Shown here: positions 1 through 64,000 of the stretch, piece by piece
How the letters are laid out: every line of letters starts with the position of its first letter
Numbering within the stretch: position 1 is the first letter of the stretch
NCBI GenBank assembly: GCA_022842685.1
Contig: JALHPC010000006.1
Location: 26,053-90,052 of the forward strand
DNA from: Candidatus Kapaibacterium sp.
Lineage (GTDB): Bacteria; Bacteroidota; Ignavibacteria; Kapaibacteriales; Kapaibacteriaceae
Length of the DNA: 64,000 bases
Reading direction: 5' to 3'
Notes under the pieces: generated by a model
Databases searched by the model: none
What the model was told of the DNA's origin: nothing
Seen by the model: the letters and a program-made list of their open reading frames with translations, nothing else
Made by a program: the position numbers and the translations under genes

Positions 1-4
1 TGCG

Positions 5-565
5 ATGCCCCTTGATTTGTGGTTGTTCTATGCCGTCAATCACGGATGGACGAACCCAGTGTTTGATGTCGTTATGCCCTTTGTAACGAGTACCGAAGTG
101 TGGCGCCCCATCTACGCCGCCGGCATCTTGGCCCTTGTGGTGGTTGGAGGGAGTAAGGGGCGCTGGTGTGCCGCGGCGATGCTAGTGGGCGTGCTGGTTG
201 CCGACCCCGCCAGCAACTATTTGCTGAAAGAGACGATCGGCAGATTACGACCGTACGAAGTACTTCCCGACGTGCTTAAACGCAGCGGCTCCGGCGGTGG
301 GTCGTTTCCGAGCAATCATGCCCTGAACAACGCCATGGCGGCCGTACTGCTTTCGTGGAACCTGCCACGCTGGTGGTGGCTGTGGTGGCTTCTAGCAGCT
401 ACGATTATGGTTTCGCGACTGTATGTGGGCGTGCATTGGCCGTCGGACGTTGTTGGTGGCGCAGCAATCGGCACGGCATGGGGCTGGGTGCTGTTGTATG
501 CATTGCGACGCCTGAACGCCGTTGTTCCAGAGCGTATGCGCTACGCGCCAACAAGCGCTTCGTAA
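5..565 (+). CDS. PAP2-family phosphatase (phosphatidic acid / undecaprenyl-PP phosphatase-like), possibly 5' truncated at the window edge
   Basis: PAP2 signature motifs are present: KETIGRLRP (KX6RP), PSNH (PSGH-like), SRLYVGVHWPSDV (SRX5HX3D). Hydrophobic TM segments. Confidence 0.75.
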   Translation: MPLDLWLFYAVNHGWTNPVFDVVMPFVTSTEVWRPIYAAGILALVVVGGSKGRWCAAAMLVGVLVADPASNYLLKETIGRLRPYEVLPDVLKRSGSGGGSFPSNHALNNAMAAVLLSWNLPRWWWLWWLLAATIMVSRLYVGVHWPSDVVGGAAIGTAWGWVLLYALRRLNAVVPERMRYAPTSAS

Positions 566-1869
566 GCCAGCACGCCACTGCGCGCCGCCCCTTCGAGCGT
601 AGCCGGCAACCCTGTTCCGGTCCAATCTCCGGCCAACACAACGTTCGCATACGGACGTGCTATGGCGGGCCGCATGGCCTCTATCTGCGGCGTTATGCAG
701 GGCGTTGCCCTGCGCTCCTTGATAACGATGCCGTGCATGAGCGAGGTACGCTGCATCGACGGTAGCACACGCCGCAGGTCGGCATCGCATTGGGCTATCA
801 CGTCGGCAGCCGTCTGCTTGGCTAATGCATCGGCGGCACTTACGGTACAGGCAAGATGTCCGGGATAGTCTCGCACGACCTGATCGGCTGACTTCCCTAT
901 CCTCCTTCGGTTAAACACCCACTGTGTTTGTGTGCCCAAGAGCGCCGCAAATGTCCACGGCACAACGTCGGCGTCGTACCAAAGGTACACGCTTACGATG
1001 GGCGAATAGGTGATGGCCGAGCAGACTGCGGGAACATGGGTGCTAGGCAGCAGGCGCTGCAAGGCATAAGGCGGAATGGCACATATCACACCATCGCACG
1101 CTATGGTTGTACCATCGCTTAGGCGTACGCCTATGGCGAGCCCGTTTTCGATCGCCAACGACTGTACCGACGTGCTTAACAGCACGGTGCCCCCGCTGTT
1201 ATGGACAACGTCAACTAGCGGCTCTACAAGGTCCGACAGGCCACACTCCGGCAACAGCATGGTACTGTCTTGTGGCGAGCTGCCCATAAAGGCCAAGCGC
1301 ATAACGGCGTCCAGCAAGCTGGCCGCCGCCTCGTGTACCGACGCGTTAAGCGTTGCCAGAACAACGGGCTCCCAAAACCGCTCTATGGCGCGCTGGCTTT
1401 GACGCTCTTGGGTTAAGAACTCATGGCAGGTTTTGCCGGCAACGGCAACGGCGCCACGCTGTATGCGCCATGCTAGGCGGGCAATGCCAAGGCGGTCGGC
1501 TATCGACAGTCCGCCAAGGCGCAGAATTCCCAGTGCTACGCCGGCTGCGCCGGGCAGCATCGAAGCATCCAGCACGGCGTGGCCGCCTGCTGCATCGGCA
1601 AAGTGAACCTGCAGGGCTTTTTGCCTGCGCAGCAGCGGCGCGGTACCGGCTACGTCCAGCATGGCTAACACTTCGTGGTAGCAGCCCATCAGCAGGTGCT
1701 GGCCGTTGTCGATGATTTCGCCCGTCGTTGCCTCGGCAAACGACCGTGCCCGGCCACCCACGTACGGATGTTCGTCGACCAGCACAACACGCCTACCGCT
1801 GCGCGCTGCGCGCGCGGCAGCGGCAAGGCCGGCCCAGCCGGCACCTATGATCACAAGTGGCAACGTCAT
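541..1869 (-). CDS. FAD-dependent oxidoreductase of the amine-oxidase/phytoene-desaturase superfamily, HpnE-like (hydroxysqualene dehydroxylase family)
   Basis: N-terminal Rossmann motif VIIGAGWAGLAAAARAARSG...VDEHPYVGGRARSF. DNGQHLLMGCY motif typical of HpnE-type desaturases. C-terminal AGDWTGTGLPATLEGAARSG. Confidence 0.5.
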   Translation of the reverse strand: MTLPLVIIGAGWAGLAAAARAARSGRRVVLVDEHPYVGGRARSFAEATTGEIIDNGQHLLMGCYHEVLAMLDVAGTAPLLRRQKALQVHFADAAGGHAVLDASMLPGAAGVALGILRLGGLSIADRLGIARLAWRIQRGAVAVAGKTCHEFLTQERQSQRAIERFWEPVVLATLNASVHEAAASLLDAVMRLAFMGSSPQDSTMLLPECGLSDLVEPLVDVVHNSGGTVLLSTSVQSLAIENGLAIGVRLSDGTTIACDGVICAIPPYALQRLLPSTHVPAVCSAITYSPIVSVYLWYDADVVPWTFAALLGTQTQWVFNRRRIGKSADQVVRDYPGHLACTVSAADALAKQTAADVIAQCDADLRRVLPSMQRTSLMHGIVIKERRATPCITPQIEAMRPAIARPYANVVLAGDWTGTGLPATLEGAARSGVLAYEALVGA

Positions 1870-1893
1870 AACAACGCCACAAAGCTACGCTGC

Positions 1894-3765
1894 TCAATCA
1901 CGTCGGCTAACGCCTTTCCGCATGGGCTCGGAATCCCAAGCGTGGTCGCCTTGCGTATGGTCGGCTTGAATATCCATGGTTAACAGCCGCTCCTGCTCGG
2001 CCACGTGACGCCGCACGGCTCCCACGTAGTCGTCGTCGGAACGATAGAGCGTGGCAAGCTCGGCCATGGAGGCCTCGTCGTAACGCAAAAACTGACTGCC
2101 AGCACGGGTAGCCGCATACGCCCTGCGCCCCGTTGCCCGCAAGGCGTCGACGCCCATGCGCACAGCCGTTTCTACGCCGTCGCGATACGGAAAGGCCACA
2201 CCGTGTTCCATCAGCTCGTACGCATGAAATCGGTCGCGCGCCCGCACAAGCAACTGTAAATGCGGAAAATGTTTTCCCGCAAGCTCTACAATGGCATTTG
2301 TTGTTTCTTGGCTGCCAACAGCGCAGATAAGCATGGACGCTTGTTCGGCGCCAGCGGCAGCAAGGAGATCGGCACGTGTGGCGTCGCCGTAATACACCCT
2401 AAAACCCATGCGCCGCAATAGATCTACACGATCAGAATCGTTGTCGAGAATGGTGGCCTCGATACCGTTGGCACGCAAGAGGCGCCCGATCGTGCTGCCG
2501 AAGTGACTGAAGCCGACGATGATGACGTTGTGATGCTCGGAGATATCGTCGGCCTGACGCGTAGGCGCTTGCCGCGTTCCTATGCGCGGCAGCACCAGCA
2601 AGCGCAGAGCCAGCACTAGCAAGGGCGTTAGCGCCATGCTGATGGCCGTGGCGGCCATGAGCGACGACGACACGTGAGGTGGCACGACGCCCGACTGTAC
2701 GGAAAACGACAAGAGCACAAATGCGAACTCGCCCACCTGGGCCATACCGATGGCAAACAGCAGTGTCTGGTCGAGCGACAGTTTAACGAAGCGCCCCACG
2801 GCCACAAGCACAGCGGCCTTGATGGCTACAAGCCCCAACACAATGGCTGCCGTTGCTAGCGGCTGCGCCGCTATAGAGGCCACGTCGATACTGGCACCAA
2901 CGGCGATAAAAAACAGACCTAGGAAGAGTCCCTTTACCGGCTCCAGATCGCTTTCCAACTCGTGCCGGAACTCACTGTCGGAAAGCACCACGCCCGCAAG
3001 GAACGTGCCCAATGCCGGGCTTAAGCCCACCATCATCATAAGCCAGGCGATACCGCCCACGATAAGCAGCGAAGCCGCGATGAACAGCTCGCGCTGGCGT
3101 GCCGACGCTACGGCGCGCATCATGGGGACCACTGCGAAGCGGCCTGCCACGACGACGACGGCCACGGCTGCCAGCACAAGGACGGCGCGCAGCAGCGCGG
3201 GCACGTCGGCAAGCACCGAGGTGTGATCCGACGCCCCCTGACCAACACCTGTGGCAAGAAATGGCAGCAAGGCAAGAATGGGGATGACGGCCACATCTTG
3301 AAAGAGCAACACGGCGAACGACGTGCGGCCCGCCGACGTGTGCATAAGGCCCTGCTCCTTGAGGGATTGCAAGACGATAGCCGTGGACGACATCGACAGC
3401 GCTAGGGCAACGGCTAGCGACACCTGCCACGGCAGGCCAAGCAGCATGGCACCGGCGCCAATAGCAACGGTAGTAAGTGCCAACTGCAACGAGCCCGCCA
3501 CGCCCACCGAGGTACGCATCTGCCACAGGCGGCGCGGCTCGAGCTCTAAGCCAATAAGGAAGAGCATTATCACCACGCCGAATTCGGCAAAGTGCATGAT
3601 ATCGGTCCCTTGCTCGCCAATAATGCCCAGCAGGGCCGGGCCTATGGCAATGCCGGCAACGAGGTAGCCCAGAACCGACCCAAGCCCAAGGCGCTTGGCT
3701 ATTGGCACGCACACAAGGGCGGCTAACAGGTAGGCAATGGCATCGACGAGGAAGCTAGTGCTCAT
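1894..3765 (-). CDS. kefB: Glutathione-regulated K+ efflux antiporter (CPA2 family, KefB/KefC-like) with C-terminal RCK/TrkA-N domain
   Basis: Multi-TM Na/H-exchanger-like N-terminus. C-terminal NAD-binding RCK motif IIVGFSHFGSTIGRLL...ILDND. Overlaps upstream kefG by 11 nt. Confidence 0.8.
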   Translation of the reverse strand: MSTSFLVDAIAYLLAALVCVPIAKRLGLGSVLGYLVAGIAIGPALLGIIGEQGTDIMHFAEFGVVIMLFLIGLELEPRRLWQMRTSVGVAGSLQLALTTVAIGAGAMLLGLPWQVSLAVALALSMSSTAIVLQSLKEQGLMHTSAGRTSFAVLLFQDVAVIPILALLPFLATGVGQGASDHTSVLADVPALLRAVLVLAAVAVVVVAGRFAVVPMMRAVASARQRELFIAASLLIVGGIAWLMMMVGLSPALGTFLAGVVLSDSEFRHELESDLEPVKGLFLGLFFIAVGASIDVASIAAQPLATAAIVLGLVAIKAAVLVAVGRFVKLSLDQTLLFAIGMAQVGEFAFVLLSFSVQSGVVPPHVSSSLMAATAISMALTPLLVLALRLLVLPRIGTRQAPTRQADDISEHHNVIIVGFSHFGSTIGRLLRANGIEATILDNDSDRVDLLRRMGFRVYYGDATRADLLAAAGAEQASMLICAVGSQETTNAIVELAGKHFPHLQLLVRARDRFHAYELMEHGVAFPYRDGVETAVRMGVDALRATGRRAYAATRAGSQFLRYDEASMAELATLYRSDDDYVGAVRRHVAEQERLLTMDIQADHTQGDHAWDSEPMRKGVSRRD

Positions 3766-4309
3766 GTAGGCAGTCCTCCAAAAAGCGGCGATAGCGCAGG
3801 GCTTCTGCCTCGATATCGGTGGTGGTCAAACGATGTGTACCGTGCACAGCAAACGGCTCGTGATACGACATGCCACACAGGCGCGCCGTTTGCTCGTACG
3901 GCCGCAGAAACTCCTGGATGGTGTAACGGTTGCGGCCATCATGACTGTAGGCCTCGGCGCCGCCGCCGGTAGTTACGGCGTGGTGGACGCTCTTGCCGGC
4001 CACAGCCGTGCCGCCCGGACCATAGGCCCAGCCAAAGGTAAGCACCAGGTCTATCCACTGCTTGAACAACGGCGGTGCCGAATACCAGTAAAACGGATGA
4101 TGCCACACCATGACGTCGTGTTTCGACAGCTCGCGCTGCTCGTGCTCTACGTCGATGTCGAACGCTGGATAGCGTTCATACAAATCGACAATGGTAACAT
4201 TGTCGACACTTCTAGCGGCGTCGAGCAATCGCCTATTCACACGCGATGCTTCCAGCCGCGGATGCGCAAATACCAGCAACAGTTGCCTCATGGCAGCAAA
4301 AGTATGCAC
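3755..4309 (-). CDS. kefG: K+ efflux ancillary protein KefG/KefF (flavodoxin-like NAD(P)H quinone oxidoreductase fold)
   Basis: Strong resemblance to KefG: [19 protein letters not shown]...[21 protein letters not shown]...[27 protein letters not shown]. Immediately upstream of and overlapping kefB. Confidence 0.7.
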
Positions 4310-4323
4310 AGAAGGACCTTACC

Positions 4324-4668
4324 ATGACCGACGGCACGGAAATCACCATGGACGACTTTTTACGCGTCGAGCTTCGTGTGGGCACGGTTGTACGTGCCGA
4401 GGCCTTTCCCGAAGCCCGCAAGCCCGCCTACAAGCTTTGGATAGACTTTGGCGACGGCGTGCTGCGACGGTCGAGCGCGCAGATTACGGCACATTATACG
4501 CCCGAGGCCCTGCTGGGTCGCCAGGTGATGTGCGTAACGAACTTCCCTCCGCGGCAGATTGGACCGTTTGTAAGCGAAGTACTTACGTGCGGCTTTCACC
4601 GCGAAGATGGGACGGTGATTCTTGCCGTTCCCGAGGCCGACGTGCCCAACGGCGCTCGCCTGCTGTAG
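4324..4668 (+). CDS. csaA: tRNA-binding protein, CsaA/YgjH (EMAP-like domain)
   Basis: [16 protein letters not shown]...KLWIDFGDG...[11 protein letters not shown] is typical of the Myf/tRNA-binding domain. The start was chosen at an internal ATG (the ORF-track N-terminus overlaps kefG). About 114 aa as expected. Confidence 0.65.
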
Positions 4669-4746
4669 CGCCGAATACCCCCGCCAGCGGAACCATTGAC
4701 CGTATCTTTGCGGTTTCTCCAACCCTGTACCATCCGGGAGTTATCC

Positions 4747-5409
4747 ATGCAATTGTACGTCGACAGCGCCAACCTTGCCGATATCCGCGCCGCAGCAGCC
4801 CTGGGCTGCATTAGCGGAGTAACTACGAACCCCAGTCTTCTTGCTAAGGAAGACCCCACGCTGGACATCAAGGAGCTCATCCTTGACATCCACCGCACCA
4901 TTGGTGGACACGTCTCGGTTGAGGTCGTTAGCACCGATACCGACGGCATGTTACGCGAAGCCGACGCCATCCTAGAGTGGTTTCCCGATGCCACCATCAA
5001 GATTCCGTTTATCCCCGCCGGTTTGTCGGCCGTGCGCAACCTTGCCAACCGCGACATCCCCACCAACGTTACGCTGCTGTTTACCGCCAACCAGGCCGTG
5101 ATTGCTGCCAACGCCGGCGCTACCTACGTTTCGGTGTTCCTTGGACGGTTGGACGACATCTCAACAGATGGTGTTCAGGCCGTGCGCGACACCTGCGAGA
5201 TCTGGGACGTTCACGGCTACGAGTCGCAGATTATCGCCGCTTCGATTCGCAACCCCTTGCACCTGCTGGAATGTGCCAAGGCCGGCGCCCACATTGCTAC
5301 CGTGCCCTACAAGGTATTGCTGCAGTCCATGAAACATCCGCTTACAGATTCTGGCTTGAAGTCGTTCTTGGACGACCACGCCAAGATGATGACTGCCAAG
5401 GGAGCGTAA
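4747..5409 (+). CDS. tal: Transaldolase / fructose-6-phosphate aldolase (short TalC/MipB subfamily)
   Basis: MQLYVDSANLADIRAA...GVTTNPSLLAKE and about 220 aa length. GGGAG RBS-like sequence upstream. The ORF-track N-terminal extension was rejected. Confidence 0.85.
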   Translation: MQLYVDSANLADIRAAAALGCISGVTTNPSLLAKEDPTLDIKELILDIHRTIGGHVSVEVVSTDTDGMLREADAILEWFPDATIKIPFIPAGLSAVRNLANRDIPTNVTLLFTANQAVIAANAGATYVSVFLGRLDDISTDGVQAVRDTCEIWDVHGYESQIIAASIRNPLHLLECAKAGAHIATVPYKVLLQSMKHPLTDSGLKSFLDDHAKMMTAKGA

Positions 5410-5417
5410 CAGTGACG

Positions 5418-5945
5418 ATGCGACGTTTGCTTACGCGCTTGCTGTGGGTTGTACTTCTCGTTGCAGCCATGCCCGTGGCTGCCACTTCGCCTACGCCAGC
5501 CAAGTCGATAGGCAAGCGCGCCCATGCCTTTGTGCTCGAAGACCAGTTCGAACAGCGGTGGTCGTGGAATTCTCACTGGAAAGGCAAACCCGTAGTACTC
5601 GTTCTAAGCGACTGGAAGGGTAGCGACTACATCCCGGCATGGACCGAGCCGCTGACGCAGCGATTTGCCGACAAGGTGAAGTTCGTGGCCTGCGCCGACG
5701 TATCGCTGGCCCCGAGCTTTCTCAAGGGATACCTGCGTGGTCGGTTCCGCGAGGCCTACAGCAACTCGATTCTTCTTGACTGGGAAGGCACTACGTTCAA
5801 GCACTACCACACCCAAGCCGGCCTTCCTAACGTTGTATTCGTTGGTTCCGACGAAACCGTACGCCTTCATACATGGGGCACCGGCAAACAAGAGCATGTC
5901 GAGGCCTTTGCCCAGCAAGTTGAACGCTTGCTGAGTGAACGCTAA
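5418..5945 (+). CDS. Secreted thioredoxin-fold (TlpA-like) protein lacking the CxxC active site
   Basis: Signal peptide MRRLLTRLLWVVLLVAAMPVAA. GKPVVLVLSDWKGSDY aligns with TlpA GKPVLVNFWASWCGPC but the cysteines are replaced. LPNVVFVGSDETV aligns with the TlpA beta-strand. Confidence 0.4.
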   Translation: MRRLLTRLLWVVLLVAAMPVAATSPTPAKSIGKRAHAFVLEDQFEQRWSWNSHWKGKPVVLVLSDWKGSDYIPAWTEPLTQRFADKVKFVACADVSLAPSFLKGYLRGRFREAYSNSILLDWEGTTFKHYHTQAGLPNVVFVGSDETVRLHTWGTGKQEHVEAFAQQVERLLSER

Positions 5946-5954
5946 CTTCGCGTC

Positions 5955-6635
5955 ATGCCTGCCGACGTCGACTTCAAAGCTGCGAAACGTGCCGACCTTG
6001 TAACCCATGCTGCCGAGGTGTTTGCACGTCGTGGCTACCATGCGTCGACGATGCAAGACATTGCCACGCAGGCCAACGTGGGCAAGGGCACAATGTATGA
6101 GTACTTCCGCACCAAGGAAGAGCTCTTTCTTGCGGTCTATGACTCGTGGATGTCGGACTTCGAGCGAGCCGTGCAGGAGCGCGTCGACGCCGCAAGCGAC
6201 GCCATGGCCAAGGTCGATGCCATCCGAGATTCGGCCGTGGAGTTCTACGAACGCCGTGCCCACCAAGCCCCGCTGTTGTTGGAACTGTGGGCCCATGCCT
6301 TGCGCACCGACAATCCTGCTTTTATCGAGCGCATTCGCCAAACGCGCACGTTTTTGGCTCAGCTTGGCGCCAACCTAACGCAGCAGCTCATCGACGCCGG
6401 TTGGTTTGTGGATATCGACGTGGACGCGTTTGCCCTTTTGGAAAGTGGCATCAGCGACGGCATCTTCTTGGCTTGGGTGCTCGGCGGTATGAGCTTCCCG
6501 CTAAACCGTGCCTATACGTTCCGGCAAAGCGTTATTGGCCTGGGGCTACTATCCCCTACCGGTCGGGCCGTCTTGGAGCAGCGCCTTGGCTCCAAACTCC
6601 AAAAGGGTGTTTCGCCTTACACCAGCAGTAAATAG
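5955..6635 (+). CDS. TetR/AcrR family transcriptional regulator
   Basis: N-terminal HTH TMQDIATQANVGKGTMYEYFRTKEELF and about 220 aa. Confidence 0.85.
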   Translation: MPADVDFKAAKRADLVTHAAEVFARRGYHASTMQDIATQANVGKGTMYEYFRTKEELFLAVYDSWMSDFERAVQERVDAASDAMAKVDAIRDSAVEFYERRAHQAPLLLELWAHALRTDNPAFIERIRQTRTFLAQLGANLTQQLIDAGWFVDIDVDAFALLESGISDGIFLAWVLGGMSFPLNRAYTFRQSVIGLGLLSPTGRAVLEQRLGSKLQKGVSPYTSSK

Positions 6636-7933
6636 CACATTAGTGCTACCAGTGCCCCTTTCACAACAACAATGGCTGTAGGGGTCAGCGGCAATCGCTG
6701 CAGGCGGCGATAGGCAACAACCAGTGCAATGGTGGTGGCTATAATGCCTACGGCGATTGCAGCACCTTCGGCCAGGCCAAACTGCTGCGCATACGTGCGC
6801 CCGATGCCATTTATCCAAGGCGTACCAAAGAGGAGAACAAGGTGCACGACGTAGATGTGAAGCGACAACGTGCTAAGCGAGGTGGCAACGTCGCGCCAGC
6901 GTGGCAAGAACCGCATGATGAGCGCTGTGGCGCTAAACACAACAAGCACAATACCTATGCGCCGCAGTGCTAGTACGGCACTGGTGCTCGATTCAAGGTC
7001 CGACCATGCCACGCCGTTCACGTACAGGACGTACTGCATGAGCATTGATATGGCTACAATTACAACGCCGACGGGCCAGGCATAGCGCTCTATATGGCGG
7101 TCGCGCACATCCGAGGGGATGCGTGCCAAGTAGGCTCCAACGCCAACCCCAACAAACAGGTAGGCGCTAAAGGGCAGGATAGGAAAAAGCGAGCCAGTAT
7201 TGGGCGTAAGGTAGGCGGCCACCCACAGCGGCAGATGGTGTTCCCATGGTATAGCCGTGGCTAGTGGCGCTGCAGCAAGAAGGGCTCCGGCCGTAATTAC
7301 CGAGCGTCGACCAAGCTGCGCTACCGAACGCGTTCCCGCCGCCACCAATACAAACATGATGAGTGTTGCACCGGTAAGCTGCAAGATATTGACAGAGGTA
7401 AAGATAGGCCAAGCATGGTCGGGCACAAACGGTATGTCCCACAACCGATTAGCCGGGAACACCAACAGATAGCCAATACCCATGATGGTAAAGGCCCAGC
7501 GGAGTCGCTTCGAAAGTACATCATCGCGCACCGCACCGTCGCTATGCCGCTTTGTGGCAAAGGCATGCACGGCTCCCGAAACCATAAGAAACACCGGCGC
7601 GGTAAGGCCGCGTATTGCATGCCATGCACTCCAGGGGAACTGCGTGATGTCGAGCGCTTCGGGCCGCACCAACGCGTCCAACACATGGCCTTGCATCATC
7701 ATCACCATGGCAACAAACCGGGCCACGTCGAGACTAAACAGCCGCCCCTTCTGGTTGGCCACCTGCGGCTGTGCCGCAGGAGTGCGCACGGGTGCCAGTG
7801 GGCGCATGACGGCACCGCGAAAGAAATCGGCAGTGCGCCCTGCGGCCGAAGCCGACCGATGAGCAATGGCGTGAATGAGAGAGGTACGGTGCATGAAGAA
7901 AACAAACCTCGTGGTTTCTTGGACTGTGTACAA
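6617..7933 (-). CDS. Membrane acyltransferase family protein (acyltransferase-3/OpgC-like). The true start may be an internal Met (MRPLAP...)
   Basis: About 10 TM helices. N-terminal RLFSLDVARFVAMVMMMQGH motif typical of acyltransferase_3/DUF1624 proteins. Divergent from crtI. Confidence 0.5.
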   Translation of the reverse strand: MYTVQETTRFVFFMHRTSLIHAIAHRSASAAGRTADFFRGAVMRPLAPVRTPAAQPQVANQKGRLFSLDVARFVAMVMMMQGHVLDALVRPEALDITQFPWSAWHAIRGLTAPVFLMVSGAVHAFATKRHSDGAVRDDVLSKRLRWAFTIMGIGYLLVFPANRLWDIPFVPDHAWPIFTSVNILQLTGATLIMFVLVAAGTRSVAQLGRRSVITAGALLAAAPLATAIPWEHHLPLWVAAYLTPNTGSLFPILPFSAYLFVGVGVGAYLARIPSDVRDRHIERYAWPVGVVIVAISMLMQYVLYVNGVAWSDLESSTSAVLALRRIGIVLVVFSATALIMRFLPRWRDVATSLSTLSLHIYVVHLVLLFGTPWINGIGRTYAQQFGLAEGAAIAVGIIATTIALVVAYRRLQRLPLTPTAIVVVKGALVALMCYLLLV

Positions 7934-8050
7934 CTAAATTCTTTTTCATGGTGCGTTCATTCACGACGTAGCGTCATTCCATGCCCCATGAAACCAACGC
8001 CCCTTTCCCGATGTTTGCAGGCAGTTCATTACAAGAAACTAGGAGTGAGT

Positions 8051-9550
8051 GTGAAGGTTCTCGTCATCGGCAGTGGCTTTGGTGGCTTGAGTGCAGCAAT
8101 ACGACTGCGTGCAAAGGGCTACGAGGTTACGATTGTAGAGAAGCGCGACAAGCCCGGCGGACGTGCCTACGTGTATGAGCAGGATGGCTTTGTATTCGAC
8201 GGCGGGCCAACGATCATTACTGCGCCATGGCTTATCGACGAGCTCTTCGAGCTGGGCGGAAAGCGAACCGACGATTACGTGAAGCTGGTGCGCCTAGATC
8301 CGTACTACAACGTTCGCTTCGAAGACGGCACGGTGTTTCGCTACAACGGCAATGCGCAAGACGTGATGAACGAGATTCGGCGGTTTAACCCGGCCGATGA
8401 ACGTGGGTATACAACGTTCTTTGGCAAAACGGCGAACATCTTCAAGGCCGGCTTCGACTTGATCGACCAGCCATTCACCAAGCTTACCGACATGGTAGGT
8501 GTGCTGCCTGACCTTATTCGTCTACGTTCGGATAGGTCGGTAGCGGGATTCGTGAACCGCCACATCCGCGATGAACGCCTGCGCCAAGTGTTCTCGTTTC
8601 ACCCTCTGCTGGTGGGCGGCAATCCGTTTCGTACAACGAGCATCTACGCCCTTATCCACAAACTCGAGCAGGAATGGGGCGTCTGGTTTGCCATGGGCGG
8701 TACGGGCGCGCTCGTAAACGCCTTGGTGAAGCTGTTTACCGATATGGGCGGCACTATTCGCTACAATGCCGAGGTGCAACGCATTGACGTTGTGAACGAC
8801 GGCGCAGTACCAAGAACAACCGGGGCTAGGCTGGCCGACGGCTCTACCGTTCCGGCCGACATTGTGGTGTGTAACGGCGACGTTGCCCAGGCCTATATGA
8901 CGCTTGTGCCACCGCAGTTCCGCAAGCGCAACACCAACGCGCGCTACGAGAAGATGTCGTACTCGATGTCGCTCTTCGTGATTTACTTTGGCACCAACAA
9001 GCAATACCCCGACATGGCTCATCATGAGATCTTGATGGGCCCACGCTACCGCGACCTTGTTGAAGACATTTTTACGCGGAAGCATCTTGCAGAGGACTTT
9101 TCGCTGTACCTGCATCGGCCAACAGCCACCGACCCCTCGTTGGCGCCGCCGGGCTGCGACTCGTGGTACGTGCTGTCGCCGGTGCCACACCTTGGTGGCA
9201 CCACCGATTGGAAGACCGAGGCCCCACGCTACCGCGACCGCATTATGCAGTACCTTGAAGAACGCTACATGCCCAACCTTCGGCAGCACATCGTAAGCGA
9301 AACGTATATCGATCCGCTGCACTTTCAGGGAACGCTCAACAGCTACCTTGGCAGTGCGTTTAGCGTGGAACCAACGCTTACGCAAAGCGCATGGTTTAGG
9401 CCGCACAACGTGAGCGAGGACATTCGCGGACTCTACTTTGTAGGTGCCGGCACGCACCCCGGTGCGGGCTTACCCGGCGTAATGAGCTCGGGCAAAATTG
9501 CCGCACGATGCATTGCGCAAGACTATGCTATATCCGACCCCGTGGCATAG
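8051..9550 (+). CDS. crtI: Phytoene desaturase (CrtI family)
   Basis: VKVLVIGSGFGGLSAAIRLRAKGYEVTIVEKRDKPGGRAYVY Rossmann motif. C-terminal FVGAGTHPGAGLPGVMSSGKIAARCI is typical of CrtI. GTG start just after AGGAG. The upstream ORF-track extension was rejected. Confidence 0.85.
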   Translation: MKVLVIGSGFGGLSAAIRLRAKGYEVTIVEKRDKPGGRAYVYEQDGFVFDGGPTIITAPWLIDELFELGGKRTDDYVKLVRLDPYYNVRFEDGTVFRYNGNAQDVMNEIRRFNPADERGYTTFFGKTANIFKAGFDLIDQPFTKLTDMVGVLPDLIRLRSDRSVAGFVNRHIRDERLRQVFSFHPLLVGGNPFRTTSIYALIHKLEQEWGVWFAMGGTGALVNALVKLFTDMGGTIRYNAEVQRIDVVNDGAVPRTTGARLADGSTVPADIVVCNGDVAQAYMTLVPPQFRKRNTNARYEKMSYSMSLFVIYFGTNKQYPDMAHHEILMGPRYRDLVEDIFTRKHLAEDFSLYLHRPTATDPSLAPPGCDSWYVLSPVPHLGGTTDWKTEAPRYRDRIMQYLEERYMPNLRQHIVSETYIDPLHFQGTLNSYLGSAFSVEPTLTQSAWFRPHNVSEDIRGLYFVGAGTHPGAGLPGVMSSGKIAARCIAQDYAISDPVA

Positions 9551-9579
9551 CCAACAAGCTCGCTTGCTAGACCGACCCA

Positions 9580-10161
9580 TCAGTACGTTACTAGGACATA
9601 CTCTACACGAAGGTGTGGCGCTATACTCGTAATTCCGCGATAGCTGAGCGTATGCGTGCTTACTTCGGCACCAATGCCAAGCCGCTCTGTGAGCATCAGC
9701 GTGTACGCCAACCACGCGTGGACACCAAGTTCGAACTGCGTGCCTATGGACTTGTCGAGGCCGCCAACAGACGTTGAACTAACAAGCTGATACCCCCCTA
9801 CTCCCGCGCCAATCTGAAAGCCACGCGTTTGCATGGCAAAGGCAAGGTGGACGGGTATTCCCGTTAGAGACAACGAGACTGTCTGTCGGCCTTCGCCTGC
9901 CACCTCATCACGAGCCAACGTCACGAGACCACTAACAAGTCCGACGCTTAACAAGTGATTAGGGTGCCACAGCCCACGAGCAAGGAAGCTAGAGCCATTG
10001 CTTTGCAGACCTTCGACTCCTGGAGCACGTTGTTCACGAAAGTACGACCGTTGATACCCCCCGCTCACACTTAAGCGTAGGCGGTAGATGCCAGTACTAT
10101 CCTGTGCCGAGGTGCAACACCACGACGTGGCAAGCACGAGGACGCACATCATGAGTCTCAT
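9580..10161 (-). CDS. Small outer-membrane beta-barrel protein
   Basis: Signal peptide MRLMMCVLVLATSWCCTSAQD. Alternating hydrophobic beta-strand pattern. The ATG overlaps the upstream stop (ATGA). Confidence 0.4.
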   Translation of the reverse strand: MRLMMCVLVLATSWCCTSAQDSTGIYRLRLSVSGGYQRSYFREQRAPGVEGLQSNGSSFLARGLWHPNHLLSVGLVSGLVTLARDEVAGEGRQTVSLSLTGIPVHLAFAMQTRGFQIGAGVGGYQLVSSTSVGGLDKSIGTQFELGVHAWLAYTLMLTERLGIGAEVSTHTLSYRGITSIAPHLRVEYVLVTY

Positions 10162-11417
10162 TGACGTCCTCTCCGCGTGTAGTACTTCGCCGCAAGCAAC
10201 GTTGGGTAGTTTGTGAGAATACCATCGAACTCGCCGTCTGTCACAAACTCGTTCATAAACACCGGATCGTCGAGCGTCCACGTAAAGCACAGGCGTTGTT
10301 CACGCTGCATTGCTTGCACTTCGTCGAGCTGCAAGCCGGCCGTCCAGCGTGGTGCCCACACCTCTGCCTCCACATCGCGAGCCCAGCGCGTACTTAGCTC
10401 GCAGATAGCTTCGACCTGACTACGCAGAGGGTGCTCCATGTAGCTTCTAGCGATTTCGGCTGTTGGCAAACCCACAAGAAAACGCAGGTCGTTGCGCCCC
10501 TTAAGTCGCGCACGCTGTTGGGCGCCAACCATTGCGTGAAGGACGCTGTCGAGCACGGCACGCTGTTTGACGTCGACCCACACTAGGCCTAGCCGACGTT
10601 GTTCCATTGTCGCGTCGAGCACTTCGTGCAGCGTAGGAATACGCTCGCCATGCACGAGTCGAGCGGCAGCGCGGATCTGCTGTGCGGTATAGTTTTCAAC
10701 CAGGCCAAGTATGTAGGCCCCTTGCACCGTGCGTGGCGTAAAGCGCTCGTCGTGGAACACAATTGGCACTCCATCACGCGTACGAACAACGTCAATCTCG
10801 ACGGCGTTGCAGCCAAGTCGAGGTGCAAGCTGAATCATCTCGACGGTATTCTCGCTTACGCCAAGTCGGTCGGAATTGCGAGCCCCTCCACGATGGCCGA
10901 TTACCCAAAAGCCCCTCAGACGAGCACGTAGGTTGGTTCGACGGCGCATAACGAAGGGTCGAACGGAACCACCCGAGGCATCCGACACGGTTCCTCGCAA
11001 TACCAGATCTTTCCCGGGATTACTTCCACGGGCTAGAGCCGTTCCGCCTTCATCTGGCAACACCGTAAGCCGCATGATGCCAATATTTGTGCCCTGAGTA
11101 AATCTCCACGTGCCAACAATCTTTACTGTGTCTCCCAACAGTCCACCGCGGAGCGAACACCAGAGTGCATTCGCCTCGCCAAGCACGCTGCCCTCGTCGC
11201 CAGACCATAGCAGAGCCACAGAGTCGGCTGCTACTCCACCTCCATCTTCAACTCGATAGACGCCGCTAAGGTGTGCAAAGGCAGCCGTATCTAGTCGCTG
11301 TACTCCACGCAACTCGGATGCTAGGTCAAGCGCTACGTCATCGATGTCAACTAACTGCTGCACACATGAAGAGCACAACAGCACAGCCACCGCCACGATG
11401 ATTACTGCCTTGATCAA
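10158..11417 (-). CDS. Lipoprotein with C-terminal glycerophosphodiester phosphodiesterase (GDPD) domain
   Basis: Lipobox LLCSSC. GDPD catalytic motifs VIGHRGG...ENT...EIDV...DG.P.V.HD. Confidence 0.75.
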   Translation of the reverse strand: MIKAVIIVAVAVLLCSSCVQQLVDIDDVALDLASELRGVQRLDTAAFAHLSGVYRVEDGGGVAADSVALLWSGDEGSVLGEANALWCSLRGGLLGDTVKIVGTWRFTQGTNIGIMRLTVLPDEGGTALARGSNPGKDLVLRGTVSDASGGSVRPFVMRRRTNLRARLRGFWVIGHRGGARNSDRLGVSENTVEMIQLAPRLGCNAVEIDVVRTRDGVPIVFHDERFTPRTVQGAYILGLVENYTAQQIRAAARLVHGERIPTLHEVLDATMEQRRLGLVWVDVKQRAVLDSVLHAMVGAQQRARLKGRNDLRFLVGLPTAEIARSYMEHPLRSQVEAICELSTRWARDVEAEVWAPRWTAGLQLDEVQAMQREQRLCFTWTLDDPVFMNEFVTDGEFDGILTNYPTLLAAKYYTRRGRQ

Positions 11418-12130
11418 AAGATAAATCCAGCAAAAAGCTCAGGATAGAACAACACATCGTCGAACGTGTTGAAGGCCAACCACGCTTGATAGGGATTACG
11501 CGAGTAGTGCAGCGTGGCCCCCAAGCTTATCGCCGTCGTCCTCCAAAACGGCTGCTCGACGACGAGCGTTAGCGACCCGCCATTGAGTGTTCGTGCAGTT
11601 GAACTCACCTTGATGTCGTCGATGCGTTGCTGCTGAAACAGCACGACCTCGGCTTCGAGTTTTCCAGACACCGTAAAGTCATCAAAGCGAATACCAGCAG
11701 TGGCAAAGGGATAGGCAAACGCGCCCATAACGGTGGTGTTAAAACCCTGCAAGAAGCTAATATGGCCATACATAAACCCACCTTGAATACCGCCGCCAAG
11801 TGTAACACGCGTTAGCTCGGCCGACCACATCGGCCCCAAGGTAGCTAGGTTCGCAGCATAATTGCCGGTAATTCGCCCAACTAAACTAAGCTGCAGCGGC
11901 AGCCCTATCCTATATCGAATGTCCAAAGCCGGCGCCGGCACTTCAGATTCTACAAGGGGCTGCGGCAACAACGTGAGTGAAAGTCCTACCGACCCATTGA
12001 TGGTAAACATGTCGAGCGGGTCGGGAGCATGAACATAGTAATTCCGATAGGGCAACGTGTCCTGAGTGGAAGCACGCGACGCCTGCGCACCCGTCAGCAA
12101 AACCACAGCGATTACAAGCGGTAGTATCAC
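11414..12130 (-). CDS. Outer-membrane beta-barrel protein (porin-like)
   Basis: Signal peptide. Amphipathic beta-strands. C-terminal ...FAGFIF aromatic terminus typical of OMPs. 4-nt overlaps with both neighbours. Confidence 0.4.
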   Translation of the reverse strand: MILPLVIAVVLLTGAQASRASTQDTLPYRNYYVHAPDPLDMFTINGSVGLSLTLLPQPLVESEVPAPALDIRYRIGLPLQLSLVGRITGNYAANLATLGPMWSAELTRVTLGGGIQGGFMYGHISFLQGFNTTVMGAFAYPFATAGIRFDDFTVSGKLEAEVVLFQQQRIDDIKVSSTARTLNGGSLTLVVEQPFWRTTAISLGATLHYSRNPYQAWLAFNTFDDVLFYPELFAGFIF

Positions 12131-13152
12131 TCGGCAAGCTCCACGTACTGCCGCACGGTTCCACCTGCGGGCATTACCACGACATCGGCAATGTCATGAA
12201 CGGCGGATTGCAGTGGCACGGGCCGCATGGTAACACATAGAGCCGTGCCGATACGCTCAATCATCAAGTGGTGCAACGGTCGTATAGGTCCGCCACGGTA
12301 CTCGTCGGCATAGGTTGCCGCTTGCGCTGCTGCCACGGCTTGCCGTGGGCCACCGCCGCCCCCTGCAACGATAAACTGCCGGCCATCGATGTGGAAGCGC
12401 TCATATGTGTGTGCATGGCCGCTTAGCCAAAGGGTGCCTTTGGCAGACTGCACAAACGACGGTACAAAGTAGCGCTGAAGCACGACGTCGGGCGGAACTG
12501 CAGTGCTGTTCGTAAACGGCGGGTGGTGACCGCAAACAACCACGGCAACGATGCGACTATCTGCATCGAGTTCCTGCAGGGTTTTTACAAACCACCGCCG
12601 ATGTTGACGGCTACGAACGGGACCAATATCATCGAAGTTGGTATTAATAACAACGTATGCAACAGAGTCGATAACACGAACTACGCCGTCTTGATTGAAC
12701 CATGGCCAGCGCTGCATCACGTTTGCCATGGCCGCTTGATCGTTGCCGTAGTAGTCGTGGTTACCAAGTACTGGCAACACGCCAATGTTGGCAACGCGCA
12801 GGGGGGTCATGAGGTTGTCGAAGTAATGCCAGTCGGCACGACTAGCACCCCACCACACCATATCACCCAGGACAACGAGTGCGTCCGGCGCATCGGCCAT
12901 AATGCCAGCAATGATGTTTGGCCGATGCTTGTCGTTGTTTTCACGCCATGTTTCCACGGCGCCCGTTCGCTGAAGGTCGCCAACAATGGCCACGCGAGCA
13001 CGACGGTGGTGCAGATAGTTTGGGTCTGCAAACGACCGTATCGAGTCAGGTTCCTGAACCGAAGTACACGACAGTAGCAGCGATGTAGCGGCCATGACAG
13101 CCACGACGCCCAGAGATGCTACTCGTCCCATATATAGTCGAAGAGTATCCAC
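12127..13152 (-). CDS. Calcineurin-like metallophosphoesterase (lipoprotein)
   Basis: Motifs GDLQ, GDMVWWG, GNHD, CGHHP, GHAHTYER. Lipobox LLLSCTS. Confidence 0.8.
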   Translation of the reverse strand: MDTLRLYMGRVASLGVVAVMAATSLLLSCTSVQEPDSIRSFADPNYLHHRRARVAIVGDLQRTGAVETWRENNDKHRPNIIAGIMADAPDALVVLGDMVWWGASRADWHYFDNLMTPLRVANIGVLPVLGNHDYYGNDQAAMANVMQRWPWFNQDGVVRVIDSVAYVVINTNFDDIGPVRSRQHRRWFVKTLQELDADSRIVAVVVCGHHPPFTNSTAVPPDVVLQRYFVPSFVQSAKGTLWLSGHAHTYERFHIDGRQFIVAGGGGGPRQAVAAAQAATYADEYRGGPIRPLHHLMIERIGTALCVTMRPVPLQSAVHDIADVVVMPAGGTVRQYVELAE

Positions 13153-13793
13153 GAAAGCACAACAACGATGCCGGCATAGGCGGCGATAATGCCAAGGTTG
13201 GGGGCTACGTCGGCAAACGAAAAATCGGCCAACGCTTGCAGCACCGACGCAGTACCAGGCAGTACTATTGGCAAGATAACAGGAACGGCAAGCACGGGCA
13301 GTAGCAGGCCGCCGGCCTGCGTACGTGCCGCAATGGCACTCATAACAGTAAGCACGGCTGCTAGCGCTGCACTACCTACAACAACACTCGACATCAGCGC
13401 TAGCGGATTACCAGCAAAGACGTTGCCCACAACCAGTAGCAACAACACGTAGGCCAGCGCATTAGCAAGTGTTGCTTGTGCAACGTTTACCAGTAGCTTG
13501 CCAAACAGAACGGCCGATGCCGAAGTTGAAAGGCGCAGATATAACCACGTGCCACGCTCCTCCTCGCGGATAAAACCACGACCTAAGCCAACGTTCGCTG
13601 TAAATGTCATAACCACCCACAGCAACCCGGCAGCCATTGGCCGCGGCACTGCTTCGTCGGCAATACTAAACGCCACAAGCATTACCGTGGTAACAACGAA
13701 TACCACCAGCGACGTAAGGCCATAGCGTGTGCGCGCTTCGCTGCGAACGTCCTTGTCGATTACTGCCCATAGGCGCGTAAGTGCCCCATTCAT
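13119..13793 (-). CDS. CcmB-like ABC-2 permease (heme exporter protein B family)
   Basis: Alignable to CcmB. GLLWVVMTF...FIREEERGTWLYLRL matches IIWVAALLSS...FRDDLQDGSLEQLML. QAGGLLLPVLAVPVILPIVL matches RGGVLLSILVLPLTIPLLIF. Confidence 0.5.
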   Translation of the reverse strand: MNGALTRLWAVIDKDVRSEARTRYGLTSLVVFVVTTVMLVAFSIADEAVPRPMAAGLLWVVMTFTANVGLGRGFIREEERGTWLYLRLSTSASAVLFGKLLVNVAQATLANALAYVLLLLVVGNVFAGNPLALMSSVVVGSAALAAVLTVMSAIAARTQAGGLLLPVLAVPVILPIVLPGTASVLQALADFSFADVAPNLGIIAAYAGIVVVLSWILFDYIWDE

Positions 13794-13822
13794 CGTGCAA
13801 AACTAGGGCATAACACAAAGCG

Positions 13823-15151
13823 TTAGATAACGCCGCGAGATTTCATCTCCACGTATCGCTGCACTGTTGCAAGGCCCATGTTCTCGGGCCGAGCATACAC
13901 GGCCATTATGCCGTGCTGACGCATTTGTGCTATCACCTCGCGCTTTTGCCATGCAAACATCTCGGCCGTTGTGCGCAGGTATACGTTGTCGGTGGTTGTA
14001 CTTGGCGTGGTACTAAGCTGCGTTACTTCGGTATTCTCGAACATCGTAACAACCACAACGTGTCTTGTAGCCAAGGCCCGCAACACTGGAAGGCGGCGCT
14101 GGAACGCGCCCATGGTTTCGATATTCGTATACACCATAAGCAGCGACCGCGTTGGCACTAGCCGCCGCAGAGATGCAAACATGACTTCGTCGTTGCTCTC
14201 AGAAAAATCGGTCGACACGGCATAAAGCGCCTCGTTAAGCATGGTCATCTGCCGCGAGCGCCTGTCGGCACGTACCGAGGTTGCCTGACGGCTGCCGTAG
14301 GCAAGCAGTCCGGCACGGTCGCCACGCACGAGCGCGGCCCGCGACAGCGCTAAGCCAGCATTCACGCTATAGTCCAGCAAGGTCATCCCCCCAAATGGTA
14401 GCTTCATCACGCGGCCAGTATCGATTACCGAATAGATGTGTTGCTCGCGTTCGTCCTGGTACAGGTTTACCATCATCTCGCCGGTGCGCGCCGTTGTCTT
14501 CCAATTCATGTTGCGCATATCGTCGCCCAACACATAGGGCTTCGCTGTTTCGTACTCCAGGGTTTGCCCAAGCTTGCGCAGACGCCGCTGACCTATGGGA
14601 ACGTTGGCATTGACGGCCGACAATTCGATGGCGCGCATTTGCATGTACGACGGATAGGTTTTTACGACGACTGCGGCGGGAATCGTAAACCGTCGTTCTA
14701 CGAGTCCCAACCATAGCGAGGCATAAATGTGAATGTCGCCAAAGGCATATTCACCGCGCTGGGTTGGTCGCACGGTATACGTTAGCACCGTGCGTTTGCC
14801 TGGCAAAACGGTGCCGTGCAGTATCAACCCTCGCTCTTGGAACTGTACTGGTAGCTCGTCGATAACGCTGCACATGAGCGCGGCATTGATGGTGGTTTCG
14901 ACATCGATCGACACGATGTTTGCATCGCCATTGCTAAGCCGTTGTGCTACCGTTCGCGAAGCCACTATGCCGCCTTTGCGGGACCACAGGGTTCCCCATT
15001 CGTAGGCAATGGCGCATGCCACAACTACCACGGCAATCCACGCAACGTGGAACAGTGCGGGAAGCACGATGCCAAGCACTGCCAAGCAGGCAATGCCAAG
15101 CACGGCCAGCATGGCGCGCGGCGTTAAGAACGATGATCGCAGTACGCTCAC
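13823..15151 (-). CDS. DUF58 domain protein (MoxR-associated, vWA-like)
   Basis: Two N-terminal TM helices followed by a DUF58-like region. Immediately downstream of a MoxR ATPase with 4-nt overlap. Confidence 0.55.
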   Translation of the reverse strand: MSVLRSSFLTPRAMLAVLGIACLAVLGIVLPALFHVAWIAVVVVACAIAYEWGTLWSRKGGIVASRTVAQRLSNGDANIVSIDVETTINAALMCSVIDELPVQFQERGLILHGTVLPGKRTVLTYTVRPTQRGEYAFGDIHIYASLWLGLVERRFTIPAAVVVKTYPSYMQMRAIELSAVNANVPIGQRRLRKLGQTLEYETAKPYVLGDDMRNMNWKTTARTGEMMVNLYQDEREQHIYSVIDTGRVMKLPFGGMTLLDYSVNAGLALSRAALVRGDRAGLLAYGSRQATSVRADRRSRQMTMLNEALYAVSTDFSESNDEVMFASLRRLVPTRSLLMVYTNIETMGAFQRRLPVLRALATRHVVVVTMFENTEVTQLSTTPSTTTDNVYLRTTAEMFAWQKREVIAQMRQHGIMAVYARPENMGLATVQRYVEMKSRGVI

Positions 15152-16119
15152 CGCGGAACGTCCACTCCAGCTACAATATCGGCAAGTACGGTGTCGACCG
15201 TCATGCCTTCCAGTTCACGCTCTGGTAGCAACTGTACGCGATGGCGCATCACGGGAATCACAACGCTCTTTACGTCGTCGGGCACAACGAAGTCACGCCC
15301 TTGCATAACCGCCATGGCTCTGGCCATGGCTAGGGTGCTAAGCGACGCTCGTGGCGACGCACCTAGGTAGAGTGCGTGGTGGGCACGCGTGTGATGTACA
15401 ATCGAGGCAATGTAGGAAAAGATGCCAGGTTCGACGGTTACGGTGCGTACAAGGCGGGCATAGCGCGTAATGTCGTCGTGCTTCAGCAGCGGCGTCACGC
15501 CGCTGCGTTCTGCCGGTGCCCCTTGTTCATGATGGCGGCGGATGATCTCGGTTTCTTCGGCAAGCGAAGGATAGTCGATAACGATTTTGACGATGAAGCG
15601 GTCGAGTTGGGCTTCGGGCAAACGGTAGGTTCCTTCTTGCTCGATGGGATTCATGGTGGCAAGAACCATGAAGGGCGACGGCATGGCGTGGCTGGTGCCA
15701 TCGGATGTGGTTTGGCGCTCTTCCATGACTTCAAACAGCGCGCTCTGCGTTTTGGCCGGCGAGCGGTTTATCTCATCGGTAAGCAACAGGTTGGCGAAGA
15801 CGGGCCCACGGCGGTACTCGAACTCGAGCGTCTTGGGATTGAAGATGTTGGTGCCCAAGATGTCGGCTGGCATCAAATCGGGCGTACACTGAATGCGACC
15901 AAACGAGCAGTCAACAAGCCGTGCCATGGTGCGCACAGCGAGCGTTTTTGCAACGCCGGGCGGTCCTTCAAGCAAGACGTGCCCTTCGGAGAGAAGGGCA
16001 GCTAACATAAGCTCGGTCATGCCATGCTGCCCCACAATCACCTGCCCTATTGCGGCACGCATGGCTGCAGCCACATCATGAAGGTGTTGTGCGTCGGTAG
16101 CTGATAGTCGTTGATTCAT
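15148..16119 (-). CDS. MoxR-family AAA+ ATPase
   Basis: VIVGQHGMTELMLAALLSEGHVLLEGPPGVAKT Walker A. LLTDEINRSPAKTQSALFEVMEE. The start was set at MNQRL, which forms an ATGA overlap with the upstream stop. Confidence 0.85.
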   Translation of the reverse strand: MNQRLSATDAQHLHDVAAAMRAAIGQVIVGQHGMTELMLAALLSEGHVLLEGPPGVAKTLAVRTMARLVDCSFGRIQCTPDLMPADILGTNIFNPKTLEFEYRRGPVFANLLLTDEINRSPAKTQSALFEVMEERQTTSDGTSHAMPSPFMVLATMNPIEQEGTYRLPEAQLDRFIVKIVIDYPSLAEETEIIRRHHEQGAPAERSGVTPLLKHDDITRYARLVRTVTVEPGIFSYIASIVHHTRAHHALYLGASPRASLSTLAMARAMAVMQGRDFVVPDDVKSVVIPVMRHRVQLLPERELEGMTVDTVLADIVAGVDVPR

Positions 16120-17354
16120 CGAGATGCCTTTTCGTAAAATGTGTCGATTATTGCCGACCGACGCAAGAGGTCGGTAGCCGACCACTCTGCATCAGTCCAT
16201 TGTTGTTCAACTCCGTCGACATCGCCGTAGCGCCGTACGAGGTCCAATACGTCGTGTATTAACTGGGCTTCGCATCCCGTTGCAGCTATGAGGCGGCGCT
16301 CGGTTGTACTATCGATGTTCACCAGAGGCACATGCAGTACCGAGGCGCAGAACCGTCGAAGGTGAACTATGCGCTGCCTCATTACGTAGGCGGGGTCGTG
16401 CGACGACTGCATCAAGTCGGCAACGGTTCGCACAAACTCGGAGGTCGTGTTCCGCACAGGTTCAAGAATAGGGATAGCACGCTGGCGGCGTCGGGCATTG
16501 GTACCAACGTACATAAGTCCCGATACGACTACTAGTACTAATGCAAGCTGGGCTGCGTGAGATTGCGACAACAGATCGCCAACGGTTGGTAGTTGTAGCG
16601 AGCCGTTGTGGTAACGATCCCACATGATGGGACCATCGGTGCGAGCAATCACGGGCATAAGGTACCTGGCAACAGCCGATGCCGTGTCATGAACAAACGC
16701 AAGGTTACTCATTAGCTCCGGCGAACTGACCACCGTGATCGATCCGAGACCCAAAGCGCGCCGTGCCGCAAGAACGAAGCGCGGCTGATCGGCTGATTGA
16801 TCAGTATTTTCAAGCGCCATCAACGTATCCCACTGCACTAGGTCCGAGCCCAGCGCGGTCGAATCAGTTCGCAGTTTGAACTGATAGCTGATGAAGTCCT
16901 CGACAATCAAGAACCGCTTTACTACGCTCCCGCTGTCATACACGCTTAGGGTGTCTTCGTCCCACATAAACGGCTGCCGCAAGTCGACGCCCAGACGTTT
17001 CTCGGTCGTGTCGTTTATCCACCGTGTGGCAATCACGACGTGTCCGCCACGGCGTGCGTAGGCAAAGAGACTATCAACTTCTTCATCCGCCGCCTGGAAT
17101 CTAGGAGCAACAATCCACCACTGCCCACGTGCTGGTGCACTGCGAATGGCAACATCCGAAGCACTGTCTACCATTGTTACGCGACCGTCTGTGATGGAGT
17201 CAAGCACATGCAATGCTATCCACGTTCCGTAGGGTTGTGTGCTTGTCGACGAAAACGTGCGCTTCCAGCTCGTTGGTTCGGGCTTGGAAATCTGCAGCAA
17301 GCCCAATACAACTACCAGCAACCCAACCACTACCCACCACGTGCGCGTAAGCAT
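16116..17354 (-). CDS. DUF4350-like protein (MoxR operon component)
   Basis: N-terminal TM. Position and size match DUF4350 in the conserved DUF4129-DUF4350-MoxR-DUF58 operons. Confidence 0.4.
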   Translation of the reverse strand: MLTRTWWVVVGLLVVVLGLLQISKPEPTSWKRTFSSTSTQPYGTWIALHVLDSITDGRVTMVDSASDVAIRSAPARGQWWIVAPRFQAADEEVDSLFAYARRGGHVVIATRWINDTTEKRLGVDLRQPFMWDEDTLSVYDSGSVVKRFLIVEDFISYQFKLRTDSTALGSDLVQWDTLMALENTDQSADQPRFVLAARRALGLGSITVVSSPELMSNLAFVHDTASAVARYLMPVIARTDGPIMWDRYHNGSLQLPTVGDLLSQSHAAQLALVLVVVSGLMYVGTNARRRQRAIPILEPVRNTTSEFVRTVADLMQSSHDPAYVMRQRIVHLRRFCASVLHVPLVNIDSTTERRLIAATGCEAQLIHDVLDLVRRYGDVDGVEQQWTDAEWSATDLLRRSAIIDTFYEKASR

Positions 17355-18037
17355 CAGGCGCGCCTCCTTGCATTCACTCGCAGCTGCGCAAAGCGAGGCG
17401 CAATACTCGCATAGTCGGGCGCTTCAATAGCCTGCTCGCCATACCACACGCGCTCAAACACCATCAATACATCCGAAAAGTTTTGTGCAAGGGGCGTCGA
17501 CAATAGTGCCCGGTAATACTCGCGGTTTGTTCGCTCGGCGCGCCACTCAATGTAGCCCGAATCCTGCAGCTCCCGTAGTAATTGCAGAAAATGATATCGT
17601 ACGGCAGATCGGTAGTCGCCAGCGGCTTCCGATTCGCCAATACGTCTGTCAAGGTCGTCTTCGGTTAAATCTTCAACCTTGCTCCCTCCGGCTACTACGG
17701 CGCGGGCACCGCCAACACGCCAAGGGGCTCCGCCCGAACGGCGCGACATGACGACGATGGCAACCACAAGAACCAGCATGCCGATAACGAAGGCAATGAC
17801 GCCTGTGTCGGTATCGACAACACTGCTAATCAGCGACTGAAAGAAATTGACGATGCGTTCAAGTATCTGCTCGAACAGTTCTCGTGACTGTACACGATGG
17901 GAATAGCTGAAGTTGGGGTCGTTCTCAAGCGTTGAAAGCCACGCGTGAGGAACTCGCGACGTGTCGGCCAGTGCCCCCTTCAGCCGAAATGGCAGGGCAG
18001 AAAACAGCAGTACGGCTACACCGAGAAAACGGCGCAT
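17354..18037 (-). CDS. DUF4129-like protein (MoxR operon component)
   Basis: Start set at MRRFLGVAVLLF (signal/TM). The ORF-track Arg-rich N-terminus is an out-of-frame read of a 9-bp DNA repeat. Confidence 0.4.
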   Translation of the reverse strand: MRRFLGVAVLLFSALPFRLKGALADTSRVPHAWLSTLENDPNFSYSHRVQSRELFEQILERIVNFFQSLISSVVDTDTGVIAFVIGMLVLVVAIVVMSRRSGGAPWRVGGARAVVAGGSKVEDLTEDDLDRRIGESEAAGDYRSAVRYHFLQLLRELQDSGYIEWRAERTNREYYRALLSTPLAQNFSDVLMVFERVWYGEQAIEAPDYASIAPRFAQLRVNARRRA

Positions 18038-18041
18038 GACG

Positions 18042-19103
18042 CTAGGAAGCGGACGAGTCCGACGGGGCCGACGAGTCCGACGAGTCCGACGAGTCCGACG
18101 GGGCCGACGGGGCCGACGGAGCCGACGGAGCCGTCTGTTCCGACGGGGCAAACGACGCAGCCATAGCAGCCAAGCTTAGACCCTGGCGATTCTCGACAAT
18201 CGAGCAATATGCAACGCCAACGCTAACGTACGTTATCGTGGACAGTAACTGTGCGCCTGTTAAGGAAAGCATCGATGTAACCACGCGTACAATTCCGAAA
18301 ATGCCAAGTGACTCATCGTTCGACTCGCGAACCATGGTATGAACCAGGCCAACAATGGAGTCTGGAATCGCAAATAAATACGAACATATGCCCACAAGAA
18401 GCGAGATAACGATGTAGTACCCCAACATCCACCACCAGTGTCCACGAATGGTGCTGAAGGCAATCTTGACCGATTCAAGAAACCCTGTCTCGACGAACAC
18501 CGATACAGGAAGCGTAAGCAATAGCGCAACGCTTGCGTAAACTGTGAGAGGCACTAACACAATGAAGCCAAGAAAGACAATACCAATGGCACTGAACGTG
18601 TCCAGCGATGACGCAAGGGCAACGATAGGCACTGCAACCACAGCAGTGGCCAAAATGAAGGCACCTACGAGAGACAGAATGACTGCGAACACCCTGCTGG
18701 TATGCAGTGCCTTCGCTTCGGCTAACTGCTCAACACTGGGCACCGCACCAGCGTCACGATAGGCTCGGAGCCACGTCATCACAATGGCAGCATGCCAGCC
18801 GGCAACCACGAACAGCAGTAGGTAACCGAGAGCTATTATGACGCCCGACAACGCCATCTCGTCGACTGCCACCTCACGTAGGGCTTGTCCGATGGCCTCG
18901 ATGTCGCCCGATAAAAACGCCCCGAAGCCAGTAATCGTGCCATAGGCAGTAAGGCCAGCTGCTACAAGGAGCCACGGCAATACATGTTTGATGACATAGA
19001 GAAATAGCGACGAATAGTGGTGGCGAACGATGTCGATGGTGGCCGACAACGTCTCGCTCCACGAGCGTGGTTTATTAAGCGATATGTAGTTAGGATCAGA
19101 CAT
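18042..19103 (-). CDS. Polytopic membrane protein with Ser/Asp/Ala-Pro low-complexity C-terminal tail
   Basis: Multiple TM helices. C-terminal APSAPSAPSAPSDSSDSSDSSAPSDSSAS encoded by GACGAGTCC/GACGGGGCC tandem 9-mers (18040-18130). Confidence 0.4.
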   Translation of the reverse strand: MSDPNYISLNKPRSWSETLSATIDIVRHHYSSLFLYVIKHVLPWLLVAAGLTAYGTITGFGAFLSGDIEAIGQALREVAVDEMALSGVIIALGYLLLFVVAGWHAAIVMTWLRAYRDAGAVPSVEQLAEAKALHTSRVFAVILSLVGAFILATAVVAVPIVALASSLDTFSAIGIVFLGFIVLVPLTVYASVALLLTLPVSVFVETGFLESVKIAFSTIRGHWWWMLGYYIVISLLVGICSYLFAIPDSIVGLVHTMVRESNDESLGIFGIVRVVTSMLSLTGAQLLSTITYVSVGVAYCSIVENRQGLSLAAMAASFAPSEQTAPSAPSAPSAPSDSSDSSDSSAPSDSSAS

Positions 19104-20058
19104 GACGACTCCGAGTTAGTTGTGCAGGAAGAGCAACGGCATACCACCACGTGACAGCAAGCGTCGCAACAATGATGACAAGATTAAGCACAAGTGGCAT
19201 GACTGGTGCATACCGCGTAACAAATGATTCGATAATAGCGGCAACAAGCACGAAGGGAACGATGCCGAGAGCTGTCATCACCACGGTACGTCCGGCATTC
19301 ACAAAGGCCTGCATACGAGTATAGGTACCAGGCATCATCATGGCCTTGGCTAGATGTATACCAGCTGCGCCGGCAATCACAAGTGTGCTTATCTCCATGG
19401 CTCCGTGTAGGTATACACCAAGAAGTGACGCACCTAACGCCCCATGAAGATAAAACAGTGTGTGAAACGACCCAAGCATGAAGCCATGATATAGGATGAT
19501 GACGGCGGGAACGACTATCGTAAGCAACCCCAGCACGGTGAGGCGCAACATCACAAAGAGATTGTTGAAAAAGATATAGGCAAACATGCCAACCGGTTGC
19601 ATGTCTTGATATACCCCCATTGGGTTGCCTTCTTTGATGTTGCGAATGGTCATGTCAACATAGCCGTGACCCAAAATTCCGCGTACAAAGTCCTCATCAA
19701 GTAGCGTTCCCACGACTCCAACAACTGTACTTACAGCTAGCAGCAGTGCGGCAACCAAGATGTCTGAGCGCAGTGCAGACATATGCATTGGCACCGTTTG
19801 TAGCCAAAATCGACGCAATGCAGCAATGCGATCCTTTCGCATGCGATACACCTCTTGATGCGCCTTAGCCGCAAGCTGATTCAAGTATCGCACAACGATG
19901 GTGTTCGGATATTGTGCTCGGGCAAACGCCAAGTCATCAACGATATCCATGTAGAGCATAGCTAAGCGTTCGGCGTCTCGCCCCTGCTTAAGCGCTATCT
20001 GCTCTTCGAAGGCCTGCCAGCGCTCGCTGCGGCGACGCACAAACTCCGACAGTCTCAT
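19096..20058 (-). CDS. Stage II sporulation protein M-like (DUF95) membrane protein
   Basis: About 6 TM. Architecture and context (RDD upstream, MoxR operon downstream) typical of the SpoIIM-like family. Confidence 0.45.
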   Translation of the reverse strand: MRLSEFVRRRSERWQAFEEQIALKQGRDAERLAMLYMDIVDDLAFARAQYPNTIVVRYLNQLAAKAHQEVYRMRKDRIAALRRFWLQTVPMHMSALRSDILVAALLLAVSTVVGVVGTLLDEDFVRGILGHGYVDMTIRNIKEGNPMGVYQDMQPVGMFAYIFFNNLFVMLRLTVLGLLTIVVPAVIILYHGFMLGSFHTLFYLHGALGASLLGVYLHGAMEISTLVIAGAAGIHLAKAMMMPGTYTRMQAFVNAGRTVVMTALGIVPFVLVAAIIESFVTRYAPVMPLVLNLVIIVATLAVTWWYAVALPAQLTRSRHV

Positions 20059-20103
20059 CGGTATTCTCCGGGCAAGATGGCACGATTGCGCTTCGCCATG
20101 GTA

Positions 20104-20850
20104 TTATCCTCGCAAGGCGGCATAGTCAGCAAGAACGGCCCGTAGAAACTCTTCGGCGCCCATTGACGTGTCTACGCCAAGTCGGCGTGCCACGCCGTCG
20201 CGCAGGGTCCACAACGCAGCCATACGCGCATCTACACGAATACTCGATCGGCCTGCCTCGTCGACGACATCTCGAATGGTCTGTATATCGGCATCACTCA
20301 GCCGGCTTACGCTTGGGAACACTAAGGCCCGCCTTTCCTCGGATGTCGTACATAGCGCAAGGACTTTCTCCAGCGATACAGGGGCTGGCTTGTTTACAAC
20401 AAGAGTACCAGCCACCATGTCGCCAAGACGTTGACTGCGCTTAGAAAACAGCACTACAACGAGTGCCATCGATCCAGTGGTTGCTAACACCTCTATCAAG
20501 AAGAACAGCCAGCGAATGGCTACATCTAAGAGCCCCAGTTGACGCCCATCCAAACGCACAACCCGAATGCCTACGCCCATCTTACCAAGCGTTTGCCCGC
20601 CTAGTAACAGCTCACTAACCATGGGATACATGATAGGTGCTATCGAAAGAGCAATGTACACCGCAATTCGCGCCTCACCTGGCAACATGGATAGCACGTC
20701 ATTCAGCATGGCCATCAACAAAAAAGAGCCGATATACAAAACGACTATCACCATTATATCGATGAGGAATGCACCTGCACGAGCAATAGCACTGGCAGGC
20801 TTTACATCAATATCAACATTGAGCGCCGTGGTTATGCCAGTGGTAATCAT
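20104..20850 (-). CDS. RDD family membrane protein
   Basis: RDD-family motif ...GGQTLGKMGVGIRVVRLDGRQ. 3 TM. Confidence 0.65.
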   Translation of the reverse strand: MITTGITTALNVDIDVKPASAIARAGAFLIDIMVIVVLYIGSFLLMAMLNDVLSMLPGEARIAVYIALSIAPIMYPMVSELLLGGQTLGKMGVGIRVVRLDGRQLGLLDVAIRWLFFLIEVLATTGSMALVVVLFSKRSQRLGDMVAGTLVVNKPAPVSLEKVLALCTTSEERRALVFPSVSRLSDADIQTIRDVVDEAGRSSIRVDARMAALWTLRDGVARRLGVDTSMGAEEFLRAVLADYAALRG

Positions 20851-20859
20851 GCTACATCC

Positions 20860-23226
20860 CTACCAGCGCCAGCGTATACCAAGGTGACCGCCAAGCTGCT
20901 CCAAACTCCAGTCGGCATCACTAACCATGCTGCCAAGCCACCGCGTGTACACCGTCTCTAACACAACATTGGTGCGAAACGAAATCGGATACGTAAACCC
21001 TACCCCGGCAAACACACCAACGTTGAAGGTATTCAAGCTTGACAGCGATTGCGGATCGACTCGGCGCTGCTGGGTACCGTCGGCAAACGTCACACTCGAT
21101 GGCTGTACTATCCGACGCTCCACAGTTACGGCACTGCCTAGCGAGGTCGATAGTTGCGCTCCGAAAATTCCGTACACACTCCTCGATGCATACAGCTCGG
21201 CAGCTGCCCCAATGGTTATCAAAGGGGCACCGACAGAAATATCGGTTCCCTCTTGGTAATCTACAAAGGTGCCGCTACCGGCGTCGAATACCGGTACAAC
21301 CAAGCTGTCGGGTGCCGTGAGCGTTCCACCAAGGGTTTGAACCGTTACACGGGCACCAACGCTAAGCCACGACGATAGCCGCTTGCCAATTACGCCGCCC
21401 AACCAGCCGCTCGTACCTTGGCCCGACGTAAACGGCGCTCCTGCAGATTGCACGTTGCCTGTAGCCAAGAAGTTCGGTCCGTGAAAACTGTGGTTAATCA
21501 CGGCATAGGCGCCGGCATACCACGCCTGGTCTTCGACGCATACAGCGTCGCGACCCTCGAACGTGAAATAGGCGTAGCGATCCGATTGTGCATCAAAGGC
21601 ATGACAAATGGTGATGAACGAGCTATTACCAGCAACGTCGATGGCTTCAAGCACGATGCGCCCCGACACGCCAGGAATGCTGGGGCGTACTCGCACGGTC
21701 GTCTGCGGTACTCCCTGCTCGATCTTCGGAATGGTTGCCTCAAGGGCGTAGGCATAGGCTACTCGTACCGACGCCATGCCGCGGTCGGTTGCACGATCGT
21801 CGCGAAACACTACGGTGTATTCGTCGCGGCGCGTGCCGCCCTCAACCAAGGGCGGCAAACTGTCGCGCCCCTGCCGGATTTCTTCGAACGACTGCCCCGA
21901 CATATTTCCGTAGGCGTCATACGCGTCACGGCCAAAGCCAAACCCATAGTTGTACAAACCAAAGGGGTCCGACCCCTTGATCGTATGCGTCCCAAACGGA
22001 ACCGCAACCTGTGCAAGACTGTAGCGGCTTTCGCCAAGACGCGTAAAGATCGTCGAGTCCAAACGGCGACCGTTCAAGCGAATATCTTTGATGCTCGACG
22101 TCGGCGTCACCACGTTGATATAGTGATGCCAGTCTCCGTCGATGGGCGTCGCAAAGCGATACTCGCGCAGGAACTGCTGCGTTGGGCTCACAAGAATCAT
22201 CATCGGATCGCCTACGCTGTCGCCATTCTTAAAGCCCTGCGCAAACTGCGCTACCAACACCGGCTTGTCGGCCGTTAACTGCACATGTCGCGTAAGATTA
22301 GCGCCCTCGTAAAACTCGCCCGGACGTAGCATGGCCACCAACCGCGAGTCTTCAAAAACCTTGGTGTCGACAGCAGATGCCAGCACTCGATAGTTATACT
22401 TTGTACGCTCCTTGATCATGCCCAGATAAAAGTGCTTACCCCACGACGACAACGGCGGCACCTGTTCGACCAAGTGATTACATGCCTCGATGCGCACTGG
22501 CACGTAGGCACATGTGTGGCCGCTGAACACGCTAATGGGCTTGTTCGAGGACACGAGCGAGCCCGTAACGTCCGATGCGCCAACAGACTCCCATTCGGCT
22601 TCGGCAGTATACACATCGCCTCGGCGCAGCTTTACGGTGTACGGCCTGTTGGGCAGTCGACCGCCCTTGATGAGGGCCGACGGCGTAATCGTAACTTCGG
22701 TGCCATCTTCGATGGCCACTATACTAAAGCCGCTTAGCAAGTCGGGAGCAAGCTTCGTATAACCCATCACACGATATTCAGTACCCAAGGCCTGAATAGG
22801 CAAGGCCATGTACGTGTCGGTGGTTTGATAGCGCGTGTTCAATCCGTACACGCTAATGTTCGAATCCGACGTAATGTGAATAGCCCGCCGCTCGGGCACA
22901 CCTACTGCAGATAGCATGACCGACGTAGGCATCAGCACGCTTACCACGCTGTTAGAACGCACTACGATGTTGGTATCCATACGAATACCCTCCACCTGAA
23001 TGCGCACACGTGCATCACTCGAACTTGTAATGAACAACTGCAACCGCCGCGTTTCGCCACCCTGACCTCGTGGCTGCGTCTTACTTTCGTCGCGAAAGTT
23101 CTTCATAAAACATATCCAGAACTCACGCCCTTCCGAGTTCTTGGGAAGTCGCTTACCGTCAGGGGGCACCGCCAACGCCGAAGCGGCGGCAAACACCCAA
23201 ACGATGTACACCAGTGCCCCCTTCAC
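20860..23226 (-). CDS. Large secreted protein with an N-terminal conserved Cys-motif domain (IgGFc-binding-N-like, tentative) and a C-terminal outer-membrane beta-barrel-like domain
   Basis: Shares a roughly 400-aa domain with the 27143..28477 paralog, including LGTEYRVMGYTKLAPDLLS and SGHTCAYVPVRIEACNHLVEQVPP. The C-terminal roughly 300 aa has an alternating beta-strand pattern ending in ...GIRWRW. The start was set at GTG (VKGALVYIVWVFAAASALA signal) abutting the upstream stop. Confidence 0.45.
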   Translation of the reverse strand: MKGALVYIVWVFAAASALAVPPDGKRLPKNSEGREFWICFMKNFRDESKTQPRGQGGETRRLQLFITSSSDARVRIQVEGIRMDTNIVVRSNSVVSVLMPTSVMLSAVGVPERRAIHITSDSNISVYGLNTRYQTTDTYMALPIQALGTEYRVMGYTKLAPDLLSGFSIVAIEDGTEVTITPSALIKGGRLPNRPYTVKLRRGDVYTAEAEWESVGASDVTGSLVSSNKPISVFSGHTCAYVPVRIEACNHLVEQVPPLSSWGKHFYLGMIKERTKYNYRVLASAVDTKVFEDSRLVAMLRPGEFYEGANLTRHVQLTADKPVLVAQFAQGFKNGDSVGDPMMILVSPTQQFLREYRFATPIDGDWHHYINVVTPTSSIKDIRLNGRRLDSTIFTRLGESRYSLAQVAVPFGTHTIKGSDPFGLYNYGFGFGRDAYDAYGNMSGQSFEEIRQGRDSLPPLVEGGTRRDEYTVVFRDDRATDRGMASVRVAYAYALEATIPKIEQGVPQTTVRVRPSIPGVSGRIVLEAIDVAGNSSFITICHAFDAQSDRYAYFTFEGRDAVCVEDQAWYAGAYAVINHSFHGPNFLATGNVQSAGAPFTSGQGTSGWLGGVIGKRLSSWLSVGARVTVQTLGGTLTAPDSLVVPVFDAGSGTFVDYQEGTDISVGAPLITIGAAAELYASRSVYGIFGAQLSTSLGSAVTVERRIVQPSSVTFADGTQQRRVDPQSLSSLNTFNVGVFAGVGFTYPISFRTNVVLETVYTRWLGSMVSDADWSLEQLGGHLGIRWRW

Positions 23227-24032
23227 TTCTGCACCACAAAGGTGTGATAGTGGGATGTGGTTGGCGATACAAGCTGGAAGATGTAGACACCGCTGGAAAG
23301 ACTCCACGTGTCGGGTACAAACTCCTTGGTATACGTCCCGGCCTGAAGCTCCTCGCTTGGTAGCTCGGCGTACAACTTGCCTGCAACATCACGGATGAAG
23401 TAGCGAACGGTGCCCGCTTGCGCGATAGAATATCGAAACTCTGTGCGACTAACGACCGGATTTGGTGCGTTGCCGCTGACGCCCTCGGTAAGCGTAGGAC
23501 GCGGACCGCCTTCGGATATCCGCACAAGACCACCCTGCAACTCGACATCAGAGCGCTCGACGCCGTTCACGAGGACACGAAGCGGTCGTAGCGTGCCCTC
23601 GACGTCCGTCGTGGGAAGACCAGTAATGGTTAACATGGCAACAACACCGTCAGCAACAGCTTGCGCCGTGTTGCACTCAATGCTAAACTCACCGTCGGTG
23701 CGGCCGTTCACGACCACATTGGTCGGATCGATGGCCGGACACAGCAGCGCGGCTGCTCCGCCACCAACGGCGCCAGACGGGCGAAACGTGCTGGGCGTAA
23801 ATCCGAATATTATGCGGACGGCAGCGTTTGCCGGAACGTTGAGTGTACCCGTAATTGGCACCGAAGCGCGCTCAAGCGCCCCAACAGTGGTTACAGGAGG
23901 TATACGTATGGCGTCGGCCGCCATGGCTATGGCATGGGCGGCTACGAGGATGGCTGCGGCGGTACTGCGAATCACTGGGACACTGATAGGTAGGAACGCA
24001 ATATACGGCGGGTAGAAGAGGCAGACGGCCAA
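23223..24032 (-). CDS. Secreted protein with T9SS C-terminal sorting domain
   Basis: The C-terminus ...GVYIFQLVSPTTSHYHTFVVQK resembles Por_Secre_tail. Signal-like segment TAAAILVAAHAIAMA. Confidence 0.5.
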   Translation of the reverse strand: MAVCLFYPPYIAFLPISVPVIRSTAAAILVAAHAIAMAADAIRIPPVTTVGALERASVPITGTLNVPANAAVRIIFGFTPSTFRPSGAVGGGAAALLCPAIDPTNVVVNGRTDGEFSIECNTAQAVADGVVAMLTITGLPTTDVEGTLRPLRVLVNGVERSDVELQGGLVRISEGGPRPTLTEGVSGNAPNPVVSRTEFRYSIAQAGTVRYFIRDVAGKLYAELPSEELQAGTYTKEFVPDTWSLSSGVYIFQLVSPTTSHYHTFVVQK

Positions 24033-24041
24033 AAACGCACG

Positions 24042-26006
24042 CTAAAACTCCTGCAGAGCTACAACATCGTAGCCCAACTCTCGATTTCCACAAATGATGT
24101 AGGTGACGCTGCTGCCCAGCGGTACGACGTCGATAGGTAGTCGAAAGAGCTCGGCAAACGTCGACGTGTCGTAAAAGTACATCGACCCGCGCCGAGCCGT
24201 AGTCGTCACGTCTAGCCCACTCATGCGGCCATACTCCAAATCGCGATACAGGTGGGCTGCATCGGGCGTTTGCGCCGGAACAGAGTCGAAGGCAACCGAT
24301 ACGAATTGGACGTCGGACGTAAGGTTGACGGCGCGCCGCGCCGTGCGCCCAAGCACGGTAGGAAGCGGCAGCGTTACAAACTCCTCGAGGCGTACTTGTC
24401 CGTCGCGTTCGGTTGCCACCACAAGCGTTCGGTCGTCGATTCGCGCTGTAGCGCTGCGGTTGGCCGTACCGGCTTGGATGTTAACGGATCCCGGATCGAC
24501 CGACGTCGACACCGAATTGCGATAAAACACGGTACCACTCGAAACGGCTCGGCCAATCGTAACCGGCAGCGATGGCTGTCGATTGGTGGCGTTAACAAAT
24601 CGCAGAAACACTCCCTGTGGGGTTGCCTGTAGCTGGCGATCGGCTTCGTCGATGCTCAGCAAGAAAGTCGTTAGCCCCGATGGGTCTCCGTCAACGATAA
24701 GGATGTAGTCGCCTCCGGCCTGAATCTCGGTTCGGCTTACATGCAACACAGTGGTTGGCGTTCGGGCTGTGCTTACGGTAAACGGCAGCTCGCCCGCATT
24801 CACCAGCAGAGCTGGCGCGGCAGCACCGGGTTCTAGTCCGGAGGCGATCGTAGCGCCGGCACTGATACCGTTGGACGCCGAGGCATCCGACCGGCCGCCG
24901 ATAGATACGTTTACGGCGCCTATCGACGGGGCAGCGTGCACAACGCGAAGGCGCGCCTGGCCGCTGGCAGGATTTACAGGTGCTGACTGCGGAATGACAA
25001 CCGACCGAACGTCGGACGCATCGCCGTACACAACCATGGTCATGCGTTGTCGCACGCCAAACGACGTCGAATCGGTTACCGATGGTCCACCGTCGAGCGT
25101 AACAGTATACTTGTCGGCCTCTACCTGCAAGCAGGCGCCCACGGTGGCTACAGTGCTAACGCGGCGGCTTGCAACCTGCGAGGCAACGACTTGTCCGCTG
25201 GCAAGGCGTACCGTAGCCGGAAAGGCCGTGGTGTTCACCACGCGCATCTCTCCGGTGCGCTCGGCCACGCGCGGCAGCGGAATCTCGGCGCCAGCCGACG
25301 TGTCGGTTTCATTCACCATCATCAGCCGTGGCTGGCCCGAGGCAATGTCGGTAAATACAACAATCATGCTTGCCGAGCCAGCAGCTACCGTGGCCTCGTA
25401 CAGCCCAATCGTGCGTTCACCGCCAAACGCATCGCGTTCGATAACCGAGACAACCGAAGGCCCAGGGGGCAAATCGGCATAGAGCGAAGCCCCCTTATAT
25501 GGTACGGGAGATGGGGTAAGATTGGGGCCGCTGGGACATCCCCTGCGCAGGATAAACTGAACAGAGCTATCGCGGTAGGCGTTCATGAGCCGCAGCGAGC
25601 CAACGGCAGAGCGGCCAAAAGGGACAACTACGGAGCGAACGATGGCTGTATCGGCAGCTAGCGAGCCATTGGCGGGTGCCATGGCAATAATGTTGGCAAT
25701 GGTATTGCGCGAAAACGTCTGTCGGCGGAACGACCTGAACTCGGTTGTACCTGCCTGCGACACTTCGAGGAACGACGAGTCGGTAGGAGCCGGAATCGTG
25801 GCGGCTACTTGGGCATATACTTGCGGCTGCGACTGAAAGCCATCGTCGAGCAGGAGCGATCGGGGGCGTCCGTCTGGCACGAGGTTCAGAAAACGCAGGG
25901 CAATGCCCGTACGAGAGGGCGGTGGGTTTACCAAATCGGGGTCTTCGCTGGCACAGCTTATGGCTACCAGGGCAAGAGCGAGGAACAGTCGTGGGTGAAA
26001 AAACAT
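24042..26006 (-). CDS. DUF4397-repeat lipoprotein
   Basis: Lipobox LALALVAISCAS. Repeated (L/V)R(F/V)(V/L)N..P....V motifs: IALRFLNLVPDG, ARLRVVHAAPSIGAVNV, GVFLRFVNATNRQPSLPV. Confidence 0.5.
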   Translation of the reverse strand: MFFHPRLFLALALVAISCASEDPDLVNPPPSRTGIALRFLNLVPDGRPRSLLLDDGFQSQPQVYAQVAATIPAPTDSSFLEVSQAGTTEFRSFRRQTFSRNTIANIIAMAPANGSLAADTAIVRSVVVPFGRSAVGSLRLMNAYRDSSVQFILRRGCPSGPNLTPSPVPYKGASLYADLPPGPSVVSVIERDAFGGERTIGLYEATVAAGSASMIVVFTDIASGQPRLMMVNETDTSAGAEIPLPRVAERTGEMRVVNTTAFPATVRLASGQVVASQVASRRVSTVATVGACLQVEADKYTVTLDGGPSVTDSTSFGVRQRMTMVVYGDASDVRSVVIPQSAPVNPASGQARLRVVHAAPSIGAVNVSIGGRSDASASNGISAGATIASGLEPGAAAPALLVNAGELPFTVSTARTPTTVLHVSRTEIQAGGDYILIVDGDPSGLTTFLLSIDEADRQLQATPQGVFLRFVNATNRQPSLPVTIGRAVSSGTVFYRNSVSTSVDPGSVNIQAGTANRSATARIDDRTLVVATERDGQVRLEEFVTLPLPTVLGRTARRAVNLTSDVQFVSVAFDSVPAQTPDAAHLYRDLEYGRMSGLDVTTTARRGSMYFYDTSTFAELFRLPIDVVPLGSSVTYIICGNRELGYDVVALQEF

Positions 26007-26069
26007 GCAGTGGCAATGGTAATCGCGCCGGAACGAACGGCAAGTTGCGATATTTTTGTCGGTTCATCC

Positions 26070-27146
26070 ATGACAGACAAATTACAGAGCATCATTGACC
26101 GCTACGTGGCGGTAGAACACGAGCTGAACGATCCGACGCTGGCGTCGGACGCAAAGCGCCTGCGCGACGTATCGCGCGAGTACGCCCGGCTGGGTCCCGT
26201 GGTAACGTCGGCCCGCGAGTGGCTGCGCCTTACGGCGCAGCTCGACGAGAACCGCGCCATGGCTGCGGACACGTCGATCGACGCCCCTTTCAGGGAGTTA
26301 GTATGGGAGGACATTCGCGAACTGGAGCAACGTCTGCAAGAGCTCGAGGAGGAGTTACGAATACTGTTACTGCCGAAGGATCCGCAGGACGAGAAGAACT
26401 GCATCGTCGAAATCCGCGCCGGAACGGGCGGCGACGAAGCTGCGATTTTTGCTGGCGACCTGTTTAGGATGTATCAGCGGTTTTGTGAACAACGTGGTTG
26501 GCCCCTAGCAGTAATCGACATGACCGAGGGTGTTATGGGCGGCTACAAGGAAATCACCTTCGAGGTAGAGGGCGACGAGGCCTTTGGTACGTTGAAGTAC
26601 GAGAGTGGCGTGCACCGCGTGCAGCGTGTGCCCGAGACCGAGGCCCAGGGTCGCATACACACCTCGGCGGCTACTGTGGCCGTGCTGCCGGAAGCCGAAG
26701 AGGTAGACGTCGAGATAAACCCTGGCGACCTACGTATCGACATCTTTCGGTCGGGTGGCAAGGGCGGACAAAACGTCAACAAGGTAGAAACTGCCGTGCG
26801 CATTGTTCACCTGCCGACAAACATCGTTGTGCAATGTCAGGACGAGCGTTCGCAGTTGAAGAACCGCGAGAAGGCCATGAAGGTGTTACGCTCGCGCCTG
26901 TACGACCTGGAGCTGGAGAAGCACAACGCAGCCATTGCCGGCGCGCGCAAAAGCATGGTTAAGAGTGGCGACCGCAGCGAGAAGATTCGCACGTACAACT
27001 GGCCGCAGAACCGGGTAACCGACCACCGCCTGGAGGGCGATGCGAAGAACTATCCGCTGCAACAGGTTGTGGATGGCGATATCGCACCGATTATCGAGGC
27101 GCTACAAATTGCCGAGCGCATGCAGGAGCTGGGCGACGCTGCCTAG
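26070..27146 (+). CDS. prfA: Peptide chain release factor 1
   Basis: GGQ motif (SGGKGGQNVNKVETAVRIVHLPT). RF1-type discriminator region RVQRVPETEAQGRIHTSAATV (PxT position reads PET). About 358 aa. The start was set at MTDKLQS. Confidence 0.9.
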   Translation: MTDKLQSIIDRYVAVEHELNDPTLASDAKRLRDVSREYARLGPVVTSAREWLRLTAQLDENRAMAADTSIDAPFRELVWEDIRELEQRLQELEEELRILLLPKDPQDEKNCIVEIRAGTGGDEAAIFAGDLFRMYQRFCEQRGWPLAVIDMTEGVMGGYKEITFEVEGDEAFGTLKYESGVHRVQRVPETEAQGRIHTSAATVAVLPEAEEVDVEINPGDLRIDIFRSGGKGGQNVNKVETAVRIVHLPTNIVVQCQDERSQLKNREKAMKVLRSRLYDLELEKHNAAIAGARKSMVKSGDRSEKIRTYNWPQNRVTDHRLEGDAKNYPLQQVVDGDIAPIIEALQIAERMQELGDAA

Positions 27147-28477
27147 CGCGATTTGGTGGGCGCCCACATTGGCGTGTAACTCCATGCGTCAAACGCCATT
27201 ACTGCGTTGGTTTTGCCGGTGCCCCATAGCGACACAGAACAGCCGGGAGGAACCTGTAGAATCTGGGCTGCATTGGAAAGCGACACCGCAACAGTCGACA
27301 CCTGACCATCGATGGACTGTCGGTCGAGTGTAGCTCCGGCAGCTATCGACGTGCGAAACGCCTCGATGGCAGCGGTAGGCCCGGTTATGAGAGCTGCTGC
27401 ATCCCACAGATCGATTGGCACGGGCGAATAGATGCGCCCCTCGGTGCCCACCATGCTTGCAGGCGTAACGATGGCATAGCTGGGGTCGCCAACTGAATCG
27501 CCGTTCCGAAAGCCCTGCGAGAAGGACGCAACAAGCACTGGATGTGTAGCGATGATGGCCAAAGGTTGCGAACTTGACAGCTCGTGGAATTTGCCGGCAG
27601 CCAGCGTAATTGGCTCTTGGTCGCTTATGGTCAGCCGAGTGTCGTCGTAATGCGCCAAAATCCGAAGGGTACCGCGGGAGCGGTTGTATGGCACCGAAGT
27701 AAAATGCTGATCGCCCCAGCGATTTACCGGTGGCATCTGTTCTAGGAGAACATTACATGCCTCGATACGGGCGGGAACATAGGCACACGTATGGCCCGAA
27801 ACTACACTCACGGGCTTGGATGACCGCACAAGAGTGCCTGTAAGATCGCATGTGCCCTCGGTGTTCCATTTAGCACTCAAGCTTAGGGTCTGTCCCGCCA
27901 TTAACCGAACGGTGGTAACATCGGATTCGAGCGGCGTGCTGGGTTCAATCGTAACGTCGGTGTTGTTTTCGATAGCGGTAACGGTGGCCGTCGACAGTAA
28001 ATCGGGCGCAAGCTTGGTATAGCACATCAGGCGATATTCTGTGCCCAGTAACTGTACAGGCCATGGCCGAAAGCTCTCTGATGTTTGAAATCTAACCGAG
28101 GTAACCGTTGCGGCTATTGGCCGCGGGCTGGTAATAGTAAACGAGCGGTTGGACGCTTCCTGGGCGGTACGGCTAACCTCGGTGGCAACGGCGTCCACGC
28201 TAACGTAGGTAACCGCGCTCGTGCCAACCGATACCGATGTATCCAGCACTCCAGGAACAACAACTCGGGCAGTGGTTGCCTGCCTTGCCGAAAGTGCAAT
28301 CACGATGTTGCTTGGATGAGGCGGCTTCGTTTGAACAATCCCAAGCCGGGCTGGATCGTTGCGAAAGTTCTGTGGCACAGCAAAAACAAATCGTGTGCCT
28401 TCTAACGACGAGGGCTGCTGGGCAAATGCCGTCGTTACGAGTAGCGGCAGGAAGAGAACAAGACGAAGGAGTTGCAT
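27143..28477 (-). CDS. Secreted paralog of the N-terminal domain of the 20860..23226 protein (IgGFc-binding-N-like, tentative)
   Basis: Signal peptide MQLLRLVLFLPLLVTTAFAQQ. Motifs LGTEYRLMCYTKLAPDLLS and SGHTCAYVPARIEACNVLLEQMPP are shared with the paralog. The 3' end overlaps prfA by 4 nt (convergent). Confidence 0.5.
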   Translation of the reverse strand: MQLLRLVLFLPLLVTTAFAQQPSSLEGTRFVFAVPQNFRNDPARLGIVQTKPPHPSNIVIALSARQATTARVVVPGVLDTSVSVGTSAVTYVSVDAVATEVSRTAQEASNRSFTITSPRPIAATVTSVRFQTSESFRPWPVQLLGTEYRLMCYTKLAPDLLSTATVTAIENNTDVTIEPSTPLESDVTTVRLMAGQTLSLSAKWNTEGTCDLTGTLVRSSKPVSVVSGHTCAYVPARIEACNVLLEQMPPVNRWGDQHFTSVPYNRSRGTLRILAHYDDTRLTISDQEPITLAAGKFHELSSSQPLAIIATHPVLVASFSQGFRNGDSVGDPSYAIVTPASMVGTEGRIYSPVPIDLWDAAALITGPTAAIEAFRTSIAAGATLDRQSIDGQVSTVAVSLSNAAQILQVPPGCSVSLWGTGKTNAVMAFDAWSYTPMWAPTKSR

Positions 28478-28571
28478 ACGACATTCCCAATTGTAGCATG
28501 TACAGAGGGCGGTGCAACCTTCGTTGCCCACGTATGTTACATCAGCACAGTTCTCGTTCCTGTTTTATGTA

Positions 28572-28607
28572 CAAAAAAGGGTCGCCGGCAACGTTGCACG
28601 ACGACCC
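28572..28607 (-). terminator. Rho-independent terminator downstream of the DoxX gene
   Basis: On the minus strand: GGGGTCG...CGACCC stem enclosing the palindrome GCAACGTTGC, followed by TTTTTTG. Confidence 0.5.
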
Positions 28608-28638
28608 CCTGTGGTGAAGTGAGATTGGGGAGCTTGTT

Positions 28639-29016
28639 TTATTTCTTCGACTCGGACGCGTGAGCAAGAATGAGAGCGCCACCGGCCAAGCCCAGATCCT
28701 TGAGCATGGAACTCATGGCATTCATGCCAGCTGCCATGTCGTCGCCCGCTCCAAGAAATCCCGGAAGGTGAATCGACAGAGCATAAATCAGCATCAGTAC
28801 TGCGGTAAGCAATGCCGCTAGGCGCATTTGCTTTCCACTAAGGAAGGCGATCGCCGCCAGCACCTGCGCCAAACCGGTGACGTATACCCAAAGGGCACCA
28901 CCTGGAATGGGAACCATTCCCGCCATGGCATCGGCATATCGAAAGTGGTTGACGCCAAACATCAGGAACGGAATCGAAAATAGAATCCGACCTACAAGAA
29001 AGAGCGACGCATTCAT
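28639..29016 (-). CDS. DoxX family membrane protein
   Basis: 125 aa, 4 TM. N-terminal FLVGRILFSIPFLMFGVNHF is typical of DoxX. Confidence 0.65.
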   Translation of the reverse strand: MNASLFLVGRILFSIPFLMFGVNHFRYADAMAGMVPIPGGALWVYVTGLAQVLAAIAFLSGKQMRLAALLTAVLMLIYALSIHLPGFLGAGDDMAAGMNAMSSMLKDLGLAGGALILAHASESKK

Positions 29017-29064
29017 ATAACAGACCTCCTATGGAAATGTGGTTATGGTACCGACACGCGACAT

Positions 29065-29526
29065 TCACGCTCCGTACAAACGCTCGCATAATCGTGTTAT
29101 CATCTTCGCGTCGCGCTCGCTAATCCGCTCGGCTACGTCCTGATGGATCTGCGCAACGGCAGTCTCCATGGAGTCGAGAAGCGCAAGACCCTTTGCCGTA
29201 ATCACAGTAATCGACAGTCGGCCGTCATGTTCGCTTGCACCACGCTGCACAAGCTGCGCCTTCTCAAGCCGGCCAATCAAGCGAGTCACGTCAGGCGCCT
29301 GCTGAATCATCCGCTTGATGATGTCGCAACGAGCATGGCCGCTTGGATAAGCACCGCGAAGAATGCGAAGCACGTTGTACTGTGCAGCAGTAATTCCATA
29401 CTGCTGGCACACGGCATCCATACGTCGGTTGAATTCATCAGCACATACAAGAAGACTCAGAAGAGCTTCTTGATGCACCGATTCAAACGATCGCTGCTGC
29501 AGTCTGTCGCGTATTGCTTCGCCCAT
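29065..29526 (-). CDS. MarR family transcriptional regulator
   Basis: Winged-helix region ITAAQYNVLRILRGAYPSGHARCDIIKRMIQQAPDVTRLIGRLEKAQLVQR, about 150 aa. Upstream of DoxX in the same orientation. Confidence 0.8.
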   Translation of the reverse strand: MGEAIRDRLQQRSFESVHQEALLSLLVCADEFNRRMDAVCQQYGITAAQYNVLRILRGAYPSGHARCDIIKRMIQQAPDVTRLIGRLEKAQLVQRGASEHDGRLSITVITAKGLALLDSMETAVAQIHQDVAERISERDAKMITRLCERLYGA

Positions 29527-29606
29527 GGTGCAATGTTACAAAATCTTTATGTGTTGCAACACAGAATTTTTACACCAGACGCTGCGCGGCAGGTAGGACT
29601 ATCAGA

Positions 29607-30377
29607 TTACCACAATGGTGAGTAGACGCCAATAGGGATCTCTTTGCCGTTCTTGAGGCGAACAACGGCGCCCACGGGGCCATACTTGTGATTCGTAACG
29701 AACGTAACCCGGTCCATAATTGGGTCGTTCTCGGTAATGCTCTCCGTCTTGAGAACCTTGATTCGCCAGAAGTAGACTTCGTAATCGTCGGTCGTCGACT
29801 TATACGACACTGTGCGTGTTGTGCGCACGCCATCGTTATCGGTAAACGACCACGAGTCGCCCACATTCATGCCATACTTCACGATGGTAAACGGCTTCGA
29901 TTCGTTACCACGCGACGACACAAACTCTTGAATCCCCTCGGATGTGACCTTGAATTTGGGCTCGGCATGAATGCGTACGACGCCCGGTTGCGACGTGTCG
30001 ATCGTGGCGCCATATCGTTTAGCCAAGCCGTCAAGAATCGTTAGTCGCGCCTCAATTGGAAGCCCACTTGTGCCTGCAAGAGTATCCAAATCTAGAAGGA
30101 GCTGACGATCGAACTGCAGATTCACGTCCATCGTAACAACGCCACCCGAGCGTGACTTTACCACGACGCTATCCTTGAAGTTGTACTCCTTGCCTGGAAA
30201 CATTTCGTGGAGTTTTGGACCAGCATCCCACAGTTGACCAACATTCGTCATCTCAAGGTCGGTGTCACCAGAGATAACATTAGGGTCGTCGGAATCTGAC
30301 TCTACGAGTCCGCAACTTGACAGCACAGCAACGACTGTTGCTAGGGCAAACAGCCCAACGAAGTGTTTGACGAACAT
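29607..30377 (-). CDS. Hypothetical lipoprotein
   Basis: Start set at MFVKHFVGLFALATVVAVLSSCGL (lipobox). No recognisable domain. Confidence 0.4.
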   Translation of the reverse strand: MFVKHFVGLFALATVVAVLSSCGLVESDSDDPNVISGDTDLEMTNVGQLWDAGPKLHEMFPGKEYNFKDSVVVKSRSGGVVTMDVNLQFDRQLLLDLDTLAGTSGLPIEARLTILDGLAKRYGATIDTSQPGVVRIHAEPKFKVTSEGIQEFVSSRGNESKPFTIVKYGMNVGDSWSFTDNDGVRTTRTVSYKSTTDDYEVYFWRIKVLKTESITENDPIMDRVTFVTNHKYGPVGAVVRLKNGKEIPIGVYSPLW

Positions 30378-30458
30378 TGTTGTTGTCCAGATGTTAGTGA
30401 GTGTGGTTGATGTCGCAGCAAAGTTGGTCATCAACCGAATCAATAACTATGACAAATG

Positions 30459-30512
30459 TCACGTTTGCACGGGACGTTGGCACGGGACATTGGCACGGGA
30501 CGTTGGCACGGG
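30459..30512. repeat. 13-bp tandem repeat x3.5 (TGGCACGGGAC[G/A]T)
   Basis: GCACGGGACGTTG GCACGGGACATTG GCACGGGACGTTG GCACGGGCAGG read directly. Intergenic, upstream of the lipoprotein gene. Confidence 0.85.
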
Positions 30513-30530
30513 CAGGCACGAGGCCTGCCC

Positions 30531-31802
30531 CTACATTTTTCGGGTGTAGAGCGTGCTGAGCACGCGTGGCGCATGCGGATTGCTGTAATCAATCTGCTGG
30601 ACGCCTTCGCGGGTCGACAGTATCGCAGTGCCCCCTAAAGGGATGATGTCGTAGGCGTTCCATTCGGCCATATGGGAGAGAAGGCGAAGGTTGGCGGGCT
30701 GCGAAGCGTCGTAGATTTTTAGCCCGGCGCGCCCATCGCAAACGAAGAGCGTCGAACCATCGACACCAACGCCCTGCGGCTCCTGCATGAAGTACGATTT
30801 GACAAGCCTAGGATTCATGAGGTCGGCGATGTTGATGACGTCGAGCTGATTTTGCCCACCGCCACACATGGTGCCACTACGGAGCGTTACAAAGGCCAGC
30901 GAATCCGTGGCTACCACGGGGTCGCAAGCACGTGCGTGGCTAAACGTGGACAGCATGCTGGGGCTGGAAGGGTCTGCATTGTCGAAAATAAACATGCCCG
31001 TCATCGAGCCAATAAAGAGCTTGTCCTTGTATGGGAATATGGTTTCGATGCCCCACCCAAGGTTAATCCGCGACCATACCAAGGGCCGCGATGGAGTGGC
31101 AATGTTGAAGAGCTGCATGTCGGTGTGAGTGACGGCATAGAGCCACGATTTAACCACCGTAAAGCGAGCCATCGAGCCACCGGTACCCGTCTGGCCGCCG
31201 CCGCTACCACCCGAGGAAGGCGCTCCGGGTCCCTCAGCGCGATCACTTGAAACAGGCCGATCGAGAGGAACATCACCCCATCGGTATTGACCGTCGCTTA
31301 CGTCGACGTCAACTTCAACTTCGCGCCATCCGGTAACCACGCCCGAGTCGGGGTCGGAATAGTAGAACTCTGTAGCATTAAGCGCCTGAGGAAAGATGCC
31401 TTCGATGCGATGTACAACGCGGGCCTGCTCTGGATTGCTAATGTCGATAGCTACAAGGTCGACGTAGCTGTCAACATACATGATGTTGTCCTTCACAGCC
31501 ATGTCACCCGATCCAGGTACCACTACAAAAGCCACGTACCGTGGATTGGTATTGGTTGAATTGTCGACGATATGAATGCCTTCGCCGATCTCGCTTATCA
31601 GTAAATAGTTGCCATAGACATAGATTTTTCCGGGCTTGACAACTTGGTGTGGCGGGTCGACGCGCACGGCAGAGCGCAATGCTTCGTACGACATATACAC
31701 CGGTTGTTGCATCTTGATGCGAACGGTTTTCGAGGGACCGTTTGGGTCGGCGCAGGCAGCAAGAACAAGTGCAAGAATGGCAAACGTTAGGATGTGTTTC
31801 AT
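30531..31802 (-). CDS. LVIVD-repeat beta-propeller lipoprotein
   Basis: Lipobox LVLAACAD. Repeated motifs YLLISEIGEGIHIVDNS, MYVDSYVDLVAIDISNP, LFVCDGRAGLKIYDASQP. Confidence 0.5.
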   Translation of the reverse strand: MKHILTFAILALVLAACADPNGPSKTVRIKMQQPVYMSYEALRSAVRVDPPHQVVKPGKIYVYGNYLLISEIGEGIHIVDNSTNTNPRYVAFVVVPGSGDMAVKDNIMYVDSYVDLVAIDISNPEQARVVHRIEGIFPQALNATEFYYSDPDSGVVTGWREVEVDVDVSDGQYRWGDVPLDRPVSSDRAEGPGAPSSGGSGGGQTGTGGSMARFTVVKSWLYAVTHTDMQLFNIATPSRPLVWSRINLGWGIETIFPYKDKLFIGSMTGMFIFDNADPSSPSMLSTFSHARACDPVVATDSLAFVTLRSGTMCGGGQNQLDVINIADLMNPRLVKSYFMQEPQGVGVDGSTLFVCDGRAGLKIYDASQPANLRLLSHMAEWNAYDIIPLGGTAILSTREGVQQIDYSNPHAPRVLSTLYTRKM

Positions 31803-31860
31803 GGCAGAGTGTGCAGTGATTGCCGATACAACGCTATCAACACCGTAGGGTGCTGTTCTG

Positions 31861-33453
31861 TTACAATGGGATGTTGCCGTGTTTCTTCCACGGATTCGTG
31901 TCGACCTTGCTTCGAAGTGTTCGCAGCGCCGTAATCAGCACGCGGCGCGTGTCTTGCGGCTCAATCACATCGTCGATGAAACCGCGCTCGGCGGCTTCGT
32001 ACGGGCTTGCAAACTGGTCGTTGTACTGCTTTGTAAGCTCGTCGTAGCGCTGGGTTTTATCATCGGCCTTGTCGAGTTCTTTGCGATAGAGAATCTCAAC
32101 AGCCCCCTTGGCCCCCATCACAGCAATCTCGGCCGTAGGCCATGCCACGTTATAGTCACCACGAATGTGTTTGCTGTTCATCACGTCGTAGGCACCACCG
32201 TAGGCCTTGCGCGTTATCACCGTTAGCTTGGGTACGGTGGCTTCGCAAAAGGCATACAGCAACTTCGCGCCGTGGCGAATAATGCCTCGCCACTCTTGAT
32301 CGGTACCGGGCAAAAATCCGGGCACGTCCTCGAACACCACAAGCGGAATGTTAAAGGCATCGCAAAACCGCACAAAGCGCGCCCCCTTGATGCTAGAGTT
32401 GATGTCGAGCACACCCGCTAAACTCGCCGGCTGGTTAGCTACCACACCAACGGGATTACCATCCAGTGTAGCAAACCCAACGACGATGTTTGTGGCATAC
32501 TGGGCATGTATCTCAAAAAAATCACCCTCGTCCACCACGTCACGTATTACGTCCTTGATGTCGTACGGCTGATTAGGATTCTCCGGCACGATGCGCTTCA
32601 GCGCCACATTTTCCCTATTGAAGGGGTCGTCGGTAGGCCGTACTGGCGTGCGCTCGCGGTTGCTCGAAGGCAGAAAGCCCACAAGCTTACGCACGGCAAG
32701 CAAACATGCTACTTCGTTGTCGAAGGCGCCATGACACACTCCCGAACGCTCGCTGTGTGTGTCGGCACCGCCAAGTTCCTCGAACGTCACCTCTTCGTGC
32801 GTAACGGTCTTCACTACTTCCGGTCCGGTAACGAACATGTACGACGTGCCTTTGGTCATGAACACAAAGTCTGTAAGCGCCGGCGAATACACAGCACCAC
32901 CAGCACAGGGCCCTAAGATGACGCTGATTTGCGGCACCACACCACTGGCCATGGTGTTGCGAAGAAAGATGTCGGCATAACCTCCTAGCGATGCCACGCC
33001 CTCCTGAATGCGTGCTCCACCACTGTCGTTGAGCCCAATAAGCGGGGCTCCGATGCGGACGGCGTGGTCCATCACCTTGCAGATTTTTTCGGCGTGAACC
33101 TCGCTAAGCGAACCACCAAACACGGTGAAGTCTTGCGAGAATACGCAGACGGTTCTGCCGTCGATCGTACCGAATCCAGTTACCACACCATCTCCAAGCG
33201 GGCGCTGCTTGTCCAACCCAAAGCGCGTGCTACGGTGCCGCGCCAAAGCGTCCAACTCGTTAAACGACCCTGGGTCGAGCAATACCTCTAAGCGCTCGCG
33301 TGCCGTTAGCTTGCCCTTGGCATGCTGAGCATCAATGCGCGCCTGGCCACCGCCAAGCTGAGCTTCGGCTTTGAGGTTGCGTAACAGGTCAATCTTGGGA
33401 TTCAACGTCGTCTCCTGACAGTAGTGTTCGACTGCAAAGTTACCACCCTTCAT
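31861..33453 (-). CDS. pccB: Acyl-CoA carboxylase carboxyltransferase subunit (propionyl-CoA carboxylase beta chain-like)
   Basis: [20 protein letters not shown]. Two carboxyltransferase half-domains. [16 protein letters not shown]. Confidence 0.85.
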
Positions 33454-33500
33454 TGCGCCGATGCTCGTGGCCGCATGGCATAGCCGTACTTTTGCGCTTC

Positions 33501-33893
33501 ATGCTACACCGTATCATCTTCTTCCTCGGCCTGTTTACCGCGTCGCTATCGCTTATGGTTGGCGCTATGATCATTGGCAACCTAGCTGCCAACGAGTGGC
33601 GCCTGTCCGATCCCGGCCTTGCCTATCTGTTCGTTGTTATGCTTGTAGGGGGCATCGTTGTAACGCTGCTGGCGCAGCGCGCACGCGCACGCGTTCACCA
33701 ACGCATGAAGGCCGCAGCCGACATCATGATTGCCAACGCAGGATGGGTCGACGCCAGCGTAATGGCCATGGTGCTGCGCTGCTCGCTCGACGATGCCGTG
33801 GCCTTGCTCGACGACTGGGCAGAGCGCAATGATGTTCGACGCCAGCAACTGCGTGGCTACGACGTGCGCTATACACCACCACGCCATCAATGA
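33501..33893 (+). CDS. Small membrane protein (hypothetical)
   Basis: Two predicted TM helices. 4-nt ATGA overlap with the downstream GT2 gene. The start is uncertain (33453 or 33501). Confidence 0.3.
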   Translation: MLHRIIFFLGLFTASLSLMVGAMIIGNLAANEWRLSDPGLAYLFVVMLVGGIVVTLLAQRARARVHQRMKAAADIMIANAGWVDASVMAMVLRCSLDDAVALLDDWAERNDVRRQQLRGYDVRYTPPRHQ

Positions 33894-34585
33894 ACCTGCC
33901 GCGCGTTGTTGCCATTATGCCAGCCCTTAACGAGGAAGCTGCAATCGGCAACGTTCTTCGTAGTCTGCCCGCAACGCTCCTGCATGCCGTAGTCGTGGTC
34001 GATAATGGCAGCACAGATGCAACGGCTGCCATTGCCGCCCATCACGGGGCCACCGTGGTTCACGAGCCCGAACGCGGCTATGGCGCGGCCTGCCTACGCG
34101 GAATTGCCGAAGCCGAACGCCAGGGCGCCGACGTGATTGTGTTCCTTGATGCAGATGGTGCCGACGATCCAGCAGATATTGCCGCCGTGCTGCAGCCGGT
34201 ACTCGACGGCACGGCCGACATGGTGATCGGGTCGCGCCTTGCTGGCTCGCGCCAGCGCGGATCGCTTACGCCACCGCAGGTGTTTGGCAATTGGCTGGCA
34301 ACAGCGTTGATTCGCTTGCTGTGGAACGTACGCTTTACCGACCTAGGGCCGCTTCGCGCAATACGTGCGCAAACGCTTGCCGCGATGGATATGCAAGACC
34401 GTAACTTTGGTTGGACGGTCGAAATGCAGATCAAGGCGGCCAAGATGAGAACCCGCTGTTGCGAAGTTCCCGTTCACTACCGTCGCCGTATCGGTACGTC
34501 AAAAATCTCTGGAACAGTCCGCGGCACCGTCATGGCTGGTTCAATTATTCTATCAACGATTGCTCGCTATGCGCTCCGCCGCTAA
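33890..34585 (+). CDS. Glycosyltransferase family 2 (dolichyl/polyprenyl-phosphate sugar synthase-like)
   Basis: VVAIMPALNEE...VVVVDNGSTDAT...VFLDADG (DXD). Confidence 0.8.
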   Translation: MNLPRVVAIMPALNEEAAIGNVLRSLPATLLHAVVVVDNGSTDATAAIAAHHGATVVHEPERGYGAACLRGIAEAERQGADVIVFLDADGADDPADIAAVLQPVLDGTADMVIGSRLAGSRQRGSLTPPQVFGNWLATALIRLLWNVRFTDLGPLRAIRAQTLAAMDMQDRNFGWTVEMQIKAAKMRTRCCEVPVHYRRRIGTSKISGTVRGTVMAGSIILSTIARYALRR

Positions 34586-35867
34586 CGCTGTTGCTGTAGT
34601 GTCGCTGCTGGGAATACTGGCAAGCGTCGTGCTTGCACAGCCAACCAGTGCCCCCTATCTGTGGCCTGTTCATGCGGTGGCATGGGTGGCGCTGATGCTG
34701 GTAATCACACGACACGACCTGTCCCAACTAGCTAAGGTACTGATGGTTGTAACGGTGGCTGTGGTGGTTGGGTGGACGATGGGCACAAGTGCAGGGCTGT
34801 ACACTGTGCCGATAAGCGACGACGTATACCGCTACATCTGGGACGGACACGTTACGACGTCGGGCATTAACCCCTATGCCTATCCACCGAACAGCCCGGC
34901 TGTGGCTGGACTGGCGTTTTCGCCGCGCGAGAATATGGTGTTGCCTACCGACGTCAAGTTTGCGCATATGACCACGATCTACCCTCCCGGGGGGCAGCTG
35001 CTGTTTGCAGCTATAACGGTGTTAGGTGGCACCACCCTTTCGGGCTGGATGTTGGCGTGGCAACTGGTGCTGATAGGTCTTGCAACGACCATGGTTCTTG
35101 TGATTCGCCGCGATAGACGGTGGATAGCGCTCGTTGTACTGTTGAATCCGATTCTCGTGATTCATGGGCTGCGAGAGCCGCATATCGATGCCGCCATGGC
35201 ATTGATAAGCGTCATTGCGATTGCCCTGTGGGATCGACAACGGCCTGCCTGGTCGGGCATCGCCCTGGCTTGTGCTATCGCCATGAAGTACCTAGCGGGA
35301 ATGGCGGTGCCGCTTATGATTGTTGCGCGCAGGCGAGCGTCGGTCATCGCCGTGGGCACGGCTTTGCTTGGCGTAGCCCTGTTGTATGCGCCGTTTATGG
35401 GCCACAACGTAGCAGGCAATCTTGGAACGTTTGCCGCGAAGTTTCGAGCGAACAGCTTTGTTGCCGAAGCATTGATTGGGGCAGGTATGAAGGGAACCAC
35501 CACTCACAGCGTATTGCTTGCCTGTATGGCGCTTGCTGCGTGTGCTGTACTGTGGCGATATCGGCGGGCGCCTGCCTATGCCGTGGCAACTGCAACCATG
35601 GCCATGCTTTGTCTGTCTCCAGTAGCACATCCATGGTACTTCGCCCTGCCGGTTGCGCTGTGCGCTCTAACGGCATCGCGAGCTGCCGTAGCAGCTACGT
35701 TGTTCACGCCGCTCTACCTTGTAGGATGGCACTATTACACAAACGGCGGCGCCTGGAAAGAGGACGCCGCCGTGTTGCTGGCTGAGTGGCTACCAATAGC
35801 CGTATGTGTTGTAGCAGACGTGGTGCGTCCGCCACGCTGGCTTACCAGCGAGCCACCTTCCGAGTAA
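34560..35867 (+). CDS. Polytopic membrane glycosyltransferase-like protein (DUF2029/GT87-like)
   Basis: About 10 TM. Extracytoplasmic loop DDVYRYIWDGH... Paired with a GT2 polyprenyl-P sugar synthase-like gene. Confidence 0.4.
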   Translation: MLAMRSAANAVAVVSLLGILASVVLAQPTSAPYLWPVHAVAWVALMLVITRHDLSQLAKVLMVVTVAVVVGWTMGTSAGLYTVPISDDVYRYIWDGHVTTSGINPYAYPPNSPAVAGLAFSPRENMVLPTDVKFAHMTTIYPPGGQLLFAAITVLGGTTLSGWMLAWQLVLIGLATTMVLVIRRDRRWIALVVLLNPILVIHGLREPHIDAAMALISVIAIALWDRQRPAWSGIALACAIAMKYLAGMAVPLMIVARRRASVIAVGTALLGVALLYAPFMGHNVAGNLGTFAAKFRANSFVAEALIGAGMKGTTTHSVLLACMALAACAVLWRYRRAPAYAVATATMAMLCLSPVAHPWYFALPVALCALTASRAAVAATLFTPLYLVGWHYYTNGGAWKEDAAVLLAEWLPIAVCVVADVVRPPRWLTSEPPSE

Positions 35868-37920
35868 CATTAAGGCCCTTGCCAGAGATCACAACGGTGT
35901 ACACCCCTGGTGTAAGCTGGCCAAGACTTATGGTCATGGATTCGTTCTCGGCAACATGTGTGGCCACACGGTTGCCAAGCAAGTCGAACACCATGATTGA
36001 AGCGCCTATTGGGGTACCTTCGATGACAACGTCGCCAAAGGTTGGGTTGGGATACAGCCGTAGGCCATGTTGAGCTAGTTCGTCGACGCTTGACGTTCCA
36101 ACGACGATTTCGGCCGATCGCGAGCAGCCGTCTTCGTCGATCACCCGCACGCGGTAGCGTCCAGTGCCTTGCACGTTAAGGTCGGGTGCGTTGGCGTCGT
36201 TAATACGGCGTCCTTCACGCCACCACTCGTAGCGCTTGCCGGTAATGTTAACGCGCAAAACATCGGCCACGTTGGTGATCTCGGGCTGGGCCATGCCTTC
36301 ATAGATTTCAACGGCAACGTTGACCGACGACAACATGCAGTCGAGCTGGTCGGTAATACGCACACCAACGGTGTGATTACCTACCGGCAACGACCCAAGG
36401 GGAAAGCGGTGCCCCGTAATGGTAGATGGTGAGCCATCGACAGACCACACGTACAAGGGATAACCGGGATAGGCCACAAGCAGACTATCGCTGCCAGCGC
36501 ATAGGCGTAGGGGTCCAGCCGACGGGAGCAGCTCGGTATTGGGGCCGCACTCCATCGTGGCGATAAACACGTCGGCAAGACGGTTGCCGGTAAAGGTCTC
36601 TTCGCCTATCCGCACTTCGGTTGTAAATGTGCCACATACGATGGGCTCGTTATTCGCATTTAGGAGGATGCCCGTAACGGCATCTTCGAAGCGGCCACCA
36701 AGTCTGCGCACCCAGTCGTAGTCGCCGTTTTCGCGCAAACGAAGAATAAAGCCGTCGAGGCCGCCTTCGGACAGCAACGATGTTTGACTGATGACGGAGA
36801 GTGAGTCGAAGCGGCCGCCGATGTAGACGTTGTTCTTTGAGTCGGTGGCGATGGCTAGGCCTGTTTCTTCAAAGATGCTGCCATACTTAACGAGGTTCTT
36901 GGTTTCGCCGTTCTTGCCAAGTCGGGCAAAGAACACGTCGCTGGCATTCTCGCCAGTTGCAGTAAGCGTAGTACCGGCAAAGTTCGTTGTGCCGTTAATG
37001 GCACCGGTGATAATCATGTCACCCTTGCGGTCGACTGCACACGTAATGTAACGATCGGTGCCAGTGTAGCCAGCGCGCTTTAGGAAGGCAACATCGCCAT
37101 TGGACGAGTAGGCCATCATGAAGAAGTCGGGAAGGTTATTCACCGACTCAATTTGTTCCATGTTCCATTGACCACGACCGCGAAACGTACCCGTTGAATA
37201 CACACGATCGCCGTTGGGGGTAACGGCAATGCCCGTTGCGATATCGCCGTCGATGCCACCACCGCTGCGCACCCACACAACGTCGCCCGTGGTTCCATTA
37301 ACCTTGGCAACGGCAACATCAAGGTTGCCATTGGCGGTAACCTTGCGAGTACCAAACTGTGCTTCGTCGGCAAACGACAGTGCAACGTAGACGTTGCCAA
37401 TCGAGTCGCAGGCGATGTATGGTGCTTCTTCGTCGCCGAGTGGCGAGCCAAAAATTTGCACCCACTGGCGAATTCCCATGCGGTTGTACTTCACCAGTGC
37501 TACGTCGGTCGAGGCTTCGCCGTCGATGCCGTCGAACACATCGCCTCCGATTTGAATCTGCTCGGAGAAACTAAAACCGACGTAGAAGTTACCGTCCTTG
37601 TCGACGGCGATGTTCTTCACATCGTCGTCGTACAGCCCGCCAACGGCGAGACTCGTTTGGATATTGCCGGTGCGACCATATCGAGCCAAGAAGGCGTCGT
37701 AGCTACGACCAACCGTAGGCAAGGACTGATTGCCGAAAACGATGGAATCGCGGAACACGCCCGACATCATAATGTCGCCATTGGGGAGTAAGGCAATCGA
37801 GCGTGCCTCGTCCATTGTTGGGCCGATACCAACACGTGACCACAAGAAGGTAGGCTGTGCTAGGGCTGGCGCAAAGCCAACTGCAAGAGCTGCAAGGAGG
37901 AGTAGAACGCGAGTTCTCAT
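35842..37920 (-). CDS. Secreted SBBP-repeat beta-propeller protein with T9SS C-terminal sorting domain
   Basis: Signal MRTRVLLLLAALAVGFAPALAQ. SBBP-like repeats (DGNFYVGFSF, IGNVYVALSF). The C-terminus ...GVYTVVISGKGLNVTRKVARW resembles a T9SS CTD. Confidence 0.55.
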   Translation of the reverse strand: MRTRVLLLLAALAVGFAPALAQPTFLWSRVGIGPTMDEARSIALLPNGDIMMSGVFRDSIVFGNQSLPTVGRSYDAFLARYGRTGNIQTSLAVGGLYDDDVKNIAVDKDGNFYVGFSFSEQIQIGGDVFDGIDGEASTDVALVKYNRMGIRQWVQIFGSPLGDEEAPYIACDSIGNVYVALSFADEAQFGTRKVTANGNLDVAVAKVNGTTGDVVWVRSGGGIDGDIATGIAVTPNGDRVYSTGTFRGRGQWNMEQIESVNNLPDFFMMAYSSNGDVAFLKRAGYTGTDRYITCAVDRKGDMIITGAINGTTNFAGTTLTATGENASDVFFARLGKNGETKNLVKYGSIFEETGLAIATDSKNNVYIGGRFDSLSVISQTSLLSEGGLDGFILRLRENGDYDWVRRLGGRFEDAVTGILLNANNEPIVCGTFTTEVRIGEETFTGNRLADVFIATMECGPNTELLPSAGPLRLCAGSDSLLVAYPGYPLYVWSVDGSPSTITGHRFPLGSLPVGNHTVGVRITDQLDCMLSSVNVAVEIYEGMAQPEITNVADVLRVNITGKRYEWWREGRRINDANAPDLNVQGTGRYRVRVIDEDGCSRSAEIVVGTSSVDELAQHGLRLYPNPTFGDVVIEGTPIGASIMVFDLLGNRVATHVAENESMTISLGQLTPGVYTVVISGKGLNVTRKVARW

Positions 37921-37992
37921 TTGGTTAACGGAAGTTGAGGTGAAGGGAGGAACAGTTCGTCGGGTCGTATCAACCCAGGTAATTATCACATG

Positions 37993-38538
37993 TTACGACT
38001 TGCGTGATGTCTTATGGATTTTGCCTTGTTGGTCGAGCGACTTATGAACGGCATCAAGGATGCCGTTCACGAAAGTACCGGATTTATCGGTGCTATACTT
38101 TTTGGCGAGGTCGATGGCCTCGTTTATGGTAACCTTGATGGGGATATCGGGGCTTGTAAGCATCTCGGCTATCGACATCGCAAGGAGTACTCGATCGATG
38201 TGGGCGATGCGTTTTAGGTCCCAGTGCTGGGCGTGGCCATCGATGATGCCTCGCAGGTGAGCATAGTCGGTCTGCGTGTGTTGTACAAGGTGCACGGCAT
38301 AATCGATTTCGCGCTGTGCCCAAACAATGGGCACATCGGCTTCCAGTTCGTGCACTTCGTCGGGCCGTAAGATTCGCTGTGCCCCTTGTTCAGGATTACC
38401 TGGATCGAACGTAAACTGGCGGAAGAAGATGTGCGGGAAGATCACGTCGAGGTCGACCTCGCGGTTGACTTCGACGTCGAGATCGACCTCGACAGGAATC
38501 ACGGCCGAAAGGATTTGGAGGGCCTTTTCGCGGGCCAT
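37993..38538 (-). CDS. nusB: Transcription antitermination factor NusB (with acidic insertion)
   Basis: AREKALQIL...KVTINEAIDLAKKYSTDKSGTFVNGILD matches NusB. It contains an extra EVDLDVEVNREVDLDV repeat insertion. The start was set at MAREKAL. Confidence 0.65.
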   Translation of the reverse strand: MAREKALQILSAVIPVEVDLDVEVNREVDLDVIFPHIFFRQFTFDPGNPEQGAQRILRPDEVHELEADVPIVWAQREIDYAVHLVQHTQTDYAHLRGIIDGHAQHWDLKRIAHIDRVLLAMSIAEMLTSPDIPIKVTINEAIDLAKKYSTDKSGTFVNGILDAVHKSLDQQGKIHKTSRKS

Positions 38539-38625
38539 AGAGCGGGTACCGTTGATGGTACGGCGCTGGCTTAGCGGAAAGCTGTCGTTGTCGGGTTGTG
38601 AAGGTTGTTGTGGCACAGAGTAGCG

Positions 38626-39714
38626 TTAGACGCCGCGAATGGTGGGAGAGCCGATGAAGTTGCCGTGAACGTGGCGCACCTTGCGCAGGCGATCTTCGGC
38701 GATGGCGTTGGAAGCTTCGATGGTAAGAACGTTCCGCTCGGCAGCCGTGCGCAGAATGTTCATGGTGATGTCGTAGATACCCTCGGCTTGGCGCATAACC
38801 TTGTCGCGGTCGTAGCCTTCTACTTCCGAAGCAACGTTCATAAGTCCGCCGGCGTTAACAACGTAGTCGGGAGCATACAGGACACCACGATCGCGGAGGG
38901 CGTTAGCGTGCTTCTGCTCTTGCGCAAGCTGGTTGTTGGCCCCGCCAACCACAGCGGCACACGTAAGTTGTGGAATGGTGTCGTCGTTAAGGATGGCTCC
39001 TAGGGCATTGGGCGAGAAGATGTCGCACGGCGTAGAAAAGACGGCATCCGGAGCAATAACCGTTGCGCCGCTGGCGGCAGCCAAAGCGCGGGCCTTTTCG
39101 TCGAAGATATCGCTCACAAACACGGTAGCGCCATCCTTTACTAGCGAGTGCACAAGATGCGAAGCCACATTGCCAGCGCCTTGAACCACGATGCGCTTGC
39201 CAGCAAGACTGTCGGAACCATAGACGGTCTTGGCTGCAGCCTTCATACCGCTAAACACACCAAGGGCCGTTACTGGCGAAGGGTCGCCACTGCCGCCTAC
39301 ACCGCCTACGCCCGTGACGTACTTGGTTTCCATGCGAATCCACTCCATGTCGCGGACGCTTGTGCCAACATCTTCGGCGGTGATGTACCGGCCACGCTGC
39401 GTTTCAACAAAGCGGCCATAGGCCCTGAACAGCGCTTCGCTTTTCTCGGAATGCGGGTTGCCAATGATGACGGCCTTGCCACCGCCCAGATTCACGCCCG
39501 ACACGGCGGCCTTGTACGTCATGCCGCGGCTTAATCGCAGGGCATCAACAATGGCGTCGTTTGTCGACGCATACTGCCACATGCGCGTGCCACCTAACGC
39601 AGGCCCTAACGATGTATCGTGAATGGCAATGATAGCCCGTAGGCCTGTTACAGGGTCGGAACACAGCACTACTTGCTCGTGGCCCAGTTCCGTGATGGCA
39701 TCAAAGAGTTGCAT
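38626..39714 (-). CDS. Leucine/valine dehydrogenase (Glu/Leu/Phe/Val dehydrogenase family)
   Basis: GGTRMW...GVNLGGGKAVIIG catalytic region. GAGNVASHLVHSL NAD-binding. 362 aa from MQLFDAITE. Confidence 0.8.
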   Translation of the reverse strand: MQLFDAITELGHEQVVLCSDPVTGLRAIIAIHDTSLGPALGGTRMWQYASTNDAIVDALRLSRGMTYKAAVSGVNLGGGKAVIIGNPHSEKSEALFRAYGRFVETQRGRYITAEDVGTSVRDMEWIRMETKYVTGVGGVGGSGDPSPVTALGVFSGMKAAAKTVYGSDSLAGKRIVVQGAGNVASHLVHSLVKDGATVFVSDIFDEKARALAAASGATVIAPDAVFSTPCDIFSPNALGAILNDDTIPQLTCAAVVGGANNQLAQEQKHANALRDRGVLYAPDYVVNAGGLMNVASEVEGYDRDKVMRQAEGIYDITMNILRTAAERNVLTIEASNAIAEDRLRKVRHVHGNFIGSPTIRGV

Positions 39715-39770
39715 AGAAGTCCTTTGCGTTTGAGGAAGGCCGCAAAGATACGCAGGGGCGCAAAGGAAAA

Positions 39771-39797
39771 GGGGTCGTCCACACTGTGGACGACCCC
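39771..39797 (-). terminator. Hairpin terminator downstream of the RRM gene
   Basis: Perfect 11-bp stem GGGGTCGTCCA / TGGACGACCCC with a 5-nt loop, followed on the minus strand by TTTTCC. About 36 nt after the stop at 39833. Confidence 0.55.
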
Positions 39798-39832
39798 TTG
39801 GTTGACAGACTCGTTCAGGAAGCGCGGGGCTC

Positions 39833-40111
39833 TTAGTAACGGTCCCTACGCTCGAAACGCGGACGTGCCTCACGTGGACGAGCTTCGTTCACAACAAGGT
39901 TGCGACCATTGAAGCTGCGGCCATTCATGGCTTCGATAGCACGATTTGCGCCATCGCCTTCCGCCATTTCAACAAATCCGAAACCGCGCGAACGACCAGT
40001 AAACTTGTCCTTCACTACGGAAGCGGTATCAACTGCACCGAACTCTTCGAACATTTGGCGAAGCTCGCCATCTTCCATCGAGTACGGTAGATTTCCAACA
40101 TAGATGTTCAT
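39833..40111 (-). CDS. RRM-type RNA-binding protein
   Basis: RNP-2 IYVGNL and RNP-1 RGFGFVEM. 92 aa with C-terminal Arg-rich tail. Confidence 0.85.
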   Translation of the reverse strand: MNIYVGNLPYSMEDGELRQMFEEFGAVDTASVVKDKFTGRSRGFGFVEMAEGDGANRAIEAMNGRSFNGRNLVVNEARPREARPRFERRDRY

Positions 40112-40290
40112 ACATCTTTCCTTCTGCGGTCCTGTGTCGATGCCGTCTCGAACACTGAATTAAAACCTGACCCGGCATCATGATACGGCGGTCCGCCAAC
40201 GCATCATGCTTCAAAGATACCACGATAAACTACGCAGCCGACGAAACGCCAACATTAATTTTCCCTCACCCGAATGTGAGCTCCGGACGT

Positions 40291-40998
40291 CTATCGGCGC
40301 AGTGACGCGATATTCGCCTCGACTTGCTTCCAGTTTACGACATTCCACCATGCCGTTACGTAGTCGGCCCTACGGTTCTGGTACTTCAAGTAATAGGCGT
40401 GCTCCCATACGTCGATGCCCAATACAGGAGTTGAACCCCAAGCCGTAAGCTTATGCTGGTTTTCGGCTTGCAAAATGATGAGCGCATCGTCGGCCGGCCT
40501 GTAGTGAAGCAAAGCCCAACCACTTCCTTCTACAGCACCAGCGGCCGCCGAAAACTGCTTCTTGAAGGCCTCAACACTGCCAAACGATGCCCGCAGTGCC
40601 GCCTCGACCATTCCCGATGGCTCACCACCGCCGCCCTTCCCAGCAGGAGCCATCACCTTCCAAAACATGCTGTGCAGCCAGTGACCACCGCCGTGAAAGG
40701 CCGCCTGCTTAGACCAGTATTGCACCAATCCGTGGTCGCCAGATTCCCTGGCCTTGGCCATCTCCACCTCGGCCTTGTTTAACCCAGCCACGTAGGCCGC
40801 ATGGTGTTTACCGTGATGAAGCTGCATGGTCTGCGCATCAATCCACGGCTCCAATGCCGCAGGGTCGTACGGCAAGGCCGGAAGCGCATGCTTACCGTCA
40901 GCCGCTGGTACTGCTCCAATGATCGTCGAAAAAGGGGCACTGGCAACACTAGCGGCCACTAAGCCGCCAGCCGCCAAAAAGGATCGTCGATGGTTCAC
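40291..40998 (-). CDS. Fe/Mn superoxide dismutase with Tat signal peptide
   Basis: Twin-arginine HRRSFLAAGG. HHGKHH...DVWEHAYY SOD motifs. GTG start preceded by GGAGA, immediately after the fbp stop. Confidence 0.85.
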   Translation of the reverse strand: MNHRRSFLAAGGLVAASVASAPFSTIIGAVPAADGKHALPALPYDPAALEPWIDAQTMQLHHGKHHAAYVAGLNKAEVEMAKARESGDHGLVQYWSKQAAFHGGGHWLHSMFWKVMAPAGKGGGGEPSGMVEAALRASFGSVEAFKKQFSAAAGAVEGSGWALLHYRPADDALIILQAENQHKLTAWGSTPVLGIDVWEHAYYLKYQNRRADYVTAWWNVVNWKQVEANIASLRR

Positions 40999-42023
40999 GA
41001 TTGTTCTCCATTCACTAAGAATTGTTCTACCTCGCACACGTCGTCGAAGCTGCCCATGTAGCAGGGCACACGCTGGTGCAACGACGTAGGCACAATGTCC
41101 AACACACGCCCTTGCCCGTCGCTGGCCTTGCCCCCAGCTTGCTCGATGATGAAGGCCATGGGATTGACTTCGTACACAAGCCGCAGCTTGCCTTTGGGCA
41201 TGGTGGCGTCTTGCGGATACATAAACACACCACCGTAATGCAACGTGCGGTGGATGTCGGCCACCATGGTTCCCACATACCGCAGTGAATACGGCCGCAA
41301 TCCATCGGCACTTGGTTTTAACAAATGTGTGACGTAGTCGCGAATCCCCTGAGGCCACTTGTGGGCGTTGCCAGAATTGACACTATAGATCTTTCCTCGC
41401 TGCGGGATACGCAGCTTTTCAAACGTCAACAAAAACTCGCCAATCGTTGGATCAAACGTAAAAACATCAACGCCGTTGCCACTCGTATACACAAGCTGTG
41501 TGCTCGAACCATACATGGCATACCCCGCTACGACCTGACGGTAGCCAGGCTGCAAGACGTCGTCCAACGTGCCGGCATCAGTCCGTTCCGATTCAAGACG
41601 CTTGTACACACTGAAGATCGTACCGATGCTAACGTTTACGTCGATATTCGACGAGCCGTCAAGCGGGTCGAAAACCAGCACATACTTGCCCTTTGGATAC
41701 TGTTGCGGTATGTGCATCAGGTCCTCGACCTCTTCACTAGCCATAACGCACAAATGTCCACCGCGCTCCATGGCACGAAAGATCACGTCGTTGGCGTGGA
41801 TGTCAAGCCGCTTGACACGCTCTCCGTGACTGTTTACATCGTCGGTAAGCCCCAGCACATCGTTCAACCCAGCACGCCGCACGTCGTGCGCCACAATGCG
41901 TAATGCCAATGTTAAATCGCGGAGCAACCGCGTTAGCTCGCCCGTGGCCTCGGGATGCATTGCCCCCTCTTCGACAATGTGCCGATCGATAGTGACAAGA
42001 CTAGAGGTTTTAAGAAACGGCAT
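40995..42023 (-). CDS. fbp: Fructose-1,6-bisphosphatase class 1
   Basis: ASEEVEDLMHIPQQ...VFDPLDGSSNIDVNVSIGTIF...GKLRLVYEVNPMAFIIEQAGG. Confidence 0.9.
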   Translation of the reverse strand: MPFLKTSSLVTIDRHIVEEGAMHPEATGELTRLLRDLTLALRIVAHDVRRAGLNDVLGLTDDVNSHGERVKRLDIHANDVIFRAMERGGHLCVMASEEVEDLMHIPQQYPKGKYVLVFDPLDGSSNIDVNVSIGTIFSVYKRLESERTDAGTLDDVLQPGYRQVVAGYAMYGSSTQLVYTSGNGVDVFTFDPTIGEFLLTFEKLRIPQRGKIYSVNSGNAHKWPQGIRDYVTHLLKPSADGLRPYSLRYVGTMVADIHRTLHYGGVFMYPQDATMPKGKLRLVYEVNPMAFIIEQAGGKASDGQGRVLDIVPTSLHQRVPCYMGSFDDVCEVEQFLVNGEQS

Positions 42024-42026
42024 GGC

Positions 42027-42479
42027 CTACTTCTCGGCTGGCAGGCGTACAGAGAGCACCGGACACGGGGCCTTGCGCAGAACACGCTCCGTTGTCGACC
42101 CAAACAAGAAGTGCTCCAAACCGCTACGCCCATGCGTGCCAATGGCAATCATCGAGATTCCATGCTCAATGGCATAGGCACAAATTTCGTCGCTGGCCCG
42201 ACCCCGCCGAACCGTAGTCTGCACCGTGCATCCTTCGGCCGTTAGTTTACTTGATAGAACACCAAGCTCCTTCACCGCGTTGTCGACCAATTCCTGCTCG
42301 ATGTCGGCAAAGCCCACCTGCGCATAACTCCAGTCTGCAGGGTACACAACTGGTTCAACAATGTGAATAAGGTGCAGCGTAGCACCCGACACTCGCGCCA
42401 GCTCCGTAGCGTGATCTAATGCCCTTTGAGCATTTTCACTAAAATCTGTCGGAACGAGAATTGATGTTATGGCAAACAT
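42027..42479 (-). CDS. Universal stress protein (UspA family)
   Basis: ILVPTDFSENAQRAL...IAIGTHGRSGLEHFLFGSTTERVLRKAPCPVL. Confidence 0.85.
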   Translation of the reverse strand: MFAITSILVPTDFSENAQRALDHATELARVSGATLHLIHIVEPVVYPADWSYAQVGFADIEQELVDNAVKELGVLSSKLTAEGCTVQTTVRRGRASDEICAYAIEHGISMIAIGTHGRSGLEHFLFGSTTERVLRKAPCPVLSVRLPAEK

Positions 42480-42548
42480 GGCGGATTCAGTAGATTGTGG
42501 CGTATACGTGCAACATACACAACACTTTGCAATTCCGTTTGTTCTTCT

Positions 42549-45500
42549 ATGCTTCGACGTGCGCTGATACTTACCCTGGTCACCGTTGCCCTTCCATCTG
42601 TGATATGGGGCACCGACCTACCTCCGGGATGGCGCGAACTGCTCGACAATCGCTTCGACGAGGCAACCGCCATCATGCAGCGCCGCTTCGAGCAAGATAG
42701 CCGCGATACGCTGTCGTCACTTGGCCTTATGTGGATTGCCGATGCCCACTCACAGAGTGCCGACGCCGCGCGGTGGCTTCGGCACACCCTCGAAGCCAGC
42801 AACGATCCACACACATTGCTTAATGCTTCGCTGGGTTCGGCACGCCTATTTTCCGGTGTCGAAGGCAACAACAGCCCGCTTGCTGCCACGTTGCGGACGT
42901 TAGTCGACAAGCCCGATGCAACCGGCGTGGCAGCCGCAGCAGCCATTGGCAGGTTGGCCGACGTAAGCGTAGCAGCTGCACGCCTGCCCGAGGCTCGCGC
43001 CCTCATTGCACGCCTTGGGGCCATTCTATCGTGGCGTTTGATCGGTCCGTTTAACAACATCAGCGGGTCGGGTCACGAACGATCGTTCGAGCCCGAGCGA
43101 GCCGACGATCCCTCGGCCACCTACGAAGGTGATTCCGACGCCCTTGTAAAGTGGATCGAACCAACGGCATTTCGCCTGGATGGCTGGGTTGACTTCACAA
43201 GGTACTATCCCACGATCTCGGCAACGTTCTACGCCGTTACCTACGTAAATGTGGCAACCACACAACGCGTCCAACTGCGTCTCGGCACGTCGGGCGCATT
43301 CAAACTGTTCGTGAATGGCACCACAGTTCACGAGTCGTCTGACGAACACAACAACGATATCGACACCTATCGCGCCATGGTGACGCTCGGCGCTGGCTGG
43401 AACCGCGTTATGGTAAAGTGCAGCGCTAGCGAAATCGACCGCTGCAACTTCCTGCTACGCATTACCGATGAAGGTGGCCGCCCGATTGCCATGGAAGTGT
43501 CAACCGAGCCACGTCCTACATCAACCGTTCCACCTGCCGCCGAAGTGCTGTCGAATCCGTTTATCGAAGCCCTTCAGGCACGGATTGCGGCACAGCCGTC
43601 ACACATCCACAACCGCCTGCTACTAGCCGAGACGCTCTTGCGGAACGACGAAGCCGACAGGGCCTACGAGGTACTCCTCGAGGCGCTACGTTTGGCTCCT
43701 CGCAGCGTAATCGTGCTGAATGCCCTGCAGGAGGCCTATCAGCGCGCAGGCCGCACCACCGAAGCCGAAAGCACGGCCGAACGCATCATGACGCTTGCGC
43801 CCAAGCTTCCGTCGGTACTCATCCGGGCTTTTTATCGTGCCATGGGCGAAGAGCGCCTTGACGATGCCGACGTCGTGCTAGAGCAACTTCGGGCCATTAT
43901 GCCTGGTTCGATACTGCTGTACGACATCGAGATTGCCTACAGCCAGAAGCGCAAGCGCCTACAAGATGTACACCGCATTCAGGTTGAGGCCTTCGAGGCA
44001 TTTCCCGACGTCTACCGCTTTGCGGCATCGAACGCCGCGCTTGCGCTACGAACACCCCGACGCTTCGAAGCCGCCCTCGAGATAGCACAGCGCCATCTTG
44101 CAGCACGCTACTCGGAATCGGCCCTCACGCTTATCGCTAGCCTGTACTATGAGAGCGGCGACGTTGCCAAGTGGCGCGCCACGTATGAACGTGTGTTCGA
44201 CATCGACCCTGCCTCGCCCGGCTATCGCTCGCGCATGAGCGAGGTCTATGCTGGTCGCAAGGACTTCGACAACGCCCTGGCGCAAGTGCGACAGGCCATC
44301 GAGATAGCCCCAACGGTTTCGAGCTTGTGGTATCGTGCAGGCCTATATGCCCGAACGGTGGGCGACGCTGCCTCGGCCGAAGCATCGTTCCAGCGAGCTC
44401 TCGAACTAGACCGCGCCAACTTCGACGCCCGCGAAGCACTGCGCGAGATGAGCGGTGCGCCGTCACCGTGGACGGTCATGCGCCCACCGAACGTTGACAG
44501 CGCCATGGCCGTATCGCCGGGCCCGGCCGACTTCCCCAACGACGACGTAGTTGTAGTGCTCGACAACACACGGCGTATTGTATATGACGGCTCGCGTTCC
44601 GAAGAAATCTCCGACCTTGTAATGCGAGTGCTAACGGTGCGTGGCATCGATCAGATAAAGGAATCGTCGGTGCCATACAAGGGCGACGGCGGCTTTGCCG
44701 TCGAAAAGGCCGTCGTGGTAAAGGCCGATGGCCGCGAAATAGCGGCCGACCGCAACGGCTACGACCTCGTGTTCAAGAGCTTGGAGGTTGGCGACCACGT
44801 GTGGATTCGGTACCGTGCCCGCGAGTTTCGCCGCGGCAAACTGTCGAAGCACTTCTGGGTGTCTACGCAGTTCAACACGTGGTATCCCGTGATGTCGGCA
44901 CGATATTCCCTCATCGTTCCTCAAGGCCACACGTTTCAGTGGCGCGCACAGAACCTCGATATCAAGCCTGCCAAGACGTCGACGCCCCTTGGCGAGATGT
45001 TTGTGTGGGAGGTGGGGCCGCGCCCGGGTATCGAGCCCGAAGAAGGCATGCCAAGCTTGATGGAGGTGGGCGAATGGGTGCACATTACGTCGGTACCAAG
45101 CTGGGAGACCATCGTGGATTGGTACTACGACGTGGCACGAACACGAACACGAACGTCGTACGAAACGCGCACATTGATGGACAGCTTGGCACCACGCGAT
45201 GCGCGCCTAACGAATCAGCAGATTATCGAACTCGTATACCGTTACGTTACCTCGCAGATTCGCTACAGCTACGTACCGTTCCGCCAGTCGGGATACATTC
45301 CACAGAAGGCCCGCGACGTTATTGTTACGCGTATTGGCGACTGCAAAGATGTTGCCTCGTTATGCATTGCGATGTTGGCCGAACGCAACATCAGCGCTTG
45401 GCATGTACTAGTGCAAACCAACACGTCGCCGCTACAGCCCAACCTGCTGCCGTCGGTGTTTCCATTCGACCATGCTATTGCGATGGTAGAGACCGAGCGT

Positions 45501-46310
45501 GGCCGGATGTTTTTAGACCTGACAGCCGAAGACATGCCGTTAGGTTCGGTACCGTTTGCCGATGTCGACGCACTAGCACTCGTTATCAAACCCGGCGAAT
45601 CGGTTCCCTTTCGTCTAAGTCGCGATTTCTTCCGCCCTAACGTACTGAGTGTGGCAACAAGCGTCACCCTCAATGCCGACCTTAGTGCAAGCATTCAGCA
45701 GACAATCACCAATTCGGGCGCCCGCTCGCAGTCTGCACGATCCTGGTTCAAGAACAAGCAGGAACGCGAAGTAAGCAAACAGCTTTTGGAAATGCTTGCG
45801 TCCGACTACCCCGACGTCGAACTCGAAGATTACAGCATCGACGGCGTGGACGAGCTCACGCAGTCCATCTCCTATTCGATGACCTTTACCATTCCCGACT
45901 TTGTGATCGAAGCGGCTACGTCTCGCATCTTTCGTATTCCATGGCACACGAACGTTGTGCCCGACGAGGCACTGTCGTACGACAGCCGACGTTATGCCTA
46001 CGACTTCTTTAACCGTCGAGACAGCGTGTACGAGACCATCACCGTTACGTTACCGCCTAACTACGAAGCCGTTGGCCTTGTGCCTCAGTTCTTAGCACGT
46101 CACGACGTAGCCTCGTGCACGGTTACCACGTCCACCACCGGCAACGTACTCACCTTCACCCGCCGCATGGTGTATAACCGTTCCTACGTGGAACCCGCCG
46201 AATACGCCTCGTACAAAACCTTCTACAACAGCATTGTCCGCCACGACCGCCGGCATGTCTTACTCCAGCCATCAGCAGCAGGTAAGGGGCAACGAGGGCG
46301 CAAGCGGTAA
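42549..46310 (+). CDS. Large secreted TPR-repeat protein with DUF3857-like region and transglutaminase-like cysteine-protease core
   Basis: Signal MLRRALILTLVTVALPSVIWG. TPR-like helical repeats (residues about 350-650). Transglutaminase core IGDCKDVASLCIAMLAERNISAWHV. The ORF-track start is TTG; an ATG was chosen at 42549. Confidence 0.55.
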   Translation: MLRRALILTLVTVALPSVIWGTDLPPGWRELLDNRFDEATAIMQRRFEQDSRDTLSSLGLMWIADAHSQSADAARWLRHTLEASNDPHTLLNASLGSARLFSGVEGNNSPLAATLRTLVDKPDATGVAAAAAIGRLADVSVAAARLPEARALIARLGAILSWRLIGPFNNISGSGHERSFEPERADDPSATYEGDSDALVKWIEPTAFRLDGWVDFTRYYPTISATFYAVTYVNVATTQRVQLRLGTSGAFKLFVNGTTVHESSDEHNNDIDTYRAMVTLGAGWNRVMVKCSASEIDRCNFLLRITDEGGRPIAMEVSTEPRPTSTVPPAAEVLSNPFIEALQARIAAQPSHIHNRLLLAETLLRNDEADRAYEVLLEALRLAPRSVIVLNALQEAYQRAGRTTEAESTAERIMTLAPKLPSVLIRAFYRAMGEERLDDADVVLEQLRAIMPGSILLYDIEIAYSQKRKRLQDVHRIQVEAFEAFPDVYRFAASNAALALRTPRRFEAALEIAQRHLAARYSESALTLIASLYYESGDVAKWRATYERVFDIDPASPGYRSRMSEVYAGRKDFDNALAQVRQAIEIAPTVSSLWYRAGLYARTVGDAASAEASFQRALELDRANFDAREALREMSGAPSPWTVMRPPNVDSAMAVSPGPADFPNDDVVVVLDNTRRIVYDGSRSEEISDLVMRVLTVRGIDQIKESSVPYKGDGGFAVEKAVVVKADGREIAADRNGYDLVFKSLEVGDHVWIRYRAREFRRGKLSKHFWVSTQFNTWYPVMSARYSLIVPQGHTFQWRAQNLDIKPAKTSTPLGEMFVWEVGPRPGIEPEEGMPSLMEVGEWVHITSVPSWETIVDWYYDVARTRTRTSYETRTLMDSLAPRDARLTNQQIIELVYRYVTSQIRYSYVPFRQSGYIPQKARDVIVTRIGDCKDVASLCIAMLAERNISAWHVLVQTNTSPLQPNLLPSVFPFDHAIAMVETERGRMFLDLTAEDMPLGSVPFADVDALALVIKPGESVPFRLSRDFFRPNVLSVATSVTLNADLSASIQQTITNSGARSQSARSWFKNKQEREVSKQLLEMLASDYPDVELEDYSIDGVDELTQSISYSMTFTIPDFVIEAATSRIFRIPWHTNVVPDEALSYDSRRYAYDFFNRRDSVYETITVTLPPNYEAVGLVPQFLARHDVASCTVTTSTTGNVLTFTRRMVYNRSYVEPAEYASYKTFYNSIVRHDRRHVLLQPSAAGKGQRGRKR

Positions 46311-46314
46311 CGCC

Positions 46315-47118
46315 ATGGCATCACTGTATCCACAGCGCGTGGTGTGCCTTACCGAGGAGACCACCGAAACACTCTATGCCATCCATGCCGACCACGTAAT
46401 CGTGGGCATTTCGGGCTTTACGATGCGCCCAGCGCAGGCCCGCAAGGAAAAGCCCAAGGTGTCGACCTATCTCGATGCCCGGTTCGACGACATCATGGCA
46501 CTACAGCCAGACGTGGTGTTTGCGTGGAGCGACCTGCAAGCAGATCTAAGTGCCGAGCTCATTCGGCGAGGTATCGACGTAGTGTGTTTTAACCACCGCA
46601 GCATCGACGGCATCCTACAGATGATTGTCCGCCTGGGCGCTTACGTTGGCTACGGCCCAGCCGCCGAAATGTATGCCGGCACGTTACGCCAGCGCGTCGA
46701 TGCCGCCGTTGAGCGTGGCGCAGAGCGCACATCGAAGCCCCTTGTCTATTTTGAGGAATGGTACGACCCGCTCATTACCGGTATTACATGGGTAAGCGAG
46801 ATAATCGAGATTTGTGGCGGCATTGACGTGTTTGTAGAAAACCGCCGATTTCCGAATGCTAAGGAGCGGATTTTGGCCGACCCGTTAGAGCCTGTACGGA
46901 GGAATCCGGACATCATGGTGGCCTCGTGGTGCGGCAAGATGTTCAAGCCAGACAGGGTGCGCGCACGAGAGGGCTGGGAGCACTTTCGGCCAGCTCTTAC
47001 GCAACAGATGCACGAGATTCACTCGTCGATCATATTGCAGCCGGGCCCTGCGGCACTTACCGATGGCATAGATGCTATGATGTCGATCTTCGATGCGTGG
47101 GAGGCAGCGCGCGTATGA
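46315..47118 (+). CDS. Periplasmic-binding-protein fold protein (BtuF/TroA-like class III) lacking a signal peptide
   Basis: RVVCLTEETTETLYAIHADHVIVGISGF...DVVFAWSDL pattern of Fe/B12 binding proteins. No N-terminal signal. 4-nt ATGA overlap with the downstream TPK gene. Confidence 0.5.
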   Translation: MASLYPQRVVCLTEETTETLYAIHADHVIVGISGFTMRPAQARKEKPKVSTYLDARFDDIMALQPDVVFAWSDLQADLSAELIRRGIDVVCFNHRSIDGILQMIVRLGAYVGYGPAAEMYAGTLRQRVDAAVERGAERTSKPLVYFEEWYDPLITGITWVSEIIEICGGIDVFVENRRFPNAKERILADPLEPVRRNPDIMVASWCGKMFKPDRVRAREGWEHFRPALTQQMHEIHSSIILQPGPAALTDGIDAMMSIFDAWEAARV

Positions 47119-47771
47119 CAACGCTTGAGCGCCAGGTGTCTTACGACGCCATAATCTGCTTGAACGGCGACCTACCCCCTGCCGAACGATTTGATGCGTG
47201 GGCGAGCGTGCCACTTGTGGCGGCCGACGGTGCGGCAAACGCGCTTATGCGCATGGGCATCGTTCCGGAGTATGTTGTGGGAGATCTAGACAGCATCGCG
47301 GACGAGACTTTGGAACTCCTTGCCGACGTATCGACGGTGATTCCTATACCCGAGCAAGACGTGAACGATTTTGAGAAGGCGCTTACTGTGGCACAGCACC
47401 AACTCTTCGAGCGCCTGCTTGTTGTTGGTATGCATGGCGGTGATTTAGAGCACACGCTAAACAACTGGAGCGTGCTCATGCGCTTTGGCCGCAGCTTAAG
47501 CGTACATGTGTTAGACCGCCAGCGCCTTGCAGTGCCGGTATATGGTTCAGTTCGATTTGCTACTACGCAAAGCGAAATCATCTCGCTAGTGCCACAGCCC
47601 AGCGTACGCCTTACCACGAGTGGTTTACAGTGGCCGCTTACCAACGAAGTGCTGGAAATGGGCCAGCGCGAGGGCGCCCGCAACCAGGCCACAACAACCG
47701 AGGTAACGCTCGACCTCCACGAAGGAGCCGTTCTCGTAGTTTTCGACGCCGAGTGCCCCCCTGCTGCTTAG
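47115..47771 (+). CDS. Thiamine pyrophosphokinase
   Basis: VVGDLDSI motif and about 218 aa. C-terminal thiamin-binding-like region. Confidence 0.6.
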   Translation: MTTLERQVSYDAIICLNGDLPPAERFDAWASVPLVAADGAANALMRMGIVPEYVVGDLDSIADETLELLADVSTVIPIPEQDVNDFEKALTVAQHQLFERLLVVGMHGGDLEHTLNNWSVLMRFGRSLSVHVLDRQRLAVPVYGSVRFATTQSEIISLVPQPSVRLTTSGLQWPLTNEVLEMGQREGARNQATTTEVTLDLHEGAVLVVFDAECPPAA

Positions 47772-47775
47772 TGCA

Positions 47776-48080
47776 CAGCACGTCCCTGTGCCGAAGGCAC
47801 GTCCCTGTGCGAAGCACGTCCCTGTGCGAAGCACGTCCCTGTGCGAAGCACGTCCCTGTGCGAAGCACGTAACTGTGCGAAGCACGTAACTGTGCGAAGC
47901 ACGTAACTGTGCGAAGCACGTCCCTGTGCGAAGCACGTCACTGTGCGAAGCACGTAACTGTGCGTAGCACGTCACTGTGCGAAGCACGTAACTGTGCGAA
48001 GCACGTAACTGTGCCGAAGGCACGTCCCTGTGCCGAAGGCACGTAACTGTGCGCAGCACGTTCCTATGCGAAGCATGTCG
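47776..48080. repeat. Tandem array of about 18 copies of a 17-bp unit GCACGT(CC/AA/CA)CTGTGCGAA with occasional 18-19-bp variants
   Basis: Read directly. The unit contains the inverted repeat GCAC-N6-GTGC. Intergenic between the TPK and esterase genes. The period is not a multiple of 3, and the ORFs over it are artefacts. Confidence 0.9.
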
Positions 48081-48124
48081 TATGTTTGGCAGTCGTCGTA
48101 CCATCTGATTTTTAGACCCTCGCT

Positions 48125-48856
48125 ATGCGCAGAGAACTTTCTTCGTGGTGGAGTCCCCACCTTGACCGCTCGATGGAAATCGTGTCGTACGGACACTTTG
48201 GCCAGGCAATTCTGCTGTTTCCCAGCGCAGCTGCCGACTACCTTGAATACGAGCGCTTTCACCTGATTGAGGCGATTGCCCCCTACATCAATGCGGGCAG
48301 GGTAAAGGTGTATTCGATTAACAGTATCAACAGCGAGAGTTGGCTGAACGACAAGCTACATGGTCGGCAGAAGATTGTTCGCCACATGCAGTACAACAAC
48401 TACATCGTGGATGAAGTCGTGCCGTTTATCCATCGAGACTGCGATGGCCTTACGTCGATCATCACTGCGGGCGTGTCGCTTGGAGCCTTCCATGCGGCGA
48501 ACACACTGTTCCGCCGGCCTGACGTGTTTGACGGCGTGATTGCCATGAGTGGCATCTACGACCTGAAGTCGTACAGCAAGGGATACTTCGACGAAGACTG
48601 CTACTTTAATTCGCCCATGGACTACATGGCGAATATGAACGACCCATACTGGCTGCGCCATTTGCAATCCAAGCATCACATTATGTTTTTGTCGGGTCGA
48701 GGCAATTACGAAGACCCCGATGCCTCGGTAGCCATGGGCAACATCCTTACGGCCAAGGGTATTCCGCACGAGGTGGACCTATGGGGTTGGGAGTGGACGC
48801 ACGACTGGCCCACGTGGCGCGCCATGTTGCCGAACGTGATTGCACGTAGGTTCTAA
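48125..48856 (+). CDS. Esterase-family hydrolase (esterase D/enterochelin-esterase-like fold)
   Basis: SAGVSLGAF nucleophile-elbow-like GxSxG. Overall pattern resembles the Pfam Esterase family. Confidence 0.6.
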   Translation: MRRELSSWWSPHLDRSMEIVSYGHFGQAILLFPSAAADYLEYERFHLIEAIAPYINAGRVKVYSINSINSESWLNDKLHGRQKIVRHMQYNNYIVDEVVPFIHRDCDGLTSIITAGVSLGAFHAANTLFRRPDVFDGVIAMSGIYDLKSYSKGYFDEDCYFNSPMDYMANMNDPYWLRHLQSKHHIMFLSGRGNYEDPDASVAMGNILTAKGIPHEVDLWGWEWTHDWPTWRAMLPNVIARRF

Positions 48857-48922
48857 CGTAAGAACACCCCTACGTGTCACATTCCGCTGCCCCAACGCCA
48901 CGATGGTGTTCCGGAGGCAACC

Positions 48923-49264
48923 ATGGACACACCCTTACATGAAGTGAGCTATGCCGTTATTCACGGTGTGGCGTATTTGGCCGAGCGCGGCGATTTCTCG
49001 GCCGACGTTTGGCGCGACGACTTGCGCCACCGAGCTCTTTCGCTAGCCGACCACCTAGAGCATACCGTTACTGCTGGTAGTGGCGACGTGTTTGCCCGCC
49101 AGCTCCTCGAGCTGATAGCGCGCCTGCGGGCGCTGCGCACGGTGTTGCGCTTGCTGGACGACCTCGACCACGTAGATCCCGAGCAAGCACTGCAGCTGCA
49201 TGGCGTGGTTGATGAAAGTCTGCGTGTGGCCTATGCGGCGTATCGGACGGCAAAGGGCCGATAA
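48923..49264 (+). CDS. Hypothetical helical protein (possible four-helix-bundle family)
   Basis: 113 aa, predicted all-alpha. No recognisable motif. Confidence 0.3.
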   Translation: MDTPLHEVSYAVIHGVAYLAERGDFSADVWRDDLRHRALSLADHLEHTVTAGSGDVFARQLLELIARLRALRTVLRLLDDLDHVDPEQALQLHGVVDESLRVAYAAYRTAKGR

Positions 49265-49277
49265 ACCGTAATTTTGC

Positions 49278-50678
49278 ATGATGGATACCACGCTCGACCT
49301 CCCCGTGCTGCCGCTTGCGCAGCCGGAGCCCCCTACCACACCAACGAATGCCACGCACACGGTGTATGTGGAAACGTATGGATGTCAGATGAATGTGAAC
49401 GACAGCGAGATTGTGCTGGGCGTGCTGAACACCAACGGCTATGCGCCTGTTGATAGTGCCGATGATGCCGACGTGATCCTGCTGAACACCTGTGCTATTC
49501 GCGACAATGCCGAGCGTAAGATTCACGAACGGTTGAAAGCCCTAGACCACTTGCGCAATGGCAAGCGGCAACGCGTAGTTGGCGTGCTGGGCTGTATGGC
49601 CGAACGGCTGCGATCGTCGATGCTGGACACAGGCCTCGTTGATATCGTCGTTGGCCCAGACGAATACCGCAAGGTGCCAGAACTCGTCGAAGCCGCCCTG
49701 CATGGCTCGCACGGGATTGCTGTAAAACTATCGCGCGTTGAAACCTACGACGACATCGTTCCCCTTCGTACCGAGGGCATCGCCGCCTGGGTATCGATTA
49801 TGCGTGGCTGCGACAAATTCTGCACGTTTTGCGTGGTGCCCTTTACCCGTGGCCGCGAACGCTCTCGCCCACTCCAAAGTATCGTCGATGAATGTAAGGG
49901 GCTTTGGGACAGCGGTTTCCGCGAAGTGAGTCTGCTAGGTCAAAACGTGAACTCCTATGTGGACGAAGCGTCGAACTACGACTTTGCCGACCTGCTGGAG
50001 GCCTGCGCACGCGCTGTACCGCAGTTGCGCATCCGCTATACGACCTCGCATCCGCAAGACATGAGCGACAAATTGATTGACACCATGGCAGCGTACGACA
50101 ACATCTGCAAGTACATCCACTTGCCGGTGCAATCGGGTTCGGACCGCATCCTGCAGCTCATGAACCGAACGTACAGCGTAGACCACTACATGAAGCGTAT
50201 CGAGCGGATTCGCGAGGCCATGCCGCTGTGCGCGTTAAGTACCGACATCATTGCTGGCTTTTGCACCGAGACCGAAGAAGACCATCAAGCGACGCTCGAC
50301 GTTATGCGTGCCGTGAAGTACGACGGCGCCTACATGTTTGCCTATTCGCCTCGCGAAAACACCAAGGCGTGGAAGATGGGCGACGACGTGCCCGACGAGG
50401 TTAAACAGCGCCGCCTGCAGGAGATCATTGCCCTGCAGAACGACGTCTCGCGCGAACTCAACGCCGCAGAAACCGGCCGACTACACTCCGTGCTGGTAGA
50501 AGGTCCAAGCAAGCGCAACAGTGCCGAGTGGAAGGGCCGCACGGACACAAACAAGACGGTTATCTGGCAGCATGTGGCCGACGACGGAGGCGTGGGCGAC
50601 TACGTGGTAGGCGACGTAGTACAGGTGCGCATTACACGATCGACTAGCGCAACCCTCTTTGGTTCGCTAGAGGTATGA
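49278..50678 (+). CDS. miaB: tRNA-i6A37 methylthiotransferase MiaB (radical SAM)
   Basis: YVETYGCQMN (MTTase N), CDKFCTFC radical-SAM cluster, C-terminal TRAM. Confidence 0.9.
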   Translation: MMDTTLDLPVLPLAQPEPPTTPTNATHTVYVETYGCQMNVNDSEIVLGVLNTNGYAPVDSADDADVILLNTCAIRDNAERKIHERLKALDHLRNGKRQRVVGVLGCMAERLRSSMLDTGLVDIVVGPDEYRKVPELVEAALHGSHGIAVKLSRVETYDDIVPLRTEGIAAWVSIMRGCDKFCTFCVVPFTRGRERSRPLQSIVDECKGLWDSGFREVSLLGQNVNSYVDEASNYDFADLLEACARAVPQLRIRYTTSHPQDMSDKLIDTMAAYDNICKYIHLPVQSGSDRILQLMNRTYSVDHYMKRIERIREAMPLCALSTDIIAGFCTETEEDHQATLDVMRAVKYDGAYMFAYSPRENTKAWKMGDDVPDEVKQRRLQEIIALQNDVSRELNAAETGRLHSVLVEGPSKRNSAEWKGRTDTNKTVIWQHVADDGGVGDYVVGDVVQVRITRSTSATLFGSLEV

Positions 50679-51329
50679 TTCGAGGTCGGCAAGCGTCGAC
50701 ACAACCGTCGTTGCTCCTGCCTGTGCAAGGCGCTCATGTGCCTGTGGCGTACTAGCCACACCAATGAACGAATAGCCCAGCGTTGCCGCTGCGGCAACGT
50801 CCCACGAACCATCTCCGACGTAGACCACATCATCGACATCGACGCCGTCCCACCTGCGCACGCGGTCCACGGCGATGCGCATGATTGCCGCCCGCTCCGT
50901 GTGATCGTCGCCGGTGGCCATCGCAACGCCGTGCATGTCAACGCCAGCAACGCGCATCTTGAAGCGCGCACTTTCGTGCCACGCACCAGTAGCGATTGCA
51001 GCAGGAAAGCCCGCGGCGCGTAGTCGGCCGAACACGCCTTGCGCCCCATCGATGGGCACAAACAGCTCGGGCTGCTCTGTGTAGGATTTCTCCATGAGGT
51101 CGAAGAACCGATGACGCACACGCGCAACAACATCGGTATCAGCATGGCCAATCACCGAGGCAACAACTTCGGCAACAATGCCGCTATCGGTGGATTGCGA
51201 ATAGGAGCTCCAGTCGCGACTTAGGTCGCTAACTCCAAGCACAGACTGTAGCGCACCAATCAGACACAGTTCATCGACCGAGTTCGTATTGGTAAGCGTG
51301 CCATCAACATCAAGGAGAACCAACTTCAT
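50667..51329 (-). CDS. HAD-superfamily hydrolase
   Basis: MKLVLLDVDGTL (motif I) and VYVGDGSWD (motif IV). Confidence 0.7.
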   Translation of the reverse strand: MKLVLLDVDGTLTNTNSVDELCLIGALQSVLGVSDLSRDWSSYSQSTDSGIVAEVVASVIGHADTDVVARVRHRFFDLMEKSYTEQPELFVPIDGAQGVFGRLRAAGFPAAIATGAWHESARFKMRVAGVDMHGVAMATGDDHTERAAIMRIAVDRVRRWDGVDVDDVVYVGDGSWDVAAAATLGYSFIGVASTPQAHERLAQAGATTVVSTLADLESYL

Positions 51330-51421
51330 GGCGTGCAAGTTGGCACGAACAGTGTTTCGAAGAGGGCTATTGCTGTGTTACGTCCTCGTAACGTACGGTT
51401 GACGCAGCTTTGGTGCCCCCG

Positions 51422-51464
51422 AAAAAACAAAAAAGCCCTTGAGCATTGCGCTCAAGGGCCTTTT
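51422..51464 (-). terminator. Rho-independent terminator (10-bp stem GCCCTTGAGC/GCTCAAGGGC, loop ATTGC, then TTTTTTGTTTTTT on the minus strand)
   Basis: Read directly. About 25 nt downstream of the small ORF stop. Confidence 0.8.
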
Positions 51465-51488
51465 GAGTTGCGTGGGATTTCACACGCC

Positions 51489-51608
51489 TTATGGGCATGC
51501 CTCGCAGGAGGTTGGACAGGAGTCCTGACTGACGTACATCGTAGCTGCCGTAGCGGCAGCCAGCGAGACGAGAATCGCTACTGCAAGGAATGCTTTGGAT
51601 ATCTTCAT
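51489..51608 (-). CDS. Small hydrophobic/Cys-rich peptide (39 aa): MKISKAFLAVAILVSLAAATAATMYVSQDSCPTSCEACP
   Basis: Perfect AGGAGG Shine-Dalgarno 4 nt upstream of the ATG. A strong terminator follows immediately downstream. Signal/TM-like N-terminus and 4 Cys in the last 11 residues. Confidence 0.45.
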   Translation of the reverse strand: MKISKAFLAVAILVSLAAATAATMYVSQDSCPTSCEACP

Positions 51609-51667
51609 AGAACCTCCTGTGTTATGTGGATAAAGCGGCTGATGCGAATTTACGATACACTTTTGTG

Positions 51668-51964
51668 TTAGGCAACACTGTCGTGAACCGCCCCCGTCAC
51701 AACCTGCCACGGCTGTATGGTATAGCGCTCTACCACTCCATTCTGCACGTACGGATCAAGCTCCACAAATCGCTCTATTTCGTGTAAGGGGCACCGAAAG
51801 ACTAACACGGCAGAGTCTGGCGGGTCCCCTACGGCACCTCCCAACAATAAGAACCCACGCTTGGCAAATTCATCGGTCAACGCCAAATGTTCCGGACGAT
51901 ACGGCGTGCGCTTTGTAACGTAGTCATCAACAACGTGATAGCGCAAAATGTAGTACGTGCTCAT
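51668..51964 (-). CDS. YciI-like protein
   Basis: 98 aa. MSTYYILRYHVVDDYVTKRTPYRPEHL pattern of the YciI/Dabb family. Confidence 0.55.
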   Translation of the reverse strand: MSTYYILRYHVVDDYVTKRTPYRPEHLALTDEFAKRGFLLLGGAVGDPPDSAVLVFRCPLHEIERFVELDPYVQNGVVERYTIQPWQVVTGAVHDSVA

Positions 51965-52037
51965 GGTCCTAAACTACAAAGAACATACCTAGATTTGCCG
52001 TTCCACGTCACGATGTTTCACGTAACGATGCTTTACC

Positions 52038-52457
52038 ATGGACTTCGGCTTCCTTACCACACTGCACAGCCACAATCGCAACCTTGTGTTCCTCACTGCT
52101 GTCGTGGCTATCGCCCTGACACTCGTGGCCACGCTTCGTAAGCAACCCCTTGGTAAGGCAGCACAGTGGTCGAACCGCACCTACTCTCTGGTGCTCACCC
52201 TGCAGTTCGTCATCGGACTGATCGTGCTTGTTGGCCGCTGGAGCGAGTTCTCCGAGGGCCTCCGCCACCGACTCGAACATGCCGTGATCATGCTGGTAGC
52301 CGTTGGTCTAACGCACATGACGGGGCGTTTTGCCAAGCTCCCCGCACCACTGGCATCACGGAATACGCTGCTCACGCTGCTGGCATCGCTCATCCTTGTC
52401 ATTTTGGGAATCTGGATTCTTCCGCAAGGAGCGGCAATCCTTGGACTCGCCGGTTAA
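52038..52457 (+). CDS. Small membrane protein (4 TM, hypothetical)
   Basis: Hydrophobicity pattern only. Confidence 0.35.
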   Translation: MDFGFLTTLHSHNRNLVFLTAVVAIALTLVATLRKQPLGKAAQWSNRTYSLVLTLQFVIGLIVLVGRWSEFSEGLRHRLEHAVIMLVAVGLTHMTGRFAKLPAPLASRNTLLTLLASLILVILGIWILPQGAAILGLAG

Positions 52458-52541
52458 TTACGTAGTACCTCGTACCATTGTAGGCGTTTGGCACGAAGTT
52501 TGCCTGTGCTGCCATCCCCAAGCAGCATACTGGGTAATCCA

Positions 52542-53045
52542 ATGCAAAGACTTCTACTTCTTACATGCATCGCAGTCATAGCGTCCTTTGCCGGTTGTAG
52601 CAATGCATCCGAGCCGACTGCGCCAACTCCTGCTGTCAATCGCTTCACTGTTTCGGGCTCCCTCTATCCCGAAACTGTCATCGAAGTAAGCAAAGCCGCC
52701 GTTCCCCTTAACGTCAACACCTCGCTAGGTATCCAGCAAGTCACCCTCAACGGTATCATCAACGAGCTCGATACCATGAACCTTACCCTATCGTGGGATG
52801 GCGTCGAACCCGGATCCTATCCATGGTCTGGCACAAAGTCAAGCCCTCGGTATATCCGCATGGTTATCCGTACAAAGGACGGACGCCGCATCGATATGCA
52901 ACCCGACCCCTCGGCCCCCATTGGCGAGACCATCGTCGAAGGCTCCGACGAGCAGTTCGTCTACGGCCGCTTCTACGGCAACCTTCGTGGTGCTGGCGGC
53001 AGCCTTAACATCACTCACGGCTACTTCCGCTCCGTGCGGCCCTAA
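52542..53045 (+). CDS. Hypothetical lipoprotein
   Basis: MQRLLLLTCIAVIASFAGCSNA lipobox. The start was set at an internal ATG. Confidence 0.4.
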   Translation: MQRLLLLTCIAVIASFAGCSNASEPTAPTPAVNRFTVSGSLYPETVIEVSKAAVPLNVNTSLGIQQVTLNGIINELDTMNLTLSWDGVEPGSYPWSGTKSSPRYIRMVIRTKDGRRIDMQPDPSAPIGETIVEGSDEQFVYGRFYGNLRGAGGSLNITHGYFRSVRP

Positions 53046-54565
53046 TGCGGGCATTATCGCTGGTGCCGGTTGCCTGGTTGCTCGCTGTATTCTTAGCAAG
53101 AGCACAGGTTAGCCCCACCATCGTTACCACCATTCCAGTTCTTCGTCTCGATGCCCGCCCTATCCTTCACTGGAAAGGGGGCACCGGTGTGCTGGCGATT
53201 ACCTTCGCCGATTCGCTTCGCTTGGAATCTACCACGCTCCGCTCCCGCGGACTCCGCGACGTCGCCATCGTCTGCCTGAACGCCGATGGCTCGATTCGCT
53301 GGACGAATCACATCGGCGGTCCGGCCGATGACGCTGCTGCCGACGTTCACGTAGGCACCAACTTCATTACGTGCCTCCTTGCGGCTGGCGGCAGTACTGG
53401 CGCCCCCTCGACACTTCGCGTGAACAACGTTACGCTTGCCACCAATGGTGAATACGACGTTGGCCTCGTGGGCTATACCCTTGCCGGACGCTTGGAGTGG
53501 TTTCGTGTAGACGGCGGACCGTTTCCGGACGTACCAACCAGTATGGTGGTTGATGAAGAACAAGGCATTGCCGTTGCGGCCACCTATGTGCGCAGAACAC
53601 GGTTTGAAACCAAGGTCTTGGCCGACACAATGGGCGAGACGTCATGCGCACTCATTCAGTACACCACGCGCGGTGGGCTTCAAGCCGCCTCATCCACCAC
53701 GGCTCAGTCGTTCGGATCTGCAGCCGCATCGACGACGTCGATGTGGACGTCGGGAAAAGAGCTACATATGCTGATAACCACACTCGGAGACATACGCTGG
53801 CACTCGGCGTCGATGTCGTCTGAGTCGCCACTCCCAACGGTTGTTGGCCATCAGTGGAGCGAAGACGCCGTGCGCACCATTGCTTCTCCTTCCGATTGCG
53901 CTCCCACGAGTCTTGTGTGCGCACCCCTTGGCAATGCCGTTGTGGCCGCCTCGTTCGAGTCGTTACCGTGCGAGGCCGACGTTCTCCCGTCGCTAGCGCT
54001 TCGCAGACATGAGGGCAGCGACAGCGAGATCATTCAGGCCTATCACTCGTCTACCGGCAGCGCCACCATCTATCGCGCTGCCGCTTCTCCGTCAGACGTC
54101 GTCGTGGTTGGCTCGTTTCGCGGACGTCTTTCGGCAGCCGACGGGGCCGTTCTCGACGCGGGTGACGAGACGAACCTAGCGGGCTTCCTTGTATCGACGC
54201 GCGGTCTAACATCGGTGGTTCGTGGTGAAAGCGCCGCCGAATTCACATCGGCCGTGTTCGACGGCCAACACCTGTATGCCTGCGCCGAAGTCCATGGCCG
54301 TGGAACAGTAGACGGTCTACCCGTGGGTGTTGCTGGCAGCTCCAGCATTGTGATACTTCGGTACGATGTAGCGGCGACGTCTGTCCGTCAAGACAACGAA
54401 GTGCCATCCGAACGGAGCATCGACGACGGGCCATGGATACTATGGAACATGCAGGGGCAGGTGGTTGCTACCGGTAGCGGCAGTCGCTTGCCAGAAGGCC
54501 TAGCTGCTGGCGTTTACGCTATCGGCGCCCCCTTTAAACAGGCGCGGCTACTGCTGATGCCATAG
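53045..54565 (+). CDS. Secreted protein, possible T9SS C-terminal domain
   Basis: Signal MRALSLVPVAWLLAVFLARAQ. The C-terminal ...GVYAIGAPFKQARLLLMP resembles a T9SS CTD. Confidence 0.35.
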   Translation: MRALSLVPVAWLLAVFLARAQVSPTIVTTIPVLRLDARPILHWKGGTGVLAITFADSLRLESTTLRSRGLRDVAIVCLNADGSIRWTNHIGGPADDAAADVHVGTNFITCLLAAGGSTGAPSTLRVNNVTLATNGEYDVGLVGYTLAGRLEWFRVDGGPFPDVPTSMVVDEEQGIAVAATYVRRTRFETKVLADTMGETSCALIQYTTRGGLQAASSTTAQSFGSAAASTTSMWTSGKELHMLITTLGDIRWHSASMSSESPLPTVVGHQWSEDAVRTIASPSDCAPTSLVCAPLGNAVVAASFESLPCEADVLPSLALRRHEGSDSEIIQAYHSSTGSATIYRAAASPSDVVVVGSFRGRLSAADGAVLDAGDETNLAGFLVSTRGLTSVVRGESAAEFTSAVFDGQHLYACAEVHGRGTVDGLPVGVAGSSSIVILRYDVAATSVRQDNEVPSERSIDDGPWILWNMQGQVVATGSGSRLPEGLAAGVYAIGAPFKQARLLLMP

Positions 54566-54607
54566 GGACACGGGCCGTTGGTTAGTTTTGTGGTTTGCCC
54601 AACCACT

Positions 54608-55513
54608 ATGCTACCACTTCACACAACATCGCTAGCCAACCTACCACTGATGCGCAGGGGCAAGGTGCGCGACGTCTACCATGCCGACGACGCCTTGTTG
54701 ATGGTGGCCACGGATCGCATCTCGGCGTTTGATGTGGTGATGGACGAGGCGATTCCCGATAAAGGCGCACTGCTGACAGCCATATCGACGTTTTGGTTTG
54801 AGACGTTGGGCAACGTGGTACCGAACCATCTTACCGGGTTGACTGTCGACGACATCGCCGAGCTAACCGACCACGAGCGTGACGTATTGCGGCATCGCAG
54901 CATGGTGGTACAGCGTACTGCTCCGCTTGCCATTGAATGTGTAGTGCGCGGCTACCTATCTGGTTCTGGATGGAAAGAGTACCAGGCCAGCGGTACGGTT
55001 TGTGGCATTGCCTTGCCACCCGGATTGGTAGAATCTGACAAACTTCCCAAGCCAATATTCACGCCGGCAACGAAGGCCGAAGAAGGTCACGACGAGAATA
55101 TCACGTTCGAGCAGGCGGCTGATATTGTTGGCGCCGACGTTGCCAACCGTGTTCGGCAATACAGCTTTGCCCTCTACGATGCTGCGGCAAACTACGTGGC
55201 ACAACGTGGGCTTATTTTGGCAGACACCAAGTTTGAATTTGGTATTACGCCAAGCGGCGACATTATCCTCATCGACGAAGCACTCACGCCAGATTCTTCG
55301 CGGTACTGGCTAGCGTCCGACTACGGACCGGGGAAGGCACAGCACAACTTCGACAAGCAAGTGTTGCGCGACTGGCTCGAGACGTTAACTTGGAATAAGC
55401 AGCCACCACCTCCGCCGCTGCCGCAGCCAGTGATATTGGGAACACGAGCCAAGTACGTCGAGGCCTACGAACGCATTACCGGGCGCACGTGGCGTAGCGT
55501 CCATGTGGAATAG
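54608..55513 (+). CDS. purC: Phosphoribosylaminoimidazole-succinocarboxamide synthase (SAICAR synthetase)
   Basis: GKVRDVY...ATDRISAFD...ILADTKFEFG. Confidence 0.9.
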   Translation: MLPLHTTSLANLPLMRRGKVRDVYHADDALLMVATDRISAFDVVMDEAIPDKGALLTAISTFWFETLGNVVPNHLTGLTVDDIAELTDHERDVLRHRSMVVQRTAPLAIECVVRGYLSGSGWKEYQASGTVCGIALPPGLVESDKLPKPIFTPATKAEEGHDENITFEQAADIVGADVANRVRQYSFALYDAAANYVAQRGLILADTKFEFGITPSGDIILIDEALTPDSSRYWLASDYGPGKAQHNFDKQVLRDWLETLTWNKQPPPPPLPQPVILGTRAKYVEAYERITGRTWRSVHVE

Positions 55514-55519
55514 GTAGTC

Positions 55520-56827
55520 ATGGCAACCATTCGTTTCGACGACGACGACGTAGCCCTACAGCGGCGCATGAACGACCTAGTTGACTGGGGGTTGATGTTA
55601 GCCGTCTTTGGTGTGCTTGCTGTGGGTCTCATCTCGATTTACAGCGCAACCTATCCAAGTTTTATCAGCGGCGTTAGCGGTCCCAGCTCGACGTTTGTCA
55701 AGCAGGTGCTTTATGCTTCGATAGGCCTTGTGGGTGCATTGGTGGCGTTCTTTTTACCAGAGCGCTGGATGCGCGACGCCGCATGGCCAATGTATGGCCT
55801 AAGCATGGCCCTCCTTGTTGCGGTACTTATTCCTGGCATCGGCAAGGTTGTGAATGGGCAGCAGTGTTGGATTGACATTGGTGGATTCTCGTTCCAGCCA
55901 TCCGAGCTGGCCAAGCTAACCACGCTAATGGCCCTAGCCAGATTTGCCAGTGAAAAGGGCACCGACGTTCTTACTATTCGAGACGGAGGTGTGGCATTGG
56001 GCATCCTATTCTTGCCAATGGCACTCATCATGTTGCAGCCCGACACGGGTTCGGCAACTGTCTTTATGGCCATGGGAATGGGCATCTTTCTATGGCTTGG
56101 AGGGTCGCTCTTTGCTCTGTATGTTGTTATCGCTGGTGCCGTTGTTGGAGCAGCGGCGCTCTATGCGGCCTTGTTCGACGGCATGATATGGTTTGGCATC
56201 GCTGCCGCAGCCATGGCGATTGGTGCTTTTGCCTTTCGGCGAAACGTCATTGTCACGGCTCTCTCTGTCGTCCTTGTGGTTGGTGCAGGCCTAATGGTTC
56301 GCCCAGTTTTCGACAAGCTTCCAATTCACCAGCAGAATCGATTAGTAACGCTGTTCGAGCCCGAACGAAATCCCCGTGGCGAGGGCTATCACGTTATTCA
56401 GTCCATGCTTGCCGTCGGCTCTGGCGGCGTTACCGGCAAGGGGTTCCGCAAGGGAACGCAGACGCAGTTACGGTATATCCCTGAACAGTGGACAGACTTT
56501 ATCTTCTGCGTACCAACCGAAGAGTTCGGCTTTGTTGGCGGCGTCATGGTCATCGCCCTCCTTGCATCCATCATGCTGCGTGCTGCCAACATAGCCGTTA
56601 GCGTACGAACACGTTTCGCCAGTGTAATTGCCTTTGGTTTCGGCTCGGTGATGCTATACCACACCCTTGTGAACATCGGCATGGCCATTGGACTCTTTCC
56701 CGTCATGGGCATCCCATTACCCTTTTTGAGTGCAGGGGGCACCGCCCTTATTGTGAACCTCACGATTGTGGGCATGCTGATGAACTTCTACAAGACGCGT
56801 CGGCGTCGCGCCGCCTCAACATCGTGA
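55520..56827 (+). CDS. SEDS-family peptidoglycan glycosyltransferase (RodA/FtsW)
   Basis: 10 TM. QPSELAKL, GSGGVTGKGF...QTQLRYIPEQWTDFIF...GIPLPFLSAGGTALIVN are conserved SEDS motifs. Confidence 0.8.
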   Translation: MATIRFDDDDVALQRRMNDLVDWGLMLAVFGVLAVGLISIYSATYPSFISGVSGPSSTFVKQVLYASIGLVGALVAFFLPERWMRDAAWPMYGLSMALLVAVLIPGIGKVVNGQQCWIDIGGFSFQPSELAKLTTLMALARFASEKGTDVLTIRDGGVALGILFLPMALIMLQPDTGSATVFMAMGMGIFLWLGGSLFALYVVIAGAVVGAAALYAALFDGMIWFGIAAAAMAIGAFAFRRNVIVTALSVVLVVGAGLMVRPVFDKLPIHQQNRLVTLFEPERNPRGEGYHVIQSMLAVGSGGVTGKGFRKGTQTQLRYIPEQWTDFIFCVPTEEFGFVGGVMVIALLASIMLRAANIAVSVRTRFASVIAFGFGSVMLYHTLVNIGMAIGLFPVMGIPLPFLSAGGTALIVNLTIVGMLMNFYKTRRRRAASTS

Positions 56828-57804
56828 GCACCATACGCCTAGCCGTAAGCGTGGGCGACCTAAACGGCATTAGCTTAGAGTGTCTTGTGCGCGCACTGCC
56901 GCACGTGTCGCCCGATGTCGAGATTACGCTATGTTCTAACGAGGCGTCGTTACGTAGCGCTATTGCGGCCCACGGCCTTACGGCCGACGTTCGTTCCGGT
57001 GCTCTTGTTGCCGGCGGCCGTACCGTTCACATTCACCCGATCGAGGCCGTCGTAGACGTTGAACCGGGAGCATTGGACGCACACAGCGGCCTTCACGCCG
57101 TGCAATCGCTCGACGCCGCCGTCGACCTCGTTCAGCGCGGCCAAGCACACGGAGTTGTTACGTTGCCCCTTTCCAAGGACGTGTGTGGAAGGGCTGGTTT
57201 TGGCTTTCCAGGTCAGACTGAATACCTGGCCGATAAAGCGCAAGGACAGGCCGTTATGGTGCTGTGCAGTGGAACCGTGCGCGTGGCGCTGGCTACGATT
57301 CACGTACCGCTGCGGCGGGTTGCCGAGGTGCTTACGTCCGACCGCATCGAAGACACGGTACGCGTACTCGACCGCCACCTGCGGGCCGACCGTGGGGTGG
57401 GCACTCCGCGTGTGGCAGTGCTGGCACTAAACCCCCACGCCGGCGAACACGGCCGCATAGGCAGCGAGGAAGATGTGCTGATTCGTCCGTCGATTGAACG
57501 CCTATGCCTAGAGGGTTACAACGTCGATGGGCCGCATGCAGCCGACGGTTTCTTTGCATTTGGCGATTACCGCAACTACGACGGCATTGTGGCGATGTAT
57601 CACGACCAAGGGCTGATACCACTTAAGTTGTTAGCCAACGGTGGCGGTGTGAACTGCACTGTTGGACTGTCGCTTGTACGAACCTCGCCCGACCATGGAA
57701 CAGCATTCGGCATTGCGGGCAAAGGTCTTGCCGACGAGCGCAGCACGGTCGAGGCCATTGCCCTAGCCGCCGACATCATACGAACGAGAGTGAATTTCCG
57801 CTAG
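56824..57804 (+). CDS. pdxA: 4-hydroxythreonine-4-phosphate dehydrogenase
   Basis: GDLNGIS, FPGQTEYLA, YHDQGLIPLK, PDHGTAFGIAGKG motifs. 4-nt overlap with the upstream SEDS gene. Confidence 0.9.
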   Translation: MSTIRLAVSVGDLNGISLECLVRALPHVSPDVEITLCSNEASLRSAIAAHGLTADVRSGALVAGGRTVHIHPIEAVVDVEPGALDAHSGLHAVQSLDAAVDLVQRGQAHGVVTLPLSKDVCGRAGFGFPGQTEYLADKAQGQAVMVLCSGTVRVALATIHVPLRRVAEVLTSDRIEDTVRVLDRHLRADRGVGTPRVAVLALNPHAGEHGRIGSEEDVLIRPSIERLCLEGYNVDGPHAADGFFAFGDYRNYDGIVAMYHDQGLIPLKLLANGGGVNCTVGLSLVRTSPDHGTAFGIAGKGLADERSTVEAIALAADIIRTRVNFR

Positions 57805-57837
57805 ATTCGCGCTTCACCGACTTCGGAGGAGGGATCC

Positions 57838-60168
57838 GTGGAGTATCTGTTTCTGCTGGCAGTGCTCGTTGGCATTGCCGTGATTTCCATTGTCTTGCCA
57901 CTGTTGGCAATGAGCAAGGTTAGCTCGATGGAAGCACGCGTAACACGTTTATCGGCCGATCTGCTGGCCCTACAGGAGGCACTGCGCCACCGCGTAAAAC
58001 TCGAAACGGATGTGGAGCCGGCTGCAAGTGCACCAACGACAACTAGCCCTATACCAGTGCCCAAGGCGGTGGAACCGGTCACCACACCGGAACCCCACGA
58101 GGAACCTGCCGACCTGCCGCACGCTGTCCCTCCACCACCTTCGTTGCAGGCCACGAGCCAAACAACCACAACATCAACCACTGTATCGCTCGAGACGATC
58201 ATCGGCGGCAAGGTGTTAAGCCGCATAGGCGCAGTGGCCATCGTGCTTGGTGCCTTGTTCTTTTTTATGTGGGCTGTCGACAACAACCTGATTACCGAAG
58301 CGATGCGGGTTGCCATTGGCCTAGGCGCTGGCACAGCAGCCCTGGTAGGCGGAGCCACCTTGCGCAATCGCGGTCAGCACATCGTTGCCCAGGGAGTAGT
58401 TGCCATTGGCTCGTCGGTGCTCTACTTGTCTGTATATGCGGCATTCGTTTGGTACGCTTTGGTTCCACACCCTGTGGCCTATTTCGCCATGCTGTTTATC
58501 ACGCTCGTGTCGGCATGGCGCGCATACGTACATCATTCGCCCTTCCTTGCTGCTCTAGCGGCATGTACCGGCTTCGTAGTTCCGGCCATGCTACCCACCG
58601 ATCATCCTAGCACTGCGGGGTTGTTCATGCATGTGGTGTTCATCGACGCATTGGTGATTGCCACCATTGCACTTCGTCGCGCATGGCAGCCGCTCTACGT
58701 ACTGGCCTTTCTAGGCACATGCCTGTGGCAGTGGCTGTGGTACGTTTCGGTAGAGACCATCTCGGCCGAGCAACCTGTTGCGCCATTTATGGCAGCCGTT
58801 TTCGTTGCCATCACCCTTGCTCTTGTGCCCCTTCATCGCGCCCGGAACATCCACGATAACGCCGAGGTTGGAGCCACGTTATGGAGCATAGCCCTAATGC
58901 TGTTCTCGCTCTTCTTCCTATTTACCTTGCATGGGGCACCGACGTACATGGCCGATGCGGCCATGGTGCTCGTAGCGGCGACAATCTACGCTACCGGGTG
59001 GAGTACACGCAACGACGCAAGCCTTCAACACATTCGCGAGGCAACAAGTACGGCCGCGCTTGGGGCCTTGCTCACAACCATCTATGTTCACGATGCAGTG
59101 GCCGAACGCATTCTTGTTGCGGCGATAGCCACGATGGTTGCTACCTGGCTTTCGCTGCGCGATCGCACCGTGGGGCCTCGCATTGTGTCGGCCATAGTCC
59201 TTGTGCTTGCTTGCTGTTCGTTTATGCTTGCCCCGTCGGTGCTAGAAATGCAAGGGCGCCATATGGTTATGCCCTTTGTGAACATTCGATTTGCAGCAGC
59301 CGTCCTTACCGCAGCATCGCTGCTGCTGGTTATGTCGACACGTGCGCTAAAGGGCACGCTTGCGCAGGTGCTGGAGTTTGCTCAGTACCTACCTTTCACG
59401 TTTCTAGCGTTTGCGATTGCACTGGAAGTGCATCATTGGGTAGCTGGCATGGCCGACCGCTGGAGTGTTTCGGATTGGTATACAGCCAACCACTACTATT
59501 GGCTGGCAGATGTACTCCTGGCCGCCGTCTTCACGGTGATTGCAGCATTGCTGCCGGTACTGGCGCGAGCGAGGGAGCGCTTTCGCAACACCATAGGTGT
59601 TCACGCAGCAGCCATTCTCGGCATGCTTACGTTTCTGTTTCACGTCATCGACATCGACCCTTGGTCGGCCTACGTCTTCCTTACCAACGTACGTGTAGGC
59701 GCAGCAATCGCTATTGCTGTGGCCTTTGGGGTGGGCTGGATGGCAAGCCAAGGGCGAACGCAATATGGTGCCACCGCGAGGTGGATGGCCTGGGGATCGG
59801 TAGTTGCGATAACGTTCCTAACGGCGTCGTTCGAAGCGGCCGATCCATGGGGCATGCAGATGAGCGCGATGGCCAATAGTGGTTATTGGGATTTCGAACG
59901 ACACGCTACGCTGGAAAGCAGTCAAGGCCTGTCGGTGTCGGTCACATGGGTGGTATATGCAGCCATCCTGCTGGCTCTGGGTTTCGCCCGCCGTATCCGC
60001 CCTGTTCGGCTGATAGGCATTGCTGTGTTGGGTGTAGCGATTCTTAAGGTCTTTGTATTCGACTTGCAAGAGTTGGAAACACCCTATCGAATTCTGTCCT
60101 TTGTAGCTCTCGGACTCGTGCTACTCTCCGTTTCATTCTTTTACGGCCGCCTGCGCAAGTTCCTGTAG
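57838..60168 (+). CDS. Large polytopic membrane protein (DUF2339-like) with N-terminal TM, coiled coil and Pro/Thr-rich linker
   Basis: N-terminal TM + LSADLLALQEALRH coiled-coil + PTTTSPIPVPKAVEPVTTPEPHEEP linker, then more than 15 TM helices, the architecture typical of DUF2339. Confidence 0.4.
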   Translation: MEYLFLLAVLVGIAVISIVLPLLAMSKVSSMEARVTRLSADLLALQEALRHRVKLETDVEPAASAPTTTSPIPVPKAVEPVTTPEPHEEPADLPHAVPPPPSLQATSQTTTTSTTVSLETIIGGKVLSRIGAVAIVLGALFFFMWAVDNNLITEAMRVAIGLGAGTAALVGGATLRNRGQHIVAQGVVAIGSSVLYLSVYAAFVWYALVPHPVAYFAMLFITLVSAWRAYVHHSPFLAALAACTGFVVPAMLPTDHPSTAGLFMHVVFIDALVIATIALRRAWQPLYVLAFLGTCLWQWLWYVSVETISAEQPVAPFMAAVFVAITLALVPLHRARNIHDNAEVGATLWSIALMLFSLFFLFTLHGAPTYMADAAMVLVAATIYATGWSTRNDASLQHIREATSTAALGALLTTIYVHDAVAERILVAAIATMVATWLSLRDRTVGPRIVSAIVLVLACCSFMLAPSVLEMQGRHMVMPFVNIRFAAAVLTAASLLLVMSTRALKGTLAQVLEFAQYLPFTFLAFAIALEVHHWVAGMADRWSVSDWYTANHYYWLADVLLAAVFTVIAALLPVLARARERFRNTIGVHAAAILGMLTFLFHVIDIDPWSAYVFLTNVRVGAAIAIAVAFGVGWMASQGRTQYGATARWMAWGSVVAITFLTASFEAADPWGMQMSAMANSGYWDFERHATLESSQGLSVSVTWVVYAAILLALGFARRIRPVRLIGIAVLGVAILKVFVFDLQELETPYRILSFVALGLVLLSVSFFYGRLRKFL

Positions 60169-60196
60169 CGTAGCGCTTGCGGCGAACGGTGCCCCT

Positions 60197-62092
60197 TTAC
60201 CTGATGGTGGGGTTGTGGTTAAAGAAGCCCATGGGCATAAGTGAGAAGCCGGCATGTTCTACGGGCATGATGGGCCAGTCTTCGGGGCGAGTAACGTGGG
60301 TGACGCCAAAGGTGTACCATACCACAACGTCGCGATTGCGGATGGATTCGTTATCGGCTACGTAGCGTGGCAGGCCTTCGCCGGATGACGATTGGTTGGG
60401 ATAAGGGCCTGCGGCGTAGAGTTCGTTGTCGTTATGGCGCGTAACCCATAGTGAATGGTCGATGAAGGCAGCTCGCTTTCGCGGGGCTGCCTCGGGCTTA
60501 AGGAATGGCTGGGCATTGATTCCTGGAACAAGGCAATAGGCCGTAGGCATGCCAAAGGAGTTTGTTGTGGAGGCATGTTGAATGTTCCACCTACGTGCAG
60601 CCGACGGCTTTACAGAGGAGCGTGCTTCGTGTTCGAAGCGAAACTCCCAATCGTCGATCATCATTGCATTCAGTGAGCGGTTTTCCTGACCGGCAGGGGG
60701 CGACCAGATGTCGAGCTCGTGCACTGAATTTTCGGGGCCGTCGACGTCGAGGTCGAGACGCACACTAAAGAAGTGCTGATGGAAGGGCGCCAAGAGGCGC
60801 GGCTGAATCATGTGCGACGTCTTGCGGCTGTCGAGGTTTTGCGACCAGACTGTGTCGCCTGTTCCCTTTGCGAGCATAACTCCGGTGAGGGCAACATCAA
60901 ACTTGATGGTACCATCTTGGGCGAAGATCCACGAAATCATGTAGTCGTAGTTGCCTACGGTGGCGCAATGCTGGATGGTGAATTCGGTGCCGGACTTTGA
61001 GGAGACGACGTCGGTTTCGAGGTTCACATGGCGCCACAAAAGACCCGACGGTTTTTCGTACCACGCTACAGCGTCTGGGATGTTGATGGGGTTGCCAGCT
61101 CTGTCAACAATCACGATGGGGGCAGTCGAGGCATTTGCCGGAACATCGAGGCCCCGTGTTAGCGGACGAGACGAAAGTCCCACGCCGTATTCACCGGCGT
61201 CGAACGCAGTGCGCCACGTCCATGCCGCCGAGGTGTCACCATACGGCACAAACATCTCGGAGAGCGCCAACCGGTGTGCGACGGGCCTGCGGCGTCCGTT
61301 ATCGTTCCAAGCAACGTCATACAGCACCAGGCCGTCTTTAGGTTGTAGCACCCATCGAAATGACCAGTTATTCCACGAAACAAGCTGCTGGTCGCCCTTG
61401 GTGCGAAGTTGTGGCTTTACCTTTGGACGTTTGGATGCTTTGGGAAGGACAGCCGGATCGGCAACAGGCACGATGAACTTGTCGTGAACCTCCATGGCCT
61501 GTCGCGTCGACGTGTTCACAAGCATGTGAAGGCCTTCGATAGGGCGGTCGTAGCGCATTTCGCCATTTGATCGAACAAAGAAGATGCACCGAACGAGGCG
61601 TCCGGGGAATGACGATCGCGGAACACCGGAGGCCCATGGTTCTACGACGACCGAGTCGATGGGAATGCCTCGACGTTCGAGTGCTCTGCGAAAGAGCACG
61701 TTACGGTGCACGATCGCCTGGATAGTATCAAACTCGAACGGGCTAATTAGGGGCTGCACGTCGTCGAGACGTTTGAACTCCGTGACCGTTCGACGTGCCG
61801 GGTCGACGCTGATTTCGTACGTAATGCGTTGTTGCGGGTCGTAGCATACGCATTGCACTTCTTGGCGGATGGAATCTGCGCTTCGGATGTAGACCGCCTT
61901 ATCGGGCTCTCGAACGCCAACACTCTGGAACTGAAGGGTGGCTGGTGTACGCGAATCGGAACGGATGACGGATACAGCTGTCGCCACGTCGACTACCGTT
62001 GGCTGCGCCAACGGATGCCTAGGCGTTTGCGTGCGCGGCTGCGCAGTAGCTACAACGGTTGCAACGAGAAAGAAAAGCCAGATGGACGTCAT
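60197..62092 (-). CDS. Copper amine oxidase (TPQ-dependent), secreted
   Basis: TPQ consensus TVGNYDY. His ligands HQHFF (HxH) and a downstream His. Signal MTSIWLFFLVATVVATAQ. Confidence 0.8.
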   Translation of the reverse strand: MTSIWLFFLVATVVATAQPRTQTPRHPLAQPTVVDVATAVSVIRSDSRTPATLQFQSVGVREPDKAVYIRSADSIRQEVQCVCYDPQQRITYEISVDPARRTVTEFKRLDDVQPLISPFEFDTIQAIVHRNVLFRRALERRGIPIDSVVVEPWASGVPRSSFPGRLVRCIFFVRSNGEMRYDRPIEGLHMLVNTSTRQAMEVHDKFIVPVADPAVLPKASKRPKVKPQLRTKGDQQLVSWNNWSFRWVLQPKDGLVLYDVAWNDNGRRRPVAHRLALSEMFVPYGDTSAAWTWRTAFDAGEYGVGLSSRPLTRGLDVPANASTAPIVIVDRAGNPINIPDAVAWYEKPSGLLWRHVNLETDVVSSKSGTEFTIQHCATVGNYDYMISWIFAQDGTIKFDVALTGVMLAKGTGDTVWSQNLDSRKTSHMIQPRLLAPFHQHFFSVRLDLDVDGPENSVHELDIWSPPAGQENRSLNAMMIDDWEFRFEHEARSSVKPSAARRWNIQHASTTNSFGMPTAYCLVPGINAQPFLKPEAAPRKRAAFIDHSLWVTRHNDNELYAAGPYPNQSSSGEGLPRYVADNESIRNRDVVVWYTFGVTHVTRPEDWPIMPVEHAGFSLMPMGFFNHNPTIR

Positions 62093-63996
62093 CGTTGAAT
62101 CACAATCGGTACACGACGAACGGTCGTACCGTTGTGAATCACGGCGCTGTACGCGCCGGTTGGGACATGGTGAACCGGGACGGACAGCGACGTGTTGCCG
62201 ATGGGGACATCGGCTACGACGACGGCTTGACCAATCGCCGAAATTATCGATATTCTTGTTCCTGTGGAGGCAGGGCTGGGCAACGTAACCGTAACAACCG
62301 ACGACGCCGGGACGGGATAGACTGTCGACATACCGCGGTGGACATCATCGTCAACCGACACCGGCGTTCCAATGCCAAGCAGAATCACTTCGCGATCACG
62401 CCGGTGATTTCCCACGGGATGAACAACGGCAATCTTCCCTTCGCCAAGCGAGTTGGGTTCAAACCAGATGCGGATTAGAGCAGTACCTGAGGGCGGAATC
62501 ACAAGGGGGAATTGCGACTCTTCGATGTGGTACTCGTCGGCATTCAGACCGGTAATCGTAACGCCGGTAATCGTAACCTCGAATGCCGACGGGTTAACCA
62601 GTGGAATGTCGACGGCAACGCGCGACCCCACCGCCGCCTCGATTTCAACCAAGTCCTGTTCGAATCGAATGTCGGGATATGATGGGTTGATTACAACGGA
62701 ATATATCCGTTCAACTGGCGGCGTAACTGCCTTGAAGCGCATCGACACGGTGTGGGGAGCGTCGACAGCAGGAATGATGCGCAGAGCATGGGGACATGGG
62801 ATTTGTGGAGCAATCCACGTACTGCCGTTGAATCGCCAATTGACGATAGCATCGGGATAGTCACCATGAGTGTGGAATTCGGTGAGTTCGGCCATAGCAT
62901 CGCCGCTGTTGTAGAGCCACATCGTGTGATACAGTGTATCGCCAACGGTGGCATAAATTGTGTCTGGCTGCGGCTGTTCATCAAACATCGCAATTGCATC
63001 GGCCGGTAGCGGAAGAATCTCGTAGATATGATCATCGGATGGCTTTGGATAGCCGAAGGATGCTCTTCCGTCGCGATTACTGGTACATAAAAGAATGCGA
63101 CCGTTGCGCGTTACCATGATGTCACGAATTCGACCAAACGCATGAGCGAAGTAATTCCGTGACGACGTAGCCGTATCACTATCGCGGTCGAAATGTACAA
63201 CGGTAAAGGTTGCGTCTTTGAGCGAACCAACCAGCAGGGAGCGATTCCACTGTGGGAACTGGTTTCCCGTGTAATAGGCAACAGGACCAACGCCGTAGGT
63301 TTTGCGGCCGGTAGTCCAGAAGGCATCTATGGCTCCAGTAGAGTCTTTAAACGCACGTTGTTCGGGGGTTGAAGCCCGTCCTTCTACGTTTGGCCAGCCG
63401 TAGTTTCCACCTTTAACGATTTTGTTTACTTCGTCATCGGTATCTGGACCATGTTCGGAGGTAAAAATCCGTCCATCCGGCAGGATGGTCATTCCTTGTG
63501 GGTTACGAAGCCCCTTAGCCCAAATTGGAGAGCCGGGATATGGATTATCGTTGGGGATAGAGCCGTCTTGATTGATACGCAGAACCTTTCCGAGCCAGGA
63601 TGATGTATCCTGAGGTGTCGAGCCGCGAGTTGCATCACCTGTGCACATATAGATGGTGGTATCGTGACCAAAAAGGACCCGGGCACCAGCATGCGAGCTA
63701 TACGACGATGGGATAGTAAGAAGTGCTATCTCATCGACTAAGGAATCACCATTGAACGTGTAGCGGTTAAGGTGTTGGCTCCAGGGCCAATCGCGTTCAA
63801 CGTGGATAGCGTAGACGTAGGGTGAGTCTGGGAATGCAGGATGGATGGTTAGGCCAAGCATACCTGATTCAGGGCCATTGAGCACGCGCGGCTCGATATC
63901 GAGCATTACGGATCTATCGCCAGTTGATGGGTCCAGACGTAGGATTCTCCCAGGACGTTCGGTAATCCAGAGTTGACCGGAGGGGTCTTCGACCAT
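62089..63996 (-). CDS. PQQ-dependent soluble sugar dehydrogenase (glucose/sorbosone dehydrogenase family) with T9SS C-terminal domain; N-terminus probably lies beyond the window end
   Basis: RGLRNPQGMTILPDGRIFTSEHGPDTDDEVNKIVKGGNYGWP. C-terminal ...GAYSAVIHNGTTVRRVPIVIQR CTD-like. The ORF reaches the window edge. Confidence 0.7.
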   Translation of the reverse strand: MVEDPSGQLWITERPGRILRLDPSTGDRSVMLDIEPRVLNGPESGMLGLTIHPAFPDSPYVYAIHVERDWPWSQHLNRYTFNGDSLVDEIALLTIPSSYSSHAGARVLFGHDTTIYMCTGDATRGSTPQDTSSWLGKVLRINQDGSIPNDNPYPGSPIWAKGLRNPQGMTILPDGRIFTSEHGPDTDDEVNKIVKGGNYGWPNVEGRASTPEQRAFKDSTGAIDAFWTTGRKTYGVGPVAYYTGNQFPQWNRSLLVGSLKDATFTVVHFDRDSDTATSSRNYFAHAFGRIRDIMVTRNGRILLCTSNRDGRASFGYPKPSDDHIYEILPLPADAIAMFDEQPQPDTIYATVGDTLYHTMWLYNSGDAMAELTEFHTHGDYPDAIVNWRFNGSTWIAPQIPCPHALRIIPAVDAPHTVSMRFKAVTPPVERIYSVVINPSYPDIRFEQDLVEIEAAVGSRVAVDIPLVNPSAFEVTITGVTITGLNADEYHIEESQFPLVIPPSGTALIRIWFEPNSLGEGKIAVVHPVGNHRRDREVILLGIGTPVSVDDDVHRGMSTVYPVPASSVVTVTLPSPASTGTRISIISAIGQAVVVADVPIGNTSLSVPVHHVPTGAYSAVIHNGTTVRRVPIVIQR

Positions 63997-64000
63997 ACCC

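Follow-up and report, generated by a model that had tools for sequence, protein, structure and literature searches.

A conserved seven-gene MoxR–DUF58 cluster of Candidatus Kapaibacterium predicted to encode a membrane-associated machine

On balance, we lean towards the reading that seven adjacent minus-strand genes, at positions 13823–20850 of the window (the whole 64,000-nt stretch of Candidatus Kapaibacterium DNA that was analysed), encode one inner-membrane-associated machine of two modules, in which a MoxR–DUF58 motor remodels or regulates a complex acting on the envelope. As initially annotated, seven open reading frames fill this interval exactly. Pfam searches placed six of the seven products above the curated cut-offs, reproducing the earlier family names RDD, SpoIIM, DUF4129, DUF4350, MoxR and DUF58, and the third product, described as a transmembrane (TM) protein without a named family and here called TM3, gave no Pfam match. 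The features are as follows:

20104..20850, minus strand: RDD-family membrane protein, 248 aa (PF06271, 69.1 bits, E 6.4e-19)
19096..20058, minus strand: SpoIIM-like polytopic membrane protein, 320 aa (PF01944, 105.7 bits, E 3.1e-30)
18042..19103, minus strand: TM3 membrane protein, 353 aa, six hydrophobic segments, no Pfam family
18052..18149, no strand: 9/18-nt tandem repeat within the 3' end of TM3 (TRF score 117)
17354..18037, minus strand: DUF4129 protein, 227 aa from the ATG at 18037 (PF13559, 39.2 bits, E 7.3e-10)
16116..17354, minus strand: DUF4350 protein, 412 aa (33.5 bits against a cut-off of 30.4)
15148..16119, minus strand: MoxR-family AAA+ ATPase, 323 aa from the ATG at 16119 (AAA_3, 203.4 bits, E 1.3e-60; AAA_lid_2, E 2.2e-22)
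13823..15151, minus strand: DUF58 protein, 442 aa (PF01882, 59.9 bits, E 2.6e-16)

Junctions were read off the sequence using the most likely start codon of each gene. Five of the six show an overlap or a gap of at most 8 nt: SpoIIM and TM3 overlap by 8 nt (ATGTCTGA), 4 nt separate TM3 from DUF4129, DUF4129 and DUF4350 overlap by 1 nt (TGATG), DUF4350 and MoxR by 4 nt (the ATGA stop/start overlap pointed out earlier, with the MoxR start at 16119), and MoxR and DUF58 by 4 nt (GTGA). The earlier claim that all spacings lie within 10 nt holds at these five and fails between RDD and SpoIIM, where the gap is 45 nt. A longer TTG-initiated DUF4129 ORF reaching 18151 was rejected as an artefact, since it is the 9/18-nt repeat that creates this extension. 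The cluster has close neighbours on the same strand: the end of an 815-aa IgGFc_binding gene lies 9 nt ahead of RDD, and 29 nt past DUF58 a CcmB-like gene begins. Promoter and terminator scans gave no signal above chance, and it is therefore from spacing alone that we infer co-transcription.

Domain search and gene-order comparison had been named as the analyses that could overturn the initial annotation; the former confirmed the families and the latter found the order conserved. Of 86 independent loci in Bacteroidota, Kapaibacteriota and Rhodothermota, 58 have all seven families in the window's order, the remainder being mostly on cut contigs, and across 63 loci no flanking family recurred in more than 10. 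Given this retention of order against such variable flanks, the seven-gene arrangement is far beyond chance. DUF4129 is present in 84 of the 86 loci and RDD in 71, in most of them in divergent orientation. The seven-gene operon first described stands as to families and order, though with RDD mostly divergent the usual unit among relatives is a six-gene operon plus RDD. From SpoIIM through DUF58, median spacings between the relatives' ORFs range from -20 to +9 nt. In a relative of 57% identity two genes are inserted directly after DUF58, placing the cluster's 3' boundary there. The closest named relatives of the window belong to Kapaibacteriota, not to Bacteroidota proper.

The wide recurrence of the gene order was also borne out at greater distance, with conservation spanning the FCB group (Bacteroidota and allied phyla), Alpha- and Gammaproteobacteria and Actinomycetota. 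The families are clustered in the same order in Catenovulum (Gammaproteobacteria) and in permuted order in Nocardia (Actinomycetota), while Rhizobium and Paracoccus carry plasmid-borne copies in the order DUF805-DUF4129-DUF4350-MoxR-DUF58-SpoIIM-RDD, with the DUF805 protein of Alphaproteobacteria in place of TM3. The same annotations appear in a published table for Mycobacterium tuberculosis Rv3689–Rv3695, the moxR2 region (Rv3691, DUF4350; Rv3692, MoxR; Rv3693, DUF58; Rv3694c, SpoIIM; Rv3695, RDD; plus a membrane protein; PMC8191103). This family set, with counterparts in M. chelonae, M. abscessus and Nocardia, matches that of the window, and the Nocardia locus likewise includes DUF4129. Identity is however low (25% for SpoIIM), the first membrane protein matches TM3 weakly (E 0.003), and in Nocardia the RDD/SpoIIM pair follows DUF58, with RDD on the opposite strand, whereas in the window the pair precedes TM3. 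In the searchable literature we found no characterisation of the Rv3689–Rv3695 cluster and, as initially stated, no function assigned to the gene set of the window, nor any experiment that ties one of these genes to a phenotype. In Arthrobacter and Bernardetia, RDD and SpoIIM occur without the MoxR module nearby, which indicates that the two modules are separable. One Bernardetia record contains a 617-aa SpoIIM::TM3 fusion (TM3 part, E 6e-14), which could be an assembly indel; no such fusion was found among the 86 FCB loci.

Topology was predicted from hydropathy and the positive-inside rule. MoxR is predicted to be cytoplasmic; its Walker A (GPPGxAKT) and Walker B (DE) motifs are conserved and intact, and among solved structures 2R44 comes closest (E 6.6e-74). 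DUF58 has an N-terminal hydrophobic segment (residues 7–57) long enough for a two-helix hairpin, followed by a predicted cytoplasmic region with a vWA-like domain. In all phyla compared this domain carries D244-x-G-[R/K/H] in place of DxSxS, a degenerate MIDAS lacking the canonical metal-binding motif. The DUF4129 protein, with hydrophobic segments at 5–23 and 72–103, is predicted to comprise an N-terminal hydrophobic segment, about 50 periplasmic residues, one TM segment and a cytoplasmic DUF4129 domain, and conserves R143, R147, T170-N171, Y174 and W198-Y199-G200. For DUF4350, an N-terminal TM segment, a periplasmic GIFT/GATase1-like domain, a second TM segment and a cytoplasmic helical domain are predicted, with an invariant RRQRxIP motif adjoining the membrane; the periplasmic domain resembles IFT52 and OST48 (GIFT-like). 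Since basic residues follow the hydrophobic segments of DUF58, DUF4129 and DUF4350 alike, the DUF4129 domain, the DUF4350 C-terminus and the DUF58 vWA-like domain are predicted to lie on the MoxR side.

The initial annotation saw a predicted biochemical activity only in MoxR with its DUF58 partner, but the three remaining membrane proteins offer functional hints as well. RDD (conserved residues including R24, D31, E80, D101, R141 and D144) has a C-terminal extension of about 100 aa beyond its last hydrophobic segment, and for one member of its family, from Halobacillus andaensis, Na+(Li+,K+)/H+ antiport has been reported (PMC5996927). The SpoIIM-like protein begins with a soluble helical domain, its orthologues being recorded as DUF8413 plus SpoIIM, and W14, P90, F159, N166, H218-G-x-x-E222, R248 and E277 are invariant in four phyla. 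N166, H218, E222 and E277 lie in or next to hydrophobic stretches, pointing to an invariant polar site (N-N...N...HGxxE...E) within the membrane. TM3 ends in a low-complexity Ser/Pro/Asp-rich tail, encoded by the tandem repeat, whose length differs in the 96%-identical relative P0008. Its predicted fold resembles those of CTL1/PNS1 (CTL/SLC44) and CysZ, at 9–10% sequence identity and without a Pfam match; compared with the six hydrophobic segments of TM3, CTL1 has further helices, along with an extracellular domain that is missing from PNS1.

These hints could also describe a regulated transporter or ion-handling system, in which a small solute or ion would be carried by RDD, the SpoIIM-like protein and TM3, with MoxR–DUF58 serving only to assemble or gate them. 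The RDD antiporter and the SpoIIM-like charged and polar residues favour this reading, which we nevertheless consider unlikely. Foldseek did not confirm the TM3 fold match (TM-scores against CTL/CysZ of 0.30–0.36; no match at E<=0.001), TM3 has just four well-conserved residues, unusual for a substrate site, and in Alphaproteobacteria a DUF805 protein takes its place. Moreover, CTL1 and PNS1 show no choline transport and the CTL fold was recently argued to be incompatible with transport (PMC13160678).

The nearest published statement concerns archaea, where Makarova, Galperin and Koonin (2015) predicted a 'secretion or membrane remodeling complex' for arCOG01314 (DUF4350), MoxR and vWA proteins; similarity of DUF4350 to GldG and the adjacency of SpoIIM homologues to vWA and COG0714 genes in bacteria were reported there too (PMC5898192). 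The likeness of the window's DUF4350 to IFT52 and OST48 agrees with the GldG similarity. As in the window, the archaeal DUF4350, MoxR and vWA genes are adjacent, and DUF4350 has the same architecture, an outward flavodoxin-like, GldG-like domain with a C-terminal TM segment. The archaeal vWA protein is described as secreted, whereas a cytoplasmic orientation is predicted for the window's DUF58, and the window adds RDD, SpoIIM, TM3 and DUF4129. Together with the large IgGFc_binding protein encoded immediately upstream in the window and its Kapaibacteriota relatives, the archaeal prediction and the DUF4350 likenesses would suit a dedicated secretion system, with MoxR powering the passage of a protein or polymer, by way of the membrane proteins, out of the cell or onto its surface. 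We regard this as quite improbable: the IgGFc_binding flank is restricted to one lineage, the flanks of the 63 loci yielded no conserved cargo candidate, the Ig-like and S-layer proteins of the archaeal sets are absent, and the cluster has no channel-forming or outer-membrane component. In addition, the established roles of MoxR ATPases lie in remodelling and maturation, not in translocation.

SpoIIM of Bacillus subtilis recruits the peptidoglycan hydrolases SpoIID and SpoIIP. By analogy, the SpoIIM-like protein, a family member by Pfam, might position wall enzymes at the division site as a cell-wall remodelling scaffold whose assembly MoxR controls. A related operon, P. aeruginosa PA2875-PA2874-tgpA, we take to encode MoxR, DUF58 and a transglutaminase that ends in a DUF4129 domain, so that DUF4129 would recur as a partner of MoxR–DUF58; B. 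subtilis yeaC-yeaD-yebA presumably likewise encodes MoxR, DUF58 and then a membrane protein ending in DUF4129. Such operons have a transglutaminase core, absent from the window cluster by Pfam, and lack DUF4350, SpoIIM, TM3 and RDD, and the window's DUF4129 is instead on a small single-span protein. The Pseudomonas genes are co-transcribed, and the cell wall has been suggested as the target of TgpA (PMC3507681). Also in favour of a scaffold are the part that SpoIIM plays in the DMP complex (summarised in PMC5898192) and a co-IP with Rv0954, a divisome protein, that recovered both Rv3694c and Rv3695 (PMC8093794). The co-IP list is rich in abundant membrane proteins, however, and non-sporulating carriers must use SpoIIM differently (PMC5898192). 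With no peptidoglycan hydrolase gene conserved nearby in the 63 loci, and with Rhizobium plasmids carrying the cluster, which is unusual for core division machinery, we find a wall scaffold decidedly doubtful.

The Bat (Bacteroides aerotolerance) operon of Bacteroidota also begins with MoxR and DUF58 (PMC11834572). Next in Bat come two vWA membrane proteins, BatA and BatB, and a TPR protein, BatC; Pfam detected none of the three in the window cluster, and RDD, SpoIIM, DUF4129 and DUF4350 do not belong to Bat; the cluster is a separate MoxR system. Kaur et al. 2020 reportedly described conflict systems of MoxR-vWA type. An anti-phage system of this kind, to which a secondary bpMoxR match (40.6 bits), a weak PADLOC match of RDD to the C-terminal part of PD-T4-6 (E 7e-6) and MoxR-vWA pairs in threat sensing in Actinomycetales (bioRxiv 10.64898/2026.09.08.750141) might point, is very improbable indeed, given the far higher AAA_3 score, the absence of PADLOC matches for six of the seven proteins and of any beta-propeller, kinase, FHA or effector domain by Pfam, and the single, fixed-order cluster per locus in lineage-varying housekeeping contexts rather than defence islands.

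In the two-module machine that we favour, the motor/adaptor module would consist of MoxR, an AAA+ ATPase expected to form a ring, the hairpin-anchored DUF58 protein, the single-span DUF4129 protein and the DUF4350 protein, and the membrane core of the SpoIIM-like protein, TM3 and RDD. Beyond conservation and spacing, the Bernardetia fusion record, the Rv0954 co-IP and the PA2875-PA2874-tgpA operon count in favour of this machine, while the occurrence of RDD and SpoIIM away from the MoxR module and the substitution of DUF805 for TM3 count against it. DUF58 would recruit MoxR, which would spend ATP remodelling the cytoplasmic domains of DUF4129 and DUF4350. The membrane core would thereby be assembled, gated or regulated and coupled to the periplasmic domain of DUF4350, the only sizeable one of the machine, presumably non-catalytic and of a kind proposed elsewhere to bind sugars. 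We infer, as the initial annotation did, that the products assemble or remodel a membrane complex, which fits the predicted topology. The likely task would be the biogenesis or maintenance of the cell envelope, whether glycan, lipid or wall. The cluster belongs to an already recognised gene neighbourhood, for which the predicted GIFT-like domain of DUF4350, the degenerate MIDAS of DUF58 and the putative intramembrane polar site of the SpoIIM-like protein are new details.

In the ORF listing of the window, seven consecutive ORFs, all on the minus strand, span positions 13823-20850. The initial annotation had named families for these products, and six of the seven were found to pass the curated cut-offs of Pfam, as listed here in gene order. 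The third product, a membrane protein referred to as TM3, has no match in Pfam or NCBIfam. Pfam records DUF4129 and DUF4350 in orthologues too.

Pfam matches of the products of the seven-gene cluster
RDD: PF06271, 69.1 bits, above the cut-off
SpoIIM: PF01944, 105.7 bits against a cut-off of 26.9
DUF4129: PF13559, 39.2 bits against a cut-off of 24.8
DUF4350: PF14258, 33.5 bits against a cut-off of 30.4, a narrow margin
MoxR, AAA_3: 203.4 bits against a cut-off of 27
MoxR, AAA_lid_2: 79 bits against a cut-off of 22.7
DUF58: PF01882, 59.9 bits against a cut-off of 23.4

The junctions had been described as all being of 10 nt or less, which holds for five of the six, the exception being RDD to SpoIIM at 45 nt. 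As read from the sequence, the five are an 8-nt overlap (SpoIIM/TM3), a 4-nt gap (TM3 to DUF4129), a 1-nt overlap (DUF4129/DUF4350) and two 4-nt overlaps, ATGA at DUF4350/MoxR and GTGA at MoxR/DUF58, where the DUF58 start lies over the MoxR stop codon. The start codons of DUF4129 and MoxR were corrected to the ATGs at 18037 and 16119, respectively. A 9/18-nt tandem repeat at 18052-18149 is the coding sequence of the Ser/Pro/Asp-rich C-terminal tail of TM3, whose length is not the same in P0008, a 96%-identical relative. A longer DUF4129 ORF from the TTG at 18151 was rejected as a spurious Arg-rich extension, being an out-of-frame reading of this repeat. Base composition is uniform over the cluster region. 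Scans for sigma-70 promoters and intrinsic terminators gave no sites above shuffled sequence. At the stop codon of DUF58 there is a weak hairpin, which was discounted as evidence.

A scan at one genome per species yielded 246 confirmed relatives, 80 of which were taken for locus comparison. ORFs were called in 86 loci from the FCB group (Bacteroidota and allied phyla) and then searched with profiles made from the window proteins. The gene order was indeed found to be conserved, with the complete set of seven arranged as RDD, SpoIIM, TM3, DUF4129, DUF4350, MoxR, DUF58 in 58 of the 86 loci and the remainder mostly representing cut contigs. Median ORF spacings from SpoIIM through DUF58 in the relatives range from -20 to +9 nt, and MoxR and DUF58 are neighbours in 68 of the 86 loci, the others being cut contigs. 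The closest named relatives are Kapaibacteriota MAGs (61-65% identity for MoxR, about 46% for DUF58), which places the window in a Kapaibacteriota-like lineage and not in Bacteroidota proper; a search with a 41-sequence DUF4350 profile gave, among the matches listed, close Bacteroidota relatives only. A relative whose DUF4350 protein is 57% identical to that of the window agrees with it in all seven genes, their order and their strand, with two unrelated genes between DUF58 and the CcmB-like gene that follows; this insertion marks the end of the cluster on the 3' side, after DUF58. At 22-26% DUF4350 identity the gene set still occurs, in unrelated surroundings and with RDD divergently transcribed. 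No further flanking family recurs with the cluster in more than 10 of 63 loci, and the conserved unit is therefore exactly the seven families.

The genes on either side of the cluster are as follows.

Genes flanking the cluster in the window
7415-9550, plus strand, long ORF with a phytoene desaturase-like C-terminal part, by sequence appearance alone
10158-11417, minus strand, GDPD glycerophosphodiester phosphodiesterase
11414-12130, minus strand, 238-aa protein
12127-13152, minus strand, metallophosphatase
13119-13793, minus strand, CcmB-like ABC-2 permease
20860-23307, minus strand, IgGFc_binding protein (PF17517) of 815 aa, ending 9 nt before the RDD start codon
24042-26006, minus strand, DUF4397 protein, from the syntenic gene of a relative's locus (L001)
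25809-27146, plus strand, peptide chain release factor 1 (RF-1), from the syntenic L001 gene

Both immediate neighbours are on the strand of the cluster, the IgGFc_binding gene adjoining RDD with its 9-nt gap and the CcmB-like gene adjoining DUF58 with a gap of 29 nt. As cluster members they were rejected and left outside the unit, since they are common only to Kapaibacteriota loci. Apart from the window, only Kapaibacteriota MAGs and the 57%-identity relative keep the IgGFc_binding gene; its position next to RDD is thus lineage-specific synteny, and it may be co-transcribed with the cluster. Downstream of DUF58 there is a co-directional run of minus-strand genes (10158-13793), all four of which have syntenic counterparts in the 57%-identity relative. 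For relatives of TM3 there is a weak match to PF10110, the membrane domain of glycerophosphodiester phosphodiesterases, which is probably coincidental. The genes at 7415-9550 and 24042-27146 appear to be ordinary housekeeping or surface-protein surroundings.

More distant phyla were reached by tblastn of the SpoIIM-like protein against plasmid records, which gave 53 records, 46 of them from Rhizobium. Rhizobium binae and Paracoccus aminovorans carry DUF805 - DUF4129 - DUF4350 - MoxR - DUF58 - SpoIIM - RDD on a single strand, with every junction an overlap or a gap of a few nucleotides and with DUF4129 and DUF4350 matches slightly under the Pfam thresholds. The DUF805 gene encodes a 146-aa membrane protein (4206-4649 in the Rhizobium locus L087, 4251-4691 in the Paracoccus locus L088) and precedes DUF4129, the position held by TM3 in FCB loci, so the small polytopic partner seems to be exchangeable. 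The gammaproteobacterium Catenovulum adriaticum has RDD - SpoIIM - a 515-aa protein - DUF4350 - MoxR - DUF58, ordered as in the window. Homology to TM3 was examined for the polytopic N-terminal half of this protein, which would make it a TM3-DUF4129 fusion; hhalign gave a probability of 0.1, the idea was rejected, and this half is accordingly a TM3 analogue by position only. In Nocardia farcinica, a weak TM3-like ORF, DUF4129, DUF4350 (weak), MoxR and DUF58 are followed by a divergent RDD/SpoIIM pair. In one open frame of this locus (L089, NZ_LN868939.1, 4190-5851), a DUF4129 domain covers aa 231-316, and aa 470-526 resemble the C-terminal cytoplasmic part of DUF4350 (E 1e-3); between two TMs lies a short Pro-rich loop alone. 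The product may, on weak grounds, be a fused variant lacking the GIFT (GldG/IFT52/OST48-type) domain, the calling of ORFs being uncertain in high-GC DNA. For M. chelonae, a published table equates genes with Rv3689, Rv3691 (DUF4350), Rv3692 (MoxR), Rv3693 (DUF58), Rv3694c (SpoIIM) and Rv3695 (RDD) (PMC8191103).

Records from Arthrobacter and Bernardetia have RDD and SpoIIM with no MoxR module nearby. In the Bernardetia sp. plasmid (L092, NZ_CP147018.1, 9001-10854), residues 1-319 of one 617-aa CDS are SpoIIM-like and residues 332-615 are homologous to TM3 (E 6e-14), with RDD divergent upstream. The fusion may be genuine or may come from an assembly indel, and it is a single case, as no gene fusions were found among the 86 FCB loci. 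The occurrence of RDD and SpoIIM away from the MoxR module, taken with the SpoIIM::TM3 fusion, suggests two modules, RDD/SpoIIM/TM3 and DUF4129/DUF4350/MoxR/DUF58.

Analysis of the individual products shows that both Walker motifs of MoxR are intact, with Walker A (G52-P-P-G-x-A-K58-T59) and Walker B (D115-E116) kept in at least 85% of 83 sequences. Among solved structures the nearest to MoxR is 2R44 (E 6.6e-74), and searching the PDB by sequence gave no match for DUF58, the SpoIIM-like protein or DUF4350. The hydrophobic segment at the N-terminus of DUF58 could, by its length, form a two-helix hairpin, and the basic residues flanking it lead to a predicted cytoplasmic location for the remainder. 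Its vWA-like domain reads D244-T-G-R-V in the window in place of the DxSxS of the metal-binding MIDAS site, and D-x-G-[R/K/H] is present in every phylum compared (FCB, Rhizobium, Paracoccus, Nocardia and Catenovulum). A conserved Asp is lacking after the fourth strand, and the domain falls short of a functional MIDAS, which comprises DxSxS and the downstream Thr and Asp metal ligands. The DUF4129 protein (227 aa, DUF4129 being its sole Pfam match) consists of an N-terminal hydrophobic segment, a predicted periplasmic stretch of approximately 50 residues, one TM and the DUF4129 domain. The predicted periplasmic domain of DUF4350 has the non-catalytic GATase1-like fold of GIFT domains, resembling IFT52-N and OST48. 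Residues N166, H218-G-x-x-E222, R248 and E277 of the SpoIIM-like protein are invariant in FCB, Alpha- and Gammaproteobacteria and Actinomycetota; the invariance of these polar residues argues for a putative binding or catalytic site as opposed to a passive scaffold. R24, D31, D101 and D144 of RDD are kept in at least 85% of 72 sequences, and TM3 is tentatively given a CTL/CysZ-like fold.

The cluster was also compared with known systems having MoxR, DUF58, DUF4350 or SpoIIM components. In the Bat operon, MoxR and DUF58 are followed by the BatA/BatB vWA membrane proteins and a TPR protein; Bat membership was rejected, as Pfam gave no BatA/BatB vWA or TPR family in the seven products and three flanking proteins. 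Unlike the TgpA/YebA-type MoxR-DUF58-transglutaminase operons, the window cluster is without a transglutaminase core, and this assignment was also rejected. The adjacency of DUF4350, MoxR and vWA in the archaeal arCOG01314 system is present here also (PMC5898192). Its Ig-like/S-layer membrane proteins (COG4743/pfam07760) are absent from the seven products and conserved flanks, so the cluster is not the full archaeal set. The neighbourhood was partly noted in 2015 by the same work (PMC5898192) and has been annotated in mycobacteria, and the present cluster is an orthologue of it. In the sporulation DMP engulfment complex, SpoIIM works with the peptidoglycan hydrolases SpoIID and SpoIIP; within the neighbourhood alone, no hydrolase family is conserved in the cluster flanks of 63 loci. 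The phyla found to carry the cluster are not known to form endospores. MoxR-vWA-beta-propeller ternary conflict systems, reportedly described by Kaur et al. in 2020, were also considered. Beside MoxR and vWA, such systems have a sensor of the beta-propeller type and a domain with an effector or signalling role. MoxR has a secondary bpMoxR match (40.6 bits); Pfam gave no propeller, kinase, FHA or toxin family among the cluster products, and this candidate was rejected. PADLOC matched no defence system. RDD (20104-20850) weakly matches the C-terminal part of its PD-T4-6 model (E 7e-6), which is read as shared-domain similarity; membership of a known defence system was rejected, as the match is confined to the RDD domain.

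The analysis shows the gene content, the tight packing, the conservation, the status of the motifs and the fold resemblance, and their best-supported reading is a single machine associated with the inner membrane, for which we infer the topology, the physical association of the parts and the substrate. In such a machine, DUF58 would recruit MoxR at the cytoplasmic face, and MoxR would remodel the cytoplasmic domains of DUF4129 and DUF4350, through which the RDD/SpoIIM/TM3 core would be assembled, gated or regulated. The GIFT-like domain of DUF4350 would be the sole large periplasmic element and the likely contact with envelope material. Related genes are co-transcribed in P. aeruginosa (PA2875-PA2874-tgpA; PMC3507681), and a co-IP of a divisome protein recovered both Rv3694c and Rv3695 (PMC8093794). 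The same seven genes could instead encode a secretion system, a regulated transporter or a wall-remodelling scaffold, each a rival to the single machine outlined here. A conflict system is the least likely, given that PADLOC offers a domain-level RDD match only and effector domains are absent.

The seven families occur together in at least four bacterial phyla, and carriers include a major pathogen (Rv3689-Rv3695), human gut Bacteroidota and plant symbionts. The searchable literature holds no paper giving a phenotype or function for the seven-family cluster, and Rv3689-Rv3695 do not occur in the supplements of one M. tuberculosis RB-TnSeq paper. The proposal that this order recurs widely with no assigned function is in agreement with these results, and the cluster is a genuine conserved unknown. 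The window copy does not represent a new type of system but adds a further example, from a Kapaibacteriota-like lineage, with nothing surprising about it. The present analysis adds the precise limits of the conserved unit, its breadth across phyla and the two-module view, together with the degenerate MIDAS of DUF58, the polar site of the SpoIIM-like protein and the tentative CTL/CysZ-like fold of TM3.

A unit conserved so broadly usually serves a basic envelope function, and this one brings together SpoIIM outside sporulation, RDD and the tentative CTL/CysZ-like fold. Its clean boundary and fixed gene set give genetics, co-purification and cryo-EM a clearly delimited target. A more far-reaching, and in our estimation unlikely, possibility is that the cluster represents a new and very widespread class of ATP-driven inner-membrane machine, found from M. 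tuberculosis to Bacteroidota and Rhizobium. Its core would include a SpoIIM-type protein having an intramembrane catalytic or ligand-binding site, and a bacterial equivalent of the CTL/SLC44 (PNS1) fold of eukaryotes. Control would lie with a MoxR-DUF58 motor whose vWA-like domain is of a non-metal kind, and a periplasmic GIFT domain of the OST48 kind would couple the core to envelope glycans or lipids. If this were true, the operon would provide a bacterial genetic handle on CTL function and on SpoIIM outside sporulation.

Follow-up and report, generated by a model that had tools for sequence, protein, structure and literature searches.

A short tandem array with a 13-bp period lies between two predicted lipoprotein genes of the window (the whole stretch of DNA analysed here, 64,000 nucleotides), and a first-pass annotation had related its core to that of a 17-bp minisatellite elsewhere in the same window. 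The locus therefore raises the question of whether the array belongs to a dispersed repeat family, serves as a set of binding or promoter sites, modulates expression of the gene beside it, or is a local expansion without function.

The array itself is beyond doubt. TRF placed it at 30461..30512, with a period of 13, 4.0 copies, 92% matches, 0 indels and a score of 90, in agreement with the 30459..30512 and 3.5 copies given earlier; chance cannot produce a 13-bp period with 92% identity across 52 bases. The unit reads TGGCACGGGACGT on the plus strand. On the minus strand, the sense strand for both neighbours, the units run CGTGCCAACGTCC / CGTGCCAATGTCC / CGTGCCAACGTCC / CGTGCAAACGT. The variable tract proper spans 30461..30510 (minus strand) and comprises three 13-bp units and an 11-bp end unit, 50 nt in the window strain; TRF ends at 30512 rather than 30510 because the period continues into the arm of the adjoining hairpin. 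This is a head-to-tail repeat whose unit falls within the size range of VNTRs and minisatellites (~10-100 bp), and both the repeat and its position are direct observations. The only array in the window that TRF found to be larger is the 17-bp repeat.

Outside the array the unit occurs in the 64-kb window at chance rate only: with up to two mismatches allowed there were 6 matches, 3 of them inside the array, against 2.97 expected. A search of the whole window with Rfam returned nothing at gathering thresholds, and the tract alone folded no better than shuffled controls (z = -0.29 and +0.30). A coding reading of the tract was rejected, the overlapping ORFs of 50-95 aa being called in no relative. 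Length changes between strains come in steps of 13 and 10 bp, which are not multiples of 3 and would shift any frame, so the tract is non-coding.

Along the minus strand, the order is the LVIVD stop codon TAG, a hairpin, the four units, GACATTTGTCATAGTT, 72 further bases and the lipoprotein ATG. The upstream gene (30531..31802, minus strand) encodes an LVIVD-repeat lipoprotein of 423 aa with the lipobox LAAC (PF08309, E = 1.4e-10). The downstream gene (29607..30377, minus strand) encodes a predicted lipoprotein of 256 aa with the lipobox LSSC and without a Pfam family, and is followed by MarR and then DoxX genes, all on the minus strand. This layout was established from the ORF list, Pfam and gene calls on related contigs, and all three agree with the placement between the LVIVD gene and the 256-aa lipoprotein gene given by the first-pass annotation. 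The array is intergenic in the window and in the gene calls of all relatives.

Directly after the LVIVD stop codon stands a GC-rich hairpin, GGGCAGGC-CTCGT-GCCTGCCC (30510..30530, minus strand), in which a terminator scan found 8 pairs, 7 of them G-C; by its sequence this element 3' of the LVIVD gene is terminator-like. Folding of a 101-nt stretch containing the hairpin gave -34.1 kcal/mol (z = -2.8), and the predicted stable element of the region is the hairpin, not the repeat tract. The 10-bp units found in alleles of other strains, CGTGCCTGCC, match the end of the hairpin loop and the 3' arm exactly, so the building material of the array is local.

On its promoter side the array is bordered by a palindrome, TGACAAATGTCA (30450..30461, no strand assigned), that is unique in the window. 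Counterparts lie upstream of the orthologous gene in related species (ATGACAAATGTCAT in L001, GTGACATTTGTCAT in L006/L007 and ATGATAAACGTCAT in L183/L184), and the palindrome is kept in four species, even where MarR-DoxX is inverted (L183). It probably serves the lipoprotein gene as operator or promoter element, and the conserved regulatory candidate for that gene is the palindrome, not the repeat. Between the tract and the lipoprotein ATG, a distance of at least 84 nt, stands the palindrome. A sigma-70 scan of 30000..31000 gave no match; the organism may use another promoter type.

Alleles of the array were then compared among strains. Contigs of the same species, at 98.3-99.1% nucleotide identity, were reached by exact protein-sequence look-ups (DoxX, esterase and cluster members), and the tract was measured from the hairpin end to GACATTTGTCATAG in each fully assembled allele. 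Six assembled alleles from different samples gave tracts of 37, 50, 60, 60, 76 and 158 nt within flanks 98.3-99.1% identical, equivalent to 3, 4, 5, 5, 6 and 13 units when the truncated 11-nt end unit is included. The shortest (L156, 37 nt) is built as 2 x 13 + 11, the window allele (50 nt) as 3 x 13 + 11 and the L157 allele (76 nt) as 5 x 13 + 11, while the two 60-nt alleles (L161 and L162) share the order 13, 10, 13, 13, 11. The 158-nt allele of the VFQO contig (L080 = L166) holds nine 13-bp units, three 10-bp units and one 11-bp end unit. Unit order and point variants also differ among alleles (CGTGCC/CGTGCA, AACGT/AATGT, CATGC, TGTGC). When 10.4 kb was aligned to L080, the two aligned pieces joined at the array, with one other gap opening. 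Copy number thus varies among conspecific strains within conserved flanks, and changes in 13- and 10-bp steps are tolerated at this intergenic site; the polymorphism in copy number and unit and the conservation of the flanks are observed directly.

At least eight more contigs end within the tract and one scaffolded MAG has a 100-N gap there, breaks that are expected of a heterogeneous repeat. All alleles are taken from assemblies, the majority short-read or k = 31 based, in which the length of a run of identical units is beyond measurement, and some of the alleles may be population chimeras. An explanation by assembly artefact alone was rejected for the four short alleles, which we accept because their unit orders are unique and each tract fits within one read; the 158-nt allele is less certain. 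The array carries little biological weight itself. It is a usable strain marker for an uncultured Ignavibacteria/Kapabacteria-like population, and assemblies of this population break at it because the tract is a hypervariable repeat. The population is represented in, among others, GCA_006365035.1, GCA_036770285.1, SRR29704191, SRR12898366 and JGI 3300006417.

Variation between species was followed through the flanking genes. Database comparison of the LVIVD protein gave an identical entry on an NCBI contig of 90 kb and relatives at 88%, 86% and 66% identity, whose loci share the gene order and the palindrome and lack the array; more distant named matches are labelled Kapabacteria or Ignavibacteria. 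Exact protein-sequence look-ups recovered syntenic contigs of three related species, represented by L001-L003 (75-80% nucleotide identity), L004-L007 (77-81%) and L183/L184. At the orthologous site of L001-L003, L006/L007 and L183/L184 the array is absent, while gene order and palindrome are kept; this absence, too, is a direct observation. In the closest sister species (L006/L007) the hairpin stem is kept around another loop, GGGCAGGC-ACAGGG-GCCTGCCC, and is followed by GTACGGGCGGCCCGTGT and then the palindrome, with no array. Neither hairpin nor array is present in L001-L003 and L183/L184.

The sister species carries other GC-rich direct repeats right after the LVIVD stop codon and ahead of the hairpin, consisting of GGCCCCCCGTGGCCGCCC twice and a C-run (L006 4160..4215, L007 3165..3220), where contigs L004 and L005 break off. 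This spacer is thus prone to repeats in a second species as well, though the units are unrelated.

Our preferred reading, to which we assign a probability of roughly 65%, is that the array is a young, neutral, species-specific intergenic VNTR that arose in place by slippage or unequal recombination. The motif CGTGCC occurs in the loop and 3' arm of the hairpin and again just downstream, and these short direct repeats would permit slipped-strand mispairing or unequal recombination in two registers, through which 13-bp units (CGTGCCAACGTCC) and 10-bp units (CGTGCCTGCC) would be gained or lost. Tract length would be free to differ between strains because nothing would depend on the sequence or length of the tract; at most, the tract would shift the distance from the terminator hairpin to the next promoter. 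Slippage as the mechanism and the neutrality of the tract are what we infer. One point against neutrality is that the tract lies upstream of a surface-lipoprotein gene, a position in which expression-modulating repeats occur in other bacteria.

As to its kind, the array is a further example of the bacterial intergenic VNTR. Such loci are used in MLVA typing, for example the MIRU-VNTR loci of Mycobacterium tuberculosis, where MIRUs are 40-100 bp long and form a dispersed family. The array resembles VNTR/MLVA loci in having head-to-tail units of more than 9 bp that separate co-directional genes, copies and units that vary between strains, near-identical flanks, and no conservation between species. 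It differs from MIRUs in that its unit is only 13 bp, is mixed with 10-bp units, derives from the arm of a neighbouring hairpin and is found at one locus. The similarity between the 13-mer and the 17-mer is left, on the VNTR reading, as coincidence or remote kinship.

The 17-bp minisatellite that serves as comparator occupies 47777..48079 (plus strand) with 17.5 copies by TRF, and is built from units of the form CT-GTGC-GAA-GCAC-GT-NN. This array is also strain-variable. More generally, units of its family take the form CT-stem(4-6)-GNA-stem'-GT-NN with periods of 17-21 bp, and their stems differ while always remaining complementary (GTGC, GTGCC, ATGC, ATGCC, GGCC, GTTGGC). A structural scan of the window found 17 units, all in 47786..48078, against ~0.1 in shuffles; elsewhere it gave 2 stray matches in 1.18 Mb of other sequence and otherwise almost only loci of this species. 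A second locus of the family is present on L108, a 34-kb metagenome contig, which begins within an array (1..290) that adjoins an acyl-CoA dehydrogenase gene absent from the window.

In the VFQO strain, which is 98% identical, the TPK-esterase spacer contains an IS110-family element with the transposase domains PF01548 and PF02371. It is inserted within a 17-mer unit, as ACGTAA-CT-[IS]-CT-GTGCGAA with CT on both sides, from the target GCACGTAA-CT-GTGCGAA, for which the window carries the empty site. The element is ~1440 bp long, with a left end of 72 bp and a right end of 272 bp in an IS1111-like layout. Insertion of the IS in the 17-mer array is seen in L146 (4925..10000) and at the starts of L147, L150 and L152-L154; five Logan contigs from other samples have the same IS end at the same unit position, with 1.5 to 6 units after it. 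IS copies of 99% identity (L173-L179) are flanked by CT-stem-GNA-stem'-GT-NN units, giving at least four distinguishable insertion contexts, two of them with unique gene flanks. The recurrent IS junctions, the hairpin-unit flanks and the second locus identify the 17-mer as a dispersed hairpin repeat that is targeted by an IS110-family element; judged from its sequence, the family is REP-like and arranged in direct tandem arrays. Rfam gave nothing at E <= 1 on the IS region of L146.

An association of IS110-family elements with REP-like hairpins is known: IS621 and ISPpu9 insert in REP, and ISPpu10 requires a target hairpin (PMC11208160, PMC12288879, bioRxiv 10.64898/2026.03.19.712850). The 17-mer family resembles the targets of these elements in its short GC-rich extragenic hairpins, compensatory stems, presence at several loci and IS110-family insertion at one fixed unit position. 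Unlike classical REP/BIME elements, it builds long arrays of direct tandem units at a period of 17-21 bp. The 17-mer and its IS are a natural case of a recombinase of the RNA-guided type using a tandemly amplified target, and outweigh the 13-mer array in interest. The VFQO strain also has a 3.5-kb segment in the 17-mer array (L146 4943..8440), adjoining the IS and with 17-mer units on both sides; its ORFs of 875 aa and 184 aa are without Pfam families, and it may be cargo or a separate insertion.

The resemblance of the 13-mer to the 17-mer that the first-pass annotation had noted is real: 12 of 13 bases match the CCC variant. The core ACGTCCC(N)GTGC occurs 9 times in the window, always in the two arrays, against an expectation of 0.16. 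In cyclic alignment the 13-mer scores 10 against the CCC variant (12 matches, 1 mismatch and a 1-base gap), with P = 0.0047 against composition-matched random 13-mers, in a comparison chosen post hoc. The AAC and CAC variants score 6 and 8, the null mean being 5.4. Against all 19 unit variants the best score is 11 (P = 0.008), likewise post hoc and with three gaps against a 19-mer. At the sequence level the resemblance therefore appears to exceed chance only modestly.

To this were added two large scans with the pattern GTCCCN{0,1}GTGCSN{0,3}MAYGTCCCKKKSM. Among 185,579 species-representative genomes, a set that did not yield the source genome, there were 70 loci, 69 of them single-match and all in unrelated taxa, with one Paracoccaceae chromosome giving two separate loci; this is about the number expected by chance, which we estimate at tens. 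The metagenome scan (241 million records) gave 68 loci, and several matches per locus were confined to L080, which is this locus in another strain, and L108, the second 17-mer locus; a 13-bp array with the core was found at this locus only. Two unrelated high-GC metagenome contigs also contain the core (L144 326..375 and 1034..1066; L105 about 1399..1455), with features that include 15-bp arrays (ACACGTCCCGGTGCC three times) and a perfect palindrome with the core, CACGTCCCGGTGCC-T-GGCACCGGGACGTG. These matches were found because the search pattern itself selects the core, and the 15-bp arrays, probably unrelated, were rejected as family evidence on that account.

Could the 13-mer nevertheless be a degenerate, hairpin-less derivative of the 17-/19-/21-mer family that expanded in tandem downstream of the LVIVD gene? 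A 19-mer variant holds every base of the 13-mer in the right order (GTGCC-[G]AA-[GGC]AC-GTCCC-[T]), and the alignment scores of 10 and 11 (P = 0.0047 and P = 0.008) speak for such a descent, as do the strain variability of both arrays, their placement immediately after a stop codon with the same orientation to the upstream gene, and the dispersal of the hairpin family to L108 and the IS flanks of L173-L179. The 13-mer, however, lacks the hairpin that defines the family, and its derivation from a 19-nt unit needs three separate deletions. The structural scan found no hairpin unit within 30461..30512, where the 13-mer falls short of the family stem, and no allele of the locus contains a hairpin-type unit. 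No IS was present in 14 of 14 full or partial alleles, whereas the flanks of the IS copies consist of hairpin units only. Family members lie at several loci and serve as IS110 insertion sites, and neither applies to the 13-mer; in the missing hairpin, the single locus and the absence of IS insertion it also departs from known REP-like IS110 targets. The scores of the AAC and CAC variants are at or close to what chance gives on average, the pair was picked for comparison after the sequences had been seen, and the neighbouring hairpin arm can supply both the 13- and the 10-bp units. With no stem, three deletions, no hairpin unit, no IS, one locus and a local source, kinship is possible only, and we regard this derivation as unlikely. 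The dispersed family proposed in the first-pass annotation accordingly holds for the 17-mer, through L108 and the four or more IS-flank contexts, and is at most a possibility for the 13-mer. A broader version would make the 13-mer and 17-mer two branches of one tandem-expanding, lineage-specific family, in which 17-mer units would act as landing pads for a bridge-RNA-type IS110/IS1111-like element and the 13-mer would have escaped IS targeting; this we consider improbable. If true, host and element would be engaged in a continuing dynamic, visible at strain level, in which IS target sites are amplified in tandem and decay.

No evidence of a function for the tract emerged from the analysis. Unit number could alter expression of the lipoprotein-MarR-DoxX genes, by read-through from LVIVD or by geometry upstream of the promoter, and so produce heritable surface variation. 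The array shares with the contingency loci of Neisseria and Haemophilus a hypermutable repeat upstream of a (here predicted) surface lipoprotein gene and strong allelic variation, extreme among near-identical strains; it sits beside the conserved, probable operator palindrome, and alleles with 10-bp units hold extra hairpin 3' arms that could form alternative hairpins. In contingency loci, however, units of 1-7 bp separate the promoter hexamers, or the operator from the promoter, or stand in the reading frame, whereas the longer units of this tract occupy none of these positions, with the palindrome and at least 84 nt between them and the ATG. Only the hairpin and the gene end lie upstream of the tract, so no upstream site would be re-phased, and steps of 13 and 10 bp fall out of helical phase. 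A contingency role is thus doubtful on positional grounds. The first-pass annotation had also suggested a common binding protein, and identical repeated units with a core common to the 17-mer would suit iteron-like sites. The units are kept in 0 of 3 related species while the adjoining palindrome is kept, their number runs from 3 to 13 between strains, a 13-bp spacing would put successive sites on different helix faces, and the match to the 17-mer falls on CCC, where that unit varies most (CCC, AAC, CAC, TCC, CGC); absence from sister species and variation in number count against a shared binding protein, and iteron-like sites would be very unlikely. A cluster of plus-strand sigma-54 (-24/-12) promoters can be given practically no credence. 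Such promoters have the form TGGCAC-N5-TTGCW with fixed spacing. The hexamer TGGCAC, which had been ascribed to every unit, is present in three of the four, the first having TTGCAC; the TTG/GC element is displaced by 1-2 nt, and the motif is missing from relatives. A scan for the RpoN motif found 0 sites in the array within 2 mismatches of TGGCACGNNNNTTGCW and 17 in the whole window against 16.95 expected. A plus-strand promoter here would face the 3' end of the LVIVD gene in antisense, and no plus-strand gene follows. The array and sigma-54 promoters are therefore alike in the hexamer and unlike in -12 spacing, orientation and conservation.

Two further features came to light in the comparison of strains and in the window itself. 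A 1.4-kb presence/absence polymorphism distinguishes the window (51635..51693) from L146 (13512..14910): the segment contains a 443-aa ORF without a Pfam family, between HAD hydrolase and YCII genes, that is present in L146-L148 and L150-L151 and absent from the window and L149. At 18052..18149 of the window, a 9/18-bp tandem repeat is coding on the minus strand, where it encodes the low-complexity C-terminal tail APSAPS...DSSDSS of a 353-aa membrane protein.

What the first reader, a model, noticed from the sequence alone, without database searches (positions are those of the whole stretch)
47776..48080. About 300 bp minisatellite: roughly 18 tandem copies of a 17-bp palindromic unit in an intergenic region
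The unit GCACGTCCCTGTGCGAA carries a GCAC-N6-GTGC inverted repeat, the shape of a dimeric DNA-binding-protein site. The units vary at two positions (CC/AA/CA) and a few 18-19-bp units occur, the pattern of a slippage-prone VNTR. Such long simple arrays are rare in compact high-GC bacterial genomes. It sits between a thiamine pyrophosphokinase gene and an esterase gene and could act as a phase-variable spacer/promoter, a protein-titration array, or a structured RNA repeat. It is not CRISPR (no unique spacers) and not coding (period 17).
Basis: seen in the sequence. Interest (0 to 1): 0.6.

Follow-up and report, generated by a model that had tools for sequence, protein, structure and literature searches.

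The report
Hypervariable mini-hairpin repeat array, IS target
The 300-bp array is real and non-coding: it is a fast-changing run of tiny DNA hairpins from a lineage-specific, REP-like repeat family, and a mobile element that chooses its site with a guide RNA inserts into it in sister strains, which makes it a tidy example of a known kind of genomic feature, not a new one.

Summary
The array is confirmed at window 47778-48080. It has 17 units plus a decayed 18th; the period is 17 bp, with three 19-bp units.

The conserved element is the other register, a 4-6-bp stem closing a GNA triloop (GTGC-GAA-GCAC), followed by a fixed 6-nt linker GTNNCT.

The same architecture, with eight different self-complementary stems, occurs at about ten other intergenic loci in metagenomes of this Kapabacteria-like lineage, usually abutting stop codons. 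One sister species has an array at the same locus and a second has none.

Samples with an identical esterase protein carry at least five different versions of the array's 3' part, and short-read contigs break inside it.

In sister strains a 1446-bp IS110-family element with IS1111-type layout sits inside this very array. It sits in at least six other arrays too, always at GCACGTAA^CT. Its downstream non-coding RNA carries a variable block complementary to that site. The window's array holds seven such sites and no IS.

Best reading: a REP-like hairpin VNTR that doubles as an RNA-guided IS landing site. Any host function is unproven. This is a new member of a known kind.

The parts
47115..47771 (+). 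Thiamine pyrophosphokinase gene. Its TAG stop codon (47769-47771) lies 6 nt before the array.
   Evidence: ORF. Pfam TPK_catalytic 2.6e-22 and TPK_B1_binding 4.6e-07.
47778..48072 (+). Tandem array of 17 units. Each unit is a hairpin (stem, GNA loop, stem') plus the linker GTNNCT. Fourteen units are 17 bp and three are 19 bp.
   Evidence: Hairpins: GTGC-GAA-GCAC x11, GTGC-GTA-GCAC x1, GTGC-GCA-GCAC x1, GTGCC-GAA-GGCAC x3, ATGC-GAA-GCAT x1.
47788..47800 (+). Five-bp-stem hairpin GTGCC-GAA-GGCAC (19-bp unit). The same hairpin occurs at 48011-48023 and 48030-48042.
   Evidence: The paired C/G insertion lengthens the GAA-loop stem. DNA fold energy is -4.5 kcal/mol against -2.7 for the 4-bp version.
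47865..48052 (+). Seven exact copies of GCACGTAA^CTGTGC, the insertion site used by the IS110-family element in sister strains. They start at 47865, 47882, 47899, 47950, 47984, 48001 and 48039.
   Evidence: 7 matches, 0 expected by chance. Junctions in L001, L002 and L006-L008 at this same locus, and in L093-L102 at other loci.
48073..48089 (+). Decayed last unit GCATGTCGTATGTTTGG. It contains TATGTTTG (48081-48088), a box that is invariant in three species and may be a Bacteroidetes-type -7 promoter element for the esterase gene.
   Evidence: Alignment A4: CGTATGTTTGG is invariant in the window, in L113 and in L115 (which has no array). The promoter role is inferred from the TAnnTTTG consensus known for Bacteroidetes; it was not tested.
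48125..48856 (+). Esterase-family gene immediately downstream of the array.
   Evidence: ORF; Pfam PF00756 5.2e-07. The identical protein occurs on 12 contigs from several samples.
47625..48104 (-). A 159-aa minus-strand ORF that stays open through the array. Judged not to be a gene.
   Evidence: The unit has no stop codon in any minus-strand frame. The mix of 17- and 19-bp units and the unit gain and loss between strains shift the frame.

Best explanation
The array is a locally amplified cluster of a lineage-specific, REP-like repeat. Each unit is a minimal hairpin: a 4-6-bp stem closing a GNA triloop. On the + strand this is the d(GCGNAGC) mini-hairpin motif. Each hairpin is followed by a fixed 6-nt linker, GTNNCT.

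Units of this design are scattered through intergenic DNA of this Kapabacteria-like lineage, typically right after stop codons.

Inferred, not shown: because the units are short, identical and self-pairing, the array gains and loses units quickly through slipped-strand mispairing or unequal recombination. This would make it a hypervariable VNTR.

Shown by junctions and by comparing three related elements (activity itself is inferred): the linker variant GTAACT together with the preceding GCAC arm is the natural target of a 1446-bp IS110-family element of IS1111-type layout. Its downstream non-coding RNA, of the bridge/seekRNA type, has a loop block complementary to GCACGTAAC. The element inserts at the CT dinucleotide.

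The window's array is therefore an unoccupied landing site with seven copies of the target.

Weakly supported inference: any benefit to the host is probably of the kind proposed for REP elements, that is, 3'-end hairpins on the upstream mRNA or insulation between the TPK and esterase genes.
For: The array is real and non-random.

Family architecture: 91 hairpins with 8 stem types, all loops GNA (GAA 60, GCA 28, GTA 3), linker GTNNCT, at the window locus and in L009-L012 and L093-L102. A relaxed search gave 45 distinct units in which 95.6% of stem cells pair and 61 cells are changed on both sides; 0 of 500 shuffles reached this, and slid-register controls gave 13-59% pairing.

Only GNA loops form the very stable DNA mini-hairpin, with Tm 70-76 C (PMC13037366).

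Arrays abut stop codons in the window, L009, L011, L012 and L001.

At the same locus, one sister species (TPK 81% identical) has arrays with different stems and another (77%) has none.

There are at least five alleles of the array's 3' part among contigs with an identical esterase protein, and contigs break inside the array.

The IS sits in this same array in L001, L002 and L006-L008, and in at least six other arrays. Its right flank is always AGTTACGTGC and an AG/CT core is duplicated.

The non-coding right ends of three related ISs share a scaffold. Two blocks in it differ and match each element's own flanks (alignments A1 and A2).

Background on IS110/IS1111 elements, guide RNAs and REP targeting comes from PMC12288879.
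Against: Only one locus of the family lies in the 64-kb window, so genome-wide copy number in this strain is unknown.

A scan of GTDB species representatives for two consecutive canonical units found nothing.

Hairpin detection required paired stems, so the covariation statistic is partly circular.

Nearest-neighbour energies do not favour the GNA register over the N6 register (-2.7 against -2.4 kcal/mol).

Guide matches are individually weak when wobble pairs are allowed: a 9-of-10 match somewhere in the RNA occurs by chance about 20% of the time. The third IS does not show the right-flank match as its best hit.

No transcription, structure-probing or transposition data exist. No host function is demonstrated.
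Confidence: 0.75

Rival explanations
1. The array is a set of duplex-DNA binding sites (operators or a titration array) for a dimeric regulator that recognises GCAC-N6-GTGC.
For: The inverted repeat is present in every unit of this homogeneous array. The array lies directly upstream of the conserved TATGTTTG box of the esterase gene.
Against: In mixed arrays the pairing across the linker holds in only 7 of 33 junctions. The stem sequence itself is not conserved: there are 8 types, with compensating changes. A sister species keeps the esterase-upstream box with no array at all. Arrays of the family sit next to unrelated genes, mostly at 3' ends.
Confidence: 0.07
2. The units are true REPs that a RAYT (REP-associated tyrosine transposase) spreads and amplifies acting on single-stranded hairpins. 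In this view the array is a product of RAYT activity and not of replication slippage.
For: The units are hairpin-based, extragenic and dispersed, with conserved short flanks (CT before and GT after each hairpin). The GNA bias on one strand suggests a single-stranded DNA substrate. L113 has an inverted array next to a forward array.
Against: No RAYT gene could be looked for, because only 64 kb of the genome is available. Units are in direct tandem with a fixed linker, not in inverted pairs. Long runs of identical units are what slippage or unequal crossing-over would produce.
Confidence: 0.2
3. The array works at the RNA level, either as a structured 3' UTR that stabilises or terminates the TPK transcript, or as a repeat-derived small RNA.
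For: The array begins 6 nt after the TPK stop codon. The RNA fold is -143 kcal/mol, z = -2.5. Other arrays also abut stop codons.
Against: Orientation relative to the abutting gene is not fixed. It is the GNA sense after TPK but the UNC sense after the convergent genes in L009, L011 and L012. There is no Rfam match. No terminator-like site lies in the array. The individual 4-bp stems are weak.
Confidence: 0.25
4. The array is an assembly artefact, or it is a coding repeat read on the minus strand.
For: Short-read assemblies cannot span the array. A 159-aa minus-strand ORF is open through it.
Against: Eight independent contigs from different samples carry up to six units with the same flanks. 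The period is 17 or 19 bp, unit numbers differ between strains, and the ORF runs antisense to the end of the TPK gene.
Confidence: 0.03

Closest known systems
REP/BIME elements of E. coli and Pseudomonas putida, with the IS110-family elements that target them (IS621; ISPpu9, ISPpu10)
   Same: Both are short extragenic palindromes that can form stem-loops. Both are species-specific and clustered in intergenic DNA at gene 3' ends. Both are used as specific insertion sites by IS110/IS1111-family elements that recombine at a conserved AG/CT dinucleotide under RNA guidance (PMC12288879; junctions here).
   Different: The units here are much shorter: an 11-15-nt hairpin plus a 6-nt linker, against about 35 bp. 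They are arranged as long direct tandem arrays of up to 17 units, not as singles or inverted pairs. The loop is restricted to GNA. Abundance per genome and any RAYT partner are unknown.
IS1111-group elements with a downstream seekRNA/bridge RNA (for example IS4321/IS5075, ISEc11)
   Same: The transposase has DEDD_Tnp_IS110 and Transposase_20 domains. The non-coding RNA region lies downstream of the transposase gene and there are subterminal inverted repeats. The element is site-specific with a 2-nt core. Variable loop blocks match its flanks.
   Different: This is an uncharacterised element from an uncultured Kapabacteria-like lineage, and its target is a unit of a tandem repeat. The donor-binding loop could not be assigned here, and activity is untested.
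d(GCGNAGC) 'mini-hairpin' DNA (Hirao and colleagues)
   Same: Fourteen of the 17 hairpins in the window contain GC-GNA-GC and three contain CC-GAA-GG. All loops across the family are GNA.
   Different: The known natural examples are single hairpins at phage or plasmid priming sites and promoters, not tandem chromosomal arrays. Whether these hairpins form in vivo is untested.
Bacterial intergenic VNTRs such as mycobacterial MIRUs (named from my own knowledge, not looked up here)
   Same: Both are head-to-tail intergenic repeats whose copy number differs between closely related strains.
   Different: MIRU units are 40-100 bp, are not minimal hairpins, and are not known to be targets of RNA-guided ISs.

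Membership tests
REP / BIME-type repetitive extragenic palindromes | A short palindrome able to form a stem-loop, kept by compensating changes | tested here: met
   Eight stem types, all self-complementary across the GNA loop. In the relaxed set 95.6% of cells pair and 61 cells are changed on both sides.
REP / BIME-type repetitive extragenic palindromes | Extragenic location, typically at gene 3' ends | tested here: met
   In the window the array starts 6 nt after the TPK stop codon. In L009, L011, L012 and L001 arrays abut the stop codons of convergent genes.
REP / BIME-type repetitive extragenic palindromes | Many dispersed copies per genome | tested here: inconclusive
   About ten distinct loci were found in metagenomes of the lineage. 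There is only one locus in this 64-kb window, and the whole genome is not available.
REP / BIME-type repetitive extragenic palindromes | A cognate RAYT transposase and a conserved cleavage tetranucleotide | not testable with these tools
The conserved CT and GT flanks were noted, but no RAYT search was possible.
REP / BIME-type repetitive extragenic palindromes | Organisation as inverted pairs or alternating orientation (REPIN/BIME) | tested here: not met
   All units in the window array are in direct orientation. Only L113 has an inverted array next to a forward one.
VNTR / minisatellite | Head-to-tail repeats whose unit number or order differs between close relatives | tested here: met
   TRF gives 17.5 copies. 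At least five different 3' parts of the array occur among contigs with a 100% identical esterase protein. Full lengths are not measurable from short-read contigs.
Natural target site of an IS110/IS1111-family (bridge/seekRNA-guided) element | Repeated insertions at one sequence, with a duplicated 2-nt core | tested here: met
   At least seven distinct junction contexts all read ...CAG|IS|AGTTACGTGC..., that is GCACGTAA^CT on the window + strand. These include this same locus in L001 and L002.
Natural target site of an IS110/IS1111-family (bridge/seekRNA-guided) element | The element's non-coding RNA carries loop segments complementary to the target | tested here: met
   For IS_A, block 1 (GCAUGUAAC) pairs with GTTACGTGC at 8 Watson-Crick pairs plus 1 wobble. 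Blocks 1 and 2 differ between IS_A and IS_B/IS_C in line with their different flanks. IS_C's right-flank match is weak, and chance matches are common when wobble is allowed.
Natural target site of an IS110/IS1111-family (bridge/seekRNA-guided) element | Demonstrated RNA-dependent recombination | not testable with these tools
   This needs a transposition or recombination assay.
CRISPR array | Repeats separated by unique spacers of similar length | tested here: not met
   Only 2 variable nucleotides per 17-bp unit.
Operator / iteron array for a sequence-specific dimeric protein | Conserved half-site sequence at fixed spacing | tested here: not met
   Half-site (stem) sequences vary with compensating changes. 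The N6 palindrome is lost in 26 of 33 junctions between different stems.

The most novel reading that the evidence does not exclude
The arrays could be more than passive junk. They might act as multi-copy 'safe-harbour' sinks that draw an RNA-guided IS away from genes. The two variable bases next to the CT core (AA against CC, CA or TC) would then reflect an arms race: only AA units match the IS guide, and the other variants are escape forms. The arrays could also serve as portable homology for gain and loss of gene blocks, such as the 3.5-kb two-gene insert bracketed by units in L001.
Probability: 0.12. Interest if true: 0.6.

Novelty: new member of a known kind. Interest (0 to 1): 0.35.

Why it matters
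The finding gives a concrete natural example of an IS1111-type, RNA-guided element whose programmed target is one unit of a tandem repeat. A single locus therefore offers several identical landing sites next to non-matching variants that differ by one or two bases beside the core. That makes it a ready-made natural specificity panel for bridge/seekRNA recombinases.

It also documents a REP-like repeat family in the Kapabacteria/Ignavibacteria group; a full-text search found no paper linking REP elements to this group. The family is built on the GNA mini-hairpin motif.

On the practical side, the array explains why short-read assemblies of this lineage break at this position. For genome biology in general it is an expected kind of feature.

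Tried and rejected
- **Rfam and tRNA scans:** Rfam on the window (gathering threshold) and on the L001 insert (E <= 1) gave no match. There are no tRNA or tmRNA genes.
- **Promoter and terminator scan:** The sigma-70 scan found no promoter-like site, and neither terminator-like site lies in the array. This scan does not cover Bacteroidetes-type promoters.
- **Genome and protein look-ups:** A genome-contig scan for two consecutive canonical units gave 0 hits. The miaB neighbourhoods of 80 relatives, the closest 62-67% identical (Candidatus Kapaibacterium and Ignavibacteriota MAGs), have no such arrays. Exact-protein look-ups failed for the window's TPK, for the periplasmic binding protein gene upstream of TPK, and for P0121.
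- **Fold energies:** DNA nearest-neighbour folding does not separate the two hairpin registers. The choice between them rests on comparison across loci.
- **GNA hairpins elsewhere in the window:** The long-stem ones checked (61996-62014 and 2857-2873) lie inside long ORFs and do not have the linker signature, so they were judged coincidental.
- **L001 insert proteins:** The 875-aa and 184-aa proteins have no Pfam, NCBIfam or PADLOC hits.
- **IS relatives:** P0005 turned out to be the same element type and target as IS_B, so it is not an independent data point. IS_C's right-flank guide match is not its best hit. The donor-binding loop could not be assigned convincingly.
- **GC skew:** It is too noisy across the window to say which strand is the lagging-strand template.
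- **Readings rejected:** The CRISPR, coding and duplex protein-site readings were rejected for the reasons given under the rival explanations.

Full report
**Observation.** The array is in the sequence as described. TRF gives window 47777-48079 with period 17, 17.5 copies, 90% matches and score 412, far above any other repeat in the 64 kb. Splitting at GCACGT gives 17 units at 47778-48072 and a decayed 18th. Fourteen units are 17 bp and three are 19 bp. The unit pattern with up to three mismatches hits 17 times in the array and once elsewhere, against 1.0 expected. The flanks are a thiamine pyrophosphokinase gene at 47115-47771, whose stop codon is 6 nt before the array, and an esterase-family gene starting at 48125. 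Rfam and ARAGORN find nothing.

**Which palindrome matters.** It can equally pair forwards across GAA. The 19-bp units settle the choice within the window. They read GTGCC-GAA-GGCAC, so an extra C and an extra G lie on either side of the GAA loop. This lengthens that stem to 5 bp and adds nothing to the N6 pairing.

Related loci settle it more generally. At the window locus and at about ten others, every period consists of a 4-6-bp stem, a GNA loop, the complementary stem and a 6-nt linker GTNNCT. The stems seen are GTGC, GTGCC, ATGC, ATGCC, GTTGGC, GGCC, ACGGC and CGTGC. The loops are GAA (60), GCA (28) and GTA (3).

It gave 45 distinct units in which 95.6% of stem cells pair and 61 cells are changed on both sides. 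None of 500 shuffles reached this, and slid registers gave 13-59% pairing. The selection required near-pairing, so this statistic is partly circular. The stronger point is that arrays are contiguous, with no skipped periods.

Pairing across the linker survives in only 7 of 33 junctions between hairpins with different stems. Nearest-neighbour energies do not discriminate between the registers. GC-GNA-GC is, however, the d(GCGNAGC) mini-hairpin motif. Only GNA loops form it, with Tm 70-76 C (PMC13037366).

**A dispersed, lineage-specific family.** A metagenome scan found same-family arrays at four other loci (L009-L012). They include a 17-unit array and mixed arrays with several stem types. Two of the source assemblies are copper-mine cyanobacterial-mat metagenomes (PMC7744130).

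The closest MiaB relatives among species representatives are 62-67% identical and are Candidatus Kapaibacterium or Ignavibacteriota MAGs. The host is therefore a Kapabacteria-like organism with no close representative, and none of those relatives has such arrays beside miaB.

Arrays abut stop codons in the window, L009, L011, L012 and L001, in either orientation relative to the abutting gene. That argues for a DNA-level feature over a fixed RNA element.

At the same TPK-esterase spacer the picture varies between species. A sister species with 81% identical TPK (L113) has an inverted array plus a forward array with other stems (GGGCC, GTGGC). That forward array ends in the same ATGC-GCA-GCAT GTCGTATGTTTGG. 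A species at 77% identity (L115) has a 135-nt spacer with no array but keeps CGTATGTTTGG. Contigs carrying another close TPK variant show yet another hairpin mix downstream.

**Hypervariability.** The esterase protein is 100% identical on 12 contigs from different samples. Most of these contigs start inside the array, and their 3' array parts differ in unit number and order, giving at least five versions. This supports the VNTR reading. Absolute copy numbers, including the window's 17, cannot be verified without reads.

**The IS.** In L001, which is 96-98.7% identical to the window, and in L002 and L006-L008, a 1446-bp element sits inside this same array. It encodes a 365-aa DEDD_Tnp_IS110 + Transposase_20 protein. 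The junctions read GCACGTAACT|tctatgtaaa...catacggt|CTGTGCGAA, so a CT core is present on both sides.

Contigs carrying the 99%-identical transposase show the element in at least six further array contexts. The pattern is always [variable hairpin]CAG|IS|AGTTACGTGCT in transposase orientation. On the window + strand this means insertion in the GTAA^CT linker after a GCAC arm, and never in CC-type linkers.

The element has a 76-nt left end, a 272-nt non-coding right end and subterminal inverted repeats. This is the IS1111-group layout, in which the guide RNA lies downstream of the transposase gene (PMC12288879).

Two relatives were compared. IS_B has a 62% identical transposase (L103-L112, L123) and IS_C a 56% identical one (L124). 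Both insert into different sequences. IS_B targets another REP-like hairpin, CCCCCTCTCT...AGAGAG^GGGGG.

Their right ends align on a conserved scaffold in which two blocks differ (alignments A1 and A2).
- **Block 1.** It is CGCATGTAACA in IS_A and (T/A)GTCGCCCCTT in IS_B and IS_C. In IS_A it is the reverse complement of GTTACGTGC, with one G-U pair. In IS_B it pairs with AGGGG(G/C).
- **Block 2.** It is CTCTCCAGA in IS_A, TCGAGAGA in IS_B and TCCGTAGA in IS_C. It repeats the left flank: CCAG for IS_A, CTCGAGAG for IS_B and CCCGAAG for IS_C.

In an unbiased slide of each right flank along its own right end, the best match falls in block 1 for IS_A and IS_B but not for IS_C. Matches of 9 of 10 with wobble allowed arise by chance about 20% of the time. 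The weight therefore rests on the positional coincidence and the covariation. I read this as good comparative support, not proof, that the array's AA units are the programmed target of a bridge/seekRNA-type guide.

The window's array contains seven exact GCACGTAACTGTGC sites. No copy of the IS is present in the 64 kb.

**How it most likely works.** Three things are shown: the hairpin-plus-linker architecture, the dispersal of the family, the variability between strains, and the site-specific IS insertion. Three things are inferred.
- Stable, identical mini-hairpins promote slippage and unequal exchange, giving rapid gain and loss of units.
- The IS recombinase uses its right-end RNA to pair with GCACGTAAC and CCAG and exchanges strands at the CT core.
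- Any host role resembles those proposed for REP elements, namely mRNA 3'-end protection or insulation between genes.

A variable promoter spacer is unlikely. The terminal unit and the conserved TATGTTTG box stay fixed while the variation lies upstream of them.

**Comparison and verdict.** The nearest known systems are REP/BIME clusters and the IS110-family elements that target them (IS621, ISPpu9; PMC12288879). The differences are the very short unit, the long direct tandem arrangement, the GNA-only loop, and unknown abundance and RAYT status. A full-text search found no paper linking REP elements to Ignavibacteria or Kapabacteria. I file the array as a new member of a known kind. It is of moderate interest, mainly as a natural multi-site target panel for an RNA-guided IS.

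Noticed in passing
L001 943-4256 (between the TPK and esterase genes in a sister strain): A 3.5-kb block with two minus-strand ORFs of 875 aa and 184 aa. Neither has any Pfam, NCBIfam or PADLOC hit. The block is bracketed by array units and is absent from the window. It is either an insertion into the array or was deleted by recombination between units.
   Followed up: partly
IS ends in L001 4477-5922; also L104 and L124: Joining the right end, the AG core and the left end gives cATTTGgaaatttacatagaAGaccgTATGTTAAacg. This reads TTTG-N20-TAtgTTaa, a Bacteroidetes-style -33/-7 promoter that would form only on the excised circle. The end sequences are conserved in all three related ISs. The same CGTATGTT 8-mer occurs in the conserved box upstream of the esterase gene (window 48079-48086).
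   Followed up: partly
L010 (minus orientation, about 7990-8230); L104 1330-1500; L123: A second REP-like family, the long GC-rich hairpin CCCCCCTCTC-loop-GAGAGGGGGG. It is the insertion target of the related IS_B in Ignavibacteria. In L010 it sits directly next to GNA-hairpin arrays, as a module that is repeated twice.
   Followed up: partly
window 30461-30512: Another small tandem repeat, ACGTTGGCACGGG x4 with period 13. It is followed by a GC-rich hairpin (GGCAGGC...GCCTGCC) and a T-run that looks like a terminator.
   Followed up: no
window 18052-18149: A 9/18-bp tandem repeat, CCGACGGGG x10 (TRF scores 98 and 117). The period is a multiple of three, so it may encode a peptide repeat.
   Followed up: no
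window 51635-51693 against L001 9512-10910: A gene presence/absence difference between strains. L001 carries a 443-aa ORF with no family hit, where the window has only 58 bp. No hairpin units lie at the junctions.
   Followed up: partly
L105 1270-1330; L108 2830-2900: Ignavibacteria intergenic regions next to IS_B carry other short tandem repeats, such as GAATAGYG runs and GTCATACC/GTCATATT runs. Repeat-rich spacers may be common in this group.
   Followed up: no

Follow-up and report, generated by a model that had tools for sequence, protein, structure and literature searches.

A self-contained small gene of Kapaibacteria-like bacteria, with a predicted exported CxxC peptide and an mRNA probably under selection of its own

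The 39-codon open reading frame (ORF) lying on the minus strand of the window (the whole 64-kb stretch of DNA analysed here) is a real, self-contained gene, and its mRNA is probably selected beyond the protein that it encodes. Indeed, across the 120 nt of the ORF, silent sites are conserved 10–20 times more strongly than in any of the neighbouring genes, whereas loops and spacers of the same transcript are saturated with changes. The explanation that accounts best for these data, to which we give an even chance of being correct as a whole, combines an exported CxxC peptide with an mRNA that is itself constrained, probably through occlusion of its Shine–Dalgarno (SD) sequence. The transcription unit would be autonomous and approximately 215 nt long, with an FCB-type promoter, an SD, the ORF, a post-stop hairpin and a strong terminator.

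The value of the gene taken by itself is modest: a small-protein gene with a promoter, boundaries and an invariant CxxC tail is added to a barely characterised uncultured lineage (Kapaibacteria-like, Ignavibacteriota/Bacteroidota). The silent-site pattern would be a clean natural example of mRNA selection beyond protein, for which SD occlusion by an anti-SD within the ORF is the obvious candidate mechanism.

Gene structure and promoter

The product of the ORF is exactly MKISKAFLAVAILVSLAAATAATMYVSQDSCPTSCEACP. As proposed in the initial annotation of this DNA, the start codon is preceded by a canonical SD, with 4 nt between AGGAGG and the ATG, and the stop codon is followed by a G+C-rich 10-bp terminator stem and a T-run; this core stem begins 29 nt after the stop (24 nt with its A:U extension). 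The features of the unit are as follows.

51673..51675, minus strand: −33 element TTG, 20 nt upstream of the −7 box
51645..51652, minus strand: −7 element TAAATTCG, FCB-type TAnnTTTG, the sole match of at least 5/6 near the gene on this strand
51609..51640, minus strand: predicted 5′ UTR of approximately 32 nt (ATCCACATAAC...), placed from promoter geometry
51611..51619, minus strand: SD region CAGGAGGUU, with AGGAGG at 51618-51613; 5′ strand of the SD/anti-SD helix
51489..51608, minus strand: coding sequence of the 39-aa peptide, ATG at 51608-51606 and TAA at 51491-51489; same product in public gene calls
51470..51485, minus strand: post-stop hairpin, stem GUGUG/CACGC of 5–6 bp
51424..51464, minus strand: intrinsic terminator, with core stem 51459-51435, A/U extension and T-run

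Homologous units were compared in four lineages, here called A, B, C and D. The SD, the 4-nt spacer, the ATG, the stop, the hairpin and the terminator are all kept in A–C; the SD, spacer, ATG and stop are also kept in D, whose contig ends 6 nt past the stop. AGGAGG is unchanged in A–C and reads GGAGG in D, and the spacer has a fixed length and free letters (TTCT, TCTC, CCGC, CCCT). The predicted 5′ UTR is moderately conserved and far more variable than the coding sequence. Downstream of the stop, the stem of the hairpin is invariant, and its 5-nt loop takes seven different sequences among 14 haplotypes. Likewise, the terminator combines an invariant stem with a variable loop across A–C; its core is extendable to 16 pairs (51464-51430), seven of them G-C, followed by TTTTTTGTTTTTT. 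Similarity between the sequences stops at this T-run. Only two terminator-like sites occur in the region, one per strand, and both correspond to this hairpin.

SD-led translation is unusual in the Bacteroidota/Ignavibacteriota group, and no sigma-70-type promoter was detected in the region on either strand. With the promoter consensus taken from PMC6847099 and bioRxiv 10.1101/172254, a TTG-N20-TAnnTT(T/C)G geometry is common to lineages A, B, C and D and to the haplotype carrying an insertion that encodes 443 aa. The −7 box itself varies: TAAGTTTG is found in B and in A with the insertion, TAACTTCG in C and TAGGTTTG in D. The surrounding sequence shows an identity of only approximately 50–60%, and the Bacteroidota-type motif persists through four diverged lineages and in five distinct gene neighbourhoods. 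As the Flavobacterium −7 box has its G at −5 (PMC6847099), transcription is predicted to start near 51640. On the opposite strand, no −7 box of the TAnnTTTG type exists inside the conserved block; the only plus-strand match, TACGGTTG at 51394-51401, falls outside this block and is not conserved.

Distribution and genomic context

At least 20 contigs from the four lineages carry the unit, and the gene is known only from a few uncultured Kapaibacteria-like bacteria. SRR29704192, SRR30649438, DRR438469 and JGI 3300044961 are among the samples in which such contigs occur. Contrary to the expectation that it had been missed by annotation, public gene callers had already predicted it: the identical 39-aa product is listed as ‘hypothetical protein’ in NCBI, JGI, ENA and Logan gene calls. 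Outside the clade, no homologue was retrieved by a word-indexed search of 5.8e9 proteins, which returned a single 90% cluster of three sequence variants. A phmmer search of 1.84e9 representatives yielded nothing beyond this cluster, and a profile built from the four lineages detected no further peptide homologues. No family was assigned to the peptide by Pfam, NCBIfam, PADLOC or PHROGs, and protein, profile and family searches produced no homologue with a known function. A match of P0002 to the peptide was discarded as low-complexity. At the RNA level, Rfam 15 gave no match in the whole window, the best sub-threshold hit (E=0.86) being driven by the terminator hairpin.

In a scan of GTDB species genomes anchored on MiaB, the best relatives (Kapaibacterium and Ignavibacteriota metagenome-assembled genomes) displayed only 66–67% amino-acid identity, and the peptide was absent by tblastn and nhmmer from 80 such MiaB-anchored loci. 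A protein-pattern scan of metagenomes gave no true match among the matches listed, the DNA pattern CTCCTGYGARGCNTGYCCNTAA retrieved only the already known VFQO010007061.1 and three chance matches, and viral contigs gave none.

Genes are frequently gained and lost on either side of the unit, which makes the locus a hotspot of turnover. The initial annotation had placed the ORF next to a YciI-like gene, and a YciI-domain gene (51964..51668; Pfam PF03795, E=2e-9) does lie directly upstream on the same strand, but this adjacency is not conserved across lineages: the gene is absent in C and replaced or supplemented in others. Downstream, a HAD hydrolase gene is found in A and C and a 409-aa secreted ORFan in B, at a distance ranging from approximately 90 to approximately 575 nt. 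MiaB, a radical-SAM housekeeping tRNA enzyme, is encoded nearby on the opposite strand, but not in the context found in lineage B. Two genes located upstream in some strains, of 443 and 417 aa, were rejected as partners or maturases, being unrelated to each other and without a family. The 417/409-aa family is an old neighbour, present in B and D; since it is absent from A and C, it is dispensable. The block is single-copy in the 64-kb window, and a multi-copy repeat or mobile element was thus discarded. One locus (L087) carries a decayed duplicate of the peptide gene, the remnant of an old tandem duplication, which shows how neutral decay of this sequence looks.

Coding signature against a distant homologue

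Among lineages A–C, dN/dS is 0.66, because almost nothing changes and not because the frame is unconstrained. The coding signal was found only through a synteny-guided search, which led to the more distant and unannotated homologue of lineage D. This homologue is 40 aa long (63% amino-acid identity) and is set apart by two in-frame indels, an insertion of 6 nt and a deletion of 3 nt. The amino-acid replacements that it carries are all of a conservative kind (K>R, F>I, A>T, L>I, M>V), and the comparison gives a pS of 0.49 versus a pN of 0.20, i.e. a dN/dS of approximately 0.3. Silent changes are saturated in the central codons of D (11.8/17.2), and A and D share, without a single difference, the 30 nt formed by the last eight codons and the bases that directly follow the stop. 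On these alignments, the frame has survived indels and numerous silent changes, as expected of selection for coding and not of selection on an RNA.

The real small gene proposed initially is thus borne out by an SD, ATG, stop and promoter conserved in four lineages, together with the dN/dS of the D comparison. The pattern named at the outset as a sign against it, namely synonymous and nonsynonymous changes being equally common, is formally found among A–C and not against D. The gene shows in this way that Ka/Ks, as commonly applied to small ORFs, can be misleading when the sequences compared are close.

Conservation of silent sites among lineages A–C

Silent sites of the flanking genes have almost reached saturation between A, B and C (pS of 0.48–0.79), whereas the pS of the peptide gene is only 0.03–0.07, with one or two synonymous changes observed versus approximately 15–20 expected (binomial P ~1e-6). 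The free noncoding sites of the same transcript (spacer and loops) differ by 37–63%, versus 3–5% at third codon positions (Fisher P 1e-3 to 5e-6), so that the whole block is not simply young. Silent sites being far more conserved than those of the neighbours, the RNA itself is probably under selection. Codon optimisation was rejected as the cause, since the codon usage of the peptide gene is worse than that of all 12 reference genes. An overlapping ORF was likewise rejected: it is the conservation of the block alone that keeps the antisense and +1 frames open, neither of them has a conserved start, and the antisense one continues across the terminator.

A different history could produce the same near-identity. 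The gene might encode an ordinary small exported protein without any RNA function, its similarity among A–C resulting from recent lateral exchange or gene conversion among related populations at a recombination-prone, variable locus; we consider this unlikely, though credible. Consistent with exchange, the mid-ORF silent sites saturated in D leave no universal silent-site constraint, and the D/C distance ratio is approximately 2× in neighbouring genes versus 5× (dN) and 11× (dS) in the peptide gene, so that the similarity of A–C is too high for the gene's own rate as calibrated on D. Moreover, the 3′ UTR haplotypes inside lineage A are mosaic-like and grade into B, and one locus (L093) joins an A-type coding sequence to a B-type downstream flank. 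Recombination therefore contributes something, and the gene turnover on both sides of the locus points the same way. However, the SD–ATG spacer, within 4 nt of the start codon, and the hairpin loop, approximately 10 nt after the stop, have diverged to the extent given above, no less than silent sites of the flanks, which implies that the exchanged tract would have to match the interval from ATG to stop in all three lineage pairs. In addition, the edges of conservation coincide with functional edges (from the SD to the T-run) in every comparison, and flanks of 58–89% nucleotide identity between lineages are a poor substrate for homologous recombination.

Folding of the mRNA and proposed occlusion of the SD

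Three further features, all within the ORF, concern the pairing of the SD and the helix that competes with it.

51505..51513, minus strand: anti-SD AACCUCCUG inside codons 32–35, perfect complement of the SD region (51619-51611)
51578..51593, minus strand: 5′ strand of helix H2, codons 6–10 (GCAUUCCUUGCAG...), pairing with 51510-51495 in the minimum free energy (MFE) and alifold structures
51495..51510, minus strand: 3′ strand of helix H2, codons 33–38, overlapping the anti-SD

The complementarity between CAGGAGGUU and AACCUCCUG spans 9 bp in lineage A, 8 bp in both B and C, and a 5-bp core in D. In lineage C, one U-A pair has become C-G and one G-C pair has become G-U, and the same nucleotide changes underlie the T33V replacement. 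The helix belongs to the MFE structure of C; its probability in A is 0.28, and in B it costs 1.3 kcal/mol relative to the MFE. Overall, 96.7% of its alignment cells can pair, versus 24–54% when the partner is slid. The only compensatory change (U-A to C-G) represents a single phylogenetic event, and the covariation score was reached by 11 of 500 shuffles. Only 1.5% of synonymous recodings retain a complement of at least 9 nt, and the recoding test gives P ~0.015–0.03 in A and C. The SD can also pair locally, with codons 2–4, and I3V and T33V, both nonsynonymous, concern the nucleotides that face the variable base after the SD in these two alternative helices. As for H2, its core (CCUUGCAG / CUGCGAGG) does not differ by any nucleotide among the four lineages, even at silent positions, and the overlap of its 3′ strand with the anti-SD makes H2 and the SD/anti-SD helix mutually exclusive.

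The full transcript is more stably folded than its shuffles (z = −5.5; −3.4 and −3.8 without the terminator) and than synonymous recodings (z = −2.2, P ~0.02). In lineage D, the fold is not unusually stable (z = −1.2 versus shuffles, −0.4 versus recodings), and the central hairpin shows six broken pairs versus one compensatory change. Together with the saturated middle codons of D, this weak fold indicates that any RNA-level constraint acting on the central part of the ORF is lineage-specific, not universal. We thus propose a compactly folded mRNA in which the SD would pair either with codons 2–4 or with the 9-nt anti-SD in codons 32–35, the latter pairing competing with the long-range helix H2. 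Given these alternatives, RNA structure probably keeps translation at a low level or gates it.

A gated mRNA of this kind could belong to a self-silencing peptide–RNA module of Bacteroidota/Ignavibacteriota, either toxin-like, with a product bearing a signal peptide and released only once an RNA rearrangement has freed the SD, or a dual-function RNA with a coding region that would also pair with targets, in both cases maintained and spread between related lineages as a unit. To our knowledge, such a module would be among the first in its phylum group; we regard this broader scenario as doubtful. Its more specific form, a type I toxin–antitoxin-like module as in aapA/IsoA, hok/Sok, dinQ or timP/timR, in which a membrane-damaging toxin is encoded by a transcript untranslatable through SD occlusion until processed, seems to us improbable. 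Several features nevertheless agree with it. The peptide is short (39–40 aa, within the limit of 60 aa) and has one hydrophobic segment, MK.S(K/R) being followed by an unbroken run of approximately 20 residues, hydrophobic or Ala-rich, that predicts membrane targeting; the compact, highly folded mRNA has a stand-alone promoter and a Rho-independent terminator, and silent positions matter. Conservation at the nucleotide level, the position of the gene in a variable island and the decayed copy left by an old tandem duplication are also in keeping with this class. In type I toxin mRNAs, the SD pairs with one anti-SD in the first codons and another near the 3′ end of the ORF, a hallmark (PMC6733600) that matches the local and distal partners described here. 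The putative signal peptide of TimP further shows that such a signal is possible in a type I toxin (PMC13000454).

However, no cis-antisense or divergent antitoxin RNA was found at the locus by the promoter scan (neither a −7 box on the opposite strand of the conserved block nor a sigma-70-type site) or by Rfam, which counts against membership of this class. The gene is single-copy in 64 kb and has no sequence or Rfam similarity to known type I systems. Its polar, Cys-rich tail, neither charged nor amphipathic, and its AxA sites resemble an exported peptide more than a pore-former, and SD occlusion is weak in lineage D. Should SD occlusion hold or an antitoxin RNA appear, toxin-style RNA gating would be extended into the FCB superphylum.

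The selection on the RNA could also be explained by a regulatory sRNA, non-coding or dual-function; the ORF would then be a by-product or of secondary importance, and silent conservation would reflect base-pairing with targets. Dual-function precedents exist (SgrS/SgrT, RNAIII/hld, SR1/SR1P) and encode peptides of approximately 25–45 aa. Like them, the present unit would give a transcript of roughly 200 nt with its own promoter and Rho-independent terminator, an architecture typical of sRNAs. Its nucleotide conservation exceeds the needs of the peptide, with invariant silent sites and the dN/dS of 0.66 among A–C, the conserved block coincides with the transcript, and the fold is strong. Unlike in these RNAs, no target or seed region was identified, and the changes in the distant lineage are coding-like, not RNA-like: lineage D keeps the ATG, the frame, the stop and the n-, h- and c-regions, with a coding dN/dS, and does not maintain the central hairpin. 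Furthermore, the distance from SD to ATG is fixed while the spacer letters are free, and Rfam returned no match. We therefore hold the sRNA explanation to be decidedly improbable, and retain that of a translated peptide whose mRNA is itself constrained.

The predicted peptide

The invariant parts of the peptide are MK.S(K/R), a hydrophobic segment of approximately 20 residues and a C-terminal SCEACP. In lineages the 39-aa product varies by I3V, S30A and T33V. The N-terminus reads as MK(I/V)S(K/R), then A(F/I)LAV(A/T)ILVS(L/I), followed by a stretch rich in Ala and Thr that contains the sites AAA|T and ATA|A. Such a sequence presents the layout of a Sec signal, i.e. a basic n-region, a hydrophobic h-region and a c-region of small residues with AxA, the latter accommodating the two-residue indel of lineage D. 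Two basic residues precede the hydrophobic stretch, and the only two acidic residues of the peptide (D29, E36) follow it. According to the positive-inside rule, this distribution fits an N-in/C-out orientation. The signal peptide or single transmembrane anchor first suspected in the initial annotation is consistent with this layout, and we infer, from the sequences, a Sec signal peptide or an N-in membrane anchor. A bacterial lipoprotein was rejected, as there is no lipobox L-(A/S)-(G/A)-C and the first Cys is residue 31, after QDS or QDA.

There are three cysteines (C31, C35 and C38, i.e. C-x3-C-x2-C), and not four in a C-x4-C-x2-C pattern as read initially. The first spacing is C-x3-C in A–C and C-x2-C in D, a variation that makes a rigid three-Cys metal site less likely. 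The peptide would then be translated as a small envelope peptide inserted N-in/C-out, its N-terminus acting as a Sec signal peptide cut at an AxA site or remaining in place as an anchor. In both cases, the short polar tail with its invariant S-C-E-A-C-P carboxy-terminus would face the periplasm, and the working end would be the CxxC tail with a third upstream Cys of unfixed spacing. Such a peptide would most likely work through thiol chemistry, by binding soft metals or by exchanging disulfides with a partner.

The same tail had suggested a thioether peptide, that is, a precursor of a ribosomally synthesized and post-translationally modified peptide (RiPP; lanthipeptide, sactipeptide or ranthipeptide-like) tailored by enzymes encoded elsewhere. 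The C-terminal core is indeed Ser/Thr/Cys-rich, and residues 18–34 weakly match NF038161 of NCBIfam (class II LchA2/BrtA2 lanthipeptides; E=0.12). However, this match reaches 12.8 bits versus a cut-off of 26, without any Pfam match, and the candidate lanthionine donors S30 and T33 are precisely the variable residues (to Ala and Val). No LanB/C/M/KC, radical-SAM maturase, peptidase or ABC exporter was detected in the five contexts by Pfam, NCBIfam, PADLOC or PHROGs, the only nearby radical-SAM gene being the housekeeping MiaB, and a hydrophobic export signal is unlike RiPP leaders. This makes a RiPP precursor very improbable. Equally remote is a leader peptide and attenuator controlling the HAD hydrolase gene downstream by stalling ribosomes on Cys, Ala or Thr codons: a short ORF, a terminator within approximately 30 nt and a next gene on the same strand would suit it, but the downstream gene and its distance vary between lineages, no antiterminator alternative overlaps the 15–16-bp terminator stem, and the export-signal architecture is unlike known leader peptides.

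Small Sec-exported or anchored proteins such as MgrB, which are approximately 40–50 aa long with functionally important periplasmic Cys, offer a further comparison for an exported CxxC peptide. As in this group, the gene is single, independently transcribed and lineage-restricted, and its product has an N-terminal hydrophobic anchor or signal and Cys in a short, putatively periplasmic tail. Unlike MgrB, to which it has no sequence similarity, it conserves the C-terminal CxxC, no two-component or other partner is evident nearby, and silent-site conservation is undescribed for MgrB-type genes.

Anatomy and distribution of the peptide gene

The 39-codon ORF on the minus strand of the window is a real, lineage-restricted gene for a small exported or anchored CxxC peptide, belonging to the small envelope proteins. 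The initial annotation remarked that such small proteins are routinely missed, but gene finders already call this one, the identical product being a ‘hypothetical protein’ in NCBI, JGI, ENA and Logan gene calls. Translation returned exactly the peptide quoted there, and the AGGAGG 4 nt from the ATG, the terminator 3' of the stop and the YciI-like gene upstream on the same strand were all located. Its count of four cysteines is reduced to three (C31, C35 and C38; C-x3-C-x2-C).

Features of the peptide locus (window coordinates)
51964..51668, minus: YciI-domain gene, upstream of the peptide gene
51618-51613, minus: SD (AGGAGG), 4 nt ahead of the ATG
51608-51606 (ATG) to 51491-51489 (TAA), minus: peptide ORF, 39 residues
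51459-51435, minus: terminator core stem, 10 bp, G+C-rich; A:U pairs lengthen it to 16 pairs (51464-51430), followed by TTTTTTGTTTTTT

Exact or near-exact copies occur on at least 20 contigs. A synteny-guided search that started from a neighbouring gene for a 139-aa membrane protein added a further homologue, which lies unannotated at the end of a contig (L104).

Lineages carrying the peptide gene
Lineage A: window, L090-L099
Lineage B: L087-L089; I3V, S30A
Lineage C: L001-L006; I3V, S30A, T33V
Lineage D: L104; MKISRAILAVTILVSIVAAAAVTATVYSNSGACTSCEACP, 40 aa

No homologue beyond these lineages was found among 5.8e9 or 1.84e9 proteins or in 80 MiaB-anchored loci of related species, and metagenome and viral pattern scans gave no further one among the matches listed. 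Protein-level searches missed lineage D because the gene is uncalled in L104 (7-129, minus), where the gene finder instead called a 46-aa ORF on the opposite strand at the end of the contig; this case illustrates how protein databases come to lack such genes. Since the best species-level relatives of the window MiaB, from Kapaibacterium and Ignavibacteriota MAGs, share only 66-67% amino acid identity with it, the host is an uncultured member of the Kapaibacterium/Ignavibacteriota part of the FCB group.

Coding evidence

The comparison of Ka/Ks across relatives proposed in the initial annotation was informative only in part. Lineages A-C differ by too few changes to judge coding (dN/dS 0.66), whereas the signal is clear against lineage D, and on these alignments the ORF is coding. 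Indeed, lineage D differs from A-C by a 6-nt insertion and a 3-nt deletion, both in frame, retains ATG and TAA and shows conservative replacements (pS 0.49 versus pN 0.20; dN/dS about 0.3). The basic n-region, the hydrophobic core, Tyr25 and the C-terminal S-C-E-A-C-P are invariant; the first Cys is present in all lineages, its spacing moving from C-x3-C to C-x2-C in lineage D.

An example of the peptide sequence without selection is provided by lineage B, in which a decayed second copy of the gene and its 3'UTR (L087, about 8290-8445) lies 3' of a gene for a 409-aa ORFan and displays out-of-frame deletions and broken stems. Together with the paralogy of this ORFan to a 417-aa one and the fragment of the latter in lineage D, the decayed copy implies an ancestral pair, an approximately 410-aa gene plus the peptide gene, duplicated once in an old tandem event.

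Genomic context and promoter

In every case, the 139-aa membrane-protein gene adjoins the peptide locus, and the slot between them is hypervariable.

Neighbours of the peptide gene
Slot, lineage C: empty
Slot, window: YciI
Slot, L090: YciI and a 443-aa polytopic ORFan
Slot, L087: 417-aa secreted ORFan
Slot, lineage D: fragmented homologue of the 417-aa gene (L104:211-940, upstream of the peptide)
Downstream, lineages A and C: HAD and MiaB
Downstream, lineage B: 409-aa paralogue of the 417-aa gene, and HtrA

As to the RiPP tailoring enzymes raised in the initial annotation, no Pfam, NCBIfam, PADLOC or PHROGs assignment of a slot or downstream neighbour points to a role in maturing the peptide.

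A motif, TTG-N20-TA(A/G)(A/G/C)TT(T/C)G, is present in every copy at a constant distance from the SD, the surrounding sequence having diverged. It fits the sigma-A consensus of Bacteroidota/Chlorobi, TTG-N17-23-TAnnTTTG with G at -5 (PMC6847099; bioRxiv 10.1101/172254). On this basis, transcription should start near 51640 and give an RNA of about 215 nt. Similarity between lineages starts slightly upstream of the SD and stops at the terminator T-run. The peptide gene is thus an autonomous unit, its promoter motif being kept despite neighbour turnover.

Several lineage A strains carry about 1.4 kb (L090:8575-9970) in place of 54 bp (window 51639-51692). This insert encodes the 443-aa polytopic membrane ORFan, which has no Pfam or NCBIfam family, and includes a further copy of the peptide promoter; in these strains the YciI product is 104 rather than 98 aa long. 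The 417-aa and 409-aa secreted ORFans on either side of the peptide gene (L087:4749-8445) are 49% identical. At window 47777-48079, an ORF and an esterase gene are separated by a tandem repeat of 17 bp (AGCACGTCACTGTGCGA; 17.5 copies, 90% match); at about this position in L090 (13639-14736; NCBI contig VFQO010007061.1), an IS110-family transposase (DEDD_Tnp_IS110/Transposase_20) adjoins the esterase gene. In lineage C (L001, about 10200-10330), the terminator of the peptide gene is directly followed by related short G+C-rich tandem repeats, and lineage B and L093 have a (TG)n run at this position.

Silent-site conservation and RNA fold

Between lineages A, B and C, synonymous sites of every flanking gene are near saturation (pS 0.48-0.79), whereas the peptide gene shows only one or two synonymous differences per 29.5 sites (pS 0.03-0.07; binomial P about 1e-6), and codons 4-29 are nucleotide-identical in 14/14 haplotypes. 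Codon optimisation does not account for this, as rare codons are used (ATA, GCT three times, GTC twice, AGT) and the CAI-like index, 0.62, is lower than that of 12/12 reference genes. A plain young, recently transferred block fares no better: at 19 positions inside the same transcript that are expected to be free (SD-ATG spacer, two hairpin loops and inter-hairpin linker), the lineages differ by 37-63%, compared with 3-5% for third codon positions (Fisher P 1e-3 to 5e-6). As both explanations fail, selection appears to act directly on silent positions in A-C, across which the 3'UTR stems are also invariant.

The fold of the transcript exceeds dinucleotide shuffles in stability (z = -5.5; with the terminator left out, -3.4 and -3.8), and it also exceeds synonymous recodings that keep the peptide sequence (z = -2.2, P about 0.02). 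The SD region CAGGAGGUU (51619-51611) is perfectly complementary to AACCUCCUG in codons 32-35 (51513-51505), a complement of a length reached by only 1.5% of recodings; alternatively, the SD can pair locally with codons 2-4. A second long-range helix, H2 (codons 6-10 with codons 35-38), overlaps this anti-SD, so that the two helices are mutually exclusive. The SD/anti-SD helix forms part of the MFE structure in lineage C and has a probability of 0.28 in A; in B it lies above the MFE by 1.3 kcal/mol. Directly 3' of AGGAGG, A and B have a U whereas lineage C has a C; there, both alternative partners of this base, the first bases of codons 3 (I3V) and 33 (T33V), change from A to G; two of the three amino acid polymorphisms are therefore pair-preserving. 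This compact mRNA may occlude its own SD, with local anti-SD, distal anti-SD and competing helix as the candidate mechanism.

This covariation amounts to one evolutionary event, and 11/500 shuffles attain the observed score. In lineage D, the SD/anti-SD is reduced to a GGAGG:CCUCC core with no excess fold stability, mid-ORF silent sites are saturated and six central-hairpin pairs are broken; nucleotide identity persists only at the two ORF ends, over about 15 nt around CCUUGCAG and over the last 30 nt (ACC UCC UGC through the stop and beyond). Any mid-ORF constraint is thus lineage-specific and would reflect either a partner RNA that co-evolves or a fold peculiar to the lineage. Moreover, lineage D lies about 2x as far away as C in neighbouring proteins but 5x (dN) and 11x (dS) as far in the peptide, and lineage A 3'UTR haplotypes resemble A/B mosaics, so some lateral exchange among A-C is likely in addition to selection. 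For the strong nucleotide-level conservation of the ORF, the unusual feature of this gene, the best explanation is that a compact SD-occluding mRNA is under selection, with a contribution of such exchange.

Possible function and comparison with known systems

By the positive-inside rule, the two basic N-terminal residues would be cytoplasmic and the tail, which bears the only two acidic residues, outside. The segment may either be cleaved by signal peptidase at AAA|T or ATA|A, giving a mature 17-20-mer, or persist as an uncleaved anchor. The conserved working end would be the extracytoplasmic C-terminal CxxC plus one further thiol, suggesting that the peptide may bind soft metals or take part in thiol-disulfide exchange with a partner.

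Membership of RiPPs, lipoproteins, attenuators and curated sRNAs was assessed for each class, and the gene fits none. Type I toxin mRNAs typically combine anti-SDs of both kinds, local and distal, with a competing helix (PMC6733600; PMC13000454), and the peptide gene resembles them in how this mRNA architecture would work; membership is not supported on the antitoxin side, where neither an antisense promoter nor an Rfam hit was found.

Just past the terminator, on the opposite strand, lies a weak FCB-type -7-like box (window 51394-51401, plus; TACGGTTG, TTG 21 nt upstream). It is not conserved beyond lineage A and would yield a very short transcript up to the bidirectional hairpin. Elsewhere in the window, another SD-led small ORF (23908-24015, plus) has AGGAGG, a 7-nt spacer and ATG, and encodes 35 aa (MASAAMAMAWAATRMAAAVLRITGTLIGRNAIYGG).
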